Sequence record: KJ019095.1
DNA: 64,000 nt
Direction: 5' to 3' (one strand)
Positions 1-64,000 of this stretch are shown here, piece by piece. The notes beneath the pieces were generated by a model. It had not been told where the DNA came from and ran no database searches. It saw only the letters and a program-made list of their open reading frames with translations. Every line of letters starts with the position of its first letter. Position 1 is the stretch's first letter. A program made the translations under genes and the position numbers.

Positions 1-2
1 GT

Positions 3-332
3 CTATATGAATGGGTGGTGTCCTTTGACCTTAACTCCCTGTATCCTCACCTACTAATGCAATACAACATCTCTCCAGAAACATTGATGGAAGAGAGGTG
101 TCCTAATATCTCCATTGAAAAGGTTCTCAATGAAGAAGTAACCTTTGAGATGTATAAAGACTATGCTGTTTGTCCTAATGGGGCAATGTATCGCAAAGAT
201 GTCCGCGGGTTCCTACCAACCCTAATGGAAAAGATGTATGATGAACGAAAGGCGTTCAAACAAAAGATGTTGAAGTCCAAACAAATCCTCGTTGATATCG
301 AGGCTGAAATGAAAAGAAGAGGTGTATTATGA
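3..332 (+). CDS. gp43: DNA polymerase gp43, N-terminal subunit (5' end outside window)
   Basis: PolB motif A (SFDLNSLYP) and GFLPTLMEKMYDER; stops in the fingers domain at KRRGVL*. Confidence 0.95.
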   Translation, partial: LYEWVVSFDLNSLYPHLLMQYNISPETLMEERCPNISIEKVLNEEVTFEMYKDYAVCPNGAMYRKDVRGFLPTLMEKMYDERKAFKQKMLKSKQILVDIEAEMKRRGVL

Positions 333-487
333 GTTTTCGTCACAAAACATATGGTGGTCTAGTTCATTATGACCACAATGATAAGATTATAGTCATTGAA
401 CGTCGATTGAATCCAATGCAACATCACGCTATGCTTGTGAGTAAGTTGAAGGAAGAGTATCCAGAGTATCAAGTAGTTACTGGATAG
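329..487 (+). CDS. 52-aa hypothetical protein inside split gp43
   Basis: Manual translation MSFRHKTYGG...YQVVTG; ATGA overlap with the gp43 stop, GAGGTG SD upstream. Confidence 0.65.
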   Translation: MSFRHKTYGGLVHYDHNDKIIVIERRLNPMQHHAMLVSKLKEEYPEYQVVTG

Positions 488-702
488 TGAGTGGTTTAGT
501 TGCTGAGATTATGCAAGTCGTTACTATGATTACTATGCTATTCAATATGTGCAATAGTAATGAGTTCAACAGACAAGCATGTATGAAAGACTGGGATACT
601 TGGTTATTACCTGAGATATCCCGTGCGTGGCAAATTAAAACAGGTCAGGAAGCCCCTTACCAAAACGAGGAAGATGTGGTAGAATGGCACCAACAGCAGT
701 GA
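487..702 (+). CDS. hypothetical protein inside split gp43
   Basis: ORF track; N-terminal hydrophobic stretch; coupled to neighbouring genes. Confidence 0.7.
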   Translation: MSGLVAEIMQVVTMITMLFNMCNSNEFNRQACMKDWDTWLLPEISRAWQIKTGQEAPYQNEEDVVEWHQQQ

Positions 703-703
703 G

Positions 704-1873
704 GTGTTTATCGGTTATCTTATTGGTGGTTCGAGTGAAGGACCCGATGAGGAGATTGTACAATCAGATAGTGACTATTCTAAACTATCTGATAAGCAAC
801 TGCAATACCTAAGAGCACAAACCATAAAGGATATTGCTAAGTTTTATAACTTCCAGCAAGTAAGGAAAATTACCCTAAACTCCGCTTATGGTGCTTTGGG
901 TAACCAATACTTCAGATACTACAAACTGGCGAACGCGGAGGCAGTGACCTTCTCTGGTCAGTTAAGTATCCGTTGGATTGAGAATAAGATGAATGGATTC
1001 ATCAATGAGATTCTAAAAACAGAGGGTAAGGATTATGTGATCGCCTCTGATACTGACTCTATCTACATTAACTTTGGTGATGTGGTAGATAAGTTCTTGA
1101 AGAAGTTTGATGGTGATAAGGAGAAGACTGTATCAATGGTAGATAAGATCTGTAAGGATCAACTAGAACCCTTCATTGATAAGTGCTATTCTCAGTTGGG
1201 TGAGTATGTGAATGCATACGAACAGAAGATGCAGATGAAGAGAGAGAATATTGCAGACAGGGGTATCTGGACAGCAAAGAAGAGATATATCCTAAACGTA
1301 TGGGATAGTGAGGGTGTTCGTTATGAGGAACCCAAACTGAAGATGATGGGTATTGAGGCTGTGAAGTCATCTACACCTGCCCCTTGTAGAACTATGATCA
1401 AGGATGCTCTCCGTATTATCATTGAGAAATCTGAGGATGAAGTCATTGACTACATTGATGATTGTAGGAAGAAGTTCAAACAGATGAAACCAGAGGAGAT
1501 CGCGTTTCCTCGTTCCGTTAGTGATATGATCAAGTTTCGTTCTGGGACAACAATATATGCTAAGAGTACTCCTATGCATGTGAGGGGGGCGTTACTATTC
1601 AATCATCACATTAAGAAGGGTGGGTTGGAGAACAAGTATTCTCTCATCAATAGTGGTGAGAAGATCAAGTTCTGCTACCTCAAGATTCCTAATCTAATTG
1701 GTGAGAATGTTATCTCATTCATCTCCGACTTTCCTAGGGAACTTAAGTTGGAGAAGTATGTTGATTATGATACCCAATTCAATAAAGCATTCCTAGATCC
1801 ACTCAAGATCATCTTGGATGCTATTGGTTGGAACTGTGAGAAGCAGATGTCCTTGGAGTCATTTTTTACCTGA
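704..1873 (+). CDS. gp43: DNA polymerase gp43, C-terminal subunit
   Basis: Motif B (KITLNSAYG), motif C (ASDTDSIY), KKRY, C-terminal clamp-binding tail SLESFF. Confidence 0.95.
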   Translation: MFIGYLIGGSSEGPDEEIVQSDSDYSKLSDKQLQYLRAQTIKDIAKFYNFQQVRKITLNSAYGALGNQYFRYYKLANAEAVTFSGQLSIRWIENKMNGFINEILKTEGKDYVIASDTDSIYINFGDVVDKFLKKFDGDKEKTVSMVDKICKDQLEPFIDKCYSQLGEYVNAYEQKMQMKRENIADRGIWTAKKRYILNVWDSEGVRYEEPKLKMMGIEAVKSSTPAPCRTMIKDALRIIIEKSEDEVIDYIDDCRKKFKQMKPEEIAFPRSVSDMIKFRSGTTIYAKSTPMHVRGALLFNHHIKKGGLENKYSLINSGEKIKFCYLKIPNLIGENVISFISDFPRELKLEKYVDYDTQFNKAFLDPLKIILDAIGWNCEKQMSLESFFT

Positions 1874-1901
1874 TATATAAAACCCCCAGAGGAGATCACC
1901 A

Positions 1902-2060
1902 ATGGAAAAACAAAATCTAGCGATGGATCTATTCATCGAGTCTGTAATCAAACCAGACAGTGACCTTAGGGGTCAAGCATCAGAACAGGGTTGTCTAGAA
2001 GAACTATTGCAAATCCGTGATGATGTGATAAAATATCTTTATAACGAGAGGAAAAACTAG
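1902..2060 (+). CDS. 52-aa hypothetical protein
   Basis: Manual translation MEKQNLAMDLFIESVIKPD...; GAGGAG SD. Confidence 0.7.
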   Translation: MEKQNLAMDLFIESVIKPDSDLRGQASEQGCLEELLQIRDDVIKYLYNERKN

Positions 2061-2063
2061 TTT

Positions 2064-2297
2064 ATGGCGTTATCCCAATCAGTGGAGAATTCCCTCAGGG
2101 AGGCAAGTTCGTCCCTGAGGAATGCTCTAGCTTTTGCTGCCAGACAGGAGAGATCACATACCTGTCAGCATATTGCTAAAGTATTAAACGATATTGATCT
2201 TATTCAGAGAACGGATGAGATGTTTGATACCCTTGATAGTATCAAGGATGGTAAGGGTGGTAGCAACCCATTTGGTAAATTTGGTTTTGATGAATAA
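2064..2297 (+). CDS. hypothetical protein
   Basis: ORF track; abuts uvsX. Confidence 0.75.
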   Translation: MALSQSVENSLREASSSLRNALAFAARQERSHTCQHIAKVLNDIDLIQRTDEMFDTLDSIKDGKGGSNPFGKFGFDE

Positions 2298-3304
2298 TGG
2301 ATTTCTTAAAGGATATTGTAAATGAAATTGGTGGCGACTTCACTCAGATTGCCTCAGAGATTGAAGAAAACGAAACATACGTGGACACTGGTTCGTTCAT
2401 CTTTAATGCTCTTGTATCTGGGTCTATCTATGGTGGTGTATCTGGTAACAAGATTACTGCAATTGCTGGGGAAAGTTCTACTGGAAAGACTTTCTTCTCA
2501 CTCGCCGTGGTCAAGAACTTCTTGGATACTAATCCCGATGCATATTGCCTTTATTTTGATACTGAAGCTGCAATCAATAGAAACCTTCTTGAGTCACGAG
2601 GTATTGACCTTAAGCGGTTGGTTGTCGTCAATGTCGTTACAGTAGAAGAGTTTAGGATGAAGGCACTTAAGTGTGTCGATATCTACCAGAAGAAACCAGA
2701 AGACGAACGCAAACCTTGTATGTTTGTCCTAGATTCTCTGGGTATGTTGTCTACAGAGAAAGAGATCAATGATGCTCTGAATGACAAGAACGTTCGTGAT
2801 ATGACTAAATCACAACTCATCAAGGGGGCGTTCAGGATGTTGACCTTGAAACTAGGTCAGGCTAAGATACCAATGATTGTTACTAACCATACCTATGATG
2901 TGATTGGTGCCTATGTTCCTACTAAGGAAATGGGTGGTGGTTCAGGTCTTAAGTATGCCGCCTCTACTATTATTCACCTCACTAAGAAGAAAGAGAAAGA
3001 CGGTAAGGATGTTATTGGTAACATTATCAAGTGTAAGACAGCTAAGTCCAGACTCTCCAAAGAGAATACAGATGTAGGTGTTAGACTATTCTATGATGAA
3101 CGGGGTTTGGATAAGTACTATGGTCTCCTAGAACTTGGTGAGCTTGGTGGTATGTGGAAGAACGTAGCTGGTCGTTATGACTTGGGTGATGGTAAGAAGA
3201 TCTACGCTAAAGAGATACTAAAGGATCCAGAGAAGTACTTCACCGAAGAAGTTATGGAGAAACTAGATGTTGTTGCTAGGGGAACATTCTCATATGGGTC
3301 ATAA
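2297..3304 (+). CDS. uvsX: UvsX RecA-like recombinase
   Basis: Walker A GESSTGKT, YFDTE, DSLG, GGGSGLKYAAS. Confidence 0.96.
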   Translation: MDFLKDIVNEIGGDFTQIASEIEENETYVDTGSFIFNALVSGSIYGGVSGNKITAIAGESSTGKTFFSLAVVKNFLDTNPDAYCLYFDTEAAINRNLLESRGIDLKRLVVVNVVTVEEFRMKALKCVDIYQKKPEDERKPCMFVLDSLGMLSTEKEINDALNDKNVRDMTKSQLIKGAFRMLTLKLGQAKIPMIVTNHTYDVIGAYVPTKEMGGGSGLKYAASTIIHLTKKKEKDGKDVIGNIIKCKTAKSRLSKENTDVGVRLFYDERGLDKYYGLLELGELGGMWKNVAGRYDLGDGKKIYAKEILKDPEKYFTEEVMEKLDVVARGTFSYGS

Positions 3305-3309
3305 ACAAT

Positions 3310-3840
3310 ATGAGTGAGTATATCAAACACTATAGGGGAGTTCTAACAGATACATCTTGTGATGTTCTGATAGATGCTCTTCTGAGTGTAGATAGAAAGC
3401 ATATAAAGGAACATCGAACAGATCGTAAAACATTTGATCAGGTGTTTCTTAATGCTGCAAATATGGATCTGATTCCAGGTATTACTAAAATAGTTGGTAA
3501 TGTAATCAAACAATACAAGATGGATGTTCCATACTTCACACAGTTCTTTCCCAAGGGACTGGAGATTGAAACACCAAAGGTCAAAGGTTACAGTCCTGGG
3601 GGACAATTCAAACCACATTGTGATGTAGATGCTACTTCCTGTCCAAGGTATCTTGCCTTTCTATTTTATCTTAATGATAATTTTACAGGTGGACAAACAG
3701 AGTTCTTACCTGGTATAATGGTGGAACCTGTGAAAGGTTCAGTGGTGGTATTTCCACCCAACTGGCAACACCCTCATTGTGGATTACCAGTGGAGACTGG
3801 TAACAAATATATTATGTCAACTTATCTAAGATACGTTTAA
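3310..3840 (+). CDS. 2OG-Fe(II) oxygenase (prolyl-4-hydroxylase-like)
   Basis: HCD...FYLNDNFTGGQTEF...HCG...KY facial triad pattern. Confidence 0.9.
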   Translation: MSEYIKHYRGVLTDTSCDVLIDALLSVDRKHIKEHRTDRKTFDQVFLNAANMDLIPGITKIVGNVIKQYKMDVPYFTQFFPKGLEIETPKVKGYSPGGQFKPHCDVDATSCPRYLAFLFYLNDNFTGGQTEFLPGIMVEPVKGSVVVFPPNWQHPHCGLPVETGNKYIMSTYLRYV

Positions 3841-5210
3841 TGGATCGAATTGAGAATTTAATACTAAGATCACTCTCACATAGTGAAGGGTTTTCTAGGA
3901 AGGTTATCCCCTTCATCAAACCAGATTATTTCCATGATAATGCTGAGAAAGTTCTCTTCGAAGAAATTGCACAATACATTGTCAAGTACAACTCCAATGT
4001 TACTGTACAGGCTCTAAGTATTGAGGTGGAACAGAGAACCGATTTATCTGATAGTGATGTCAAAACTATCAGAACCATCCTAGATGACTTTGATGCAGTC
4101 ACAGGAACTGATGAGTGGATGATTGATTCCACTGAGAAGTGGTGTAAGAAACAAGCAATCTACAACGCTCTTATGGAGTCTGTGAGTATTGCTAATGGAG
4201 ATAGTCAGACTAAGGCTGAAGACGCTATTCCTAGTATCCTCTCAGAGGCTCTGGGTGTATCCTTTGATAGTAATGTAGGTCACGACTATATCGAGAATGC
4301 AGAGGATAGGTGGGAGTACTATCACCAGAAGGAAGATAAGATTCCCTTCGATATTGATCTACTCAATGCAATTACTAAAGGTGGATTACCTAACAAGACA
4401 CTGAATATCGCACTCGCTGGTACTGGTGTCGGTAAGTCACTCTTTATGTGTCACGTAGCAGCCTCTAGTTTAATGCAGGGTAAGAATGTTCTATACATCA
4501 CTGCTGAGATGGCAGAAGAGAAGATCGCGGAACGTATTGACTCCAACCTACTCAACGTTAATATCAAGGATCTATCTGAACTACCCAAACAGATGTTTGA
4601 GAAGAAGATAGATGCGGTATCTAAGAAGACACAAGGTTCCTTGGTTATCAAGGAGTATCCTACAGCTTCTGCACACTCAGGTCACTTCAAGTCTCTACTT
4701 AACGAACTAAAACTCAAGAAGAACTTCACACCAGATATTATCTTTATTGATTATCTCAATATCTGTGCTTCCTCTCGTATCAGAGCTGGTGCTAACGCTA
4801 ACTCCTACACACTAGTGAAGAGTATCGCAGAAGAGATTCGTGGTCTAGCGGTAGAGTTCAACGTTCCTATCGTGAGTGCTACTCAGACGACCCGTAGTGG
4901 GTATGGAAACAGTGACGTGGGTATCACAGATACCTCTGAGTCTTTCGGTCTTCCTGCAACCGCTGACCTTATGATTGCTCTCATCTCCACTGAGGAGTTG
5001 GAGGGACTGAATCAGATTATGGTTAAACAACTTAAGAATAGATACAATGATCCCACTCTCCATAAGCGTTTTGTTGTTGGTATTGATAGAGCTAAGATGC
5101 GGTTGTATGACTGTGAGCAGGCAGCTCAGGATGATATTCTGGATTCTGGTGATACAGAAACCCAGGAAGGTTCTTCTCTGAAGGATAAGTTGGCAAAACT
5201 GAGTTTCTAG
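3840..5210 (+). CDS. gp41: replicative helicase gp41 (DnaB-like)
   Basis: AGTGVGKS, EMAEE, IDYLNI, SATQTTR, KQLKNRY. Confidence 0.97.
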   Translation: MDRIENLILRSLSHSEGFSRKVIPFIKPDYFHDNAEKVLFEEIAQYIVKYNSNVTVQALSIEVEQRTDLSDSDVKTIRTILDDFDAVTGTDEWMIDSTEKWCKKQAIYNALMESVSIANGDSQTKAEDAIPSILSEALGVSFDSNVGHDYIENAEDRWEYYHQKEDKIPFDIDLLNAITKGGLPNKTLNIALAGTGVGKSLFMCHVAASSLMQGKNVLYITAEMAEEKIAERIDSNLLNVNIKDLSELPKQMFEKKIDAVSKKTQGSLVIKEYPTASAHSGHFKSLLNELKLKKNFTPDIIFIDYLNICASSRIRAGANANSYTLVKSIAEEIRGLAVEFNVPIVSATQTTRSGYGNSDVGITDTSESFGLPATADLMIALISTEELEGLNQIMVKQLKNRYNDPTLHKRFVVGIDRAKMRLYDCEQAAQDDILDSGDTETQEGSSLKDKLAKLSF

Positions 5211-5218
5211 TGTATAAT
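5190..5218 (+). promoter_or_regulatory. sigma70-type promoter upstream of mazG
   Basis: TTGGCA-17 bp-TATAAT. Confidence 0.75.
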
Positions 5219-5268
5219 AGTTATGTTGGGAAGAAACCCCAACCTCCTTTGTGATGTGGTGTTTGTTG

Positions 5269-5296
5269 GGGAAGGGGTGGTTCCCTTCCCTTTTTT
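5269..5296 (+). terminator. intrinsic terminator in the mazG leader
   Basis: GGGAAGGG/CCCTTCCC stem followed by T6. Confidence 0.75.
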
Positions 5297-5320
5297 ATTG
5301 TTTATTGGTATTCAATTATT

Positions 5321-5725
5321 ATGAGCGTAGATTTTTCTAAGTACGGTGAGTTTGTAGACACAGTAACTAGTGCCCCCTCCAAGGGAACTGGTGAGATGAT
5401 CGCAGTACTCAAGGACCTTAAGCTTCGTGGAGCACAACCCGAAAGACTTCTTACTGGTGCAGTTGGTATCTGTGCTGAGGGTGGTGAGTTCATGGAAGTG
5501 GTCAAGAAGATGGTATTCCAAGGCAAACCCTATGACCAAGATAATGTCTGGCATATGAAGCGTGAGTTGGGTGATATTATGTTCTATGTACAAACAGCNT
5601 GTATCGCTCTAGGTACCTCTGTTGATGAGATTGTAGAGATGAATGTNGAGAAACTAGAAGCACGATATCCAGGTGGTCAATTTAGTGTAGAGAATAGTGA
5701 GAACCGAGTAGAGGGTGACTTATGA
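5321..5725 (+). CDS. mazG: MazG nucleotide pyrophosphohydrolase
   Basis: GICAEGGEFMEVVKK, KRELGDIMFY, EKLEARYP. Confidence 0.93.
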   Translation: MSVDFSKYGEFVDTVTSAPSKGTGEMIAVLKDLKLRGAQPERLLTGAVGICAEGGEFMEVVKKMVFQGKPYDQDNVWHMKRELGDIMFYVQTXCIALGTSVDEIVEMNXEKLEARYPGGQFSVENSENRVEGDL

Positions 5726-5844
5726 TTGCATCTGATACACATAATGAACCCACTGAGTTAATCAGACAAATCAATGATTCAGTGGAACGTGCTAGAATGA
5801 AGGAACAAGACGATCAACTAAACTACGACACAGGAGGTAAATGA
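5722..5844 (+). CDS. 40-aa hypothetical protein
   Basis: Manual translation; ATGA overlaps with both neighbours. Confidence 0.55.
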   Translation: MIASDTHNEPTELIRQINDSVERARMKEQDDQLNYDTGGK

Positions 5845-6149
5845 TGGACAAACCAATTACAGTTGAGGAATACCAAGAGGCTGGTAAAGAGTTCTGGCCA
5901 AAGTATTGGTATGTTGCTAAAGAACTTGGTGAAAACGCTAAGACTGAAGATGTCCTACATGTTATGGAGTCTCTTGCTGGTGTTGTTATGGTCAACAGAA
6001 GCAATGAAAAGAAAGAATACTCTGGTATGATTGGGTTCAATAAGTCCCTAGAAGACAACCCATTGGCTTCTGCTACATACCACGGACAACCAGTTACAGA
6101 GTGTCCCCCAGGGACTATCTACTGTAACGGTGAATGTTGTGATCTATGA
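5841..6149 (+). CDS. conserved cyanophage-type hypothetical protein
   Basis: ORF track; GGAGGT SD. Confidence 0.8.
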   Translation: MMDKPITVEEYQEAGKEFWPKYWYVAKELGENAKTEDVLHVMESLAGVVMVNRSNEKKEYSGMIGFNKSLEDNPLASATYHGQPVTECPPGTIYCNGECCDL

Positions 6150-6157
6150 GGTAAATT

Positions 6158-6292
6158 ATGGCTAAAAGAACCTATACTACAAAGTCTGGAGATGTGTTTG
6201 AGTGGGAAGAGACCCCTGAAACTACTGCAGCACTCAAAGCTCTCCACAGACAAGTGGCAGAGACAAAACAGAAGCTTGACAGCACCAAGTGA
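6158..6292 (+). CDS. 44-aa hypothetical protein
   Basis: Manual translation MAKRTYTTKSGDVFEWEE...; GAGGT SD. Confidence 0.65.
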   Translation: MAKRTYTTKSGDVFEWEETPETTAALKALHRQVAETKQKLDSTK

Positions 6293-6304
6293 GTCTGTTA
6301 TAAT
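6276..6304 (+). promoter_or_regulatory. consensus sigma70 promoter of the tRNA/ncRNA cassette
   Basis: TTGACA-17 bp-TATAAT with extended -10 TG. Confidence 0.9.
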
Positions 6305-6310
6305 ATGAGA

Positions 6311-6380
6311 GTTGGGAAGGAAACCCCCCAACTGCGGTGACCCCCTTGGTAGTTCAGGGTTAGCGGCGATAGGAACTACC
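6311..6380 (+). ncRNA. candidate structured RNA (5' hairpin plus H-type pseudoknot)
   Basis: GTTGGG/CCCAAC hairpin; TGACCC/GGGTTA crossing GGTAGTTC/GAACTACC. Confidence 0.5.
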
Positions 6381-6384
6381 ACAA

Positions 6385-6458
6385 GGGTTAATAGCTCAGC
6401 TGGACAGAGCAACGCTCTTCTAAAGCGTCGGTCGTTGGTTCGAATCCAACTTAACCCG
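6385..6458 (+). tRNA. tRNA-Arg(TCT)
   Basis: Acceptor stem GGGTTAA/TTAACCC, anticodon arm ACGCT-CTTCTAA-AGCGT, GGTTCGAATCC; CCA not encoded. Confidence 0.95.
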
Positions 6459-6480
6459 TTGGGGTCTAATTAACCCCATA

Positions 6481-6665
6481 GGATGTGACAGAATGAACCG
6501 TTTGGTTAATACCGGTCATTGTATAGTAGGGAAGGCTGTGGTGGCCGCCAGAAAGACTAGGAGACTAGAGTTCTGAGAACCCATACCAGGGTCCCGAAAG
6601 TTCAGAGGTATTACTATTCTTAGTATGACCCCTCTGTTGGAGGTAAAAAGATAATCCTCCCATCC
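6481..6665 (+). ncRNA. large structured RNA, probably manA RNA motif
   Basis: Closed by GGATG/CATCC with internal CAGAGG/CCTCTG and GGAGG/CCTCC stems; lies between tRNAs as recalled for cyanophage manA RNAs; family assignment from memory. Confidence 0.6.
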
Positions 6666-6671
6666 ACCCAA

Positions 6672-6743
6672 TCCACAATAGCTCAGCGGTAGAGTCGGCG
6701 ACTGTTAATCGCCTTGTCCCTGGTTCGAATCCAGGTTGTGGAG
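6672..6743 (+). tRNA. tRNA-Asn(GTT)
   Basis: Acceptor stem TCCACAA/TTGTGGA, anticodon arm GGCGA-CTGTTAA-TCGCC. Confidence 0.95.
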
Positions 6744-6761
6744 TTCTTTATTATCTTTGAT

Positions 6762-7478
6762 ATGGATGTATCCAATCCTGATAACTGGTATATTGGTAGA
6801 TTTTGTGAATCTAACTTCCTAGATCAAACAGCACTCTCCTCAGTGAGGTCATGGATTGATACTCAATCATGGGTAGATGGAGTTTTAACTTTGGACTACT
6901 CTAAAGATAAGGATCCATATCAACTGAAAAGAAATCAGGCAACGAGAAATATAATCCCACCCAGACTATTTTGGCCACATGTTGATAAGAACGAAAAGTT
7001 CGCTCGGTTCACCTGTCCCCGATCAAGTACCGATCCAAACTGCACAAAAACATCTAAGGGTGAATACTACAAACCACACTTTGATGATGTAGTTAATGGG
7101 CACTTCTCAACTACGATCTTTATCAGTGATCCTGATGAATATGATGGTGGTGAGTTAGTTCTGTATATTGACGGGAAGGAAGTATTCTTCAAACCAAAAG
7201 CAGGTGAAGGTGTAACTTATGAGACTGGTATTGGTCATAGAGTCAATACAGTCACAAGGGGTGAGAGATTGGCATTTGTATTCTGGACAGATTGTCGATG
7301 GGATGATATTGATGATTATCGTGATTGGCGTTATTATAACTATATGAAAGACTACCTAATGACAACTCCTTATGTTGATACCTTATATGAGTTTTGTAAC
7401 GAACCCCATACTATATTCAAAGGGAAATCATATGATATTATGAGAAAGGTTATGAGGAAAGTTATTCCTAATGGTTGA
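6762..7478 (+). CDS. PKHD-type 2OG-Fe(II) hydroxylase
   Basis: YKPHFD, YDGGELVL, HRVNTVTRGER; start moved to the ATG after the tRNA. Confidence 0.88.
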   Translation: MDVSNPDNWYIGRFCESNFLDQTALSSVRSWIDTQSWVDGVLTLDYSKDKDPYQLKRNQATRNIIPPRLFWPHVDKNEKFARFTCPRSSTDPNCTKTSKGEYYKPHFDDVVNGHFSTTIFISDPDEYDGGELVLYIDGKEVFFKPKAGEGVTYETGIGHRVNTVTRGERLAFVFWTDCRWDDIDDYRDWRYYNYMKDYLMTTPYVDTLYEFCNEPHTIFKGKSYDIMRKVMRKVIPNG

Positions 7479-8004
7479 ATCATTTTACGGAGAAATACTC
7501 AACTCCGATGCTACTGGGCATCTGTATTCGTATGCCCAAAGTATTCAAGACTGGCAAACCATAAAGCAAGACTATATGGGTAAGAACTATCAGTCTGTTA
7601 TGGCTCATAAAGTTCCAAAGGGAAATGAAATTGAGAAGTATGTTGTTAGAACTTTCCTCACATTCAATAAGTTATATTTCAATTACGATCTAGTAGGAAC
7701 ATTTGAAACACAGATTCTAAAGTATAATGTTCATGATGGATATGATTGGCATTGTGACTATGGTGTGAGTGAGAATCCCAATGCGATAAGAAAACTGAGT
7801 ATGATTATTCAACTCAGTGATATGTGGGACTACAACGGTGCAAATGTATTCCTAAGGGACTGGCACAACCGAGAACACATCCTAAGTAAGGAATCTGGGT
7901 ATGTTACCGTATTCGACTCTAGGTCCCCTCACAGGGTCTCTCCCCTAGCTATCGGAGAACGATACTCACTGGTAGCCTGGGCTCACGGTCCAGAGTGGAG
8001 ATAA
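7471..8004 (+). CDS. 2OG-Fe(II) oxygenase
   Basis: YDWHCD, RKLSMIIQLSD, HRVSPL...RYSLVAW. Confidence 0.9.
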   Translation: MVESFYGEILNSDATGHLYSYAQSIQDWQTIKQDYMGKNYQSVMAHKVPKGNEIEKYVVRTFLTFNKLYFNYDLVGTFETQILKYNVHDGYDWHCDYGVSENPNAIRKLSMIIQLSDMWDYNGANVFLRDWHNREHILSKESGYVTVFDSRSPHRVSPLAIGERYSLVAWAHGPEWR

Positions 8005-8029
8005 ATAAAATACAAAGAAATGGAAACAT

Positions 8030-8344
8030 ATGCTTTCTACACAATATCGTCTTCGCCTTGAGGCTATCTGCCAAAAGATTGCGAATAGTGAATCTGTGGA
8101 TTTGAGTGACATGATCTGGGCAGACAAACTGGCAAAGAGTCATACTACCGCTAGAGACTGGTTGCAGCAGGCAAGAAGACAATCCGCCCATCAAATTGAA
8201 GAAGGTACCATAGATGATTTTATGAATCGGATGAATTTAGGGAACCCTGATCCATCCGATCATAAAACTGGGTTCGATAGTGCCGATGACATCAAAGATT
8301 GGTTTCGGCAAGATAAGTCCAAAGACTGGAGACAAAGAGACTAA
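8030..8344 (+). CDS. conserved cyanophage hypothetical protein
   Basis: ORF track; GATAAATA late-like promoter at 8000. Confidence 0.8.
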   Translation: MLSTQYRLRLEAICQKIANSESVDLSDMIWADKLAKSHTTARDWLQQARRQSAHQIEEGTIDDFMNRMNLGNPDPSDHKTGFDSADDIKDWFRQDKSKDWRQRD

Positions 8345-8346
8345 CT

Positions 8347-8526
8347 ATGGCTAATAAAAACGACAAAGGCAATCACCCAAGAGAAGAGGGTTGGTTCACC
8401 GAAAAGTTGAAGAGAAGACTCAGGAATGATCTCATACATCCTGAACATCTAGTTCCCATCCTTATTGAAGAGAATGAGGCACTTAGAGCAGAGATTGCAA
8501 CACTAAAAGCAATGCATAAATGGTAA
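8347..8526 (+). CDS. 59-aa hypothetical protein
   Basis: Manual translation MANKNDKGNHPREEGW...; fills the gap between neighbours. Confidence 0.6.
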   Translation: MANKNDKGNHPREEGWFTEKLKRRLRNDLIHPEHLVPILIEENEALRAEIATLKAMHKW

Positions 8527-8527
8527 A

Positions 8528-9829
8528 ATGGCAGCATTAAGTTCCACTTCCCCAGGACAACTAGGTAAGTATGTCATCCCCACAGTCCAGAAACTAAATG
8601 ATGCGATGAAACGCAGAACTAGTCTTGGTAGGGGGAGTGGTAAGTCTTATACCATTAAGAATACCCCTGCGAATGTGGCAGCTATCAAGGAGTTCTCTCG
8701 TATTGGTAGCTCCCCCAAGTCACAGAAAGAAGCACTTGCTATTAGTCTACAGACCACTGATACTAAAGTTCCTACTATTACTATCGGCAGTATTGATAAA
8801 CCTAATATCAAATACAACCTTGGAGATATGTCTGAGGCTGTAGTTGGTGCTGCTATTGCTGCCAGGTTTATCTACAAGAATAGAAGTATTACGACTTCAA
8901 ATGTTTATGGTGTTCTATATGGAATGCCACCATCATCTAACTACCCAGGGAAGAAGGGAAAATATACAGAGAAGACATTCCAGTCAGTTAATGAAAATAA
9001 GAAGGTTACAGATCAAGTTAAGGTGTATATCTCCTTAGCTGAGGTTAATATGGCTGCTGTGATGGATAGATCCAATAAGGATCTTATTCTTCCTTATGTT
9101 CGTTCTGCAGTCAGATATGCCAATAGTACTACTGTTAAGAAGTGGTCCAAACTACTTTATGAGAACAATAGATCAGATAAGATTGATGTAATGTCCGATG
9201 GTCTTGGAGGACAAACCACAACTAAAGTGGATGTATATGTAAAAGTTAATGATGAGAAAGTAAATATTAATGTGTCACTGAAGGCTGGTGATGTCAAACA
9301 GTTTGGTCAGGTCTCTGGTATTGAGTTTGAGAAACAAACTAAACTATGGGAAACCTCCTTTGGTTTTGGTAGTGAGATTAAGAGTCTAGAGTCAAAGTAT
9401 AACCAGTTGATCTCAGATAAATCAACAGTCCCACAGGCTGTAACTATGGTGTATCAAGAGGTGGCTAACCTTTTTAATCAAGGTATTAAGAGAGGTGATG
9501 CTGGTATGATAAGGAAATTTGCCAACTCCATTAAGTATTTTGCTACACTAAATGAAGACAATGTAACCCTACTACAGGTGGGTAATGATGCAGCAAAGCT
9601 CTATTCGTTTGATGATATATACCAAGGAATAGAAAACATGCAACTGAACGCTTCTATTACTATGGGTAAGAGTGGTCTCCCAACCTTACTAATAAACGAG
9701 ACTGCTAGTGGGCAACCTCTTATTCAGTATCGAGTGAAGCAGGAGTTCAAACCCGATGGGTCTCCATACATCAGAAACTATGTGGAGAAGCAGACTGTTC
9801 TAGGAAAACTTATTGGTGAAAACCTCTAG
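8528..9829 (+). CDS. hypothetical protein, possible PD-(D/E)xK-like nuclease
   Basis: Helix GDMSEAVVG and KVDVYV-x9-VSLK pattern; upstream of a Dam-like gene. Confidence 0.55.
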   Translation: MAALSSTSPGQLGKYVIPTVQKLNDAMKRRTSLGRGSGKSYTIKNTPANVAAIKEFSRIGSSPKSQKEALAISLQTTDTKVPTITIGSIDKPNIKYNLGDMSEAVVGAAIAARFIYKNRSITTSNVYGVLYGMPPSSNYPGKKGKYTEKTFQSVNENKKVTDQVKVYISLAEVNMAAVMDRSNKDLILPYVRSAVRYANSTTVKKWSKLLYENNRSDKIDVMSDGLGGQTTTKVDVYVKVNDEKVNINVSLKAGDVKQFGQVSGIEFEKQTKLWETSFGFGSEIKSLESKYNQLISDKSTVPQAVTMVYQEVANLFNQGIKRGDAGMIRKFANSIKYFATLNEDNVTLLQVGNDAAKLYSFDDIYQGIENMQLNASITMGKSGLPTLLINETASGQPLIQYRVKQEFKPDGSPYIRNYVEKQTVLGKLIGENL

Positions 9830-9864
9830 GTGTGTTATAATACCATTGTAGAGATTTCTATTTT

Positions 9865-10764
9865 ATGAAGGAACGCAGAAAGTATCCAACCGTATTGAGG
9901 TATCCAGGCGGTAAGTCTAGGATTATCTACTATTTGTTTAGGGAAAATATGATCCCTAAGAATGTCAAGGAATACCGTGAGGGTTTCCTAGGTGGGGGTT
10001 CTTGTGCTCTTGCGTTCTCTGTGATGTACCCAAACACCCCAGTTTGGGTCAATGATCTTTACTACAATCTGTATATCTTCTGGACACAACTCCAGAAGAA
10101 TCCAGATCCACTCATCAATCGTCTCCTAGAACTAAAGGACGAAGCCTGTGATGCATCGGGTACAGAAGAACTAGAGAAAAAGCATAGAAAACTCTACACA
10201 GATATGCGTGATCTCATTAATACTTCTAGTGATCACCTTGATATTGCAACCTCCTTCTACATTCTAAACCGATCTAGTTTCGGTGGATTCACTGAACAAA
10301 ACAAGAATGCCTTCATCCGAGACTCATACAAGAATACTATTTTCTCTCAGAGTAAAATCCGTAAGTTGGCTAATATCTCTGAGATTATCCAACCCTGGAG
10401 AATTACCAATACACACTACAAGGAACTAATGAGAGCTCCTGGTGATGATGTATTTGTGTTCCTAGACCCTCCATATCTAATCAAGGATATGTTGTATGGT
10501 AAGGACAAGGAGATGCACACTGGGTTCTCTCATGAAGAGTTTGTGAGTGAGTGTAAAGGTTCTACACATGACTGGATGATTACCTACAATGAACATGAAT
10601 GGTTGAGATCCCAGTTCGCTGACTATCATATGGAGTCTTTCGAGTTCCGTTATAGTCTCGCCCACAGGGAAGAGAATGGCAACAAGAAAGAAGAACTCCT
10701 CATAATGAACTATGAGATTCCTCGTGATATCCCAAACCCACTAGAGGTAGTTTTGTATGGATGA
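9865..10764 (+). CDS. Dam-like (D12 class) DNA adenine methyltransferase
   Basis: YPGGKS, FLGGGS, DPPY. Confidence 0.93.
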   Translation: MKERRKYPTVLRYPGGKSRIIYYLFRENMIPKNVKEYREGFLGGGSCALAFSVMYPNTPVWVNDLYYNLYIFWTQLQKNPDPLINRLLELKDEACDASGTEELEKKHRKLYTDMRDLINTSSDHLDIATSFYILNRSSFGGFTEQNKNAFIRDSYKNTIFSQSKIRKLANISEIIQPWRITNTHYKELMRAPGDDVFVFLDPPYLIKDMLYGKDKEMHTGFSHEEFVSECKGSTHDWMITYNEHEWLRSQFADYHMESFEFRYSLAHREENGNKKEELLIMNYEIPRDIPNPLEVVLYG

Positions 10765-11212
10765 TCTAGAGCTAGAGTATCATCTTTATCTGGATGGAAA
10801 CCCTATTCAGACACTGAAGGATGACGCTAGTACAATGACTTTAGCCAAGAAGAGAGTTATCGGTCCTTACATTCGTAGAGCTGAATCTTTTATTAAAATA
10901 TCAGAACCATTTAGGGAACTACTTCGTCTTGATGATGGTAAGGATAAACTTCTAGATGCAATAGGTGTTGTCTGGGCACACTACTTTGAACATAAGATTA
11001 ACAAGAAGTATATGGTTATCCCTAAGGATGCATCTCTTGATTTTATGGAATACTTTGGTACTATGGCACAGAAGGATAAGTTTCCAGATGATAAATATAT
11101 TAAGAAAGCTCAGCGTATCATTCTCTCTCACGAAAAGAGTATTGATGCTTTCATTAAGGCTTTTCATAGTATCCGTTTAGCCAACGACAAATATCTCTCC
11201 CTGAAGAAATGA
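10757..11212 (+). CDS. hypothetical protein
   Basis: ORF track; overlaps both neighbours. Confidence 0.75.
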   Translation: MDDLELEYHLYLDGNPIQTLKDDASTMTLAKKRVIGPYIRRAESFIKISEPFRELLRLDDGKDKLLDAIGVVWAHYFEHKINKKYMVIPKDASLDFMEYFGTMAQKDKFPDDKYIKKAQRIILSHEKSIDAFIKAFHSIRLANDKYLSLKK

Positions 11213-13887
11213 TCACACCGAAGTCCCTACTATCATTCCTATCTGAAGCCGCTGATTCTGAGGCTGCACAACAGGCTAAGGAGATGGGTTTAACCTCTGC
11301 CGGTTATGGTAACTGGAGAGACAGGTCGGGCAATGTTGTTGCCAAAACTGTAGATGGTCAGTTGGTGATGATTGACGCCAAGGCAGACCCTATGGCTAGA
11401 CCGGCGGCACCTGAGGAGGAAATGCCACCTGAAGAGGAGGAGGAGCCCCAGTTTGTAGAACCAGATCCAGATATGGTTGAGAAAGTAGCTAAGGGTCTTT
11501 CTGGTGGTAGATATAATATTGCATCAGCACAGAGGAAGAAAGAGTTACTGGCTTCTGCTAGACAGATACTAATCAATAAACAGATCCAAGACGCTCAGAT
11601 GCAGGCTGACGCTGAGGCTCAGGCAGCGGCACAGAACCCACCAGAACCCACTCCAGAGGAGTTGGCACAACAACAGGCGGATATGGAACTACAGCAACAG
11701 AACGCTGTGATGGATACTGAACTGAAGGCACAGAGTGTAGAGAATGGGAAACTGGACCTTCAGATGAAGAAGGACCAGATGAAGCAACAGAAGGAGGCAG
11801 AGAAAGAAGCCAAGGCTATGGATAAACTAGCCAAGAAAGCAGAGGCACAGAAACAAGCAGAAGCAGAAGCCGCAGCTCCTCCACCAATGCCACAGGGTGT
11901 CGCCCCCGATGCACCACCACTTCCTGAAGAAGAGATGGTTGTACCTGATGAACTGGATGCCCTGCTTGGAGCTATTAGGGGTGGTAATGAGAAGAAGACT
12001 AGTTCTGTTCTAGGTAAAATTCAGAAGAAAATTGGTAAGAAATCTGCTCCAAAGGCAAAAGCAAAACCCAAAAAGACACCTAAAGTTCAGACAGATCGAA
12101 GAATACCTGTTGCGGCTGTCGATAGAACAGATGTCCCGCAGTTTCAATCTGAAGCCCTAAGTCAGATGAATGCATATCTATCCGAAAATAGACAGAGAGA
12201 GGAGGATGATTACTATAGGGGTGCAGCAATTGAGGCTGTGCGTGAGCAACACGGTGAGGCTTTCTATTACTTTGATGAACCAAATGGTGTTGTAACAGAA
12301 ATCAACACCCCACAGGGTGCTGCTGACCTAATGGAGTGGTCAACTAATAGCTCTAACAAACTAATTGGTAAGTCCCTGAAACCTTTTTGGAAAGAAGTTG
12401 ATAACTTCCATAACAACTGGGCAGATCCTGAACTCCGTGACGAGAATAACTACGAACAAATCATCGAAGTTACTCGCCCAAACCGAGGAAAGATACCTGA
12501 TTCTGTAGTAGATTCTGAATGGAAGAAACTAAAGAATGCAGAGAGGAAGCAACTAGCTGAAATGGGTCTAGGTGGTGCTGGTGGTCGTGCTAATATGTTT
12601 CTAAAGACCGATAAGGATAGGGAGAAGAGGGGTAAATCTATCCTTAAGGTGTATCTAGAACAGGGCGGTCGAGATGCCTGGTTGGGTTCTTCTGACACTA
12701 ACCCTATTAGTTGGAAGGATATGACTGTCGATCATGTTCATTCTGAGGGTGATGTTCAGTTCTGGCAAGCCGAATGTGTCAAGAGGGGTATGGATCCTAA
12801 GGATTATCAGGCTTTGGCTAATGATCCAGAAGTTAACTATGTTATGACTCGTTTTGGATTCAATGGAGCTCAGAAGAGGGACAACTCCATGGATAAACTA
12901 TACACTGAAATGGAGAAGAAGTATTACTCTAAAGGTAAGAATGAAGTTGATAGTCTTACTAGAGGTAATGCTGAGAAGAAGATGAGGAAGCAACTTAGGG
13001 AACAAGAATATTATGCTCCCCTAGTTCAGAATCTTAAGGCGGCAGTTCAGTCTGGCAATTTTACCCCAGAAGTTTATAATGAACTATTTGATACTTATAA
13101 GAAAGGTAGGTCTGAACTTGAGACATCTAACGGTCCTAGAACTGATCGTTCTCAGATGATTATGGGACGTAATGAATCTACCGATCCTTGGAGATCTCTT
13201 GCTGAAAGATCACTATTTGGTTATAAGATCTTTGCTGGTGATGGTCTCCGTGCCAAGAAAGGTGGTCAGATTGCTGGTTGGTCTGGTGTCGGTGGAACTA
13301 CCAGTGGTTCTAATGCGGCTGATGGTGAAGCTCCTTCATATCCCTTCGAGGATACTGCTATGGACTTCTACTTCGATCCTATTCGGAGAATGGCACTATC
13401 CAGTCCAGAGAATCAAAAAAAGGCAGATTCTATCCACAAATACACTCAGTTTATGGGTAACGCCTTTGTTACTGGTAAGATTGGATCTCAAGAATGGCAC
13501 AACTATCTAACCCAGTCTTCACAGATGATGCATGAGATGCTTCCTGATGAGTGGAAAGGTGAGTATGAGGCGGAACGGGGACAGGAATACCTATCAACAA
13601 TTAATAGAACTCTAAACAAACTCAATAAGGGTCAGGATGATCTTGAGGGTGATAATTATGCGCCCGATCGTAATATCACTGAACTTTTTAAGAACTCACC
13701 ACAGAAGAGTTTAGCTGATCAGGGTATTGAAATTATGAGATCTATGATGGATCCAGAGAACTTCAATGCGGTTGACTACTATGATCGTGGTAATCTTTAT
13801 GAAGGTTTCGAAAATCTTGGGTTGTTATCTGGTAGAGGTGATGTTATAATGGAGAGGTTCCAAAATAAGAGAAGGAATGAAATTTGA
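11209..13887 (+). CDS. 892-aa multidomain protein with HNH nuclease motif
   Basis: YLEQGGRD...TVDHV...NYVMTR...NGAQK; N-terminal module shared with the cytidyltransferase; Pro/Glu/Gln linker. Confidence 0.8.
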   Translation: MITPKSLLSFLSEAADSEAAQQAKEMGLTSAGYGNWRDRSGNVVAKTVDGQLVMIDAKADPMARPAAPEEEMPPEEEEEPQFVEPDPDMVEKVAKGLSGGRYNIASAQRKKELLASARQILINKQIQDAQMQADAEAQAAAQNPPEPTPEELAQQQADMELQQQNAVMDTELKAQSVENGKLDLQMKKDQMKQQKEAEKEAKAMDKLAKKAEAQKQAEAEAAAPPPMPQGVAPDAPPLPEEEMVVPDELDALLGAIRGGNEKKTSSVLGKIQKKIGKKSAPKAKAKPKKTPKVQTDRRIPVAAVDRTDVPQFQSEALSQMNAYLSENRQREEDDYYRGAAIEAVREQHGEAFYYFDEPNGVVTEINTPQGAADLMEWSTNSSNKLIGKSLKPFWKEVDNFHNNWADPELRDENNYEQIIEVTRPNRGKIPDSVVDSEWKKLKNAERKQLAEMGLGGAGGRANMFLKTDKDREKRGKSILKVYLEQGGRDAWLGSSDTNPISWKDMTVDHVHSEGDVQFWQAECVKRGMDPKDYQALANDPEVNYVMTRFGFNGAQKRDNSMDKLYTEMEKKYYSKGKNEVDSLTRGNAEKKMRKQLREQEYYAPLVQNLKAAVQSGNFTPEVYNELFDTYKKGRSELETSNGPRTDRSQMIMGRNESTDPWRSLAERSLFGYKIFAGDGLRAKKGGQIAGWSGVGGTTSGSNAADGEAPSYPFEDTAMDFYFDPIRRMALSSPENQKKADSIHKYTQFMGNAFVTGKIGSQEWHNYLTQSSQMMHEMLPDEWKGEYEAERGQEYLSTINRTLNKLNKGQDDLEGDNYAPDRNITELFKNSPQKSLADQGIEIMRSMMDPENFNAVDYYDRGNLYEGFENLGLLSGRGDVIMERFQNKRRNEI

Positions 13888-14782
13888 TGTTGTTATTGGC
13901 AACCCCCCATATCAGAATCCTGATGGTGTAAAGAACAAGAAGATCTGGTTATCTTTCTTTGATCTTGGTGTCTCCCTCCTAAAGAAGGGTGGCACTATGT
14001 GTTACATCACGCCCACCACTCACTTCTGGAGTTTGGGTAGAAAGTGGCAAACTGGTGTGTCTGCTGATATTCTACTGAAACAGAACAACCTTCGTAGTGT
14101 AGATTTCACTACATCCAAACACTTCCCACAGGTTGGTGACTATATTTGTAACTATGTTCTACGCAAAGAACCTCCCAGTGGTATGGTAGATGTTATTGAG
14201 AAAGATGGGACAGAGGTTCTACGCCCACATGATGATGTCTATGATTGTGATGAGGAGAGACAAAAGGCAAAGTTCTTCTCTGCTATGAGAGAACTACGAG
14301 AGAAGTATGGGAAGTATCATATTCCCCACGACACAAGAGATAAGAGTCATTATAGTCAGACACAGGAGGGCGTGTATCAGCATCCTACTTATATTTCGGC
14401 AGCAAAACAGATATGGTATGCTGACAGTCCTACACTAGGGACTGATACACTGAAGATTATTATGAATATGTCTTCCTACTTCTGGAATATCAATGATACT
14501 CAGAAGTATATGAGGATTGATTCAGGTCCTGGTGTTGGGTTATTGGGAAGAATGTTGGCAATTGATAGTGTGGAGGATGGTGAGAAGATAGTTGAGTACC
14601 TAACTTCACCACTAGTGAAGTTCTACATTGACTGTATGAAGAGGACATCCCCATGGAACCACGCGATGTATCAGTTACCAAAGTGTCACCATATGACAGA
14701 GAGTGAGATCCTAGATGAGATGGGTTGGACTAGAGACCAGTTTGAAGAAATGTATCCAGAACGTCTGGAAACCAAAGTATAG
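13877..14782 (+). CDS. Eco57I-like N6-adenine methyltransferase catalytic/TRD fragment
   Basis: Starts with FDVVIGNPPY (motif IV); no motif I seen. Confidence 0.8.
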   Translation: MKFDVVIGNPPYQNPDGVKNKKIWLSFFDLGVSLLKKGGTMCYITPTTHFWSLGRKWQTGVSADILLKQNNLRSVDFTTSKHFPQVGDYICNYVLRKEPPSGMVDVIEKDGTEVLRPHDDVYDCDEERQKAKFFSAMRELREKYGKYHIPHDTRDKSHYSQTQEGVYQHPTYISAAKQIWYADSPTLGTDTLKIIMNMSSYFWNINDTQKYMRIDSGPGVGLLGRMLAIDSVEDGEKIVEYLTSPLVKFYIDCMKRTSPWNHAMYQLPKCHHMTESEILDEMGWTRDQFEEMYPERLETKV

Positions 14783-14811
14783 TTGACAAGGGACCCCAGG
14801 TGTGTTATACT
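14783..14811 (+). promoter_or_regulatory. sigma70-type promoter
   Basis: TTGACA-17 bp-TATACT with extended -10. Confidence 0.85.
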
Positions 14812-14836
14812 ATCTGGGTAGGTTAGGTTATTCTGT

Positions 14837-15718
14837 ATGGTGAAACCCCTGTTTAAGTGGACTGGTGGAAAGGGGCGACTATTCCAGAAGTATCAAGATC
14901 TAAACTTCTTCCCAGAGGCAGACAGGTTCGACACATTTGTTGACCTGTTTTTTGGTGCTGGGTCAGTCACCCTTTGGGTTGCGGAGAAGTATCCAGATAA
15001 GAAACTCATTATTAATGATAAGAACACGGAACTTATGGGGTTATATACCCAAATACGTGATAACTGGGGTGAGTTTAGTGAGCACTATAAGAGAGTGTAT
15101 AACGTATTCCTAGACACCCCAATAGAGAAAAGAAAGGCACTCTATAACTGTTATAAGAAGAGATATGCATGGAACTATAAGTGGTTGTCAGAAGCAGAGA
15201 TTGCGGCAAACCTCTTGGTTATGATGAAGATTAACTTCAATGGTATTTGGTTAGCGTATAAGATGTATGGTCGTAGGTATTCTACGGCACCAGGGAAGAT
15301 TGATTATAAAGAAAGTATCTTTGGTATGGAGAATGTGGAACAGTTCCGTCAAGTCCTACTACGGGCAACACTCTACAATAGATCCTTTGAGGATGTTCCT
15401 ATTCCTGATAACTCCTGGGTATTTGCTGATCCACCATACAGAGACACCAGAGATATGTATTCCGATACATTCACCGATGAACTTCAGTCTAAACTGGCAA
15501 AGTTCATAGTTTCTACAGACGGACTATACTGTGAGTCTAATAAAGAAACTGGTGATGGTTTCTGGGGAGAACACTTCCCTATGGAGAACATCCACTTCAC
15601 AGATCACAAATACACTTGTGGTTATGGGGGATCCATTAACCCAGTCACTGAAGTTCTTATAAAGAACTATGGGAATAATATCCCACAACCAACTACCCTT
15701 GATTCCTTTTTTAACTGA
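14837..15718 (+). CDS. Dam-like DNA adenine methyltransferase
   Basis: FKWTGGK, FFGAGS, DPPY. Confidence 0.92.
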   Translation: MVKPLFKWTGGKGRLFQKYQDLNFFPEADRFDTFVDLFFGAGSVTLWVAEKYPDKKLIINDKNTELMGLYTQIRDNWGEFSEHYKRVYNVFLDTPIEKRKALYNCYKKRYAWNYKWLSEAEIAANLLVMMKINFNGIWLAYKMYGRRYSTAPGKIDYKESIFGMENVEQFRQVLLRATLYNRSFEDVPIPDNSWVFADPPYRDTRDMYSDTFTDELQSKLAKFIVSTDGLYCESNKETGDGFWGEHFPMENIHFTDHKYTCGYGGSINPVTEVLIKNYGNNIPQPTTLDSFFN

Positions 15719-15720
15719 TT

Positions 15721-16413
15721 ATGCAAAAGAAAAACCGTATCTCCCACGAAGAAGAAATTAAACTATGTCGTCAGGCACAACTACAAGATCATACATCCAA
15801 GTATGCTATGACTAAAATGGTTAGTGCTAATATTGGGTTGGTTGAGAAACTCGCTAACAAACTCTACATCAAGAATGATCAATACTCTTTCGATGATCTA
15901 TACCAGGAGGGTGTATTTGGTCTTATCAGAGGTGTGAATAAGTTTGATCCTAGTGTTGGGTGTAGGTTTTCCACATATTCATACTACTGGATCTATAGTT
16001 ATATCATGAGGTATTGTGAGAATAACCTAGGTAAGATCCGTATTCCCACTCACCTCCGTGAGAAGATGAGGAAACAGAAAGATAATAAGGTAGAGTTGGA
16101 CAGACTAAAGTCCAAAGTCCCGTCAGTAGTATCATTAAATACAATAGTGGGTGAATCACTATCCTTGGATAATGTAGTTACATACACCGAGAATATCTCA
16201 TTTGATGATGAGATGGAACATGTTTTGGTTGTTATGGATGAGGTTTTGGATGAAAGAGAACACCAGGTTCTCTGTAGTAGGTTTGGTATTGGTGGCGAGA
16301 AGCCACTATCCCAGAGAGAGTGTGCTAAACTACACAATGTTACCCATGGTGCTATCTATTTGATTGAGAAGAAATCAATCAAGAAAATCAAACACCATAT
16401 GGGTTATAAATAA
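15721..16413 (+). CDS. sigma70-family RNA polymerase sigma factor (regions 2-4)
   Basis: DLYQEGVFGLIRGVNKFDP, FSTYSYYWI, IRIPTH, region 4 HTH. Confidence 0.93.
   Translation: MQKKNRISHEEEIKLCRQAQLQDHTSKYAMTKMVSANIGLVEKLANKLYIKNDQYSFDDLYQEGVFGLIRGVNKFDPSVGCRFSTYSYYWIYSYIMRYCENNLGKIRIPTHLREKMRKQKDNKVELDRLKSKVPSVVSLNTIVGESLSLDNVVTYTENISFDDEMEHVLVVMDEVLDEREHQVLCSRFGIGGEKPLSQRECAKLHNVTHGAIYLIEKKSIKKIKHHMGYK
16405..16412 (+). promoter_or_regulatory. T4-type late promoter
   Basis: TATAAATA 18 bp before the cytidyltransferase ATG. Confidence 0.8.
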
Positions 16414-16429
16414 TACTATAGTAGATTCT

Positions 16430-17644
16430 ATGGCGATGAGATCGTTTCTAACATTCCTAACCGAAGCCCGTTCTCGTGCATCTAAAAGAGCCAAAGAGTT
16501 GGGACTCACTGGCAATGGTCACGGTGGATGGGAAGATAACGAAGGTAACCTAGTCGCCATGACGGTGAAGGGTGATCTGGAGTTTGTGAAGGGAAGAGAA
16601 CCCAAAGAGGAAGAAGAACCCGATGAAAAGACTTCTGCCCCTGAAGAGGAACCAACATCCAACAAAGCGCCTGGGGTAGATCCAGAGAACACAGATACTC
16701 CAAGACAGAAAGAACCAGCGCCTGTTCCCAAAGATAAGGGTATTCTAACTGTTGCTTTCGGTAGGTTTAACCCTCCTACGATTGGACATGAGAAACTAAT
16801 CAATACTGTAGCATCATATTCAGAGAACGGTGATTACATAATCATTCCCTCTAGGAGTGAGGATAAGAAGAAGAACCCTTTAGATATCGACACTAAAGTT
16901 AGTATCATGAGGCAGATGTATCCAACACACGCCGAGAAGATTGTTAACGATCCACATAATAGAACCATCTTTGATGTTATGCGTAAGGCGCATAATGATG
17001 GTTACGCTGGTATTAGGATTGTTGGTGGTGGAGATAGAGTTAAGGAATATGAGAAGTTAGCCAACGCATATAACGGATCTACCTATCAGTTTGATGAAAT
17101 TGATGTAGTAAACGCTGGTGACAGGGATCCAGATGCGGAAGGTGCGGAAGGTATGTCTGCCTCCAAGATGAGAAAGGCGGCAGCTGATAACGACTTTGCT
17201 TCTTTCAGAAAGGGAATGCCAAAGACTCTCAGTAACGACCAGATGGTTTCTATCTACACTCAGGTTCAGAAGTCTATGGGTGTAACACCTAAGGAAGCTG
17301 TAATTGAAAACTGGAAAGTTGCTCCTAGACTGTATCCACAGGAACTGAGAGAGGCTTATATCCAAAACGAAATCTATAATATTGGTGATACTGTCAGTCA
17401 TGACACCACTGGTATGGTAGGTAAGATCGTAAGAAAGGGAACCAATCACCTCATTTGTGTAACAGAAAGTGAGGAAATGTTCAAGACCTGGACACAGGAT
17501 GTTAGTCCCGCAGATCTAAAACCACAACCAGCAATCTCTACTCCAAAGGAGAGGGAAGTTGGAACAGATTCCCTTAGATCTTTCCTTCAGAGGATCACTC
17601 CAGGAGAGAAAGAGCAATCCTTTATAAATAAACATAAGAAATAA
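16430..17644 (+). CDS. cytidyltransferase-family protein
   Basis: FGRFNPPTIGH (HxGH), SASKMR; start set after the late promoter. Confidence 0.9.
   Translation: MAMRSFLTFLTEARSRASKRAKELGLTGNGHGGWEDNEGNLVAMTVKGDLEFVKGREPKEEEEPDEKTSAPEEEPTSNKAPGVDPENTDTPRQKEPAPVPKDKGILTVAFGRFNPPTIGHEKLINTVASYSENGDYIIIPSRSEDKKKNPLDIDTKVSIMRQMYPTHAEKIVNDPHNRTIFDVMRKAHNDGYAGIRIVGGGDRVKEYEKLANAYNGSTYQFDEIDVVNAGDRDPDAEGAEGMSASKMRKAAADNDFASFRKGMPKTLSNDQMVSIYTQVQKSMGVTPKEAVIENWKVAPRLYPQELREAYIQNEIYNIGDTVSHDTTGMVGKIVRKGTNHLICVTESEEMFKTWTQDVSPADLKPQPAISTPKEREVGTDSLRSFLQRITPGEKEQSFINKHKK
17623..17630 (+). promoter_or_regulatory. T4-type late promoter
   Basis: TATAAATA. Confidence 0.75.
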
Positions 17645-17663
17645 GACAGTTCCTTTTTAGAAG

Positions 17664-19160
17664 ATGGATTTCAACGTAACCGAAGCTGTCGAGCTAATCG
17701 TATTGTTAGCCGAGACAGAACAGCTAACACTACAAGATGCTCTACAGGAGTTCCTATCAGAGACCGAGTTGGACTCTGAAACGGCATCCCATCTAAAGGG
17801 TGCCCTCTTTGAGAAATATTCACTCAGAGAGATGGCGACTGACGCCGTAACAAACGCTATGATGAAAGTGTTTGTTAGTCGTCCAGTAGTAGAAGAGGAA
17901 GTGGAGACTCCTGATGGTAATCTCTACTTTGTAGAGGTTGAATTAGAGGAGGAAGTTCTAGAAGGTTATCTAACCCTAGAAGAAATCCAGAATATGAGAG
18001 TGGATGCTGATGTTCTATCCGTTAAGTTAGTTGATGAAGGTGTTCGTGACACTGACGCCGAGAAAGGAACAGAGGAAAGAAAGAAACGCCTTGAGAAGAA
18101 GCGTGGAATGAAGTTGGACGACCATCCTCAGTATCTGGAAACAGATATGAAGAAGCGTCAGGAGAATAACGAGAAGGCTCGTAAGGATATGGATAAAGTG
18201 AAGGGTCAGAAGAATCCTCACTTCGAAGAGTATGATATTTCTGAAGGTCGCAAAGAAGGTGAGTCTTCTAAAGATTACGCCGATAGAATGACTAAGAAGT
18301 ATTCTGGTGGTAAGTCTAAGTCCTATGATCCCATGAAGGATAAGAACTTCGACCATGACAAGGCAGAAAGAACCCGTGGTTCTATGGAAGAAGGTCTAGA
18401 TGCCGTAGGTGGCGAAGACGCTGACATTAATAACGATAATAAGGTTGATAAGACTGATAAGTATCTACACAATCGTCGTAAGGCTATCGGAAAGGCGATG
18501 AAGAAGGAATCAGCTTGGGCTGAGTATCTAAATCGTAGAGGAATCTCTGAGGAAGTATTCTCTGAAGGTGACCTAATCGACGCAGGTCGTAAGAATGAGG
18601 GAGAACGAAAGGGAAAAAAGATTACCGGGGAGGGTGTTGATAACTCCTCCTCTGTGAAGTTGATGCCCCGTATCGCTGAAGCCGCTATCATCACTGAGAA
18701 GTCAGAGAGTAAGTCACAACAGCGTCTCTTTGGTATGGTAAGAGCAGCTCAGAAGGGTGAGAAACCCGCCTCTGGTAAGGTTGCTGAACTAGCTTCTAAG
18801 GTTGGTAAGAAAGACGTTCTAGACTTCGCTAAGACAAAACACAAGGGTTTGAAAGAGAACTGTTGTGATAAGTGTGGCACTCCTGATTGTACTTGTGATG
18901 AGAAGCCCAAGTCTAAGAAAAAGAAAGCTAAACTAGATGAAGCAGGGATGCCTATTCTAGAGTATTCTAGAAACAACGCTGAAGGTCCTACACCTGAAAT
19001 GATTGATCCTCCAAAGGATGAAGAAGGTAAGAAGGGTGTAAAGAACCCTAAAGGTAAGGCTAAGAGACCTGGTGCAGGTGACAGAAGACCTAACGACGGT
19101 GGTTCCGAACTACCATTCGATATGGGAACCGTACCCGGTGGTGGCGGTTGTGGTTGCTAA
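17664..19160 (+). CDS. highly charged late protein, putative internal head/core protein
   Basis: Late promoter; many L/I-x-E motifs; DUF3008-like segment KSQQRLFGMV...AKTKHKGL. Confidence 0.65.
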   Translation: MDFNVTEAVELIVLLAETEQLTLQDALQEFLSETELDSETASHLKGALFEKYSLREMATDAVTNAMMKVFVSRPVVEEEVETPDGNLYFVEVELEEEVLEGYLTLEEIQNMRVDADVLSVKLVDEGVRDTDAEKGTEERKKRLEKKRGMKLDDHPQYLETDMKKRQENNEKARKDMDKVKGQKNPHFEEYDISEGRKEGESSKDYADRMTKKYSGGKSKSYDPMKDKNFDHDKAERTRGSMEEGLDAVGGEDADINNDNKVDKTDKYLHNRRKAIGKAMKKESAWAEYLNRRGISEEVFSEGDLIDAGRKNEGERKGKKITGEGVDNSSSVKLMPRIAEAAIITEKSESKSQQRLFGMVRAAQKGEKPASGKVAELASKVGKKDVLDFAKTKHKGLKENCCDKCGTPDCTCDEKPKSKKKKAKLDEAGMPILEYSRNNAEGPTPEMIDPPKDEEGKKGVKNPKGKAKRPGAGDRRPNDGGSELPFDMGTVPGGGGCGC

Positions 19161-19186
19161 ATAGTGATGTAGTTTTTAGGTATAAC

Positions 19187-19363
19187 ATGTCAAAAGTAGT
19201 GAGTCTACTCAAGCCAGCACTTCTCTGGTTGCGTGATTCTACCGAAGTGAAGAAGTTAGTAATTGAACTCCTCCAGCGTTACGCTGAGAGTACGAAGACT
19301 GATGTTGATGATTTACTCGTCGCCACAGTCAGTAAAGCACTCCTCCCCGAAGGAGCTGAGTGA
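19187..19363 (+). CDS. small hypothetical protein
   Basis: ORF track; start moved to ATG 19187. Confidence 0.7.
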   Translation: MSKVVSLLKPALLWLRDSTEVKKLVIELLQRYAESTKTDVDDLLVATVSKALLPEGAE

Positions 19364-19536
19364 TGGAGTGTTTGTTGGTGTCCCATACTACGTTTTGGGT
19401 TCTAACAGGCGCGTTACTTCTTTCTGAAGCTATCGGTGAAACCAAATGGATTAAATCCAATGGAATTTTGTCATTCATCTTTGAACTTTTAGAGCATCTA
19501 GCTCGTATAGTCCGAAAGGCACTATATCAACGTTAA
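19363..19536 (+). CDS. 57-aa membrane protein
   Basis: Manual translation MECLLVSHTTFWVLTGALLLSEAIGETKWIKSNGILSF...; coupled start. Confidence 0.6.
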   Translation: MECLLVSHTTFWVLTGALLLSEAIGETKWIKSNGILSFIFELLEHLARIVRKALYQR

Positions 19537-19572
19537 CCTAGAGGGTATTCAAAACCTTCTAGGTTTTTTCTG

Positions 19573-19580
19573 TATAAATA
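19573..19580 (+). promoter_or_regulatory. T4-type late promoter
   Basis: TATAAATA. Confidence 0.8.
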
Positions 19581-19615
19581 AAACTACCGGATATTCACAC
19601 TAAAGGAATCAACAA

Positions 19616-20422
19616 ATGGCACTCTGGGGAAACAAAGACAATTTACAAGGTCCAACTCCAGTTACTATTGTCGGCACAGCAACCTCCGAGTTTTGGACTG
19701 CTGCCGCAACTGGAATTGGCACCATCGCAACAGGAACCACTATCGTATTGGGAGACGGTGGTTCAGCAGGTTTTGCAGTCATCGAAGCAAGTCTAGGGGC
19801 AGACCTAGTAAAGGTTAACCACCTATCAGCACTTGCTGGAGCTAACGCGGCTGTATATTCACTACAACCCATCTCACTCAAGAACGATCCTGGTTATGCT
19901 CCTACTTCAGCCGATGGCTCACTAGGACGTACTCAGAGACCAGTTGGTTTGAGTTCTGCAAACATGACAGCATCAGCTGGAACTGTGTGGGAAGCTGATC
20001 ACAGTGGTTGGGTTGGAGTTACAACCTACATGGACAACTCAGCAACACCTCCAGTGATGCGTGTTAAGAAGGAAGTTCTAGTCGCTATGTCTGGTATTCA
20101 GACTGGTGGACGTGAGTATCCTGGTATGTTCAGTAACGCAGCTGCCGCAGTTGTTATTGGTGCAGCATCCGTAAGTGGTTCTGCCACACCTGTAGCACTC
20201 ACACCATCAGCATATACAGTATCTACTGCTTCAGCAACCGCTGGTGACCTAACCTATGTTTGGTCTACTAACGATGGTTCTGCTACAATTACTGGTGGCA
20301 CTACAACTACCGCTAACATTGGATTCAGTACAGCTGGTAGCTACAACGTTACTTGTACAGTTTCTTCTGCAACTGCCTCTGATTCACCATCAGCAGACAC
20401 ACTTGCAGTAGTCGCTAGCTGA
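19616..20422 (+). CDS. virion structural protein with C-terminal PKD/Ig-like domain
   Basis: Late promoter; MALWG start; LTYVWS...GSYNVTCTVS beta-sandwich pattern. Confidence 0.7.
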   Translation: MALWGNKDNLQGPTPVTIVGTATSEFWTAAATGIGTIATGTTIVLGDGGSAGFAVIEASLGADLVKVNHLSALAGANAAVYSLQPISLKNDPGYAPTSADGSLGRTQRPVGLSSANMTASAGTVWEADHSGWVGVTTYMDNSATPPVMRVKKEVLVAMSGIQTGGREYPGMFSNAAAAVVIGAASVSGSATPVALTPSAYTVSTASATAGDLTYVWSTNDGSATITGGTTTTANIGFSTAGSYNVTCTVSSATASDSPSADTLAVVAS

Positions 20423-20438
20423 TAACCAAGAGTAAGAG

Positions 20439-20822
20439 ATGAGATTTGACGAACTAAATGATGATAATTATCTCTTGTTTGCTATCAAGTTTTACGAGAA
20501 TCCTCACGCGGTAACCCGTGATGATTTTGAGGATGATCTTAAGAAGATTAAGTATGTTAAACGTCTATTGAGACGTTATAGGAATATGGGTGTGTTAAAA
20601 ACGCACCTCATACTTAATCACTTGATTGTATTATTTAATGTATTCGGGGATGCTGCCGTTCCCCTCCTGTTCTATAACATAGAAAAGGACCTATGGCCAG
20701 CACTGAAGGGGTTCCTTGTGTTTATGCACAAACTTCCTGAGTTTCCTAGGACACTTATGGATGAGGTTCCCTTAGACGAATATTGCCTAGAACAACTGGA
20801 GAACATAGATGAGTCATCCTAA
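20439..20822 (+). CDS. conserved T4-like hypothetical protein
   Basis: ELNDDNYLLFAIKFY...HLILNHLIVLFNVFG; usual position upstream of primase. Confidence 0.8.
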   Translation: MRFDELNDDNYLLFAIKFYENPHAVTRDDFEDDLKKIKYVKRLLRRYRNMGVLKTHLILNHLIVLFNVFGDAAVPLLFYNIEKDLWPALKGFLVFMHKLPEFPRTLMDEVPLDEYCLEQLENIDESS

Positions 20823-20994
20823 ACTAGATATTCTAATAGAAGCCTTCAGGAAACTGAGGGAAGACGCAGGGATGACTGTAGGTGGTGGTAACATTGCCGG
20901 TATGCCTCCAGAAGATACTGATCCCCCTGTGGATCTAAAGAAGAAAAAGAAGAAGGTATTATCTACCTTCCGTAGAAGTTTACCCAACCAGTAG
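20809..20994 (+). CDS. hypothetical protein
   Basis: ORF track. Confidence 0.7.
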   Translation: MSHPKLDILIEAFRKLREDAGMTVGGGNIAGMPPEDTDPPVDLKKKKKKVLSTFRRSLPNQ

Positions 20995-21001
20995 GAAGTT
21001 T

Positions 21002-21388
21002 ATGTTCCAGAGGAATGACAATGTGAAATTGGCAGTCCTTGAGGAGAAACTAAGCACAGCAACTGATGTTATCTCCAAACTCGATGAGAATATCGAGCAA
21101 CTTAGTCATCTTAGTGTCAATGTCAGCAAGATGCTAGCTGTCCACGAGGAAAAGCTAGAGGTTTCTAGGGAAGTTTCTCTGGAAACTGAAAAGGAATTAG
21201 GAGAACTATCGGATAGATTAGACGAAAAGTATAATTGTCTATCCAGAAGACTCTCTGTTTTGGAACGCAGAGTCTGGATGGCTGCAGGTGCCTTTGCTAT
21301 TATAGGTATCTGTCTTCAAATTGGTATTATAGAGGGTGTTTCATTATCCCAAAAGTCTGTTATAATGGAGGTGTCCCCGACTGAGTGA
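21002..21388 (+). CDS. coiled-coil protein with C-terminal TM helix
   Basis: Heptad pattern followed by WMAAGAFAIIGICL. Confidence 0.75.
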   Translation: MFQRNDNVKLAVLEEKLSTATDVISKLDENIEQLSHLSVNVSKMLAVHEEKLEVSREVSLETEKELGELSDRLDEKYNCLSRRLSVLERRVWMAAGAFAIIGICLQIGIIEGVSLSQKSVIMEVSPTE

Positions 21389-21395
21389 ATACTGA

Positions 21396-22376
21396 ATGGA
21401 TTTTGTTGATTCCAAGTTCATAAGTCTAGTATCCTCTCGCTTAGAGAAGTTCAAACAGAAGAAGTCTGACCTGTATAACTGCAGGTGTCCCATTTGTGGA
21501 GACTCTTCTAGGAACCGAACTAAAGCGAGGGGATATATTTATGCAGTGAAACAAAATACAAACTACAAATGCCACAACTGTGGTGTGAGTATGTCATTCT
21601 CTAACTTCCTGAAGGAGATAGATCCAGTATTACATAAGCAATATGTCTTTGAGAAGTTCAAGGGAAAGAACTCTACGCCCATCAAGAACGTTAAGTCAGT
21701 TCTGGATAAGTTTTCCTACGAACCCAAGTTCAAGAAGAAGACAAAGATTGATTTGCCCTCCGCCTTTGATGTAAAACTATCTAAGGAGTATCTGGATAAC
21801 AGAAAGATTACCTCTGGGGAGTTTTATTACACAGATAACTTCAAAGAGTTTGTGAATGTAATCAAACCAAGAACGTTTGATGACGAACGTGGGGGACCTA
21901 GAATTGTAATTCCCCTGTATGACAGGGATGGTGTATTGTTTGGGTTACAGGGAAGATCTCTTCTCCCCAGTAAGGTTAAATACATCACAATCATCCTTGA
22001 TGAAGACCAACCAAAAGTGTATGGTTTGGAGAAAATAGACCCCACACAGAGGGTTTATCTAGTGGAAGGTCCTTTCGATTCCACATTCATAAATAACTCA
22101 CTCGCTATGTGTGGTGCTGATGTAGTATTAGATACACTGGGACTACAAGAACTAGTATATGTGTACGATAACGAACCTCGTAACAGGGAGATCTGCAATA
22201 GGATCAATAAAGTTATCGATCAGGGTAAGAAGGTTGTTATTTTCCCCACAAATATAGAACAAAAGGACATCAATGATATGATCTTAGCAGGGCATGATAT
22301 AATGACTGTATTGGGATCCAATGTCTACCAAGGACTAACTGCTAAAATTAAGTATAACGAATGGAAAAGATTATGA
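21396..22376 (+). CDS. gp61: DNA primase gp61
   Basis: CPICGD...CHNC zinc finger; TOPRIM VEGPFDS, DNE, KDIND. Confidence 0.96.
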   Translation: MDFVDSKFISLVSSRLEKFKQKKSDLYNCRCPICGDSSRNRTKARGYIYAVKQNTNYKCHNCGVSMSFSNFLKEIDPVLHKQYVFEKFKGKNSTPIKNVKSVLDKFSYEPKFKKKTKIDLPSAFDVKLSKEYLDNRKITSGEFYYTDNFKEFVNVIKPRTFDDERGGPRIVIPLYDRDGVLFGLQGRSLLPSKVKYITIILDEDQPKVYGLEKIDPTQRVYLVEGPFDSTFINNSLAMCGADVVLDTLGLQELVYVYDNEPRNREICNRINKVIDQGKKVVIFPTNIEQKDINDMILAGHDIMTVLGSNVYQGLTAKIKYNEWKRL

Positions 22377-24673
22377 ATTCTGTGATCAGTGTTGTTAAGA
22401 GGTCTGGTGACAAGGAAGTACTTGACATTAACAAACTTCACGTAATGGTCGAGGCTGCTTGTGACGATCTATCTGGAGTCTCTGCCTCACAGGTAGAGAT
22501 GAACTCAAATATTCAGTTCTATGATGGAATTACAACTGATGCAATTCAGGAAATTCTTATTAAGAGTGCTTCTGATTTGATTGATCTTGATCACCCAAAC
22601 TATCAGTTTGTTGCTGCTAGGTTGTTGTTGTTTGCTGTACGCAAACAGGTTTTTGATCGGATGCATGAACTACCTGATGTTAAGTCGCATGTTAGGAAGT
22701 GTGTAGACGCAGGTGTTTATGATGCCGAAATCTTTGATCTCTATAGTGACGAAGAGTTTGCTGAGTTTGATAAGATTATCAATCACGACAGGGACTATAT
22801 CTTCACCTTTGCTGGTCTCCGTCAGGTGGTAGATAAGTATTTGGTTCAGGATAGGACCAATAATAAGATGTATGAAACACCTCAGTTCATGTATCTCCTT
22901 ATCGCCGCTACTATCTTCTCTCAGTATNCNAGAGANACANGAATGTCCTATGTGAAACGTTACTATGACGCAATCTCAAAGCACCGCATCAATATTCCAA
23001 CGCCTATTATGGCAGGCGTTAGAACGCCCCTTAGGCAGTTCGCTAGCTGCGTTCTTATTGATTCCGACGACAGTCTCGATTCTATCTTTAGTTCTGATAT
23101 GGCTATTGGCAGATATGTTGCGCAAAGAGCTGGAATCGGGATCAACGCTGGTAGAATCCGTGGACTCAACAGTAAGATCCGTGGTGGAGAGGTCAGTCAT
23201 ACAGGGGTAATTCCTTTCCTTAAGAAGTTTGAAACTACCGTTAGGTGTTGTACCCAGAACGGTATCAGGGGAGGTTCGGCAACAGTTCACTTCCCTATCT
23301 GGCACCAAGAGATCGAAGATATCATGGTGTTGAAGAATAACAAGGGTACAGAAGACAACCGAGTGAGGAAACTTGACTACTCCATCCAACTATCAAAGAT
23401 TTTCTACGAGCGTTTCATCCAGAATGGAGAGATTAGCTTGTTCTCACCGCATGACGTACCAGGTTTGTATGATGCTTTTGGTACTGATGACTTTGACACT
23501 CTATATCGGATGCATGAACTCAATGATGCTGTTCCAAGAACGACACACAAAGCACAAGAGTTAATCATGGATCTCTTGAAGGAGAGATCTGAGACTGGTC
23601 GTATCTACTTAATGAATATCGATCATTGTAACTCCCACTCGTCCTTCTTGGATAAGGTGGAGATGTCCAACCTCTGTCAGGAGATTACACTACCTACAAG
23701 ACCCCTAAACCATATCGATGATACCGAAGGTGAGATTGCTCTCTGTATCCTCTCTGCGTTGAACGTAGGTAAGTTACGCAACCTAGAAGAGATGGAGGAG
23801 CTATGTGACTTGGCAATTCGTGGTTTAGATGAACTCATTGACTTCCAGAACTACCCCATCAAGGCAGCTGAAATTGCCACTAAGAATCGTAGGTCTCTAG
23901 GTGTTGGTTACATTGGGTTGGCACACTACCTAGCGAAACATAGAGTTGGGTATAATGATCAGGAAGCATTCCAATTGGTTCATGATCTAACTGAACACTT
24001 CCAGTACTATCTAATCAAGGCAACAACTAATCTCGCCAAAGAGAAAGGAGCTTGTGGTTGGTCTGATCGTACTAAGTATAGTCAGGGTATTCTACCTATT
24101 GACACATACAAGAGTGATGTGGATGAGATTGTTCCTAACGTTCTCACACTAGACTGGGAAGCTCTACGAGCCGATTGTCTGAAGTATGGAGTCCGTAACT
24201 CCACTCTATCCGCACAGATGCCCTCTGAGTCCTCCTCAGTCGTCTGTAACGCCACTAACGGTATCGAACCACCCAGAGGGTTCCTATCGGTGAAGAAGTC
24301 CAAGAAGGGAACCCTGAAACAGATTGTTCCTTCCTATCCATACCTCAAGCAGTTCTACACTCTCCTATGGGAAATGGGTAGTAACGAGGGATACATCAAG
24401 ATTGTGGCTGTGATGCAGAAGTTCTTTGACCAGGCTATCTCTGGGAACTGGTCTTACAACCCTAAGGACTACCCAAATAATGAGGTTCCAATGAGTGAGA
24501 TGGTCAAAGATTGGCTCACTACATATAAGTACGGTTGGAAGACTTCTTACTACCAAAACACATATGATATGTCCACCGATACTGGGGAATCTGACACCAA
24601 AGAAGAACTAGAAACATTACTGTCACAGATCGAACTCCTCGAAGATGACGACTGTGACAGTTGCAAAATCTAA
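22373..24673 (+). CDS. nrdA: ribonucleotide reductase class Ia alpha subunit
   Basis: ATP cone VVKRSG, FASCVL, SNLCQEI, AQMPSESSS, C-terminal CDSCKI. Confidence 0.97.
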   Translation: MNSVISVVKRSGDKEVLDINKLHVMVEAACDDLSGVSASQVEMNSNIQFYDGITTDAIQEILIKSASDLIDLDHPNYQFVAARLLLFAVRKQVFDRMHELPDVKSHVRKCVDAGVYDAEIFDLYSDEEFAEFDKIINHDRDYIFTFAGLRQVVDKYLVQDRTNNKMYETPQFMYLLIAATIFSQYXRXTXMSYVKRYYDAISKHRINIPTPIMAGVRTPLRQFASCVLIDSDDSLDSIFSSDMAIGRYVAQRAGIGINAGRIRGLNSKIRGGEVSHTGVIPFLKKFETTVRCCTQNGIRGGSATVHFPIWHQEIEDIMVLKNNKGTEDNRVRKLDYSIQLSKIFYERFIQNGEISLFSPHDVPGLYDAFGTDDFDTLYRMHELNDAVPRTTHKAQELIMDLLKERSETGRIYLMNIDHCNSHSSFLDKVEMSNLCQEITLPTRPLNHIDDTEGEIALCILSALNVGKLRNLEEMEELCDLAIRGLDELIDFQNYPIKAAEIATKNRRSLGVGYIGLAHYLAKHRVGYNDQEAFQLVHDLTEHFQYYLIKATTNLAKEKGACGWSDRTKYSQGILPIDTYKSDVDEIVPNVLTLDWEALRADCLKYGVRNSTLSAQMPSESSSVVCNATNGIEPPRGFLSVKKSKKGTLKQIVPSYPYLKQFYTLLWEMGSNEGYIKIVAVMQKFFDQAISGNWSYNPKDYPNNEVPMSEMVKDWLTTYKYGWKTSYYQNTYDMSTDTGESDTKEELETLLSQIELLEDDDCDSCKI

Positions 24674-24730
24674 TCCATAACGTGATATAATAGGATCACT
24701 ACTTAAACCATAAACTAACTCTCACCAACT

Positions 24731-25897
24731 ATGAAGTTTCTAACAAATACAGGAAATATTGAAGGAATGACCGTGTTTAATCAGAATGAAGTTGATGCTA
24801 AGACCCAACCAATGTTTTTTGGTAAGCCTCTGGGGATACAACGTTATGATACCTTCAAGTATCCTATCTTTGAGAAGCTAACTCAACAACAACTAGGATA
24901 CTTCTGGAAACCTGAGGAGATCTCTCTCCAGAAGGATAGATCTGACTATCAGAAGCTACGTCCAGAACAGAAACACATCTTCACTTCTAACCTGAAGTAT
25001 CAGATTCTTCTAGATTCTGTACAGGGTCGCGGTCCTGGTATGGCTTTTGCTCCTTATTGCTCTCTCCCAGAACTAGAGGGTTGTCTAAAGGCTTGGGAGT
25101 TTATGGAGATGATTCATAGTCGGTCATATACTCATATCATCAAGAACCTATACCCAGATCCTTCTGAAGTATTTGATACTATTCTGACAGATGAAAAGAT
25201 CCTTGAGCGAGCAAAGACGGTTACAGCGGCTTATAACGAATTCATTAATGCCGCTCACGAATACGACAACGGCAACACATGGCAACACGCAAATGAAGAC
25301 GTACCTGCGGCTCTTATCAACCGTTATGACCTTAAGCGTAAGCTTTACCGTGCTATGGCTAACGTTAATATCCTAGAGGGTATTCGTTTCTATGTTTCCT
25401 TTGCCTGTTCTTTCGCCTTTGGTGAGTTGAAGCAGATGGAGGCATCAGCCAAGATCATTTCACTCATTGCCCGTGACGAATCACAACACCTAGTTATCAG
25501 TCAGAACATTCTGAAGAACTGGAGGAATGGTGATGATCCTGATATGATCAAGATTGCTGAGGAACAGAAGCCTTGGTTGATTGAAACCTTCAAGTTGGCA
25601 GTGGATCAGGAGAAAGCCTGGGCGGAATACCTCTTTAAAGATGGTTCTATGATTGGTTTGAACGAGAAACTACTAGGAAACTATGTTGAGTGGATTGCTA
25701 ACCGTCGTATGAAGGCTGTTGGTCTAGAACCCATCTACGATATCGCAGCTAAGAACAACCCCCTCCCCTGGACAGAACACTGGTTGAACTCCAAGAGTGT
25801 TCAGGTTGCCCCTCAGGAGACTGAGATTACCTCCTATATCGTTGGTAATGTGAACCAGGATGTGAAATCAGATCAGTTTGCTAACTTCTCCCTATAA
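24731..25897 (+). CDS. nrdB: ribonucleotide reductase class Ia beta subunit
   Basis: WKPEE, EMIHSRSY, LEGIRFY, RDESQH, APQETE. Confidence 0.97.
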   Translation: MKFLTNTGNIEGMTVFNQNEVDAKTQPMFFGKPLGIQRYDTFKYPIFEKLTQQQLGYFWKPEEISLQKDRSDYQKLRPEQKHIFTSNLKYQILLDSVQGRGPGMAFAPYCSLPELEGCLKAWEFMEMIHSRSYTHIIKNLYPDPSEVFDTILTDEKILERAKTVTAAYNEFINAAHEYDNGNTWQHANEDVPAALINRYDLKRKLYRAMANVNILEGIRFYVSFACSFAFGELKQMEASAKIISLIARDESQHLVISQNILKNWRNGDDPDMIKIAEEQKPWLIETFKLAVDQEKAWAEYLFKDGSMIGLNEKLLGNYVEWIANRRMKAVGLEPIYDIAAKNNPLPWTEHWLNSKSVQVAPQETEITSYIVGNVNQDVKSDQFANFSL

Positions 25898-25902
25898 TTT
25901 GA

Positions 25903-26544
25903 ATGGAACTATATTATGAAAAGTTAGATAAGAATCTCTATGTATTAGATGATTTCTTTACTATGGATGAATTCATGCCGTTACATGATGAACTACACGG
26001 CATGTACCATACTTTTTTGAGAAAGAGGGAGAGATATACGGGTGGTGAAAACCCATATTGGTTTGCACTCAGTAAGAATAATACTCCAAATTCATCACCA
26101 AATAACGGACTCGGGGAAAATATGGTTTTCCTCGATAGAGCCACAAAGATAAGATGGGCAATAAACAAAATACTGAGACCTGATTTCTCCTTTTACCTGA
26201 AGAGAATCAATACTAACCTGCAATGGAAGTTTCAGGATTCATCTTTCCATTTAGATTCGTATAGTAATGAACTAGACGAGAAATACTGGGGTTGGACTTT
26301 CCTCGCCTGCACCCAAACGGATTGGGATTATGAGTGGGGAGGTGAGTTTGTGTGTCAGGTTGCAGACAGAACCTACAAAAACATCTCATATTCACCAAAT
26401 AGGTGTATACTATTCAATGGGGATTGTTCCCATAGGGGAGCTGCCCCCAATATCTTTGCACGGGATGTTAGAACTACCGTAGCTTGGACATTTGTATCTG
26501 TGGACGCACATATAACCCCCGATGCAACTAGCCATATTTCCTAG
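25903..26544 (+). CDS. 2OG-Fe(II) oxygenase
   Basis: FHLD, WGGEF, PNRCILF...HRG...R. Confidence 0.85.
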   Translation: MELYYEKLDKNLYVLDDFFTMDEFMPLHDELHGMYHTFLRKRERYTGGENPYWFALSKNNTPNSSPNNGLGENMVFLDRATKIRWAINKILRPDFSFYLKRINTNLQWKFQDSSFHLDSYSNELDEKYWGWTFLACTQTDWDYEWGGEFVCQVADRTYKNISYSPNRCILFNGDCSHRGAAPNIFARDVRTTVAWTFVSVDAHITPDATSHIS

Positions 26545-26591
26545 ATAGTCACGTCACATGATAGAATGACGTATATCACTAGGAGGATGTC

Positions 26592-26807
26592 ATGTCGAGT
26601 GAACCATTTCTTGAATGGATGGTGAAGCCGCCCATTTCAGATGAAGAGTTGATGTTGATTTGCCTAAAGAATGCCCCGTGTGGTACGAATAGGAAGCAAG
26701 CAATGAAATTGATCAGAGTATTGGAAGTAAAGTTGGCGGAACCTACGGGATTTGCTAATATATTTCCACAACCCAAACCAGGTGGGGAGTCTGATTATGC
26801 TGGGTAA
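26592..26807 (+). CDS. hypothetical protein
   Basis: ORF track; AGGAGG SD. Confidence 0.75.
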   Translation: MSSEPFLEWMVKPPISDEELMLICLKNAPCGTNRKQAMKLIRVLEVKLAEPTGFANIFPQPKPGGESDYAG

Positions 26808-26925
26808 TGTTTTACTTTGGATATCAATTCCCTTTGTAGTTTCTACCATATTCTTTGGTATCTACAGAGGTGAAAATTATTATTATGAGAGTAGTGACTA
26901 TGATGGAAATGGAACATCGCATTAA
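26797..26925 (+). CDS. ndhP: NdhP-like NDH-1L small subunit (42 aa)
   Basis: MLGNVLLWISIPFVVSTIFFGIYRGENYYYESSDYDGNGTSH: one TM helix plus FFG...Y..GNGxxH tail as in cyanobacterial NdhP (recalled). Confidence 0.8.
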   Translation: MLGNVLLWISIPFVVSTIFFGIYRGENYYYESSDYDGNGTSH

Positions 26926-27118
26926 GATGCGTTACGAATTCGCTATGAGTTCGTTCGCTAGAATGTACGGAGTGAGAGCTGTTTCTGGATCAGGGCACCA
27001 TGTCAAATTCTGCAAAAGGTGGGCAGATACTAGTGTTGAGGAAGCTCCTAATGGAACTCTAACTGAAGTTGATTTCTACTTCAGGGATTTGTGGGACATT
27101 TGGGGGGAGTATATATAA
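26900..27118 (+). CDS. conserved cyanophage hypothetical protein
   Basis: ORF track; start moved to ATG 26900. Confidence 0.7.
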   Translation: MMEMEHRIKMRYEFAMSSFARMYGVRAVSGSGHHVKFCKRWADTSVEEAPNGTLTEVDFYFRDLWDIWGEYI

Positions 27119-27201
27119 TGAGAACATATATTCCAGCGTTTTTCATACTAACCTTTGTGATAGTATTTGTTACTTGGGGATTGAATAACGCCTACCCATA
27201 A
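27118..27201 (+). CDS. 27-aa TM peptide resembling the NdhQ C-terminal helix
   Basis: MRTYIPAFFILTFVIVFVTWGLNNAYP; GGGGAG SD; coupled to the upstream stop. Confidence 0.6.
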   Translation: MRTYIPAFFILTFVIVFVTWGLNNAYP

Positions 27202-27209
27202 AATTACAT

Positions 27210-27353
27210 ATGATTGCTTCGTATAAGAAACTCGAAACGGAAAACTTCATGTTACGTTTGGAAGTCGAGAGACTACGAATGGCACTACAAGAGACCCAAA
27301 ACGAGTGGTCACACCCAGAGTCTTGTGTTAGAAAACAAAGTCTCTGGAAATAG
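27210..27353 (+). CDS. 47-aa hypothetical coiled-coil peptide
   Basis: Manual translation; ends just before the terminator. Confidence 0.6.
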   Translation: MIASYKKLETENFMLRLEVERLRMALQETQNEWSHPESCVRKQSLWK

Positions 27354-27357
27354 GTTA

Positions 27358-27395
27358 GGGGGGTGGTTGCCACCTCCCTTTTTTTGTGCTATAAT
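27358..27395 (+). terminator. intrinsic terminator overlapping a sigma70 promoter
   Basis: GGG..GGTGG/CCACCTCCC stem plus T7; TTGCCA-17 bp-TATAAT embedded. Confidence 0.75.
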
Positions 27396-27462
27396 ACCTT
27401 TGTGAAGGGAAACAGGGGCTGCTTAGCATCTAAATACTTAATGAGAGGAGTTATCATTTAAT

Positions 27463-27597
27463 ATGGCATACAGAGTTTGGCATTCACCAATAAAGAGTAT
27501 TATCCTACAAACCTATGAGGAGGTAGTTGTATACTATGCAATGCAAAGAGCAGCACATAACACTACTCCAGAAGGTTGGGAAGAAGTTGCTGCATAG
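27463..27597 (+). CDS. 44-aa hypothetical protein
   Basis: Manual translation; GAGGAG upstream. Confidence 0.5.
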   Translation: MAYRVWHSPIKSIILQTYEEVVVYYAMQRAAHNTTPEGWEEVAA

Positions 27598-27620
27598 ATA
27601 TGGTAGAATGATTATGTTAT

Positions 27621-28061
27621 GTGAAAGAAGTAAATTATGAGAACCCATGGATATATCTGGAGAGACCTTTCACTGATGATGATATTCTGGACTACTTTGG
27701 TTTTGTTTATCGTATTACCAATAAGACAACAGGGAGGAAGTACCTGGGAAGAAAGGTATTTTGGTTCCACAGAAAGCCTCCTGGTAAGAAACGAAGGGTA
27801 AAGAAACCATCAGACTGGAAGAAGTACTATGGATCCAGTGATGAACTTAAAGCAGATATTCAACTCTTAGGGAAAGATATCTTCACCAGGGAGATTATAT
27901 CATTGCATAAGACCCTAGGAAAGACAAACTTTGCAGAGACAGAAGCACTCTTCCAATACAAAGTATTGACAGAGAAACTTGACGATGGGTCTCCAATGTA
28001 TTATAATGCGAATATACTTTCGAGATACTACAGGAAAGACTACTTTGATTATGAGGACTAA
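27621..28061 (+). CDS. GIY-YIG endonuclease (T4 EndoII/denA-like)
   Basis: GFVYRITN...KYLGRK...YYGSS...E...YYN. Confidence 0.85.
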   Translation: MKEVNYENPWIYLERPFTDDDILDYFGFVYRITNKTTGRKYLGRKVFWFHRKPPGKKRRVKKPSDWKKYYGSSDELKADIQLLGKDIFTREIISLHKTLGKTNFAETEALFQYKVLTEKLDDGSPMYYNANILSRYYRKDYFDYED

Positions 28062-29149
28062 TGAGTTATTTTACTGATCGTTTTGGTGATACCTATAAGG
28101 TTATCCGTAACTATATCTCTAGTGAAGAAGCAAATACTTTAGGAGAGAACTATAAAGAGTTTGTATCTACTGATGGGGTGCCTACAGAGGCAACCATGAT
28201 TACTTCGAATGCATATGATTTCTACAACAGACCTGAACAGGTAGCACTACTATCAGAGAAAGTATCACATATTAATGAACTATTGGGTAAGAAAGTTCTT
28301 CCTGCCTATTCCTTTGTTAGACAATACGGAGTTGGATCCTTTCTAGGCAAACATACGGACAGAAAGTCCTGTGAGGTATCTCTGAGTATCCACCTGTGTG
28401 GTGATAAGGAATGGCCGTTCTGTATAGAGGATAAGGAAGGAAACCCCGTAGAACTCATCCTACACCCCGGAGATGCAGTCTTATATGATGCACCTAATGC
28501 AACTCACTGGAGAGAAGAATATGATGGTGAGTTCTATATTCAAACCTTTCATCACTATGTAACTTTAGGTGGTGAGTATGAGAATCTATTCTTTGATAAT
28601 AATGATAAAGAATTCTCACTAACCAATTATATTAAACAATATAAGGAATCAGTACCTCCTGATATCTGTGATATGATTGTTAAATACGCAGAACAATTCC
28701 CCAATAGGTGGGAAAATGCTACTACTATACAATCTATAAAAGATAATACTACTGATACTAGGATATGTGAGAGTTGGAATGTTTTACCAACTGATAGTAT
28801 TGATGATGTTGTTTATAAGTATATAACTGAAGCATCTTCTAAGTTCTGTAATACCTTCCCACACTTTAATCTTACTCAGGACACTGGATATCAGATTTTA
28901 AGATACAAACCAGGTGGTAAGTATGACTACCATACAGATCAACATGCCACTTATAACAGGGAAGTTACTATTATTCTAAACCTTAATGATGACTACGAAG
29001 GTGGTAACCTATGTCACATTAAAGACAACCATATGATAAAGATGGGTAAGGGTGATATCATTATTTTCCCTGCTAACTTTATGTACCCACATCGTATTAC
29101 TCCCATAACATCTGGTGTTAGGTATTCTATTGTGACTTGGGCAGTCTAA
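28061..29149 (+). CDS. tandem two-domain 2OG-Fe(II) oxygenase
   Basis: Domain 1 KHTDRKSCE...HWR; domain 2 YHTD...YEGG...HRI...RYS. Confidence 0.88.
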   Translation: MSYFTDRFGDTYKVIRNYISSEEANTLGENYKEFVSTDGVPTEATMITSNAYDFYNRPEQVALLSEKVSHINELLGKKVLPAYSFVRQYGVGSFLGKHTDRKSCEVSLSIHLCGDKEWPFCIEDKEGNPVELILHPGDAVLYDAPNATHWREEYDGEFYIQTFHHYVTLGGEYENLFFDNNDKEFSLTNYIKQYKESVPPDICDMIVKYAEQFPNRWENATTIQSIKDNTTDTRICESWNVLPTDSIDDVVYKYITEASSKFCNTFPHFNLTQDTGYQILRYKPGGKYDYHTDQHATYNREVTIILNLNDDYEGGNLCHIKDNHMIKMGKGDIIIFPANFMYPHRITPITSGVRYSIVTWAV

Positions 29150-29171
29150 ATACTCTGTTATTTCGGTTACA

Positions 29172-30392
29172 GTGATGAAAATAGATTTCAGTAACTTTTT
29201 CCAATACTATGATGGTAATCTAAAGAACCATGTAGAATCAATTGCTCTACTAGAGCGTGAGATTGAAAAGGTTGCTCCCCATCTCCTCCAGGACGAAGCG
29301 GAGTGGGTTAAGTTATATCGTAATACTGCTCAGGTTGATAAACCTGATAAGGTTATTGCCTTACCTGTACCTTACTTCCCCCAGACAGATAACTACACAC
29401 AACCAGAGAGGACTTGTAACTCTTCCTCCTGTGCTATGTGTCTAGAATACTTTAGACCTGGGACTCTAGTTGGTTCTAAAGGTGATGACGCGTATATCAG
29501 AAAGGTATTTGCTGTAGGAGATACCACAGACCACTCAGTTCAAACTAAAGTTCTAGCAGACTATGGTGTAGATTCTGAGTTCAACTATTCACTCAGTTTT
29601 GATAACCTAGATCACGAACTTGAGAACAAGAGACCTGTTGTGATTGGTATCCTCCACAGAGGAAGCCTAGCACACCCCACAGGGGGTCATATGGTGGTTG
29701 TGATAGGTAAGACGGCAGAAGGTGATTACATCTGTCACGACCCCTACGGAGACCTTAACGACGGATATACAACCAATGTATACAACGGTCAGTCTGTTGT
29801 GTATAAGAGAAATGTTCTAGAGGCTAGATGGACTCCTGACGGTCCTACCAGTGGTTGGGGGCGTACTTTCCAGGCGAAAGTAACCGCAAAAAAGTCTGAG
29901 GAGGGTAAGTTGCCCTCCGCTGGTGTTGAACTTATCAAAGAGTTTGAAGGACTTCATGTTCTAAAATCTGATGGAATGATCCATGCTTATCCTGACCCTC
30001 TATCTGGTGGTGAACCCTGGACTATTGGTTGGGGTTCTACTAGGGATCTTGATGGATCAGCATTCCATCCTGGGGATAAAATCACCAGAGAGAAAGCAGA
30101 CATCCTCCTAGAGGAACAACTTAGAAGAGATTATCTTTCTAAGTTAGAGCAAACCATTCCCTATTGGGATGAGATGAATGACAACCAGCATGGTGCTCTA
30201 CTCAGTTTTGGGTATAACCTAGGAGCCAGTTTCTACGGAAGTCCTGATTTTAACACAATAACCCGTGTTTTGCGAGACAAAGAGTGGAATAAAGTCCCCG
30301 ACGCGTTATACTTGTATCGTAACCCCGGAACTCCTGTAGAGGAGGGTCTTTCTAGACGACGGATTGCAGAAGGAGAACTTTGGGAGAGCTGA
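29172..30392 (+). CDS. modular endolysin: C39-like peptidase plus GH24 lysozyme
   Basis: VPYFPQ...CNSSSCAM...HMVVVIG...HDPYG; IKEFEG...YPD...WTIGWG...GLSRRR. Confidence 0.9.
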   Translation: MMKIDFSNFFQYYDGNLKNHVESIALLEREIEKVAPHLLQDEAEWVKLYRNTAQVDKPDKVIALPVPYFPQTDNYTQPERTCNSSSCAMCLEYFRPGTLVGSKGDDAYIRKVFAVGDTTDHSVQTKVLADYGVDSEFNYSLSFDNLDHELENKRPVVIGILHRGSLAHPTGGHMVVVIGKTAEGDYICHDPYGDLNDGYTTNVYNGQSVVYKRNVLEARWTPDGPTSGWGRTFQAKVTAKKSEEGKLPSAGVELIKEFEGLHVLKSDGMIHAYPDPLSGGEPWTIGWGSTRDLDGSAFHPGDKITREKADILLEEQLRRDYLSKLEQTIPYWDEMNDNQHGALLSFGYNLGASFYGSPDFNTITRVLRDKEWNKVPDALYLYRNPGTPVEEGLSRRRIAEGELWES

Positions 30393-30812
30393 ATGATTGC
30401 ACTTGATATATTCTGTGACTGGTTCACTGGGAGATGGAACAATCGTGCTCAGGCACATTCCAACCCCAGAGGTCAGGCATATGTGATGGCTAGACACGAT
30501 AGGATATCAGACACAGAGTTTCGATGTGTTTATCACTACCATAGGGATAAGACCCCTTATAGGGACTTTACCCTGAATATCAACGGACATGATAGTGATA
30601 TTATTCTGTCTGATAAGGAAACCAGGTTAGTTTATTCTTTATATAACGGCGCGTATACTTGTCACTTTGATAAGATAATCAAAGGAAAAAGATATGTATT
30701 TGATTCTGTATTAGCGAATACTTTCTATAAACTTAATGATCAGTGTTTTGATGGAACCCGACTAGTTCGGGGTCTAGAAACCGGTGAGTTTTATGACTTT
30801 AGAAAGGAATAA
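30393..30812 (+). CDS. cpeT: CpeT/CpcT-family phycobilin lyase
   Basis: WFTGRWNNRAQA...PYR...RGL. Confidence 0.8.
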   Translation: MIALDIFCDWFTGRWNNRAQAHSNPRGQAYVMARHDRISDTEFRCVYHYHRDKTPYRDFTLNINGHDSDIILSDKETRLVYSLYNGAYTCHFDKIIKGKRYVFDSVLANTFYKLNDQCFDGTRLVRGLETGEFYDFRKE

Positions 30813-30814
30813 TA

Positions 30815-31000
30815 TTATCTAATCCCCACCCACCATTCGCGAGCACAGTTTGCGATTTGTTCTGCGGTGGGGTTTTCTACGCGGATAATCTCAGAGCACT
30901 CATCTATCATTTCCTCTAGATGTTTATTGCAGGTAGCGAGATCGTTCATTTGCTTGTGCCTTGATATTTTCGCAGTCATGAGAATACTAACAATGATCAC
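30815..31000 (-). CDS. hypothetical protein on the minus strand
   Basis: Fills an intergenic gap; ACTAAATA late-like promoter on the minus strand at 31010-31017. Confidence 0.55.
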   Translation of the reverse strand: MIIVSILMTAKISRHKQMNDLATCNKHLEEMIDECSEIIRVENPTAEQIANCAREWWVGIR

Positions 31001-31140
31001 ATATAGAGTTATTTAGTTCTCAGAAAACTCTCAGTTGTGAGAAATGTGTAATATGATATAATGTAAATATCTTCATATTTTCTTCATATACATAATGAAG
31101 AAACTATTAAGTTTCACATTGTCGTTTGTAAATTAAAGTT

Positions 31141-31785
31141 TTGGATTCCAATAAGAGATCGATTATTAGAAAACTAGCAGCTATTGCTGCGATTGGCTTC
31201 GTGGGTATTCCCGCTGGAGCTGGTCTAATCCCTACTCTAGAACAGTTTCAAGAAGAAAATGGATATGGTACTGAGGAAGTAGTAGAGGATACAACTGAAG
31301 AGGTAGTAGAAGAAGTAGCAATGACAAGGCGTTGGGTTCTCCCCAATGGAACACATAATGAGAAGATAGTACTCAGTGCCCTACAGGATAGGGGTATTAC
31401 TGATAAAGTTGCTCTAGCGGTTGTTTTAGGTAATATCAAACAAGAGTCACGATTCCATTCCAACATCTGTGAGGGTGGTGCAAGGGTCAACTATCATGGT
31501 TGTAGATATGGTGGGTATGGTCTTATCCAATGGACTACTTCAGATAGATATAGAGGACTTGGACACTACGCTTCTAGGATTGGTGGTGATCCTTCCAGTG
31601 TAGAAACTCAGGTTGGATATATCTTCAGAGAGAGGCAGTGGTTAGACATTGAATCATCCCTCAAAAGAAATGGTCATAGTGTTGGTTACTACATGAATAG
31701 GGCATATTACTGGTTGGGATGGGGTCACCATGGAGCCAGAACCCACTACTCACATGACTATGCTGCTCGTCTCATCTTTAAATAA
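31141..31785 (+). CDS. secreted phage-tail-lysozyme-like protein
   Basis: N-terminal hydrophobic segment; GNIKQES, GYGLIQWT. Confidence 0.75.
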   Translation: MDSNKRSIIRKLAAIAAIGFVGIPAGAGLIPTLEQFQEENGYGTEEVVEDTTEEVVEEVAMTRRWVLPNGTHNEKIVLSALQDRGITDKVALAVVLGNIKQESRFHSNICEGGARVNYHGCRYGGYGLIQWTTSDRYRGLGHYASRIGGDPSSVETQVGYIFRERQWLDIESSLKRNGHSVGYYMNRAYYWLGWGHHGARTHYSHDYAARLIFK

Positions 31786-31799
31786 ATAGATGAAACCCA

Positions 31800-32195
31800 A
31801 TGAAAGTCCCAGAGTTTAAAGTCAGTTTTCAGTTTGGTAAGAAGAAGAAAAACCCCCTACGTCTATACATTATAGGGGCAGTTTTGAGCTTTGTTATCGA
31901 TATGATACATACTTTTATGAGGGTTCCCACAAAGGACCTCTGGGCTTTGGTTGACGAATTGGGAAAAGAGCTTAGAATAGAAGATATCAATGAGCTCGTT
32001 TTGAATAGTCCCGAACTACTACAGGCTAGAATCGAACGAGAAGTTGATGGAGCTATTGAGGACCATCTTAAAGAAACAGGTCACAAAGACCCAGAGATTG
32101 AATCAGTATTTACTGAAACACTAAAGGGAGAAACCCCCTTAGGTGGTGAACTAAGAATCCGTGGTAAGTGGGTTCCTGAAAATAAGGAGGACTAA
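31800..32195 (+). CDS. conserved cyanophage hypothetical protein
   Basis: AATAAATA at 31781; ORF track. Confidence 0.75.
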   Translation: MKVPEFKVSFQFGKKKKNPLRLYIIGAVLSFVIDMIHTFMRVPTKDLWALVDELGKELRIEDINELVLNSPELLQARIEREVDGAIEDHLKETGHKDPEIESVFTETLKGETPLGGELRIRGKWVPENKED

Positions 32196-32356
32196 TGAAA
32201 CGACACAACAAAGTGATGCACCTTATCCGTGAGTCTCTTCGTAACCCAGAAGCATATTCTGAGGAAGAGATTACATATATGAGAGAGCAACTCAAACTAC
32301 TGGAGGGTGAGAAGGAAACTATTAAACGGGAGAAGAATCGTGGATTTGGATCTTAA
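32195..32356 (+). CDS. 53-aa hypothetical protein
   Basis: Manual translation ending NRGFGS; GGAGG SD. Confidence 0.65.
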   Translation: MKRHNKVMHLIRESLRNPEAYSEEEITYMREQLKLLEGEKETIKREKNRGFGS

Positions 32357-32786
32357 ATTCATTGGAGATGAGTGTCTTAGGAAACCATCAGTAAATGTTG
32401 AAGATATCACAGAGGATGTGGTAACTTTATCCAAGGCAATGAAACAGAAGATGGTTGAGTGTAATGGTATTGGTCTAGCAGCCCCACAGGTTGGTAGGAA
32501 TATCAGACTTATAGTTGTGCGACTAATGTGTGGTATGACTGTGGAGATGATTAATCCACGCATCAGTTGGACTTCTGATGACAGATGCATACTTGATGAA
32601 GGTTGTCTTAGTATCCCTGGAAAAACACACCCTGTTGAGAGGTATAAATCCATCAGAGTTAAATTTCAGGACATTACAGGACAACATAAATATTGGAAAT
32701 TATCTAAGATGGACGCACGAGTGGTTCTACATGAGTATGATCATTTGGAAGGTTTATTGATGGTTGATTACCAGAAGACTGGTTAA
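32340..32786 (+). CDS. def: peptide deformylase
   Basis: GIGLAAPQVG, EGCLS, HEYDH. Confidence 0.95.
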   Translation: MDLDLKFIGDECLRKPSVNVEDITEDVVTLSKAMKQKMVECNGIGLAAPQVGRNIRLIVVRLMCGMTVEMINPRISWTSDDRCILDEGCLSIPGKTHPVERYKSIRVKFQDITGQHKYWKLSKMDARVVLHEYDHLEGLLMVDYQKTG

Positions 32787-32802
32787 CTTTATAGTATTAA
32801 CA

Positions 32803-32994
32803 ATGATTATGAAAACGAAGAGAGAGCGTCTTGAAGATGTCATTATGGAATACCTAAACGAAGACTACTCATCAAGACGTATCTACGAAGAATTCTTATC
32901 AGTAATGATGGATGAATGTCAAGGTAGGGAAGAGGCATCTAAGAAAGCATTAGAACTCAGAGACTTGATGTTGGGTGATAGACCTGTATTTTAA
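32803..32994 (+). CDS. hypothetical protein
   Basis: ORF track; start adjusted. Confidence 0.7.
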   Translation: MIMKTKRERLEDVIMEYLNEDYSSRRIYEEFLSVMMDECQGREEASKKALELRDLMLGDRPVF

Positions 32995-33012
32995 AAAAGG
33001 AGATTATCAATT

Positions 33013-33324
33013 ATGACTAAAGAAGTTAGCGATTTGAAACTCACACGACTTGAGTGTGTGAAGTGTGGCGCCACTTGGATCAATGGTAATCATGTATGGA
33101 AGACTGGTAATACTGGAAGTGAAACCGATCTAGCTGGGTTAGTTTGCAATAAACTAGGTGATGACGATTGCATCAACCCCCTAAGGGGTGCTGAGACAGG
33201 TGACACTTGGGAACAACGCCTTGGTGACCTGGATACTGGATTCAATGCAAGGAGAGAGCGTCTAGAAGACCAGAGAGCAAGGTTCAAAGAACAATATGGG
33301 GAAGACCCTCACTTTGACGATTGA
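33013..33324 (+). CDS. Cys-containing conserved hypothetical protein
   Basis: CVKCGATW...CN...CIN; AGGAG SD. Confidence 0.8.
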   Translation: MTKEVSDLKLTRLECVKCGATWINGNHVWKTGNTGSETDLAGLVCNKLGDDDCINPLRGAETGDTWEQRLGDLDTGFNARRERLEDQRARFKEQYGEDPHFDD

Positions 33325-33326
33325 GG

Positions 33327-33370
33327 AAGTGGCACACCCCCTAGGCAAACCTATGGGGATGCGTTATAAT
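33327..33370 (+). promoter_or_regulatory. early-type promoter with upstream AAGTGGCACA box
   Basis: AAGTGGCACA-5-TAGGCA-17-TATAAT. Confidence 0.7.
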
Positions 33371-33392
33371 ATGAAGGTAATCAACCAGAGAG

Positions 33393-33608
33393 ATGACACA
33401 GCTTAAAACAAAGTTCCGCAGGTATATCGGTGTTCTCACTGAAGCCGTATCTCGTTCCATCGAGTTAGACTACTCACAACCCAAACTCTATAAGAAGGTC
33501 CGAAGGTTCTATGAGGAACAGGGAGTCTCCTTCACTGGAGACGAGGTAGATGACTACCAAATTGTTATGGATTGTTTAACTGAAGATCTAGTAAAGGAGC
33601 CAGTATGA
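33393..33608 (+). CDS. hypothetical protein
   Basis: ORF track. Confidence 0.75.
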   Translation: MTQLKTKFRRYIGVLTEAVSRSIELDYSQPKLYKKVRRFYEEQGVSFTGDEVDDYQIVMDCLTEDLVKEPV

Positions 33609-33841
33609 AGACTATTCTTGAGAGAGAAGGTTTCCGTTTCATTGAGAAAGGTATTATTGAACTCAATGGAATGCCAGACTACCGACTACAGAAACAAGAT
33701 CACTATTCCCAACGATGGAATGATGTTTATCTCTTCGATAACAAGATGCAGTGTCTAACTGCTATGGAAGATATCGAATATTGTAAGTGGTTGTGTGGAG
33801 AACCCTGTTATGTTCGTGATGTTGTTGGTTCCTATTCATAG
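33605..33841 (+). CDS. conserved cyanophage hypothetical protein
   Basis: ORF track; coupled. Confidence 0.75.
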   Translation: MKTILEREGFRFIEKGIIELNGMPDYRLQKQDHYSQRWNDVYLFDNKMQCLTAMEDIEYCKWLCGEPCYVRDVVGSYS

Positions 33842-34072
33842 ATGAGAACTACATCCTTCCTAAGGTATCTTGGAAATACCTTACTAGTGTTGGGTCATTT
33901 CACACTCCTTTGGGGGGATACACAGACCGCCTTGACTATCAAAATCATAGGTGGTCTTTCTTTGTTACCCTTTGCCATCTCCTGGAAGTTGTGGGATGTT
34001 GTGGCACTTGAGTTAATATTTGGAGGTATGGATGTAACCAAGTTCATCCAGCTGGTGTTTTCTAACTCCTAG
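33842..34072 (+). CDS. small multi-TM membrane protein
   Basis: Three hydrophobic segments. Confidence 0.7.
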   Translation: MRTTSFLRYLGNTLLVLGHFTLLWGDTQTALTIKIIGGLSLLPFAISWKLWDVVALELIFGGMDVTKFIQLVFSNS

Positions 34073-34098
34073 GGTTTCTTTATTCCCTTACAAAGATG

Positions 34099-34142
34099 AA
34101 GTGGCGCACCTGATTGGCAAACCCAAAAATATGTGTTATACT
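34099..34142 (+). promoter_or_regulatory. early-type promoter with upstream AAGTGGCGCA box
   Basis: AAGTGGCGCA-5-TTGGCA-17-TATACT. Confidence 0.75.
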
Positions 34143-34147
34143 GGGTA

Positions 34148-34233
34148 GGTATTGGTAGCGTTTTCAGGGGTGAATAAACTACCAATACCAATCTAAACTC
34201 ATAGAAAACCACTCCTCATGGGGTGGTTTTTTT
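34148..34233 (+). ncRNA. candidate ~85-nt small RNA
   Basis: Begins at the predicted +1 with 11-bp stem GGTATTGGTAG/CTACCAATACC and ends in a terminator at 34205-34233; no ORF inside. Confidence 0.55.
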
Positions 34234-34267
34234 GTGCGCGTATAACTAGTGTAACTTGGGTTACATT

Positions 34268-34564
34268 ATGAAAGCCGACGCACAACTAGAACACCACGCC
34301 AATTGCTGGAATGCTATTCGAAATAATGATAAGGAATACTTTAAGATAGGAGTTGGTGTTTATAAAACTATCAACGCTGATAGGGAATACTATATCAATA
34401 GTCGTATTGAAACTGATAAGAATAGTGATATATCAGAGATGGATCAAGTGAAAGAAGCCCACTCCAAACACTTAAGTTATTTTATTGGATACAAATCAGA
34501 AGTAACAGTTGAAGCTATCAGTAGTGATTGGAAATCTACCCTATACCGGGTTACTACCTGCTAG
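34268..34564 (+). CDS. hypothetical protein
   Basis: ORF track; start adjusted. Confidence 0.65.
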
Positions 34565-34584
34565 GGTGTGTTATAATAGATGAA

Positions 34585-35595
34585 ATGCATGTTGTGATGA
34601 AAGCTTTAATCTCTGGTATAACTGGGCAGGATGGATCCTATCTTGCTGAACTTCTACTGAAGAAGGGGTATGAAGTCCATGGTATTATTCGTAGAACCTC
34701 CTCGTTTAATACAGGAAGAATCGATCATATCTTCGATCAGTTACACCTCCACTACGGGGATTTGACTGACTCCCTGAACATAGTCTCTATCATTAAGGAA
34801 GTAGAACCTGATGAGATCTACAACCTAGGGGCACAGAGTCATGTGAAAGTATCTTTCGAGGAACCTGAATATACAGCACAGACTGATGCTCTGGGAACCC
34901 TAAGAGTATTGGAGGCAGTTCGTCTCCTAGGTATGACAGATAGGGTCCGTATCTACCAGGCATCCACCAGTGAGTTGTATGGGTTGGTACAAGAGACACC
35001 ACAGAAAGAAACAACACCTTTCTACCCACGATCTCCATATGGCGTAGCTAAACTCTATGGATATTGGATTATAAAGAACTACAGAGAGAGTTATGGGATG
35101 CACGCCAGTAGTGGTATTCTATTCAACCATGAGTCACCACGACGGGGTGAGACTTTCGTAACCCGTAAGATTACTAGGGGACTATCCCGTATTAGTACAG
35201 GACTACAGGATTGTCTATACCTAGGTAATCTAAACTCAAGACGAGATTGGGGTCATGCTGAAGACTATGTGGAGGCTATGTGGTTGATGTTACAACAGGA
35301 AACTCCTGATGACTATGTGATTGCCACAGGTAAAGAGTATTCAGTGAAGGACTTTGTAGAGGCATCTGCTGAATACTTTGGTATGAAGATTGAGTGGCAG
35401 GGTGAAGGATTGGATGAAGTGGGTATAGATAGATTTACAAAGAAGGTTGTCGTTCGTGTGAGTGACAAATACTTCAGACCAGCAGAGGTTGAAACTCTCT
35501 GGGGTGATCCCACTAAGGCTAAAGAGGTATTGGGTTGGAAACCTAATCATACCTTTGCTTCCCTAGTAGAAGATATGTGTATCTACGGTCAGTAA
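34585..35595 (+). CDS. gmd: GDP-mannose 4,6-dehydratase
   Basis: [36 protein letters not shown]. Confidence 0.96.
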
Positions 35596-35597
35596 TT

Positions 35598-36524
35598 ATG
35601 GAAAAAGGTGCAACGGTAGCAGTATTTGGTTCGGGTGGATTGGCTGGAAGTGCCATCACCAGGGCACTCAGGTGTTCTTTTGGGGGGTATAAGATTCTTA
35701 CTCCTAGGAGTAAAGAACTAGACCTAAGAGAACAAGCAGATGTTCGTAGTTGGTTTAAGCATAACAAAGTTGATTATGTATTCTTAGCTGCTGCCTTAGT
35801 TGGTGGTATCATGGCTAACAAGACTAGAAAGGCAGAGTTCTTACATGACAATCTAATGATGCAGTGTAATGTAATTGACTCTGCATACTATAGTGGAGTG
35901 AAGAAACTTCTATTCCTAGGTACTTCTTGTATCTATCCAGCAGGAAGGCACCATCCACTAGTGGAACATGAACTACTCACAGGACTATTAGAACCAACCA
36001 ATGACGCATACGCAATCGCAAAGATCGCAGGGATCAAACAATGTGACTTCTACCGAGAACAATATGGATTTGATGCTATCTCTATCATGCCTCCTAATCT
36101 ATATGGTCCTGGAGATAATTTCAATGAGGGATCAGGACATGTCCTCGCCTCATTGATGAATAGGTTTCACCTAGCGAAGGAAGCAGGTGCATCTAGAGTT
36201 GAATGTTGGGGTGATGGGACACCTATGAGGGAGTTCCTATATGTGGATGACTTAGCAGATGCTTCCTTATACTTTATGGATAGTTATAGTGAGTCTGGGC
36301 ACATTAATACTGGGACTGGTAGGGATGTAACTATCAAACAACTAGCGGAGACTATTGCTGATGTAGTTGGATACAAAGGTGAGATAGGTTGGGATACAAC
36401 TAAACCCAACGGAAACCCAAGGAAACTACTTGACAGCAGTAGGGCAAACCTGTTAGGATGGGAACCCAAGGTTAAATTTGAAGACGGAATCAAACTCACA
36501 TACAACTGGTATCTAGCACAATGA
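35598..36524 (+). CDS. fcl: GDP-L-fucose synthase family epimerase/reductase (Fcl/WcaG/ColC)
   Basis: GSGGLAG, AALVGGI, LGTSCIYP, YAIAK, PNLYGP. Confidence 0.93.
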   Translation: MEKGATVAVFGSGGLAGSAITRALRCSFGGYKILTPRSKELDLREQADVRSWFKHNKVDYVFLAAALVGGIMANKTRKAEFLHDNLMMQCNVIDSAYYSGVKKLLFLGTSCIYPAGRHHPLVEHELLTGLLEPTNDAYAIAKIAGIKQCDFYREQYGFDAISIMPPNLYGPGDNFNEGSGHVLASLMNRFHLAKEAGASRVECWGDGTPMREFLYVDDLADASLYFMDSYSESGHINTGTGRDVTIKQLAETIADVVGYKGEIGWDTTKPNGNPRKLLDSSRANLLGWEPKVKFEDGIKLTYNWYLAQ

Positions 36525-37714
36525 CAAAGATTACAAATGGATATACGTGGCCTCTTATGAAGGACACTGTGACCAAAAGAGATAGGTTGAGGATGGCAAA
36601 GTTTATCCTCACCAGTGATAGACTAACACAAGGTAAAGAAGTTCGTAAGTTTGAGGAGCAGTGGAGTGAGTGGCTTGGAGTTAAACATTCTCTTTTTGTT
36701 AGCAGTGGCAGTACCGCTAACCTACTTCTTGTGTCTGCTTGGAAGGAATTATACGAGATCCCAGACCAGTCGAAAGTAATTGTACCTGCTTGTACTTGGG
36801 TAACTAACGTTGCTCCTATTATCCAGTGTGGATTGACTCCAGTCTTTTGTGATATCAATCTAGAAGATTACTCTTTTGATTTGGATAAACTACAAGAACT
36901 ACGTGATGAATATCACGATGACATCAGAGGTATCTTTGTTACTCACCTCCTAGGATTTCCTGCTAATGTGGAAAAGTTTCGTGATGTTTTCCCCGACGCT
37001 CATATTCTAGAAGATGTATGTGAGAGTCACGGAGCAGTCCTCCCTAGTGGTGATAAGGCGGGAACCTTTGATGTTGGTGGCACATTTAGTTTCTACTTTG
37101 GGCACCACATGACTACCATTGAAGGTGGTATGGTGAGTACTAATGATCCAGAACTCTATGATCTAATGAGAATGAAGCGTTCTCATGGGTTAGCGAGAGA
37201 ATCACTATACTTTGAAACATACAAAGAGAAGTATCCTGATGTAAATCCACAGTTTCTCTTCGTTACTGAGGGATATAACTTCCGTAATACTGATCTAGCT
37301 GCTGTATTAGGACAGTCTCAACTGAAGAGACTAGACAGTATGATTGGGATTCGTAACAGGAACTATGAGTTATACCAACAATTACTAAAGAAACACGAAC
37401 ATGACCTTACACATGAGTATGGTGGTTCTTTCTATATCCCCTCCACACAGGGGGATGTAAGTAGTTTCTGTTTTCCATTTGTAGTTGATAATATGCACTG
37501 CTATCTTAAGTTAAAAGAACTTCTAGAAGAATACTATGTTGAGTATCGACCTATTGTGAGTGGTAACCTCCTACGACAACCATTCTTGAGAGAATATTCT
37601 GCTGAGTGTCCCAAGGCAGATATAGCCCATGAAAAGGGACTATATATTGGGAATAATCACTTTGTAGATGAGTCTAACTTTCACATGCTAGATGAGATTT
37701 TGAGCCAACTTTGA
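36521..37714 (+). CDS. DegT-fold PLP enzyme of ColD type (GDP-4-keto-6-deoxymannose 3-dehydratase-like)
   Basis: SSGSTAN, EDVCESHGA, SFYFGHHMTTIEGG with His at the usual Lys position. Confidence 0.85.
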   Translation: MTKITNGYTWPLMKDTVTKRDRLRMAKFILTSDRLTQGKEVRKFEEQWSEWLGVKHSLFVSSGSTANLLLVSAWKELYEIPDQSKVIVPACTWVTNVAPIIQCGLTPVFCDINLEDYSFDLDKLQELRDEYHDDIRGIFVTHLLGFPANVEKFRDVFPDAHILEDVCESHGAVLPSGDKAGTFDVGGTFSFYFGHHMTTIEGGMVSTNDPELYDLMRMKRSHGLARESLYFETYKEKYPDVNPQFLFVTEGYNFRNTDLAAVLGQSQLKRLDSMIGIRNRNYELYQQLLKKHEHDLTHEYGGSFYIPSTQGDVSSFCFPFVVDNMHCYLKLKELLEEYYVEYRPIVSGNLLRQPFLREYSAECPKADIAHEKGLYIGNNHFVDESNFHMLDEILSQL

Positions 37715-37715
37715 T

Positions 37716-38510
37716 ATGACATTTTCATTTAATCATATGGGCAACTTGGGGCATCTGGGAAACCAGATGTTTCAGTATGCCGCACTCATTGGTATGGGGG
37801 CTAAGCATGGGAGGAGTATTTGTATCCCCCATAAACAAAGTTTTGGGCAATCATACTACCAGGATCTTCGTAGTAATATCTACGATGCTTTCAACCTCTC
37901 ACCCAATGGTGTAGGTATCAGTAGGTTCCCCACAGTTCAGGAAGGTAGTTTCCACTTTGATGGAAACTTATTTGAGAACCCACCAGAGGAGAACTGTAAC
38001 CTCTATGGATTCTTCCAGAGTGAAAAGTGGTTCTCACATATTAAAGAAGGTATTAGGAAAGAGTTCACTCTAAAGGATGAGTACCGGGAAGTGGCACAAC
38101 TGATGAGAGAACAACTCTCTGGTCAGGTTGTTGCTATTCATGTTCGTAGAACTGACTACCTATCCAATCCAAACCACGGAGCATTGGGTTTAGATTACTA
38201 TGAGAAGGCACTGGAGTTGGTTCCTAATAACCTTACAGTAGTTGTATTCACTGATGATCCAGAGTGGGCTAAAGAACAACCACTCTTTCCAGATGATAGG
38301 TTCTTTGTATCAGAGACAGACTGTCCCTATACAGACCTTGCTCTTATGAGTATGTGTGATTATCATATTATTGCCAACAGTTCATACTCTTGGTGGGGTG
38401 CATACTTATCTGATAGTAAGAAAGTAATTGCTCCTAAACAGTGGTTTGGGGAACCACTTAAAACAAATAACCTGAAAGATCTTTATTGTGATGGGTGGGT
38501 GAAACTATGA
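37716..38510 (+). CDS. GT11 alpha-1,2-fucosyl/colitosyltransferase
   Basis: GHLGNQMFQYA, GFFQSE, HVRRTDY, NSSYSWWGAYL. Confidence 0.92.
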   Translation: MTFSFNHMGNLGHLGNQMFQYAALIGMGAKHGRSICIPHKQSFGQSYYQDLRSNIYDAFNLSPNGVGISRFPTVQEGSFHFDGNLFENPPEENCNLYGFFQSEKWFSHIKEGIRKEFTLKDEYREVAQLMREQLSGQVVAIHVRRTDYLSNPNHGALGLDYYEKALELVPNNLTVVVFTDDPEWAKEQPLFPDDRFFVSETDCPYTDLALMSMCDYHIIANSSYSWWGAYLSDSKKVIAPKQWFGEPLKTNNLKDLYCDGWVKL

Positions 38511-39130
38511 GTAACTTTGCAAGTGCTAAACAGTTTATCAAGAATGGTATTGATACACAACAGGAGTCTATCTCTGGTGGTGGCAGCACTATGGCTTCCA
38601 CAGTTGCCTTCAGATACTTCCTACCAAAGTATATCAAACAGTATGGTATTGAGAGTATCTTAGACATTGGGTGTGGTGACTGGCATTGGATGTCTACTAT
38701 CAGAGAAGAGTTTCCTGATGTAGACTATGAGGGATGGGATGCCTCTGAGGATATGATTAATCCCATGACTGAGAAGTATGGAACAGAGAATACCAGGTTT
38801 GAGGTAAAGGATATCATTGATAACAAGTATCCCAAAGTGGATTTGGTTATCGCTCGTGATGTTCTATTCCACCTCAAAGAAGATTACCTAAAGAAGGTTC
38901 TCAAGAATATCAGTAAGGCAGGTGTGAAGTATCTACTAGCAACTACCTTCCCAGGTTTACCTAAGAACGAAGAACTCACTCCTAAGAAATATGACGGTTG
39001 GGGATTCAGACCAATCAATCTGGATATCGAGCCTTATAATATGAAAGATTATTGTATCAATGATTTCAAGGAAACCACAGCCCCCAACAGGGGGTATCAT
39101 CGTCATGTGTATTTGTATGAGGTAAAATGA
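38507..39130 (+). CDS. class I SAM-dependent methyltransferase
   Basis: SGGGS, ILDIGCGD, DLVIARDVLFH. Confidence 0.85.
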   Translation: MSNFASAKQFIKNGIDTQQESISGGGSTMASTVAFRYFLPKYIKQYGIESILDIGCGDWHWMSTIREEFPDVDYEGWDASEDMINPMTEKYGTENTRFEVKDIIDNKYPKVDLVIARDVLFHLKEDYLKKVLKNISKAGVKYLLATTFPGLPKNEELTPKKYDGWGFRPINLDIEPYNMKDYCINDFKETTAPNRGYHRHVYLYEVK

Positions 39131-39279
39131 AGATCGAAATTGAACTCTCTAAAGATGTAGAATACAAAGGAGAGAAACTAGGTGAGTATATCTGGAACCT
39201 AGAAGAGGGAATTAATCATGTTACTGGTTTTGGTGATTCACTTGAGGAATGTTTTAAGGAAATTGTGAGGTTTAGATGA
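39127..39279 (+). CDS. 50-aa hypothetical protein
   Basis: Manual translation; ATGA overlaps at both ends. Confidence 0.6.
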   Translation: MKIEIELSKDVEYKGEKLGEYIWNLEEGINHVTGFGDSLEECFKEIVRFR

Positions 39280-40007
39280 AGAAAGTAGCTATTATCTTTA
39301 TTGGAACAGGTAGATACCTAGAGTTTCTACCAAAGTATTATGAACAGGCAGAAGCAAACCTCTTCCCTGACAGACCCAAACACTACTATGTGTTTACTGA
39401 TGGTGACTTAGGTAATGAACTACCTGACAATGTAACTGTATACGAACAGGAACATCTCCAATGGCCATACATCACCCTCTATCGTTTCGGTATTATCCAG
39501 AAACACCTAGAGGAGATTGAGAAGGAGTGTGGTTTCCTACTCTTTATGGATGCTGATACACAGGTAGTATCCCCTGTATCGTTCGATGAAGTATTCAGGA
39601 AGGGAAAACCCTATACAGGTGTTCATCACCCCTGCCACGCCCTGAATATGCCACCACACAATGAGTTTCCTGGTAGTCTAGAAACTAATACAGCATCCAA
39701 GGCAGCATGTAAACCTGGTGATGACTTCTCTGTATATTGGCAAGGTTGTGTATGGGGTGGAAACATAAAGGGTGCTCGTAAGATTATTGATACTCTCCAC
39801 CACAGAACTAAACAAGATGAGGAGAATGGAATCATTGCCAAGTGGCATGATGAAAGTCATATCAATAGATACTTCCTTGACAACAAAGATAAGGTGAATA
39901 CCCTATCACCTAGTTTCGCATACCCAGAGTCCTTCACTGAGTATATGGAAGACTACGAACCTAAGATTGTACACCTAGCAAAAGAGAATTCTAAGTATCA
40001 GGTATGA
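39276..40007 (+). CDS. GT6 (ABO-like) glycosyltransferase
   Basis: IGTGRY, YYVFTD, WPYITLYRF, DAD, HP, WHDESHIN. Confidence 0.92.
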   Translation: MKKVAIIFIGTGRYLEFLPKYYEQAEANLFPDRPKHYYVFTDGDLGNELPDNVTVYEQEHLQWPYITLYRFGIIQKHLEEIEKECGFLLFMDADTQVVSPVSFDEVFRKGKPYTGVHHPCHALNMPPHNEFPGSLETNTASKAACKPGDDFSVYWQGCVWGGNIKGARKIIDTLHHRTKQDEENGIIAKWHDESHINRYFLDNKDKVNTLSPSFAYPESFTEYMEDYEPKIVHLAKENSKYQV

Positions 40008-40627
40008 GTTACTTCACAGATTATGACAACGAATTCACAGTATTCGAGGCACCAAAGAACGGGGGAACTACTCTCCGTCTTTGGATATACTACGCAGGAA
40101 CAGGGGAGTTGGTGAAGTCAGCGGAGTCTGAATACTACGCTGGCACTGGAGAAACATACAAACAACTCCAAGAGTGGGGTTATGTGAATGGGGAATACGA
40201 GAACCCCAAGACCCAGATGGTATGTATCAAGAGAGACCCTGTAGATAGGTTTGTAAGTGCCTTCTATGATAAGGTAATCAAAGAGGGGAGAATCAAAGTA
40301 ACCATCGATGAGTTTCTCTCAAACTATGAAGAGATACTTGATAAGTCTACCCTCAAGATGAATGATGGTAAGACTAACTTCATGAAGTTTCACTTTGAGT
40401 CACAGACATATCACTTCGGTAAAGATAAAGATCTATATCATAAGGTCTTTGATATCTCAGAGGTTGGTACTGGTCTGAAGAAGTATCTGGAGGGTAAGTG
40501 GAATATAGAACTACCTGATGTCCATGCTAGAAATAGTGGTGGTGGTCGGAAGTTTGATCTCTCCAGGGGACAACTGAATAAGGTGAAGGAAATCTACACA
40601 CAGGACTATTATAATGGCTGGTACTGA
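40004..40627 (+). CDS. sulfotransferase family protein
   Basis: PKNGGTT (5'PSB), RDPVDRFVSAF (3'PB). Confidence 0.85.
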   Translation: MSYFTDYDNEFTVFEAPKNGGTTLRLWIYYAGTGELVKSAESEYYAGTGETYKQLQEWGYVNGEYENPKTQMVCIKRDPVDRFVSAFYDKVIKEGRIKVTIDEFLSNYEEILDKSTLKMNDGKTNFMKFHFESQTYHFGKDKDLYHKVFDISEVGTGLKKYLEGKWNIELPDVHARNSGGGRKFDLSRGQLNKVKEIYTQDYYNGWY

Positions 40628-41399
40628 AGGATATATCCTGATAGGTATTGGTGATAGGTATCTACAGATGACAGAGAACCTCACTAAAACTCTAAAGAAA
40701 CATGGAGATAATAGAGGATCCCTAACTATCACAAGATCGGATAATAGGGAACTCTATAGTGAGTGTAACACTGAGTTTGAGAGGAATGGAACTCTACCTA
40801 AGATTACCTTAGACAGATACTTACCTTTTGATCACAATATATTCCTAGATGCTGATATGTTATGTGTAGGTGATACACAACATGTATGGGATCTATTCAG
40901 GAGTAGTGATCAGTTTGTTCAACAGGTAGGATGTTTGGGAAGAGATCCTAACTTCCACGCTCACCAGTATGAGAGTGAGTTGGGTTTTGAGATTCCTAGA
41001 GTCCATGGTGGTTGTATCTACATCAATAGAGAGAAACTAGACCCAGGGTTCTTTCCCTATATGAGAGAGTGTTTCCTAAACTATAAACAAATATTTCATA
41101 ATAGTGGTCTAACCTATAAGAATAGTAGACCAGATCAACCACTATACGCTCTAGCAAATGGTATGTGGGGATTCAAACCTGTGGATCTATACACTAACCC
41201 TATCATGACTATTGTGAATGATAGTACCCCACCCCCACTAGATAGTGTGTTCTTCAATAAGAAGAGGGGTCCTAAGTTAGATACTCCTGTTCCCTTTGTT
41301 CATGTATTCCGTGGAGAAGAGGGTATGTCTAAGGGTTATACTAGAGGTGACCAGAAGATGTTGTTGTCCCATTATGATTACTACCTGAACTATGAATAA
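40614..41399 (+). CDS. GT-A fold glycosyltransferase (GT8-like)
   Basis: NIFLDADML, GG, DQP. Confidence 0.65.
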   Translation: MAGTEGYILIGIGDRYLQMTENLTKTLKKHGDNRGSLTITRSDNRELYSECNTEFERNGTLPKITLDRYLPFDHNIFLDADMLCVGDTQHVWDLFRSSDQFVQQVGCLGRDPNFHAHQYESELGFEIPRVHGGCIYINREKLDPGFFPYMRECFLNYKQIFHNSGLTYKNSRPDQPLYALANGMWGFKPVDLYTNPIMTIVNDSTPPPLDSVFFNKKRGPKLDTPVPFVHVFRGEEGMSKGYTRGDQKMLLSHYDYYLNYE

Positions 41400-42180
41400 A
41401 ACTATATGGATGTGTTGGTTCCAGGGTTGGGATAAGGCACCAGAGATTACAGAGAAGTGTTTAGAGTCCTGGAAACACTACAATAGTGATTGGGATATTG
41501 TTCTACTAGATGAATCCAACTACAAGGATTACATCTCCATTGATAAAGAACTACCAGGACTGAAGACAAACTATATCTCACTGGGTGATATCCTTCGTCT
41601 CTTTCTACTAAAAGAGCATGGTGGAGTATGGGCAGATGCAACTATCTTCTGCAACAAACCAGTGGATTGGGTTTTGGATTATGAGGATTCTTTCGTCTTC
41701 ACCAGGAAGGATAAGATGATTGCCTCTTGGTTTGTTGCTGCTCAGAAAGATTCCCATGTTGTAGATGTATGGTATAATAAGATGTTAGAGTTCTGGAAGT
41801 ATCGTATGGAAAATACAGATACTTTCGAGCAACAATATGGTTGGATACACGCTTTGTTCCGTCAGTCCTACGCTCAGGATAAGGGGTTCAGGGATATTGT
41901 AGATAGTATGGATAAGATTGATTGCATGAGTGATGGTCAATCTAGAGGTAAGGGTCCGCACTTCTTTGCACCCTACAGTAAATACTTCTACAACCCTATC
42001 AGTGACACGATAAAGAATCGTATAGACTCTAAAGTTGATCCACTATATAAGTTGTCTTACAAGGCAAACACAGACTGGAGAAGTCCAGAGAACAGGGGTA
42101 TCCACCCAGCAGACCAAAAGATTATGTTGGAATATCCAACTAATAGTGAACTACATTATCTACTCAACACATTAAAATGA
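41392..42180 (+). CDS. capsular polysaccharide synthesis-family (GT32-like) glycosyltransferase
   Basis: TIWMCWFQG, DILRLFLLKEHGGVWADAT. Confidence 0.85.
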   Translation: MNKTIWMCWFQGWDKAPEITEKCLESWKHYNSDWDIVLLDESNYKDYISIDKELPGLKTNYISLGDILRLFLLKEHGGVWADATIFCNKPVDWVLDYEDSFVFTRKDKMIASWFVAAQKDSHVVDVWYNKMLEFWKYRMENTDTFEQQYGWIHALFRQSYAQDKGFRDIVDSMDKIDCMSDGQSRGKGPHFFAPYSKYFYNPISDTIKNRIDSKVDPLYKLSYKANTDWRSPENRGIHPADQKIMLEYPTNSELHYLLNTLK

Positions 42181-43082
42181 CAAATAAATCATTGGTTACC
42201 GGTGGCGCGGGTTTCATCGGGTCACATATTGTGGACCGACTTATTACACTAGGACATCAAGTCGTAGTGATTGACAATGAATCCTCTGATGGTCATGATG
42301 AATACCATTGGAACAGAAGCGGACAAGTACAAAACCATAAGGCAGACATTCGTGACTACGATGCAATCAAACACTTGTTTGGTGGAGTCAATAATGTTTT
42401 TCACCTTGCCGCTAAAGCATCAGTACAGGCGTCAGTAGATAACCCCCTACCAACTATTGCCACACAGGTAATGGGAACCGCCAATGTATTGGAGGCAGCA
42501 CGACAATCTGGTGTGAGTAAGTTTGTATATTCCTCTACTAGTGCTTGTTATGGTAACAACAACCCCATTCCTAATGTAGAAACGATGAGAGAAGATCCTC
42601 TCAACGCCTATGCTATTGGTAAGTTATCTGGGGAACAACTAGTTCGTGCCTATCACTACCTCTATGGTATGAAGACGGTGGCATTCCGTTATACCAATGT
42701 ATATGGGGAGAGGGCAAGACATGTAGGACACTATGCTCCTGCTGTTAGTAAGTTCCTAAAGATGAGAGCACAGGGAGAACCCCTAACTATCTTTGGTGAT
42801 GGTGCCCAACGCCGGGACTTTATTCATGTATCTGATGTAGTCAACGCTAACTGCTGTATTACCTATGAGGAACTAGAGCAGTGGGGTGAGACCTATAACA
42901 TTGGTTATGGTAAGAACTGGAGTATCCAAGAGATCGCAGACTCTATCAGTCAGGAACAGATTCACCTATCTGCTCGTACTGGTGAGATGCGTGAGACCCT
43001 TGCTGATATTGGGAAGGCAAAGGCAGAGTTGATGTGGAAACCAAAGACTGACATCATGGATTGGATTAGGGTACAACTCTGA
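42177..43082 (+). CDS. NAD-dependent nucleotide-sugar epimerase/dehydratase
   Basis: VTGGAGFIGSH, YAIGK, RYTNVYG, RDFIHV. Confidence 0.93.
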   Translation: MTNKSLVTGGAGFIGSHIVDRLITLGHQVVVIDNESSDGHDEYHWNRSGQVQNHKADIRDYDAIKHLFGGVNNVFHLAAKASVQASVDNPLPTIATQVMGTANVLEAARQSGVSKFVYSSTSACYGNNNPIPNVETMREDPLNAYAIGKLSGEQLVRAYHYLYGMKTVAFRYTNVYGERARHVGHYAPAVSKFLKMRAQGEPLTIFGDGAQRRDFIHVSDVVNANCCITYEELEQWGETYNIGYGKNWSIQEIADSISQEQIHLSARTGEMRETLADIGKAKAELMWKPKTDIMDWIRVQL

Positions 43083-43699
43083 TGCCAGTATTTCAGAAGG
43101 ACAACAAGAAAGTTCTATTCATCCATGTTCCCAAGACTGCAGGAAGTTCTGTGAATAAACTCTTTGTGAATAATGGATATGAAATGTCCTACTATTCTGA
43201 GAGTTCTAAAGATCTATACAATGGATTATGTGGACCACAACATCTGGACTCACTTCTATTGGAAGATGAGTTCCAAGATTTCTCTCAGTTTGATTATATC
43301 TTCTCTATCTTCAGAGACCCAGTAGACAGACATCTATCTGAGTTCACCTGGGCACCCTGGGGACTAATGGGTAGAAACATCTACACACCAGAAAGATTTG
43401 ATGAGTGGTGTCCTAAGATATTCAGAGCGTATCAGGACTCACCATATAGGATGGATAATCACATTAGACCTCAACATGAGTTCTATGTCAATGGATGTGA
43501 TGTGTATGACTATGAAAATATCAATACACTCACAGAGAAACTATGTGATAAAATAGGTCTAGATAATAAAGAGATGCCATATGAAAGGTCTTCACGATAT
43601 GATAGTGAGGATTATGTCATCTATGAAGATACTTACAATTGTATTACTGAATTTTACAAAGGAGACTATCAATGGCAAAAGGATTCAGTCCTGTTGTGA
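43082..43699 (+). CDS. sulfotransferase family protein
   Basis: FIHVPKTAGSS, RDPVDR. Confidence 0.85.
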   Translation: MPVFQKDNKKVLFIHVPKTAGSSVNKLFVNNGYEMSYYSESSKDLYNGLCGPQHLDSLLLEDEFQDFSQFDYIFSIFRDPVDRHLSEFTWAPWGLMGRNIYTPERFDEWCPKIFRAYQDSPYRMDNHIRPQHEFYVNGCDVYDYENINTLTEKLCDKIGLDNKEMPYERSSRYDSEDYVIYEDTYNCITEFYKGDYQWQKDSVLL

Positions 43700-44550
43700 C
43701 TAAGGATAAGAACAAGTCCCAGTTCAAACTACAGGGTGTTCCTAGGATTTACTACATCAGTTTAGATGATCATGCTCATCGTCAAGACTATATGGAGTCC
43801 CAGTTTGAAGACTGGGGCATCACTAACTTCGAAAGAATCTCTGCTCATGATGGTAGAGGTGATAATGATCTGAGTGATATTCTCAAAGGATCTTATCCAA
43901 AGATGATGAGTTCTGGTGAGGTTGGTTGTGTAACCTCTCACCTAAAGGCACTAAAACACTGGTTAGATACTACAGAGGGTGAAGAGTTTCTCCTTATGAT
44001 GGAGGATGATTGTGATATCTCCACTGCTTCCCACTGGGGGTTCTCCTGGAGAGAGTTTGTTGGGAATATTCCATCCCATGTAGATTGTGTTCAGTTAGCA
44101 GTTATCAACCCATCAGAACTACATATCAAACTCCATATCAGGTTTGTGAATGATTTCTCCACTGCCTCATACCTAATCCGTAGATCACACGCAGAGAAGT
44201 TAGTTAGACTCTATTGTAGGGGTGATAAGTATAAACTTGATAGTGATATCAAACCCAGAGCAGTTGCTGATGATCTTATCTACAACTCTGGTGTGACTCT
44301 TGCTATGCCTCTATTTGCCTTCAAGATTGCACTAGGTTCCAGTATCCATGATGTCCATATCAATACCTTCCACAAGAGTAGTCATGATGGTATCTGGGAG
44401 TTTTGGAAGAAAACAGCACCAACTATTGAGAACTGGAAACCATTCTTCAACTATGATGCCTATCTGGGAACCCTACCACCCAATGTTGTGGTTCAACAAT
44501 GGCAGCAAAAACAGGAATCCAAAGCAAAAGATTCAGGGGCTTCGCAATAG
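43672..44550 (+). CDS. GT25 glycosyltransferase
   Basis: YYISLD...R, GEVGCVTSH, MEDD. Confidence 0.88.
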   Translation: MAKGFSPVVTKDKNKSQFKLQGVPRIYYISLDDHAHRQDYMESQFEDWGITNFERISAHDGRGDNDLSDILKGSYPKMMSSGEVGCVTSHLKALKHWLDTTEGEEFLLMMEDDCDISTASHWGFSWREFVGNIPSHVDCVQLAVINPSELHIKLHIRFVNDFSTASYLIRRSHAEKLVRLYCRGDKYKLDSDIKPRAVADDLIYNSGVTLAMPLFAFKIALGSSIHDVHINTFHKSSHDGIWEFWKKTAPTIENWKPFFNYDAYLGTLPPNVVVQQWQQKQESKAKDSGASQ

Positions 44551-44594
44551 AACATATATATGTTATAATATTTACATTCACCCATGAGGTTATT

Positions 44595-44714
44595 ATGAAA
44601 TTTGGTTTTACCCCCGAAGCAGAAATCCTAAACGCTCGTTTGGCAATGTTGGGATTCGTTATCGCCGTAGGCACTTACTTGACCACAGGTCAGATTATTC
44701 CAGGAGTTCTTTGA
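44595..44714 (+). CDS. hli: high-light-inducible protein
   Basis: [13 protein letters not shown]. Confidence 0.92.
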
Positions 44715-45007
44715 TGGCGTTTTCTGTAACACTTAGATCACCTACTGGTGAAGATAAAGTTGTAACAGTGGAGGGAGATCAATACATCCTAGATGCCGCA
44801 GAGGAAGCGGGTGTAGATCTCCCATATTCATGTAGAGCTGGTGCTTGTTCATCCTGTGCAGGTAAGATTGTATCTGGAAAGGTGAATCAAGAAGACCAGT
44901 CATTCTTAGATGATGATCAGATCGAAGCAGGTTTCGCACTCTTATGTGTAGCTTATGCCGAATCTGATTGTGTGATTGAGACGGAAAAAGAGGAAACCCT
45001 TTACTGA
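44714..45007 (+). CDS. petF: plant-type [2Fe-2S] ferredoxin
   Basis: [15 protein letters not shown]...LLC. Confidence 0.96.
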
Positions 45008-45012
45008 GACTG

Positions 45013-45162
45013 ATGTCTAATCCAAACGCTCTATATGAAGATATGGAGAAACTGAATGCCCTCTACGAAGAACTTTGTTGGGGGCATAACGATGAACTAC
45101 AGTTTTCCCATGACGGGGAGAGCATTATTATTACCAATAAAACCCAGGAGAAACAAAAATGA
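45013..45162 (+). CDS. 49-aa conserved cyanophage hypothetical protein
   Basis: Manual translation MSNPNALYEDMEKLNALYEELCW...; ATGA overlap with hli. Confidence 0.7.
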   Translation: MSNPNALYEDMEKLNALYEELCWGHNDELQFSHDGESIIITNKTQEKQK

Positions 45163-45368
45163 CAGTAACAACTGAAGATGGTGGACGTACAAACATGTAT
45201 GCTACTGAACCCACTATGTTTATTGATCCTTCTTACACTGAGAAGTATGGTTTAGAAACACACGCGGAACGAGCTGAAACAGCAAACGGGCGTTGGGCAA
45301 TGATTGGATTTGTTTCTGGTATTGTATCCTATGTTATTACTGGTAACTTCTTCTTTGGTGTTATCTAA
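45159..45368 (+). CDS. hli: high-light-inducible protein
   Basis: AETANGRWAMIGF. Confidence 0.92.
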   Translation: MTVTTEDGGRTNMYATEPTMFIDPSYTEKYGLETHAERAETANGRWAMIGFVSGIVSYVITGNFFFGVI

Positions 45369-45374
45369 TATTAG

Positions 45375-45402
45375 AAGGAGGGTTTGATACCCTCCTTTTT
45401 TT
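45375..45402 (+). terminator. intrinsic terminator
   Basis: AAGGAGGGT/ACCCTCCTT plus T-run. Confidence 0.8.
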
Positions 45403-45409
45403 GTGCTCC

Positions 45410-45417
45410 TATAAATA
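45410..45417 (+). promoter_or_regulatory. T4-type late promoter
   Basis: TATAAATA upstream of the tail fibre gene. Confidence 0.8.
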
Positions 45418-45449
45418 CCTTTTAGGCACCCACACACCTTCGTATCAAA

Positions 45450-47765
45450 ATGGCATTTAAGATTAATGGCGTAGTACGCATTGATAATAGTGGCAACGGT
45501 TTTCTGGGAATTGTAACCGCTACCGACGCTAATATCACAGGAGTTCTCACTGCCACTGAGGTGGATGCGAAAGTATCATCTAAGGCAATAACTGAACAAA
45601 CAGATGGAACCGTAGATGATGTAACTGGTGCAGATGAACTATTACTATTAGATGCCGAGACTGGTGGATTACTAAGAGTATCAATAGATGAGTTCGTGCA
45701 GGGTTCAGGCATTGGAACTCTAGTAACGGACTTTGATAACTTAACTGTTACTGGTATCACAACCGTTGCCACCCTCAAAGGTATTGGATCTAATAACATC
45801 AGTGTAGGGAGCACACTTTCCTTTGCTGATGGTACAGAGATCATCATGGGTGACTCTGGTGACTTCAGTATTCATCATGATGGTGACCATACTTACCTAG
45901 ATGAGACGGGGCAGGGTAATCTAAAACTCCGTACAAATAACTTTAGAGTAACAAATATAGCAGAAACAAAACCAGCTATTACAGCACAGGTTACTTCTGG
46001 TGTTGAGTTGTATTTTGATGGTAATAAGAAGATAGAAACTACAAATACTGGTGTTCTTGTGAGTGGTATGCTCACTGCTGATAGATTAAGATCAGGTGAT
46101 ATTGCTGCTAGAAATGTAATCACACTGGGTATTACCACTATCCAAGATCATTTGGAAGTGAATGATAGTACTGGTTCTGGTACGGAATATAATCTTAATG
46201 TTAAGACTAATGGTAGTTCTACCTTTGGTGTCTTAGGTAATGGAAATATTCTACTTGGAAACAGTTCCGGTGCTCCATTCATGGCGACGAATGATCACCA
46301 CGCAACTTCCAAGAAATATGTAGATGACGCCATCGCTGATGATCCTAGCGGTGCTGCGGCTTGGGGTACTGTTGCCTCAAACAACAGTGGTGGTGCTAGT
46401 AGTATTACTTTACTGGGTGGGATGAATGTAGCAAGTGTCACAGCTGGCACATCAAATGCAAAAGGAAATTTCGTGGTTACATTTGCCACTCCAATGCCTG
46501 ATGCAAACTATTCAGTAACCGCTAGTTATAATAACGCTAATGTTAACACATATGGGGATATTAGTGTAGGTTCTAAAACAGCAAGTAGTTTTGAGGTTCA
46601 AACTTTTGAATCATCAAATCTGCCTGACTGGCAGGGGTTTGGATTTGTCGTCTTCGCAACCAATGCCCTCCCACCAACAGGCGGCACCGGCACAGATAGC
46701 TGGGCAGCTGTAGATCAAACTATTGTTAATGGTGCTTGTAATGTACCGGCAAGTTTTAACGTTGCTTCAGTAACTAGAACTGGACTGGGCCTATATGACG
46801 TGGTGTTTACAACGCCGATGCCTACTGATAAATACAGCGTTGTGGGTAGCATTACCCGAGACACATTTTCTAATTTCTGTACTTCTAATAGGTCGGCTAC
46901 TGGCTTTACAGTAAAGAACACCTATCAGAATCGCGATAACGGTGCTACTCAGTATGCAGACAACCCCTTCTCCTTCACCGTCAACGCCACCAACGCAACG
47001 CTACCTGAAACTATTACAACGGATCAGTTTACCTCTGCGTTTAATGCTCCTACCTTCAAAAACATTCTCATCAATGGAAATCTGACAATTAATCAACGTA
47101 ATGTTAATATTACATCTGTTTCTGCCGGTGAATATGGTGAAGATCGTTGGAAAAAGACATTAGGTGGGATGACGCAGATTGTTGAAGATGGTAATTATCT
47201 ACCAAGTTCTTCTTACACTTTATCTGGAACAGGTATTACTACAACTACAGCAAACTCACCTGCTTCTGGTGACTGGGACATCTCAACAACCTTTGGTGAT
47301 ATTCCTATTACTGCTCGTTCTATCCAACTTGAATATGGCAACGTAGCCTCAGCGTTTGACTTGAGACCGGTTGGGGTGGAGCTGAGTTTGTGTCATCGTT
47401 ATTTTTATAGAATAATAAGGTCCGTCAACAGCACTCCTTTTACTATTAAATCTAACAGTAACTCAAACGACATTCCCGCTGTAGGCTCGATCGAGTGTTC
47501 TTACAGTGTAGTTTTTCCAGCCACAATGAGAACCCAACCTACTGGCTCAAATTACAGTAACAACGGAGCAAATAACTATTTGGCAATTCCAGGATATAGG
47601 GCTATTACTAACTCTTTTCTGGCAAGCGATGTAAGTTTTTCATACGCATCCTCTGAAGACGCAGTAATTTTAGTGGATACGACCTTAGGGAGCATCGGAG
47701 TAGTTCAAGGAGCTGCGTTCCCGCTAGAGGCGGCTTTTAGTTATGACATCGACGCCGAACTTTAA
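45450..47765 (+). CDS. tail fibre / receptor-binding protein
   Basis: Gly/Thr-rich; DHHATSKKYVD; two tandem VASV...F.TPMP..YSV modules; NILINGN.TINQR. Confidence 0.8.
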   Translation: MAFKINGVVRIDNSGNGFLGIVTATDANITGVLTATEVDAKVSSKAITEQTDGTVDDVTGADELLLLDAETGGLLRVSIDEFVQGSGIGTLVTDFDNLTVTGITTVATLKGIGSNNISVGSTLSFADGTEIIMGDSGDFSIHHDGDHTYLDETGQGNLKLRTNNFRVTNIAETKPAITAQVTSGVELYFDGNKKIETTNTGVLVSGMLTADRLRSGDIAARNVITLGITTIQDHLEVNDSTGSGTEYNLNVKTNGSSTFGVLGNGNILLGNSSGAPFMATNDHHATSKKYVDDAIADDPSGAAAWGTVASNNSGGASSITLLGGMNVASVTAGTSNAKGNFVVTFATPMPDANYSVTASYNNANVNTYGDISVGSKTASSFEVQTFESSNLPDWQGFGFVVFATNALPPTGGTGTDSWAAVDQTIVNGACNVPASFNVASVTRTGLGLYDVVFTTPMPTDKYSVVGSITRDTFSNFCTSNRSATGFTVKNTYQNRDNGATQYADNPFSFTVNATNATLPETITTDQFTSAFNAPTFKNILINGNLTINQRNVNITSVSAGEYGEDRWKKTLGGMTQIVEDGNYLPSSSYTLSGTGITTTTANSPASGDWDISTTFGDIPITARSIQLEYGNVASAFDLRPVGVELSLCHRYFYRIIRSVNSTPFTIKSNSNSNDIPAVGSIECSYSVVFPATMRTQPTGSNYSNNGANNYLAIPGYRAITNSFLASDVSFSYASSEDAVILVDTTLGSIGVVQGAAFPLEAAFSYDIDAEL

Positions 47766-47807
47766 ACTCCTTAATTCCTTACAATAGAACTATCACACTT
47801 TAAAACT

Positions 47808-48050
47808 ATGGCTTATACTTACGCATTTACTGATGCTGATAACAACAGCATCAAACGCACTGATGAAGACGGTAACGTTGCATTCGTTCCAGTCGCAGAA
47901 GGCAATCGTGACTACGCAGAATATCTATCCTCTGGTATCACTGCCGATGCATACGTAGCACCACCGGAACCAGAACCCCTTACTCCAGAAGAGAAACTAG
48001 CCAACTCTGGACTGACAGTTGATGAGCTAAAGAGTTTGTTAGATCTATAG
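47808..48050 (+). CDS. tail fibre assembly chaperone-like protein
   Basis: Follows the fibre gene; FVP...GNRDYAEYL. Confidence 0.65.
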   Translation: MAYTYAFTDADNNSIKRTDEDGNVAFVPVAEGNRDYAEYLSSGITADAYVAPPEPEPLTPEEKLANSGLTVDELKSLLDL

Positions 48051-48051
48051 G

Positions 48052-48109
48052 TGTGACAGCCAGCAAACTGGCACAGGGGGTTGGCACCCTGGGGAATGTG
48101 TGTTATAAT
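48052..48109 (+). promoter_or_regulatory. psbA promoter with upstream inverted repeat
   Basis: TGTGACAG-8-CTGGCACA, then TTGGCA-17-TATAAT. Confidence 0.8.
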
Positions 48110-48157
48110 AAACACATAAATAAGATATGTAAAGTTCTTATTACAACACTTCCATCT

Positions 48158-48257
48158 AACCGAGACCTACGGGGAAGTAAAATACGTCTCTAATACCTAC
48201 ACCGGAGGGTGGTGTAGGAATAATACTATCGTCAGCTCCCCCTGGCACTACTTACCC
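48158..48257 (+). ncRNA. structured psbA 5' UTR, probably PhotoRC-II motif
   Basis: GAGAC/GTCTC and CCTACACC/GGTGTAGG stems upstream of psbA; family name from memory. Confidence 0.65.
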
Positions 48258-48267
48258 TTTTTACACA

Positions 48268-49347
48268 ATGGCTTCAACACTTACACGCCGTCAAGGCGCA
48301 TCTATCTGGGATCAGTTTTGTTCCTGGGTCACATCAACCAACAATCGTCTTTACGTCGGTTGGTTCGGTGTTCTAATGATTCCTACATTGTTAGCCGCAA
48401 CTGTATGTTTCATTATCGCTTTCGTGGGTGCTCCCCCAGTGGACATCGACGGAATCCGTGAACCAGTAGCTGGTTCACTCATGTATGGAAACAACATCAT
48501 CTCTGGTGCAGTTGTTCCTAGTTCAAACGCAATCGGTTTACACTTCTACCCCATCTGGGAAGCTGCATCACTTGATGAATGGCTTTACAATGGTGGTCCT
48601 TTCCAACTAGTTGTCTTCCACTTCCTTATCGGTATCTACGCCTATATGGGACGTGAATGGGAACTCTCTTATCGTTTAGGTATGAGACCTTGGATCTGTG
48701 TAGCATACTCTGCACCAGTTGCAGCAGCTTCAGCAGTATTCCTAGTCTATCCTTTCGGTCAAGGTTCATTCTCAGACGCGATGCCCTTGGGTATCTCTGG
48801 AACATTCAACTACATGTTGGTCTTCCAAGCAGAACATAACATCTTGATGCACCCCTTCCACATGTTGGGAGTCGCAGGTGTCTTCGGTGGTTCATTGTTC
48901 TCAGCGATGCATGGTTCACTTGTTACCTCTTCACTTGTCCGTGAGACAACTGAAACTGAGTCACAGAACTATGGTTACAAGTTCGGTCAAGAAGAAGAGA
49001 CCTATAACATCGTGGCAGCCCATGGCTACTTCGGTCGTTTGATCTTCCAATACGCTTCATTCAACAACTCACGCTCACTCCACTTCTTCTTAGCCGCATG
49101 GCCAGTTGTGGGTATCTGGTTCACCGCACTTGGTGTTTCCACAATGGCATTCAACCTCAATGGTTTCAACTTCAACCAGTCTGTTATCGACGGACAAGGT
49201 AGAGTATTGAACACCTGGGCGGATGTTCTTAACAGAGCTGGTCTTGGGATGGAAGTAATGCATGAGAGAAATGCACACAACTTCCCACTAGATTTGGCAG
49301 CAGCTGAGTCCACACCAGTGGCTCTAATTGCACCATCTGTTGGTTGA
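48268..49347 (+). CDS. psbA: photosystem II D1 protein (Glu130 form, no intron)
   Basis: Full-length 359 aa; [13 protein letters not shown]. Confidence 0.99.
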
Positions 49348-49368
49348 TCACTCAACCTGTGGTATGAT

Positions 49369-49400
49369 AAAGGGGGACTTCGGTCCCCTTTCTTTTTCTT
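49369..49400 (+). terminator. psbA terminator
   Basis: GGGGAC-TTCG-GTCCCC plus T-run. Confidence 0.85.
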
Positions 49401-49417
49401 TTGTAATGTAAAGTTTT

Positions 49418-49648
49418 ATGTCTCACGATCTAATCGAATTGCTCACTTACTATGTGATCGGTGGTGCCCTTATCATAGGACCACCCGCTATCTTTCTCAT
49501 CATTGCTATGATGGCAGCACTCCAAAATACGAAAGGTCGCATGGTTGGATACAAAGATCACAAAACTTATGGTGATTCATCCATCTACGATCCGGCACCA
49601 AAATTGCCAGTAGATCAAACAAAATTCTTCTTGGAACTTAACAACTGA
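49418..49648 (+). CDS. hypothetical membrane protein
   Basis: ORF track; one TM segment. Confidence 0.7.
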   Translation: MSHDLIELLTYYVIGGALIIGPPAIFLIIAMMAALQNTKGRMVGYKDHKTYGDSSIYDPAPKLPVDQTKFFLELNN

Positions 49649-49659
49649 GGTAAACAAAA

Positions 49660-50715
49660 ATGACGACAAGTACACTTACAACACCACAAAGGGGGTGGTT
49701 TGATCTACTGGACGATTGGATCAAGAGAGATAGATTTATCTTTATTGGTTGGTCTGGACTTCTCCTTCTCCCCTGTGCATATCTCTCTATTGGCGGATGG
49801 CTCACTGGAACGACATTCGTAACTTCATGGTATACGCATGGACTCGCCTCCTCTTATTTGGAAGGTGCAAACTTCTTGACGGCGGCTGTCTCGACTCCTG
49901 CTGATGCTATGGGTCATTCTCTCCTTCTACTTTGGGGTCCTGAATCTCAGGGCGACTTCCAGCGGTGGCTCCAACTTGGAGGGCTTTGGTCATTTGTTGC
50001 TCTCCATGGTGCCTTCGCTCTAATTGGATTCATGCTTCGTCAGTTTGAACTGGCAAGACTCATTGGTATCCGTCCCTACAACGCTATTGCATTCAGTGGT
50101 CCTATCGCTGTATTTGTCAGTGTGTTTCTTCTATACCCACTAGGTCAATCTTCCTGGTTCTTTGCCCCCTCCTTTGGTGTGGCAGCAATCTTTAGATTCC
50201 TATTGTTTCTTCAGGGTTTCCACAACTGGACACTGAACCCCTTCCATATGATGGGAGTTGCTGGTATACTAGGTGGAGCACTACTATCTGCAATCCATGG
50301 CGTTACTGTTGAAAATACCCTATATGAAGATGGAGAACAGAACAACACCTTCACTGCGTTCGATTCCACGCAGGAGGAAGAGACCTATTCGATGGTTACT
50401 GCGAACCGCTTCTGGTCGCAAATCTTCGGGGTTGCGTTTAGTAATAAGCGTTGGCTTCACTTCTTTATGTTGTTTGTTCCTGTCATGGGTCTTTGGGTCT
50501 CAAGTATTGGGATCATTGGGCTTGCTCTTAATCTTCGTGCTTATGATTTTGTGAGCCAAGAGATTAGAGCAGCAGAAGATCCTGAGTTTGAAACTTTCTA
50601 CACAAAGAACATCCTTCTTAACGAAGGACTAAGAGCATGGATGGCACCTGTGGATCAACCACATGAGTCATTTGTATTCCCAGAAGAAGTTCTACCTAGA
50701 GGTAACGCATTGTGA
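49660..50715 (+). CDS. psbD: photosystem II D2 protein
   Basis: 351 aa; WLKR-like WIKRDRF...[10 protein letters not shown]. Confidence 0.99.
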
Positions 50716-50957
50716 TTAACGCACTCTTCACTTTTATATTTGCTGCGGTGATGTGGGTGCAAGTCCCACAGTGGCAGGATGATTGGTCTAAGTGCGCAGT
50801 AGATGTACCTGATGTTCAATGTCATTGGTATATCACAGCACCCGATAGCACCATGGGTGAAGGATTTAGTTGGGCGAATGCCCCTTGGTTCAGTGCTGAA
50901 GGTCTCCTTGATATTGGAGAACTTCACAACACAGTTCAATCACTTCAGGAGGCATGA
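50712..50957 (+). CDS. conserved cyanophage hypothetical protein
   Basis: ORF track; coupled to psbD. Confidence 0.75.
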
Positions 50958-51169
50958 TGAATATATTATTTTTAGTATTATACTTCGTCTGTTTCTGTCT
51001 CATTGCAGGTGGTGCCGCAGCTATGATGTATGCAAACATACAATCTATCTGGAACACACCACCCGCTCCACCTAAACCAATTCATCCTGAGGCACCTGTA
51101 GCAGGTGAAGAGGTTATGTATGTCGATCTAACAAGAGAAAAACTGGAAGATTTGTACCATGAACATTGA
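50954..51169 (+). CDS. hypothetical membrane protein
   Basis: ORF track. Confidence 0.7.
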   Translation: MMNILFLVLYFVCFCLIAGGAAAMMYANIQSIWNTPPAPPKPIHPEAPVAGEEVMYVDLTREKLEDLYHEH

Positions 51170-51281
51170 ATACCTTTTAGGTTGGGTTGCTATTCTTGTT
51201 TTGTTTATAGCAACACAGAATACTGATGATGACGATGATCCAGAAGGTGGTATGATGGTTCCTTCCACTCAATCTACATAA
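51159..51281 (+). CDS. 40-aa membrane peptide
   Basis: Manual translation ...TDDDDDPEGGMMVP... Confidence 0.6.
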   Translation: MNIEYLLGWVAILVLFIATQNTDDDDDPEGGMMVPSTQST

Positions 51282-51405
51282 CAAAACTACAAGGGGATTG
51301 CTAACAATCCTCTTTTTTTGTATCGTTATTTTGTTTGATTGTTATATATTGTGTGTATTTTCACACAAACCATATACATAGAGTGTAGAGCAAAGAGGAA
51401 GTATT

Positions 51406-51606
51406 ATGTTATCGCATAATCTTATTTCACATAACCAACTAGAAGGTTGGCGTGAATCTTTTCAGAAGATAGATAAATCTACCAATAGAACAACAGACGA
51501 ACTAAACCTAATTAATGATTACTATGATTGCTTAATAGAGTGTGATGATAACCAATCAGCATGTAAGCGTATCTGTAAACATGTATTGACATCTCCACCA
51601 ATTTAA
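51406..51606 (+). CDS. Cys-rich small protein
   Basis: YYDCLIEC...CKRIC; GAGG SD; followed by a terminator. Confidence 0.75.
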   Translation: MLSHNLISHNQLEGWRESFQKIDKSTNRTTDELNLINDYYDCLIECDDNQSACKRICKHVLTSPPI

Positions 51607-51645
51607 ATATGTTAGAATGGAGGGTATAACAACCCTCTTTTTTTT

Positions 51646-51813
51646 ATGCGATTCGATTTAACCATGGATGATTATGCCATCATCCTCAACGCATTACACT
51701 ATTATAAGAAAGTAGAGAAGCGTGGCAACTTCAAGCAGTATAATGAGGAGCGAGTTAACGATCTTAGGGACCGAATGGCCCACCAAATCGTCTGGGAACA
51801 GGGTGAAGAGTAG
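51646..51813 (+). CDS. 55-aa hypothetical protein
   Basis: Manual translation MRFDLTMDDYAIILNALHYYKK... Confidence 0.6.
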   Translation: MRFDLTMDDYAIILNALHYYKKVEKRGNFKQYNEERVNDLRDRMAHQIVWEQGEE

Positions 51814-51928
51814 CAAATACCACCATTTTCAGGAACCTCTCACCAAACCTTTGGGATACACTATGGGAAAACGGGTTGTTGATCGCCTATAATAAGGGGG
51901 TAGAACACAACTGGAGAGAAAATCCACT

Positions 51929-52693
<765 letters not shown>

Positions 52694-52763
52694 TCACTCA
52701 ACCTGTGATATGATAAAAGGGGACTTCGGTCCCCTTTCTTTTTCTTTTGTAATGTAAAGTTTT

Positions 52764-52994
52764 ATGTCTCACGATCTAATCGAATTGCTCACTTACTATG
52801 TGATCGGTGGTGCCCTTATCATAGGACCACCCGCTATCTTTCTCATCATTGCTATGATGGCAGCACTCCAAAATACGAAAGGTCGCATGGTTGGATACAA
52901 AGATCACAAAACTTATGGTGATTCATCCATCTACGATCCGGCACCAAAATTGCCAGTAGATCAAACAAAATTCTTCTTGGAACTTAACAACTGA
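52764..52994 (+). CDS. duplicate of 49418-49648
   Basis: Identical translation. Confidence 0.6.
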   Translation: MSHDLIELLTYYVIGGALIIGPPAIFLIIAMMAALQNTKGRMVGYKDHKTYGDSSIYDPAPKLPVDQTKFFLELNN

Positions 52995-53005
52995 GGTAAA
53001 CAAAA

Positions 53006-54061
53006 ATGACGACAAGTACACTTACAACACCACAAAGGGGGTGGTTTGATCTACTGGACGATTGGATCAAGAGAGATAGATTTATCTTTATTGGTTGGTC
53101 TGGACTTCTCCTTCTCCCCTGTGCATATCTCTCTATTGGCGGATGGCTCACTGGAACGACATTCGTAACTTCATGGTATACGCATGGACTCGCCTCCTCT
53201 TATTTGGAAGGTGCAAACTTCTTGACGGCGGCTGTCTCGACTCCTGCTGATGCTATGGGTCATTCTCTCCTTCTACTTTGGGGTCCTGAATCTCAGGGCG
53301 ACTTCCAGCGGTGGCTCCAACTTGGAGGGCTTTGGTCATTTGTTGCTCTCCATGGTGCCTTCGCTCTAATTGGATTCATGCTTCGTCAGTTTGAACTGGC
53401 AAGACTCATTGGTATCCGTCCCTACAACGCTATTGCATTCAGTGGTCCTATCGCTGTATTTGTCAGTGTGTTTCTTCTATACCCACTAGGTCAATCTTCC
53501 TGGTTCTTTGCCCCCTCCTTTGGTGTGGCAGCAATCTTTAGATTCCTATTGTTTCTTCAGGGTTTCCACAACTGGACACTGAACCCCTTCCATATGATGG
53601 GAGTTGCTGGTATACTAGGTGGAGCACTACTATCTGCAATCCATGGCGTTACTGTTGAAAATACCCTATATGAAGATGGAGAACAGAACAACACCTTCAC
53701 TGCGTTCGATTCCACGCAGGAGGAAGAGACCTATTCGATGGTTACTGCGAACCGCTTCTGGTCGCAAATCTTCGGGGTTGCGTTTAGTAATAAGCGTTGG
53801 CTTCACTTCTTTATGTTGTTTGTTCCTGTCATGGGTCTTTGGGTCTCAAGTATTGGGATCATTGGGCTTGCTCTTAATCTTCGTGCTTATGATTTTGTGA
53901 GCCAAGAGATTAGAGCAGCAGAAGATCCTGAGTTTGAAACTTTCTACACAAAGAACATCCTTCTTAACGAAGGACTAAGAGCATGGATGGCACCTGTGGA
54001 TCAACCACATGAGTCATTTGTATTCCCAGAAGAAGTTCTACCTAGAGGTAACGCATTGTGA
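53006..54061 (+). CDS. psbD: photosystem II D2 protein (duplicate copy)
   Basis: Identical translation to 49660-50715. Confidence 0.85.
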
Positions 54062-54303
54062 TTAACGCACTCTTCACTTTTATATTTGCTGCGGTGATGT
54101 GGGTGCAAGTCCCACAGTGGCAGGATGATTGGTCTAAGTGCGCAGTAGATGTACCTGATGTTCAATGTCATTGGTATATCACAGCACCCGATAGCACCAT
54201 GGGTGAAGGATTTAGTTGGGCGAATGCCCCTTGGTTCAGTGCTGAAGGTCTCCTTGATATTGGAGAACTTCACAACACAGTTCAATCACTTCAGGAGGCA
54301 TGA
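54058..54303 (+). CDS. duplicate of 50712-50957
   Basis: Identical translation. Confidence 0.6.
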
Positions 54304-54515
54304 TGAATATATTATTTTTAGTATTATACTTCGTCTGTTTCTGTCTCATTGCAGGTGGTGCCGCAGCTATGATGTATGCAAACATACAATCTATCTGGAA
54401 CACACCACCCGCTCCACCTAAACCAATTCATCCTGAGGCACCTGTAGCAGGTGAAGAGGTTATGTATGTCGATCTAACAAGAGAAAAACTGGAAGATTTG
54501 TACCATGAACATTGA
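54300..54515 (+). CDS. duplicate of 50954-51169
   Basis: Identical translation. Confidence 0.6.
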   Translation: MMNILFLVLYFVCFCLIAGGAAAMMYANIQSIWNTPPAPPKPIHPEAPVAGEEVMYVDLTREKLEDLYHEH

Positions 54516-54627
54516 ATACCTTTTAGGTTGGGTTGCTATTCTTGTTTTGTTTATAGCAACACAGAATACTGATGATGACGATGATCCAGAAGGTGGTATG
54601 ATGGTTCCTTCCACTCAATCTACATAA
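54505..54627 (+). CDS. duplicate of 51159-51281
   Basis: Same sequence at offset 3346. Confidence 0.5.
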   Translation: MNIEYLLGWVAILVLFIATQNTDDDDDPEGGMMVPSTQST

Positions 54628-54751
54628 CAAAACTACAAGGGGATTGCTAACAATCCTCTTTTTTTGTATCGTTATTTTGTTTGATTGTTATATATTGTGT
54701 GTATTTTCACACAAACCATATACATAGAGTGTAGAGCAAAGAGGAAGTATT

Positions 54752-54952
54752 ATGTTATCGCATAATCTTATTTCACATAACCAACTAGAAGGTTGGCGTG
54801 AATCTTTTCAGAAGATAGATAAATCTACCAATAGAACAACAGACGAACTAAACCTAATTAATGATTACTATGATTGCTTAATAGAGTGTGATGATAACCA
54901 ATCAGCATGTAAGCGTATCTGTAAACATGTATTGACATCTCCACCAATTTAA
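54752..54952 (+). CDS. duplicate of 51406-51606
   Basis: Identical translation. Confidence 0.6.
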   Translation: MLSHNLISHNQLEGWRESFQKIDKSTNRTTDELNLINDYYDCLIECDDNQSACKRICKHVLTSPPI

Positions 54953-54991
54953 ATATGTTAGAATGGAGGGTATAACAACCCTCTTTTTTTT

Positions 54992-55159
54992 ATGCGATTC
55001 GATTTAACCATGGATGATTATGCCATCATCCTCAACGCATTACACTATTATAAGAAAGTAGAGAAGCGTGGCAACTTCAAGCAGTATAATGAGGAGCGAG
55101 TTAACGATCTTAGGGACCGAATGGCCCACCAAATCGTCTGGGAACAGGGTGAAGAGTAG
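54992..55159 (+). CDS. duplicate of 51646-51813
   Basis: Same sequence at offset 3346. Confidence 0.5.
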   Translation: MRFDLTMDDYAIILNALHYYKKVEKRGNFKQYNEERVNDLRDRMAHQIVWEQGEE

Positions 55160-55274
55160 CAAATACCACCATTTTCAGGAACCTCTCACCAAACCTTTGG
55201 GATACACTATGGGAAAACGGGTTGTTGATCGCCTATAATAAGGGGGTAGAACACAACTGGAGAGAAAATCCACT

Positions 55275-55655
55275 ATGAAAATCCAACAATCAATGCTTCG
55301 TCGTCTCGCCGCTAAGAAAGGAAAGACGCAGAACGGATTCACACTAATTGAACTGATGGTGGTTGTTGCTATCGTTGGTGTCCTGTCCGCTGTAGCACTT
55401 CCTCAACTCACTAAAGCACAAGACCGTGCTAAGTCCGCAGCCGCATCTTCCACCGCATTAAACGCTGCTAAGACTTGTTCAATCGCTATCATCGGCGGTG
55501 ATTCTACAGAGGGTGACGTCGCTGAAGTTACCACAGGGGACGTTACCAATGGAGCGATCACTTGTGCTGATGATGCCGAATTCGTATTCATCGGTGGCGG
55601 AGACACATGGACAGTAGCGATGGATGACGGCATTCCCGGTAACCCTTCTAAGTAA
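55275..55655 (+). CDS. type IV pilin (prepilin with class III signal peptide)
   Basis: Basic leader then NG|FTLIELMVVVAIVGVLSAVALP; two Cys in the C-terminal domain. Confidence 0.92.
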   Translation: MKIQQSMLRRLAAKKGKTQNGFTLIELMVVVAIVGVLSAVALPQLTKAQDRAKSAAASSTALNAAKTCSIAIIGGDSTEGDVAEVTTGDVTNGAITCADDAEFVFIGGGDTWTVAMDDGIPGNPSK

Positions 55656-55661
55656 AAATCA

Positions 55662-56225
55662 ATGAACCTAATGTCCGCTCTGGTAGGACTTAGTGTTATG
55701 GGGGCTGCGGCTCCCTCAATAACACAAATGTCCATCGCACCATTCGAAGCTCAAAAGAGAGCACAAAACCTTGGAGTCGCTGAAACTGCTGCTGTAGTAT
55801 TCGCCGCTACTTACGAAGGTAAGCTCGAACTCCCAGAAGATACAGACACCTGTGTATCAAAGTTACGTGAAGGTACTGCAAACGCTTTTAGCGTTACCTG
55901 TACTGAAGGTGATGGTAAGTATGTCCAAAGTGTCACTCGTGCCTTCCGTCTAGCTGTACCTGATTCAGAACTAGATGGTGGTAATGGAACTGATACAAGC
56001 AGAGAGTTTGCATTTGAAACTCCTACTCGTTTCTCAGGACACCAATGTCCAATTCACGACAGATGGGGAACTAATGGATACAACGATAGAAATTACTCTG
56101 CCTTAGGTGGAGCTTGTATTCCTAACGATGGTTGGAATCAAACTAATTATCAGTTCTCTAATCCAGACGCTTGGCTTTATGACATCAACAACCGTAATGG
56201 TTGGGGAGCACATCCTGACTACTAA
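55662..56225 (+). CDS. pilin-like protein lacking a cleavable leader
   Basis: Starts directly with hydrophobic helix MNLMSALVGLSVMGAAAP; four Cys. Confidence 0.6.
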   Translation: MNLMSALVGLSVMGAAAPSITQMSIAPFEAQKRAQNLGVAETAAVVFAATYEGKLELPEDTDTCVSKLREGTANAFSVTCTEGDGKYVQSVTRAFRLAVPDSELDGGNGTDTSREFAFETPTRFSGHQCPIHDRWGTNGYNDRNYSALGGACIPNDGWNQTNYQFSNPDAWLYDINNRNGWGAHPDY

Positions 56226-56407
56226 TGATTGAGTTACTCGCATCTAGCATTATCATTTACGGTAATGCCAACGGGGTGTGGTCTCCCTCACATCCCGATA
56301 TTTATCCTTATTCAGAACCACCTACACGAGTAGAAAAACCTGAAACTCCAAAAACATCTACGACTAGCGGAAATGGAGATATCATTTTCCCTCAACTATT
56401 AGAATAA
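56225..56407 (+). CDS. small hypothetical protein
   Basis: ORF track; coupled; ends before the terminator. Confidence 0.6.
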   Translation: MIELLASSIIIYGNANGVWSPSHPDIYPYSEPPTRVEKPETPKTSTTSGNGDIIFPQLLE

Positions 56408-56428
56408 CTAAAACTAGGAAACACACAC

Positions 56429-56451
56429 AGGAGGGCAACCCTCCTTTTTTT
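56429..56451 (+). terminator. terminator of the pilin cassette
   Basis: AGGAGGG-CAA-CCCTCCT plus T-run; TATAAT follows at 56456. Confidence 0.8.
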
Positions 56452-56466
56452 GTGCTATAATTACTA

Positions 56467-56766
56467 GTGAGTTGTGAGACTACTATGGATGAAAGAATAA
56501 GAACTTTATATGTCTTTCAGTCAGAAGAGCGTCTTATAACTCATGACGGGCATGTTCAACTAGGTTGTCACAACATGACTATGGAAGAGTTTATGTCTTT
56601 CGATAGGGAGAATATCCGATACATCGAAACCTACTGGTTGCCTGATGTATTTGGAAATAGGTATAAGCGTTCTAACTTCCAAGCACACCAGAGGGTATCT
56701 GGGGAGAAGGGTGTATTAGAACTATCCAATAACCAACCAGAAAACAGACTTGATAGGTCTGTATAA
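56467..56766 (+). CDS. conserved cyanophage hypothetical protein
   Basis: ORF track. Confidence 0.7.
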   Translation: MSCETTMDERIRTLYVFQSEERLITHDGHVQLGCHNMTMEEFMSFDRENIRYIETYWLPDVFGNRYKRSNFQAHQRVSGEKGVLELSNNQPENRLDRSV

Positions 56767-56794
56767 GGCACCTATATACACAAAAAGGATTCCT

Positions 56795-57004
56795 ATGGGA
56801 CCTATAATTGTATTTGCTTGTTTTCTACCTATAGTTGCTATATTCATTGTAATAAAACTAGCTGTTTGGGTAGAAGCTGTTAACTCCGAAACAAACTATG
56901 TCAGAGAAGAACCTTCAAGACAACGAGGACCTTGGGTGGAAAACCCATATGAGGATATTGATGTTGAGGAAGAGGAGTATGGAGATCGCACAGACTATCG
57001 ATGA
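56795..57004 (+). CDS. membrane-anchored hypothetical protein
   Basis: ORF track; start adjusted. Confidence 0.65.
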   Translation: MGPIIVFACFLPIVAIFIVIKLAVWVEAVNSETNYVREEPSRQRGPWVENPYEDIDVEEEEYGDRTDYR

Positions 57005-57131
57005 AGCGATTAACGACTATTATTCGCTTCATGGACTCCCTGTTCCCGATTGGAAACTGAAAAAGAATCCAGACTGGTGGATTGAATACTTACTTTCTCT
57101 TGGATTAACTGATAACAATGAACCCCTTTAA
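56979..57131 (+). CDS. conserved hypothetical protein
   Basis: GAGGAG SD before ATG 56979; KKNPDWWIEYL. Confidence 0.65.
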   Translation: MEIAQTIDEAINDYYSLHGLPVPDWKLKKNPDWWIEYLLSLGLTDNNEPL

Positions 57132-57290
57132 GATACTCGGACCTTTCCTGAACCTATTGGTGGTGTATAGTCTATGGTATTCTGACTTATACAGTAGGAA
57201 TCGATACTACGCATATGGTATTGTACTACTACACATTCTCGTACTGGCATCAATTCCAACCATACCCGCAATTCTATATTGGTATTAATT

Positions 57291-57941
57291 ATGAAGATCT
57301 TTTTAGACACCGCTGACCTGAATGAAATCAAAGAGGCATCATCCACTGGTTTGATTGATGGGGTGACTACCAACCCAACACTCATTCTAAGAAGTGGAAA
57401 CACTCTGTACTCCACTGCAAAACTATTACAACTAGAATACCCCACATTTGAGAGTATCTCCACTGAGGTGGTTGCAGATACCGCAGAGGAGATGGTAGAA
57501 CAGGCACGTCAGTACCTTGATATTGGACCTGCAATCACTGTTAAGGTTCCTTGTACTGTAGAGGGTCTTAAGGCGTGTAGAACACTCTCAGAGGAGGGTG
57601 TGAAGACCAATGTGACCCTTGTGTTCTCTGTATCCCAGGCTATCCTGGCAGCTAAGTCAGGAGCCACCTACGTGTCTCCCTTTGTTGGTAGGGTGAATGA
57701 TAACTCCTTCAGTGGAGTTGCACTTATCCAAGCTATCTCAGAGACCTTCTCCCTACACAGGGTGAAGACAGAGGTATTGGCAGCTTCAGTTCGTGAAGCA
57801 AACCAAGTAGGACGTTGTTTTGCAGCTGGTGCTGACATTTGTACCATCCCAACCAAAGTATTCTGGAAGATGTACGAGCACATTCTCACAGAGAAAGGTT
57901 TAGAACTCTTCCAAAAGGACTGGGAGAACTCAGTACGATAA
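57291..57941 (+). CDS. talC: transaldolase TalC/MipB
   Basis: IFLDTA, GVTTNP, VKVP, YVSPFVGR, ASVR. Confidence 0.96.
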   Translation: MKIFLDTADLNEIKEASSTGLIDGVTTNPTLILRSGNTLYSTAKLLQLEYPTFESISTEVVADTAEEMVEQARQYLDIGPAITVKVPCTVEGLKACRTLSEEGVKTNVTLVFSVSQAILAAKSGATYVSPFVGRVNDNSFSGVALIQAISETFSLHRVKTEVLAASVREANQVGRCFAAGADICTIPTKVFWKMYEHILTEKGLELFQKDWENSVR

Positions 57942-58004
57942 AGTGTGAATATCCACACTTTAAGTATTATATAAATATTAAAGAATACATATTTCTTTGC
58001 ATAA

Positions 58005-58211
58005 ATGAAACGTCCAGCCTTTTATTTGGTTGCGAGTGTTGTTATTGTTCAGATGTTAATGGCGGCGGGGGTATTATTTGGTTGTTTTGCACGACCGGAT
58101 CCCCGTTGTACCGGAGATAAAGCATCTGATTTACTGAATAATATTATTGTACAAACTTTCGCACTCTATGCGGCTGAGAAAGTTTCCCATAAAGATGATA
58201 AACAAGTATAG
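58005..58211 (+). CDS. small membrane protein
   Basis: TATAAATA at 57970; two hydrophobic segments. Confidence 0.65.
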   Translation: MKRPAFYLVASVVIVQMLMAAGVLFGCFARPDPRCTGDKASDLLNNIIVQTFALYAAEKVSHKDDKQV

Positions 58212-58250
58212 TGTGGTAGAATAGGGGAGAACACCTCCACCTATTTTTTT

Positions 58251-58739
58251 ATGCCTATCAATAAAGAGTATTATGATAAATGGTATGGGATATGGAGTTC
58301 CCAATCAGAAGATGTATTGGAAGTTACTGCCTTAGTTAGAGCTATTGAATGTACTAATGGGTGTATTCAGTGGGCGTTTAGGGACGATGATGAAAGGTCA
58401 CTACCCATTGAGAAGACCAGAGAGGCTATGAAACTCTCCATGGGTGTGATGAAGAATAAGGTTTTACCATTCCCTGATGGTGGGAAGTTTGTTATCCCAG
58501 AGGATGTAGTTCCCCTCATGGATAAGTCCAGAGATATTTACATTAGAGGATTCAAACAAGGTGATGAGGATGCCTACCAAGAGTTTATGGCACTATCCAA
58601 GTCACACTTTGTTGTAATGGGTAGAGAGAGGATGGATAGAAACTTCCAGAAGGTGAAGGATCATTTCATAGATGTGTTTAGTGACTACTGGATTGAGATG
58701 GGTAGGGGATATGTTTATGCCCTTGGGGAGTATGTATAA
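58251..58739 (+). CDS. hypothetical protein
   Basis: ORF track. Confidence 0.8.
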   Translation: MPINKEYYDKWYGIWSSQSEDVLEVTALVRAIECTNGCIQWAFRDDDERSLPIEKTREAMKLSMGVMKNKVLPFPDGGKFVIPEDVVPLMDKSRDIYIRGFKQGDEDAYQEFMALSKSHFVVMGRERMDRNFQKVKDHFIDVFSDYWIEMGRGYVYALGEYV

Positions 58740-58763
58740 ATATCTGGTATCGCTTCTCCTCCA

Positions 58764-58955
58764 ATGGACGAAAATAGTGCATCACGTATTTTAGATTCAG
58801 CAGGAAAAGGTGGGCATGTTAATCCTACCGCCCTGGCTGTTACCATACGTGCCGCAGTGAAGGAATGTCTAGACCATAATGGTATGGTTAGTATGTCATC
58901 CCTCTACGAACTCAGTTGTCAGTTGGAAAAGAAGGGAAAAGAGTGGTATGATTAG
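58764..58955 (+). CDS. hypothetical protein
   Basis: TATAAATA at 58735; ORF track. Confidence 0.6.
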   Translation: MDENSASRILDSAGKGGHVNPTALAVTIRAAVKECLDHNGMVSMSSLYELSCQLEKKGKEWYD

Positions 58956-58975
58956 TAAACTTATTTGGTGATGTC

Positions 58976-59176
58976 ATGAGTGAAAAACTTTGGGTGAAGA
59001 TGGCGGAAGTATTCTACAATAAGGATGCCGAGACCGCAGAGCGAATGGGAGTTGAGAACTTCTTCAATAAAGCAGCATCTAGAATGATTGCAGTTGTTGC
59101 TGAGAGTATTGATGGGGAGGAGAGACTATACCTAGAAGAGCAATCCAAAATAGCAGAGGCTGAACAACGAGTATGA
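58976..59176 (+). CDS. hypothetical protein
   Basis: ORF track. Confidence 0.65.
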   Translation: MSEKLWVKMAEVFYNKDAETAERMGVENFFNKAASRMIAVVAESIDGEERLYLEEQSKIAEAEQRV

Positions 59177-59400
59177 ACACTTACTATGTGATAGTATACA
59201 CACTAGTATTCTTTGTTGGTGTGTGTATTATTGAACCCAACCTACTCAAGTGGATAGAACTCCAGTTTAAGTGGGCAGGTATAAACGTCAGAAGAGCTAT
59301 ACTTATAGTTCAATTTCATCCACGTAACTTTGTTACCAACTGGATAATTCGTAGGAAGTTTCAGAAGATTATCAGAGAACATAGTCAACCTAAAGAGTAG
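59173..59400 (+). CDS. membrane hypothetical protein
   Basis: ORF track; coupled. Confidence 0.7.
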   Translation: MNTYYVIVYTLVFFVGVCIIEPNLLKWIELQFKWAGINVRRAILIVQFHPRNFVTNWIIRRKFQKIIREHSQPKE

Positions 59401-59409
59401 GAGTTAGTT

Positions 59410-59586
59410 GTGATTGAGACTTTGGCATTTGTTTTCCTTTCATGCCAAGATGCACGTCAGGTTGCAGATCGTGCAATGAATACTGAGAGTATTACCAAAG
59501 AAGTAGCCATAGAAGTTATTATTGAACTTGATATAGCTTCTGGCGGCAAATGTAACTTACCTGGAATAACTGATGGGCATGTTTGA
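59410..59586 (+). CDS. 58-aa hypothetical protein
   Basis: Manual translation from GTG; AGGAG upstream. Confidence 0.5.
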   Translation: MIETLAFVFLSCQDARQVADRAMNTESITKEVAIEVIIELDIASGGKCNLPGITDGHV

Positions 59587-59962
59587 TACTATAAGATGCT
59601 CCTATGATATTGGAGAACTAACTGATGTAGAATGTCAGTCTAAGAATATAGATGATTGGGGAGGCACTATGTCTTTCTATTGGGTAGATCCTAATGGGAG
59701 GTTGTGGTCTCCCAGTTATGCTGGAACCTATGACTTTGTTCCTGAAGAAGGACCCTTCCCCGAGCTCGGAAAGGGGAAGCTTAGTCATGTACAATATTTG
59801 GGTACTACACCTAATGGAACTCATGGGAAGTATCAGTTCGTATCTATGACAAGATGTATAGAGATATATGATACAAAAACACATGCAGATGGGTATGTAG
59901 AGTTTGTGACATGTTATTTGTCATTCTACCAAGGACTACTGAGAGATTACTTTTATAAATAA
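59573..59962 (+). CDS. conserved hypothetical protein
   Basis: MGMFDTIRC...QSK. Confidence 0.75.
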   Translation: MGMFDTIRCSYDIGELTDVECQSKNIDDWGGTMSFYWVDPNGRLWSPSYAGTYDFVPEEGPFPELGKGKLSHVQYLGTTPNGTHGKYQFVSMTRCIEIYDTKTHADGYVEFVTCYLSFYQGLLRDYFYK

Positions 59963-59987
59963 GTCCATATAGAGTTGTTTTTAACCA

Positions 59988-61484
59988 ATGGATCTCCAAT
60001 CATATATCCAACTTAAAGAGGCGTACACCAACGTCCACTCCCCAAAGGTAGAAGTCACTAGAGAAGAAGTTGATGCTTTCATTGATGCTCTACTGGAAGA
60101 AGGATACGATCTAAGTGAGTTCACTTGGGAGGAAGTCCGTGATGCTTACCTAGAAGAGGGTGTTGCTAATAATCCTCGTTGGGGAGTTATTGGTCAAGGT
60201 GCAAGACTTCTTCAGAAAGGTTTTGGTAACAAACAACAGGGAGATGCTGCTAGGGATTATGAGACATCTGTAAATAATATTAATAGTCGTAGAAATCAAA
60301 ATTCTAGTACATCAACCGCAACTGCTAACGAGATTGCAGCAGAAACCAAAGGTAGGAAAGCTCAGACAGGTGGTGGATCTAGTTCTAGTGGATCTAGTTC
60401 TAGTGGATCTGGTGGATCAAGTCTCTCTGATTCTGTTGCTAGAAAACAGAAAGAGGCTGATGCCAAACGCGCAAGACAAAGGGAGACTGGTGGAACTGGA
60501 GCCACCGACAATAAGCCCGCTGGTGGTTCCGGTGGTTCTGGTGGATCCGGTGGTTCTGGTGGATCCGGTGGTTCTGGTGGTTCTGGTGGATCCGGTGGCG
60601 GCAGTAATAGACCAGTAGCAAAGGCTAAGCCAGTACAGACAGCACAACAGAAGGCAGACTCTTCTACTAACGCACAGTATGACAAGTTGAGGAAGTCTGA
60701 TCCAGCTGCCGCTAAGAAGTTTGGTATGGCTGCATCACAGAAGAAGTTTGGTAATCAACTAAAGCCAAAGACTCCAAATCCATTGATGAGGGGTATGAAT
60801 ACTGCTTCTACTAAGCCAGCAACTACTCCCAAACCAGCAACTACTCCTAAGCCAACAACTCCAGTAGCAGACTCATCTCCTGTTAGGGCAATGAGTAAGA
60901 CTACCCCCACACCAGCTGCCTCCAAGCCAAAGGCAACACCTATCAAGTCAAGTCGCCTAAACAAGGCACTATCCAGTGTTGGTGAAGCAGTGGAATTTGA
61001 TTCCTTTGATATCATCCTAGAATACCTAGTTGATTCTGGTTTCCCACAACAGGAAGCTCTCGTCATCATGGCGGAAATGCCTGAAGAGAAACGCGAAGAG
61101 ATTCTCGAAGCTATGAAGCATCGTGACGCCAAGACTGGTGAAGTCACAGACAAGCCTGAAATTGGCAAGACATACTACCCCCATGGTGAGCGTCAGAAGT
61201 CTTCTGTAGCTCTTCGCAAAGAGAAGGAGAGGGCAGATGCTAAAAAGAAATCAGTGAAGGAGGATAGAGCTTCCCTCGCAGATGCCTATCGGGCAGTTTA
61301 TTCTGAGGAAGCTTCCGATACTAAAAAGGATAAGCACCTAGAGCGTGGTGGTCACTCTGCTAAGACTGACTATAGTAAGCCACCTTCTACTGGTAACACC
61401 TTCGGTAAGAAGCCATCTATGAGTGAGGAAGATCGTAGTGAGGCTATGGCTAAGATTGTTGCTAGAATGAAAGGTAAGAAATAA
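59988..61484 (+). CDS. late low-complexity protein, putative internal virion protein
   Basis: TATAAATA at 59954; GS/GGS and PKPATT repeats; LLEEGYDLSEFTWEE and FDIILEYLVD modules. Confidence 0.7.
   Translation: MDLQSYIQLKEAYTNVHSPKVEVTREEVDAFIDALLEEGYDLSEFTWEEVRDAYLEEGVANNPRWGVIGQGARLLQKGFGNKQQGDAARDYETSVNNINSRRNQNSSTSTATANEIAAETKGRKAQTGGGSSSSGSSSSGSGGSSLSDSVARKQKEADAKRARQRETGGTGATDNKPAGGSGGSGGSGGSGGSGGSGGSGGSGGGSNRPVAKAKPVQTAQQKADSSTNAQYDKLRKSDPAAAKKFGMAASQKKFGNQLKPKTPNPLMRGMNTASTKPATTPKPATTPKPTTPVADSSPVRAMSKTTPTPAASKPKATPIKSSRLNKALSSVGEAVEFDSFDIILEYLVDSGFPQQEALVIMAEMPEEKREEILEAMKHRDAKTGEVTDKPEIGKTYYPHGERQKSSVALRKEKERADAKKKSVKEDRASLADAYRAVYSEEASDTKKDKHLERGGHSAKTDYSKPPSTGNTFGKKPSMSEEDRSEAMAKIVARMKGKK
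60522..60593 (+). repeat. 8 x 9-bp tandem repeat GGTGGWTCY encoding (GGS)8
   Basis: Read directly from the sequence. Confidence 0.95.
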
Positions 61485-61562
61485 TAGTGTTATAATAACC
61501 CCATAGGTCCATTCCCATGGGGTTTTTTGTTATGAATACATAAAACTAGATGGACTTACTCC

Positions 61563-61937
61563 ATGAATACATATGGTTCTCCCGAAGGTTATCTCTTTAA
61601 TCTTCATACCTGCTCAGCATCAGAAGCGAAGCGAATGTGGAAAGAATCTATAAAGAATGATTGGAAACATAAATGTGCTTATTGTGGATCGGAACATGAA
61701 ATTACTTTAGATCATATAGTACCCAAAGCAAAAGGGGGTACTAGTCATACAACCAATGTCGTAGCTTGTTGTCGTTCTTGTAACGGGAGTAAGGCATATG
61801 AGGATTGGATTATCTGGTATATTCAACAGCCATTCTTCACTGAAGAGAGGAGGGAGGCTATTGAAAAGTGGATGGAGAAGGGCCTCCTCAACAATAACTT
61901 AGTTGCATATCCACCCAGAAGAAATGTCGTTTATTGA
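61563..61937 (+). CDS. HNH endonuclease
   Basis: CAYC...LDHIVP..KGG....NVVACCRSCNGSK. Confidence 0.92.
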   Translation: MNTYGSPEGYLFNLHTCSASEAKRMWKESIKNDWKHKCAYCGSEHEITLDHIVPKAKGGTSHTTNVVACCRSCNGSKAYEDWIIWYIQQPFFTEERREAIEKWMEKGLLNNNLVAYPPRRNVVY

Positions 61938-61943
61938 GTCTTT

Positions 61944-62072
61944 ATGGATTCCTATCACCCGTCTAGGGCAGATCAAGAACTAGAACTAGAACAGCAAGAA
62001 CTAAAAACAATCATAGGAGGATCTATACTATCCTTCTTCACTGTACTTATACCTTTTATTATACTTCTCTAA
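61944..62072 (+). CDS. 42-aa membrane peptide
   Basis: Manual translation with a C-terminal hydrophobic segment. Confidence 0.45.
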   Translation: MDSYHPSRADQELELEQQELKTIIGGSILSFFTVLIPFIILL

Positions 62073-62091
62073 AACCTTTCAGTTCAGGCGA

Positions 62092-62099
62092 TATAAATA
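62092..62099 (+). promoter_or_regulatory. T4-type late promoter
   Basis: TATAAATA. Confidence 0.8.
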
Positions 62100-62153
62100 A
62101 ACCTAAGAAGAGTATATGCGTTCTTCGTCGGATAGCCTGAATCGACAAAAGAG

Positions 62154-64000
62154 ATGATCTCAACAGCGACTAAGATTAAATTTAAAAGGTCTGGTGTAGC
62201 CGGACGTAGACCCTCCTTAGCTGATCTTCAGTTAGGTGAATTGGGGATCAATTATAACGATGGTAAACTATTTTTCCGACAGGAAAATGAAGTAGTTGGC
62301 TCTCGTATCATTGAACCTGGACAGGGTGATGTAATCGGTAAGACTATTTTCGTATCCACAAAGGGTAACGATAACAATAGTGGTCTTAACGAAAGGGATG
62401 CCAAGAGAACTGTTAAAGCGGCCGCCGCAGTAGCAGAACCTGGTGACTCCATCAAACTGTATCCAGGTCAGTACATCGAAGATAACCCTATCGTATTTAA
62501 GGATAGGGTATCTGTAGAGGGTATGGAGCTTCGTAACGTTCTCGTTACTCCAGCCAACCCCAGTAAAGACTTGTATCAAGTTGGTGAGGCGTTCCACGCT
62601 ACCAACCATTCCTTTGTGTCCAATAGGGATTCAACAGATGGTGCCTCTATTATCACCTATCGTCCTCTAGAGGGAACTGCGTCTGACAGGTATTTTGACG
62701 CGGCTAGACTCATCAGGGACAATCTTAGCTTCATTGCTAACGAGACAGTAGGTTTCCTAACCAGTGGATATTCAGGCTTTGCCGCTGGTCAGAGATCACA
62801 GGACGCTGCTCGTGCTCTAGAACTAAACAAGAACTTCATAGTAGAAGAAGCATTTCAATATATCAACTCTCCTGATTATACAGGAGCCACATACTTCAAC
62901 CCAGACCCAGCACAGTGTAAGAGAGACCTAGGAAATATCATTGATGGTTGGAGATATGATCTCATCTCTGATGGTAACACCAGATCTACTGGTCTTGGTC
63001 TAACCTACTACGCACCTATTCCCTTTGTGAATAGTGCTAATGTTGCTGACCTTGTATACAACAGAAATAACGGTGATGTTCTAATTGAAACCGACGTAGA
63101 TACACAGGTTTCAGTTGGTGAGAAGATCAAACTACAGGATATCAGACTAGAGTGTGGTTCCTACAATAACGACTTCTTTATCACTGGTTTCAAGTATGAT
63201 AACACCAGTGGTATTGGAACAGTTAATCTACCCTTTATCCATAACGTCAAGGTTGGAGACCTTGTTAAGTTTGATGGTTTAGAGTTTGATTGTCCTGCCT
63301 ATGGTGCCATTGAATATGGTATCCAAGACTTCAAGTATAATGAAACTACTGGTGGAAGTGTTGTCACACTCACCGAAGATCACGATCTAAAGATTGGTGA
63401 CACCATTGAACTAAGAGACCTTCAGTTCGATTGTCCCGCCTATGGTGGTGACTTCACTAACATCATCAACCTAGAATACAATAAGACCAGTGGTCAGGGT
63501 GTTATCACATATGACAAACCCGCCGATCTCAAGTCTGGTGACGTTGTTATCCTCTATGACCTCACACTAACTTGTGATGCTTATGGTAACGCTATCTCAG
63601 TTACTGATTTCTCTTATGATAACTTCACTGGTATCACTGAAGTAGAAGTAAATAGACCCCACAACCTCCGTCCCGGAGACCTAATCAAACTAGAGAACCT
63701 TAAGTTCTCTTGTGATTCCTACCTTAATGAAACATACAAGGTCTCTAACTTTGTATATAATGAGAGCACTGGTGATAGTGTCCTCACCCTAACTGAACCA
63801 CATAGTTTAGTTGCTGGTAAGAACGTCAGACTTGCTGACCTAGTTTTCTCCTGTAACTCCTATGTTCCAACCGCTAAAGCAATCTCTGATTTCCAGTATG
63901 ATGAAGTAGTTGGTATCTCTACTATTACTCTAGCATCTCCACACAACTTATCAGTTGGTGAGCAGTTCAGACTAGAGGACCTAGTATTCTCCTGTAACTC
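62154..64000 (+). CDS. large virion structural/fibre protein (runs off window)
   Basis: Manual translation MISTATKIKFKRSGVAGRRPS...LGELGINYNDGKLF, FVSTKGNDNNSG, then ~43-aa tandem repeats. Confidence 0.85.
   Translation, partial: MISTATKIKFKRSGVAGRRPSLADLQLGELGINYNDGKLFFRQENEVVGSRIIEPGQGDVIGKTIFVSTKGNDNNSGLNERDAKRTVKAAAAVAEPGDSIKLYPGQYIEDNPIVFKDRVSVEGMELRNVLVTPANPSKDLYQVGEAFHATNHSFVSNRDSTDGASIITYRPLEGTASDRYFDAARLIRDNLSFIANETVGFLTSGYSGFAAGQRSQDAARALELNKNFIVEEAFQYINSPDYTGATYFNPDPAQCKRDLGNIIDGWRYDLISDGNTRSTGLGLTYYAPIPFVNSANVADLVYNRNNGDVLIETDVDTQVSVGEKIKLQDIRLECGSYNNDFFITGFKYDNTSGIGTVNLPFIHNVKVGDLVKFDGLEFDCPAYGAIEYGIQDFKYNETTGGSVVTLTEDHDLKIGDTIELRDLQFDCPAYGGDFTNIINLEYNKTSGQGVITYDKPADLKSGDVVILYDLTLTCDAYGNAISVTDFSYDNFTGITEVEVNRPHNLRPGDLIKLENLKFSCDSYLNETYKVSNFVYNESTGDSVLTLTEPHSLVAGKNVRLADLVFSCNSYVPTAKAISDFQYDEVVGISTITLASPHNLSVGEQFRLEDLVFSCN

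Follow-up and report, generated by a model that had tools for sequence, protein, structure and literature searches.

What does a phage make with a family 11 and a family 6 glycosyltransferase (GT11 and GT6), the two-enzyme combination behind ABO-type blood-group sugars, encoded close together? Cyanomyoviruses are among the most abundant marine viruses, and cyanophage "LPS" clusters are usually listed as generic glycosyltransferases with no product proposed. We addressed the question in one stretch of 64,000 nucleotides (the window, to which all coordinates refer), which is 100% identical to KJ019095.1, Synechococcus phage ACG-2014f. An initial annotation, made from the letters alone, had read the segment 37,716–40,007 as a GT11 plus GT6 pair that builds an H-antigen-like and then an A/B-antigen-like structure. 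Both genes were confirmed as open reading frames, the segment runs exactly from the GT11 start to the GT6 stop, and the products match Pfam families PF01531 (GT11: E 8.6e-28, 97.9 bits, cut-off 23.9) and PF03414, Glyco_transf_6 (GT6: E 3.5e-21, 75.7 bits, gathering score 25). GenBank (KJ019095.1) already names them "glycosyltransferase family 11" and "glycosyltransferase family 6". The genes are thus real, strongly linked, already annotated and of known type, and they do not constitute a new kind of system; gene identities, catalytic residues, fold and the near-universal linkage of GT11 to GT6 are shown.

The cluster and its two core genes

The pair belongs to a 10-kb sugar-chain operon of 13 genes without intergenic gaps (Table 1), in which gmd, Fcl-like, ColD-like and GT11 genes are followed by a methyltransferase, a 50-codon ORF, GT6, two sulfotransferase-like genes, three more glycosyltransferases and a 4-epimerase. 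The cluster is kept at 95–100% identity in 45 ACG-2014f isolates and neighbors the host-takeover genes hli, ferredoxin and psbA; the terminator-like hairpin and late-promoter motif TATAAATA come only after hli and ferredoxin. A promoter scan found no enrichment. Short contigs 95–99% identical to ColD, GT11, the methyltransferase and GT6 occur in marine RNA libraries, which, with DNA carry-over possible, is weak evidence for the operon.

Table 1. Features of the ACG-2014f glycan cluster and its downstream boundary (window coordinates)
Feature	Position	Strand	Basis or remark
GDP-mannose 4,6-dehydratase (gmd), first GDP-deoxyhexose step	34597..35595	+	TIGR01472 equivalog (NCBIfam, 554 bits, cut-off 415); Pfam PF16363, E 1.3e-151; GenBank CDS start 34597
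Fcl-type GDP-4-keto-6-deoxyhexose epimerase/4-reductase	35598..36524	+	best PDB match 1bsv
ColD-like PLP/PMP-dependent GDP-4-keto-6-deoxy-D-mannose 3-dehydratase	36521..37714	+	DegT family (PF01041, E 1.6e-60); best PDB match 2gms
Putative GT11 alpha-1,2-(deoxy)hexosyltransferase	37716..38510	+	264 aa; PF01531 Glyco_transf_11
Class-I SAM methyltransferase, variable insert between GT11 and GT6	38507..39130	+	Methyltransf_12/25/31, E 1e-10 to 1e-8; phrog_3382
50-codon ORF	39127..39279	+	phrog_3687 (unknown function), 3.9e-39
Putative GT6 retaining alpha-1,3-hexosyltransferase	39276..40007	+	243 aa; minimal catalytic domain, DXD type, Q-G-C donor tetrad
Sulfotransferase-like protein	40004..40627	+	PF03567 Sulfotransfer_2, E 1.3e-6, 29.2 bits, cut-off 22
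Putative GT8-like (GT-A, DXD) glycosyltransferase	40614..41399	+	weak Pfam GT8 match, E 0.017; FLDAD motif
Caps_synth / Gly_transf_sug (GT32-like) glycosyltransferase	41392..42180	+	PF05704, E 4.3e-41; PF04488, E 1.6e-8
SDR UDP-hexose 4-epimerase-like	42177..43082	+	best PDB match UDP-glucose 4-epimerase 4zrm, 5.7e-50; then WbpP, WbgU
Second sulfotransferase	43082..43699	+	PF03567, E 5.8e-8; phrog_3347 "Galactose-3-O-sulfotransferase", 1.9e-99
GT25 glycosyltransferase (LPS beta-1,4-galactosyltransferase family)	43672..44550	+	PF01755, E 2.5e-11
Terminator-like hairpin	45373..45399	+	11-pair stem and T run; ends the stretch that holds the glycan genes, hli and ferredoxin
TATAAATA late-promoter-like motif	45410-45417	+	between hairpin and tail-fibre gene
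Tail-fibre gene	45450-47765		after hairpin and TATAAATA motif

GT11 carries H142-V-R-R-T-D and SSYSWWGAYL, in agreement with the conserved HxRRxD and C-terminal S-x-S-W-W motifs, and is probably a colitosyl or fucosyl transferase. A sequence search of the PDB retrieved no solved GT11, only spurious matches to TPR repeats. For GT6, HMMER alignments to solved structures place D92-A-D94 over N95-A-N97 of the Bacteroides ovatus enzyme BoGT6a and the DVD of the human ABO transferase, and Y154-W-Q-G-C-V-W-G-G over YYAGGLSGG in BoGT6a and YYMGAFFGG in GTB, so the motifs DAD and YWQGCVWGG had been read correctly. The WHDES motif is kept as W190-H-D-E193-S, with catalytic Glu193 equivalent to human Glu303 and BoGT6a Glu192, and is present in 119 of the 120 closest GT6 relatives. 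Structure prediction, suggested earlier as a check, yielded an AlphaFold model (pLDDT 93.9) with the expected fold: Foldseek returned BoGT6a as its best PDB match (E 6e-23, TM 0.87), followed by human GTA/GTB (TM 0.80–0.86). Bacterial GT6s are typically of the metal-independent NXN type (PMC4202792), and the initial annotation had singled out the DXD motif on that ground. The motif is present and the enzyme is predicted to be metal-dependent; however, DXD is the published hallmark of the whole cyanophage/marine GT6 clade (PMC3516806) and is therefore not peculiar to ACG-2014f.

In ACG-2014f, GT11 and GT6 are not adjacent, being separated by the methyltransferase, a putative sugar O-methylase, and the 50-codon ORF. 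The methyltransferase is present in three related loci (L011, L014, L018) and absent from five (L010, L012, L015–L017), and the small ORF occurs only in ACG-2014f itself among the relatives retrieved. The GT8-like product, whose structure model has a pLDDT of 93.9, scored 0.97 with 195 shared features against clusters named "Glycosyl transferase family 8" in an ESM Atlas feature search.

The association of GT11 with GT6 is near-universal. Among 83 viral loci with a GT6 of the ACG-2014f type, 80 have a GT11 within ~2 kb or less, and the three lacking one are cut off on the relevant side; GT11 abuts GT6 upstream in 62 loci and downstream in four. In S-PRM1, S-CAM9, Bellamy, B23 and DSL-LC03 the two genes adjoin, the stop codon of one overlapping the start codon of the next, and in P-SSM2 they lie close together. 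Cellular MAGs, too, have QGC-type GT6 genes that abut GT11 (L097, L101, L103). The coupling is well supported, and so is the claim that the pair forms one functional module: it is a fixed unit across many cyanophage lineages. A scan for a host origin with exact peptide patterns, covering one genome from each of 185,579 species, returned 10 loci, none of them picocyanobacterial, and the best match (L094) is a 6.7-kb phage-like fragment that was probably mis-binned.

A candidate pathway and its target

We propose, with confidence and doubt in about equal measure, that the phage encodes an assembly line for a glycan, with GT11 and GT6 as its conserved core, which operates in the cytoplasm of infected Synechococcus. 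Each step from Gmd to GT6 is drawn from homology, and the donors, linkage, acceptor and target are inferred. Gmd would convert host GDP-mannose to GDP-4-keto-6-deoxymannose, the ColD-like enzyme would remove the 3-hydroxyl, and the Fcl-type epimerase/reductase would finish GDP-L-colitose, possibly with some GDP-L-fucose. GT11 would add the L-deoxyhexose in alpha-1,2 linkage to a beta-galactoside, which may be made by GT25, an enzyme found in 54 of the 83 related loci and directly after the GT11/GT6 pair in 24. The DXD-type, presumably metal-dependent GT6 would add an alpha-1,3 hexose to that galactose, most probably Gal from UDP-Gal. The GalE-like epimerase is a possible source of UDP-Gal (176 bits against the GalE equivalog, under its cut-off of 262). 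The result would be a branch resembling blood group B in which colitose replaces fucose, and the methyltransferase, the two sulfotransferases and three further glycosyltransferases could decorate or extend it.

The most likely target would be a host envelope glycan of LPS type, moved to the surface by host export machinery. The cluster contains no initiating transferase, flippase, polymerase or ligase, and transmembrane segments were found in none of its 14 products, so surface export is assumed. Altering the surface of the infected cell might, for instance, counter superinfection or keep progeny from being lost when they adsorb to debris. The same features are open to another reading, in which the enzymes work in the cytoplasm on proteins of the phage particle itself, adding sugars to the tail fibres or the capsid. 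The 14 products are all soluble and come without lipid-carrier or export genes, the cluster lies just upstream of the tail-fibre gene in ACG-2014f, in S-CAM7 and in metagenomic relatives, and virion glycosylation by phage-encoded glycosyltransferases is known in mycobacteriophages and chloroviruses. However, the hairpin and a separate late-promoter motif stand between the cluster and the tail-fibre gene, the cluster is embedded among host-takeover genes, and cyanophage virion glycans were not reported in the literature found. Homology of GT25 to collagen galactosyltransferases had raised the idea of a collagen-type modification, which was rejected as the neighboring tail fibre lacks the collagen-like Gly-X-Y runs on which an enzyme of the GT25 type might act. 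A virion target is thus a candidate that we think unlikely.

The ACG-2014f cluster can be treated as a concrete, testable pathway that leads from GDP-mannose to GDP-colitose/GDP-fucose and on through GT11 and GT6. If confirmed, the glycan would show how these phages alter the host surface or their own particles, which matters for adsorption, for the exclusion of superinfecting phages and for how grazers or lectins recognize the surface.

Which deoxyhexose and which donor

The case for the rare sugar colitose starts with the ColD-like protein, which aligns over its full length with ColD/WbdK of E. coli O55 (2gms; 3.4e-51, residues 24–382) and more weakly with the CDP-sugar E1 dehydrase (4.9e-30) and perosamine synthase (3.7e-26). 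Its His195, in a GHH motif, aligns with ColD His188, the position marked by the H188N mutant (3b8x), where it replaces the usual Schiff-base Lys, and is kept in nine of nine orthologous loci. The gene stands in a GDP-sugar setting, with gmd and an Fcl-type gene alongside, and a [2Fe-2S] E1-type partner is absent from the cluster. The Fcl-like protein matches E. coli GDP-fucose synthetase (1bsv, 3.9e-92) with catalytic Cys, Tyr-x3-Lys and His aligned, and scores 420 bits against the NCBIfam Fcl equivalog NF047922, under its cut-off of 500. We infer that it acts on the ColD product as a colitose synthase (the ColC role); the data are compatible with this and do not separate Fcl from ColC. GDP-fucose is a further possible product of this enzyme, in which case a mixture of sugars may be transferred. 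The gmd-fcl-colD-GT11 block recurs in S-CAM7, gene by gene 81, 79, 65 and 61% identical, and the S-CAM7 GT11 likewise follows ColD. These similarities support the colitose idea.

An ordinary H/B-type structure has to be weighed as well, in which fucose is the sole sugar that GT11 transfers, while colitose goes to another glycosyltransferase of the cluster or is left unused. Twelve to 14 related loci have gmd-fcl-GT11-GT6 without ColD, and the GT6 site is unchanged between the groups with and without it. We nevertheless regard this as improbable. In each of the nine ColD-plus loci, as in S-CAM7, fcl and GT11 have ColD and nothing else between them, and ColD would drain the shared pool of GDP-4-keto-6-deoxymannose. 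GT11 enzymes accept GDP-colitose, WbgN and FUT2 transferring it and GDP-fucose alike (PMC11987014). Further, the ColD-linked GT11s share W105, A185, F71, Y123 and L248, residues absent from ColD-minus GT11s, although shared ancestry could be the simple cause.

The earlier suggestion that GT6 acts on a colitosylated acceptor fared unevenly. The colitose route itself gained support, with ColD as best match and its His kept, whereas specialization of GT6 did not: the active site does not differ between lineages with and without ColD, and none of the four positions specific to the ColD-plus group falls at a known substrate site, so there is no sign of adaptation to such an acceptor. Retention of His118 at site A1, where alpha3GT has Gln, together with His instead of Trp at site A7, suggests an acceptor of the fucosylated type. 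Relative to the A/B synthases, however, the pocket has Cys120 at A2, His233 at A7, His121 for Phe125 and two short insertions in loop 1, and the acceptor may therefore not be the classical H-type disaccharide.

For the donor, the published tetrad rule assigns AGGL and LGGF to GalNAc, and MGAF and HAAI to Gal (PMC3516806). The ACG-2014f tetrad is Q-G-C-V, and its Gln and Cys argue against GalNAc under that rule, which is not calibrated on any Q-G-C enzyme; the non-GalNAc donor predicted at the outset fits. All the residues that hold galactose in BoGT6a (Thr70, Arg73, His190, Asp191, Glu192) are kept, as Thr67, Arg70, His191, Asp192 and Glu193, and UDP-Gal is for this reason our best guess, rather than the possibly novel donor that had been envisaged.

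A donor new to GT6, such as UDP-Glc or another UDP-sugar, would be consistent with Cys120 and Cys158 at the positions equivalent to ABO specificity residues 235 and 268, and with the lack of a Q-G-C enzyme among characterized GT6s. It seems unlikely all the same: every BoGT6a residue in contact with O3, O4 and O6 of the galacto-sugar is conserved, and 83 of 150 proteins representing diverse GT6 clusters carry Q-G/A-C, NXN types among them, which argues for a mainstream donor. The signature is common across GT6 and not special to ACG-2014f. The PGAP name "family 6 glucosyltransferase" was rejected as evidence for a glucose donor, since it is a generic family label and the ACG-2014f enzyme scores 174.2 bits against that model (NF041524), under the cut-off of 250, which puts its subclade outside the trusted range. 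Among NXN-type clusters with Q-G-C, M-G-A or A-G-G tetrads, the names looked up were "family 6 glucosyltransferase" or none, and none belonged to a characterized enzyme.

Still less probable is an A-type GT6 with UDP-GalNAc as donor, as in BoGT6a, PaGT6 of Parachlamydia acanthamoebae and probably the P-SSM2 enzyme: PaGT6 is the only assayed DXD-type prokaryotic GT6, and its product and the P-SSM2 tetrad (see below) favor GalNAc, but tetrads that, like Q-G-C-V, open with a long polar residue and have something bulkier than Gly in third place go with Gal, not GalNAc, in every known case. Gln and Cys are kept in all 117 readable motifs among the 120 closest relatives and so mark a specificity class separate from the P-SSM2 type.

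Our fullest proposal is that ACG-2014f-type phages (and S-CAM7, for the first half) carry every step that leads from host GDP-mannose to GDP-L-colitose and that GT11 and the Q-G-C GT6 build a blood-group-B-like branched epitope with colitose, Gal-alpha-1,3-(Col-alpha-1,2)-Gal, further methylated or sulfated, on infected cells or virions. We offer it tentatively, as an idea with somewhat more against it than for it. If true, it would be the first virus-encoded 3,6-dideoxyhexose pathway and would for the first time give the large Q-G-C class of GT6 a function; no discussion of a phage-encoded colitose route was found in the literature searched.

Comparison with known systems

Three systems are close precedents: P-SSM2, E. 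coli O86 (WbwK/WbnI) and E. coli O55 (ColD/WbgN). In the T4-like Prochlorococcus phage P-SSM2, PSSM2_265 (GT11) and PSSM2_268 (GT6) have long been annotated as such, which confirms the earlier statement that this cyanophage has a GT6. Its gene order is the same: one or two small genes lie between GT11 and GT6, and GT6 is followed by epimerase, GT25, hli and ferredoxin. The GT11s are 42% and the GT25s 60% identical, and both GT6s are DXD-type minimal enzymes. The GT6s, however, are only 30% identical; the P-SSM2 enzyme carries AGGF, a tetrad of the GalNAc type, and shares Ala at A7 with human GTA/GTB. P-SSM2 also lacks ColD, so its sugar is presumably fucose. The genes between and after its two transferases are not homologous to those of the window, a comparison that ruled out the methyltransferase and the sulfotransferase-like protein as homologs of the P-SSM2 genes at equivalent positions.

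By described activity, the closest match to the proposed mechanism is E. coli O86, where the GT11 alpha-1,2-fucosyltransferase WbwK makes Fuc-alpha-1,2-Gal and the GT6 alpha-1,3-galactosyltransferase WbnI adds alpha-1,3-Gal (PMC4202792), giving a blood-group-B-like epitope on a prokaryotic glycan. In contrast to the phage locus, the O86 genes form a bacterial O-antigen cluster that has lipid-carrier and export machinery of its own, and the sugar used is fucose, not colitose. E. coli O55 provides the colitose half: its ColD-type 3-dehydratase (WbdK, 2gms), with His for Lys, adjoins gmd, and its GT11 WbgN transfers GDP-colitose in alpha-1,2 linkage (PMC11987014). O55 has no GT6 step, whereas the phage cluster lacks GDP-mannose synthesis genes and its ColD is distant despite the full-length alignment.

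At the level of the enzyme, the phage GT6 shares with BoGT6a (4ayl, 4cj8) and human GTA/GTB the fold (TM 0.87 and ~0.85), the WHDES Glu, Trp190, Tyr154, His118 and the Gal-binding residues. BoGT6a is of the metal-independent NXN type, has a C-terminal membrane-binding domain and uses UDP-GalNAc with the tetrad AGGL; the phage enzyme is instead of the DXD type, has no membrane-binding domain, and differs in QGCV, Cys120, His233 and the two loop 1 insertions. PaGT6 and the marine-metagenome DXD clade are likewise minimal catalytic domains, DXD-type and metal-dependent, although PaGT6 transfers GalNAc to the H antigen. Clade 1 of Thiyagarajan et al. 2012 was defined explicitly to include cyanophage and marine-metagenome GT6s, and the proposed activity, if confirmed, would bear on the published idea that the ABO family of vertebrates had an ancestor similar to the DXD-type GT6s of phages or marine sources.

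The gene pair and its cluster

The 8.6-kb stretch around the pair matches isolate Syn7803US34 of Synechococcus phage ACG-2014f (KJ019095.1; Kyanoviridae, Atlauavirus) at 100% identity and the other ACG-2014f genomes at 95-100%; 45 database records in all cover at least 80% of this query. Both open reading frames occur exactly where the initial annotation had placed a GT11 and a GT6, each matches its Pfam family far above the curated threshold, and GenBank already names them 'glycosyltransferase family 11' and 'glycosyltransferase family 6'. They are not adjacent in the window, as a methyltransferase gene and a 50-codon ORF intervene. Both belong to a run of 13 genes with no intergenic gaps, each stop codon overlapping or abutting the next start. 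The Fcl-type protein in this run scores under the Fcl equivalog cut-off. No transmembrane segments were found among the cluster products, and an initiating transferase, flippase, polymerase and ligase are absent from the 13 genes. The hli and ferredoxin genes follow, and past these, just upstream of the tail-fibre gene, come a strong terminator-like hairpin and a late-promoter motif.

Features of the window and their coordinates
Feature	Place in run	Coordinates	Strand	Match or remark
gp43 DNA polymerase, first CDS		1-332		GenBank CDS
Two small ORFs		329-702
gp43 DNA polymerase, second CDS		704-1873		GenBank CDS
tRNA-Arg(TCT)		6385-6458		ARAGORN
tRNA-Asn(GTT)		6672-6743		ARAGORN
'cytitidyltransferase'		11209-13887		892 aa
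Sigma-70-type RpoD		15721-16413		phage gene
'cytitidyltransferase'		16430-17644		404 aa
Gene run		34597-44550	+	13 genes
gmd	1		+	TIGR01472, 554 bits
Fcl-type epimerase/reductase	2		+	E. coli GDP-fucose synthetase, 3.9e-92; catalytic Cys, Tyr, Lys, His kept
DegT-family protein (ColD-like)	3	36521-37714	+
GT11	4	37716-38510	+	264 aa; Glyco_transf_11, E 8.6e-28
Class-I methyltransferase	5	38507-39130	+
50-codon ORF	6	39127-39279	+
GT6	7	39276-40007	+	243 aa; Glyco_transf_6, E 3.5e-21
Sulfotransferase-like protein	8		+
GT8-like protein	9		+
Caps_synth/GT32-like glycosyltransferase	10		+
GalE-like 4-epimerase	11		+	top PDB match 4zrm, 5.7e-50
Second sulfotransferase	12		+
GT25	13	ends at 44550	+
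Terminator-like hairpin		45373-45399
Late-promoter motif		45410		TATAAATA
Tandem direct duplication, ~3.3 kb		48658-51972 and 52004-55318		spacing 3346 bp
Nine Gly-Gly-Ser triplets in a run		60522-60602	+	frame 3; scan for collagen-like repeats

Elsewhere in the window, the two gp43 coding sequences with small ORFs between them suggest a split or interrupted polymerase gene, and the two tRNAs have no GenBank feature. Two large genes are named 'cytitidyltransferase'. The duplicated copies, both annotated in GenBank, each take in the 3' portion of psbA, psbD, a small ORF and the small 'carboxylesterase' ORFs, and most of their 36 mismatches fall within psbA; this could be a real photosystem-gene duplication or an assembly artefact of the isolate.

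The best-supported part of the initial annotation is its reading of GT11 and GT6 as one assembly unit. In a set of 83 loci (the best 80 of at least 582 viral-contig matches plus three metagenomic contigs), GT11 lies in the flanks of 80, abutting GT6 upstream in 62 and downstream in 4 and within ~2 kb in the remainder; in the other three, the contig ends less than 300 bp from GT6 on one side. S-PRM1, S-CAM9, Bellamy, B23 and DSL-LC03 carry a GT11 (43-55% identical) immediately upstream of the GT6 homologue, two genes separate the homologues in P-SSM2, and a QGC-type GT6 abuts GT11 in three bacterial MAGs that are unrelated. A GT25 gene occurs with the pair at 54 of these 83 loci, immediately after it in 24. 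As GT25 is the family of LPS beta-1,4-galactosyltransferases, this enzyme is a candidate for making the galactose acceptor.

A scan of genomes from 185,579 species, limited to exact peptide patterns, returned no homologues of the window GT6 subclade in picocyanobacteria. A 6.7-kb contig in a Chitinophagaceae MAG (CAYPET010000046.1) holds gmd-fcl-GT11-GT6 with 74/53/45/53% identity to the phage genes and is probably a mis-binned cyanophage fragment.

Donor and acceptor of the GT6

HMMER alignments to solved structures bear out both motifs read earlier: D92-A-D94 aligns with NAN of the Bacteroides ovatus enzyme BoGT6a and DVD of the human ABO transferase, and Y154-W-Q-G-C-V-W-G-G with YYAGGLSGG (BoGT6a) and YYMGAFFGG (human GTB). 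WHDES, including the catalytic Glu193, is also kept. An AlphaFold model from 40 relatives (pLDDT 93.9, pTM 0.91) has BoGT6a as its top PDB match (TM 0.87), followed by human GTA and GTB. The DAD motif had been singled out as unlike most bacterial GT6s; it is present, but DXD is ordinary for the clade treated by Thiyagarajan et al., to which the window GT6 belongs, and like other members it has no C-terminal membrane-binding domain. The same authors showed that PaGT6 transfers GalNAc to H antigen in a metal-dependent manner.

Donor choice in GT6 is governed by a documented four-residue switch, which reads AGGL in BoGT6a and LGGF in GTA for GalNAc, and MGAF in GTB and HAAI in bovine alpha3GT for Gal (PMC3516806; PMC4202792). 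In the window tetrad, Q156-G-C158-V159, the first residue is long and polar and the third is larger than Gly, which is the Gal-type pattern, and the suggestion that Gln and Cys indicate a non-GalNAc donor is therefore reasonable. The residues reported to hold the galacto-sugar in BoGT6a, Thr70, Arg73, His190, Asp191 and Glu192 (PMC3516806), all align with counterparts in the window GT6 (Thr67, Arg70, His191, Asp192 and Glu193), which leaves the proposed novel donor without support. Given this tetrad and these residues, the most probable donor is UDP-Gal, which would make the enzyme GTB-like. Neither Gln nor Cys is peculiar to ACG-2014f: Y-[WYF]-Q-[GA]-C-x-W-G-G occurs in 117 of 117 readable motifs among the 120 closest database relatives (52-98% identity), and, of the best 150 representatives of 50%-identity clusters, 72 of DXD type and 11 of NXN type carry Q-G/A-C, long multidomain proteins among them.

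At the acceptor sites defined for BoGT6a, the window GT6 retains His118 (site A1), Tyr154, Trp190 and Glu193. It has Cys120 at site A2, where GTA and BoGT6a have Gly, GTB has Ser and alpha3GT has Trp, and His233 at site A7, where GTA and GTB have Ala, BoGT6a has Ile and alpha3GT has Trp. His121 stands where BoGT6a has Phe125, and loop 1 contains two short insertions. A 2-O-substituted galactose acceptor would fit the His at A1 and the absence of Trp at A7, yet the pocket is clearly modified. GT6s from loci with and without ColD share the same active site and differ at just four group-specific positions, none at known substrate sites.

A predicted colitose branch

The DegT-family protein matches ColD (WbdK, E. 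coli O55, PDB 2gms) best and over its full length (3.4e-51), ahead of a CDP-sugar E1 dehydrase (4.9e-30) and perosamine synthase (3.7e-26). The hallmark of ColD is a His in place of the aminotransferase Schiff-base Lys; the H188N mutant entry 3b8x, among the matches of this search, shows where that residue lies, and the phage protein has it as His195 (motif GHH), which is kept in all orthologues examined. Earlier annotations were 'hypothetical protein' or 'aminotransferase' (ACG-2014f) and CDP-sugar dehydrase (S-CAM7). Colitose is the 3-deoxy form of L-fucose, so an Fcl-type 3,5-epimerase/4-reductase would, by established pathway chemistry, turn the ColD product into GDP-L-colitose. Two GT11 enzymes, WbgN of E. 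coli O55 and human FUT2, use GDP-Col as well as GDP-Fuc (PMC11987014). In the literature searched, colitose is nowhere linked with cyanophages.

Phage S-CAM7 repeats the gmd-fcl-colD-GT11 block (81/79/65/61% identity) and has no GT6 gene. ColD-linked GT11s of S-CAM7 and the ACG-2014f lineage share Phe71, Trp105, Tyr123, Ala185 and Leu248, substitutions that no ColD-minus GT11 has; in about 60 GT11s from ColD-minus loci position 105 is always Tyr and 185 almost always Cys; these five positions may be donor-related or mark common ancestry. Among the same 83 loci, ColD (>60% identity) is limited to nine, all of the ACG-2014f-like lineage, and 12-14 others have gmd-fcl-GT11-GT6 without it. The most parsimonious account has ColD inserted between fcl and GT11 of an ancestral fucose-type cassette.

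After its block, S-CAM7 (KU686212.1 10178-14481) has GT8-like, adenylylsulfate kinase, LicD-like and GT25 genes. Adenylylsulfate kinase supplies PAPS, and its presence suggests that sulfated glycans are a theme common to these clusters. A 642-kb uncultured phage (LR756502.1 430000-452000, ~6600-19900) has, within 13 kb, Fcl-like (47%), ColD-like with the HH motif (33%) and GT6 (29%) genes, together with another DegT-family gene and a GT11-like one; apparently this huge phage, unrelated to the others, has brought together the same set of genes independently.

Target of the glycan and known systems

Donor, acceptor and target of the window pair are predictions. For the target we favour a host envelope glycan, because the cluster sits among host-takeover genes, because the terminator and late-promoter motif part it from the late tail-fibre gene, and because bacterial GT6, GT11 and GT25 enzymes work in LPS synthesis. 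Glycosylation of the virion is a serious rival, for which speak the solubility of every cluster enzyme, the lack of carrier or export genes and the conserved placement beside tail-fibre genes. Short contigs from marine RNA libraries (95-99% identical) over the ColD, GT11, methyltransferase, GT6 and sulfotransferase-like genes are compatible with transcription in nature, with DNA carry-over as an alternative source.

This analysis adds three points: a nearly universal linkage of GT11 to GT6 across this clade of phages, a predicted colitose branch based on ColD, and a conserved Q-G-C class of GT6 that is distinct from the P-SSM2/BoGT6a type. The P-SSM2 GT6 is just 30% identical to that of the window, has a GalNAc-type AGGF tetrad and Ala at A7, and is nearer to BoGT6a and the ABO transferase; cyanophages would thus have at least two GT6 specificity classes. 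In E. coli O86, WbwK (GT11) and then WbnI (GT6) make a B-like antigen (PMC4202792), the same mechanism as proposed for the phage pair, and the colitose branch has its parallel in E. coli O55 (ColD, WbgN). GT11 and GT6 have also been annotated in P-SSM2 for years. The pair is therefore a known kind of module, already annotated in ACG-2014f.
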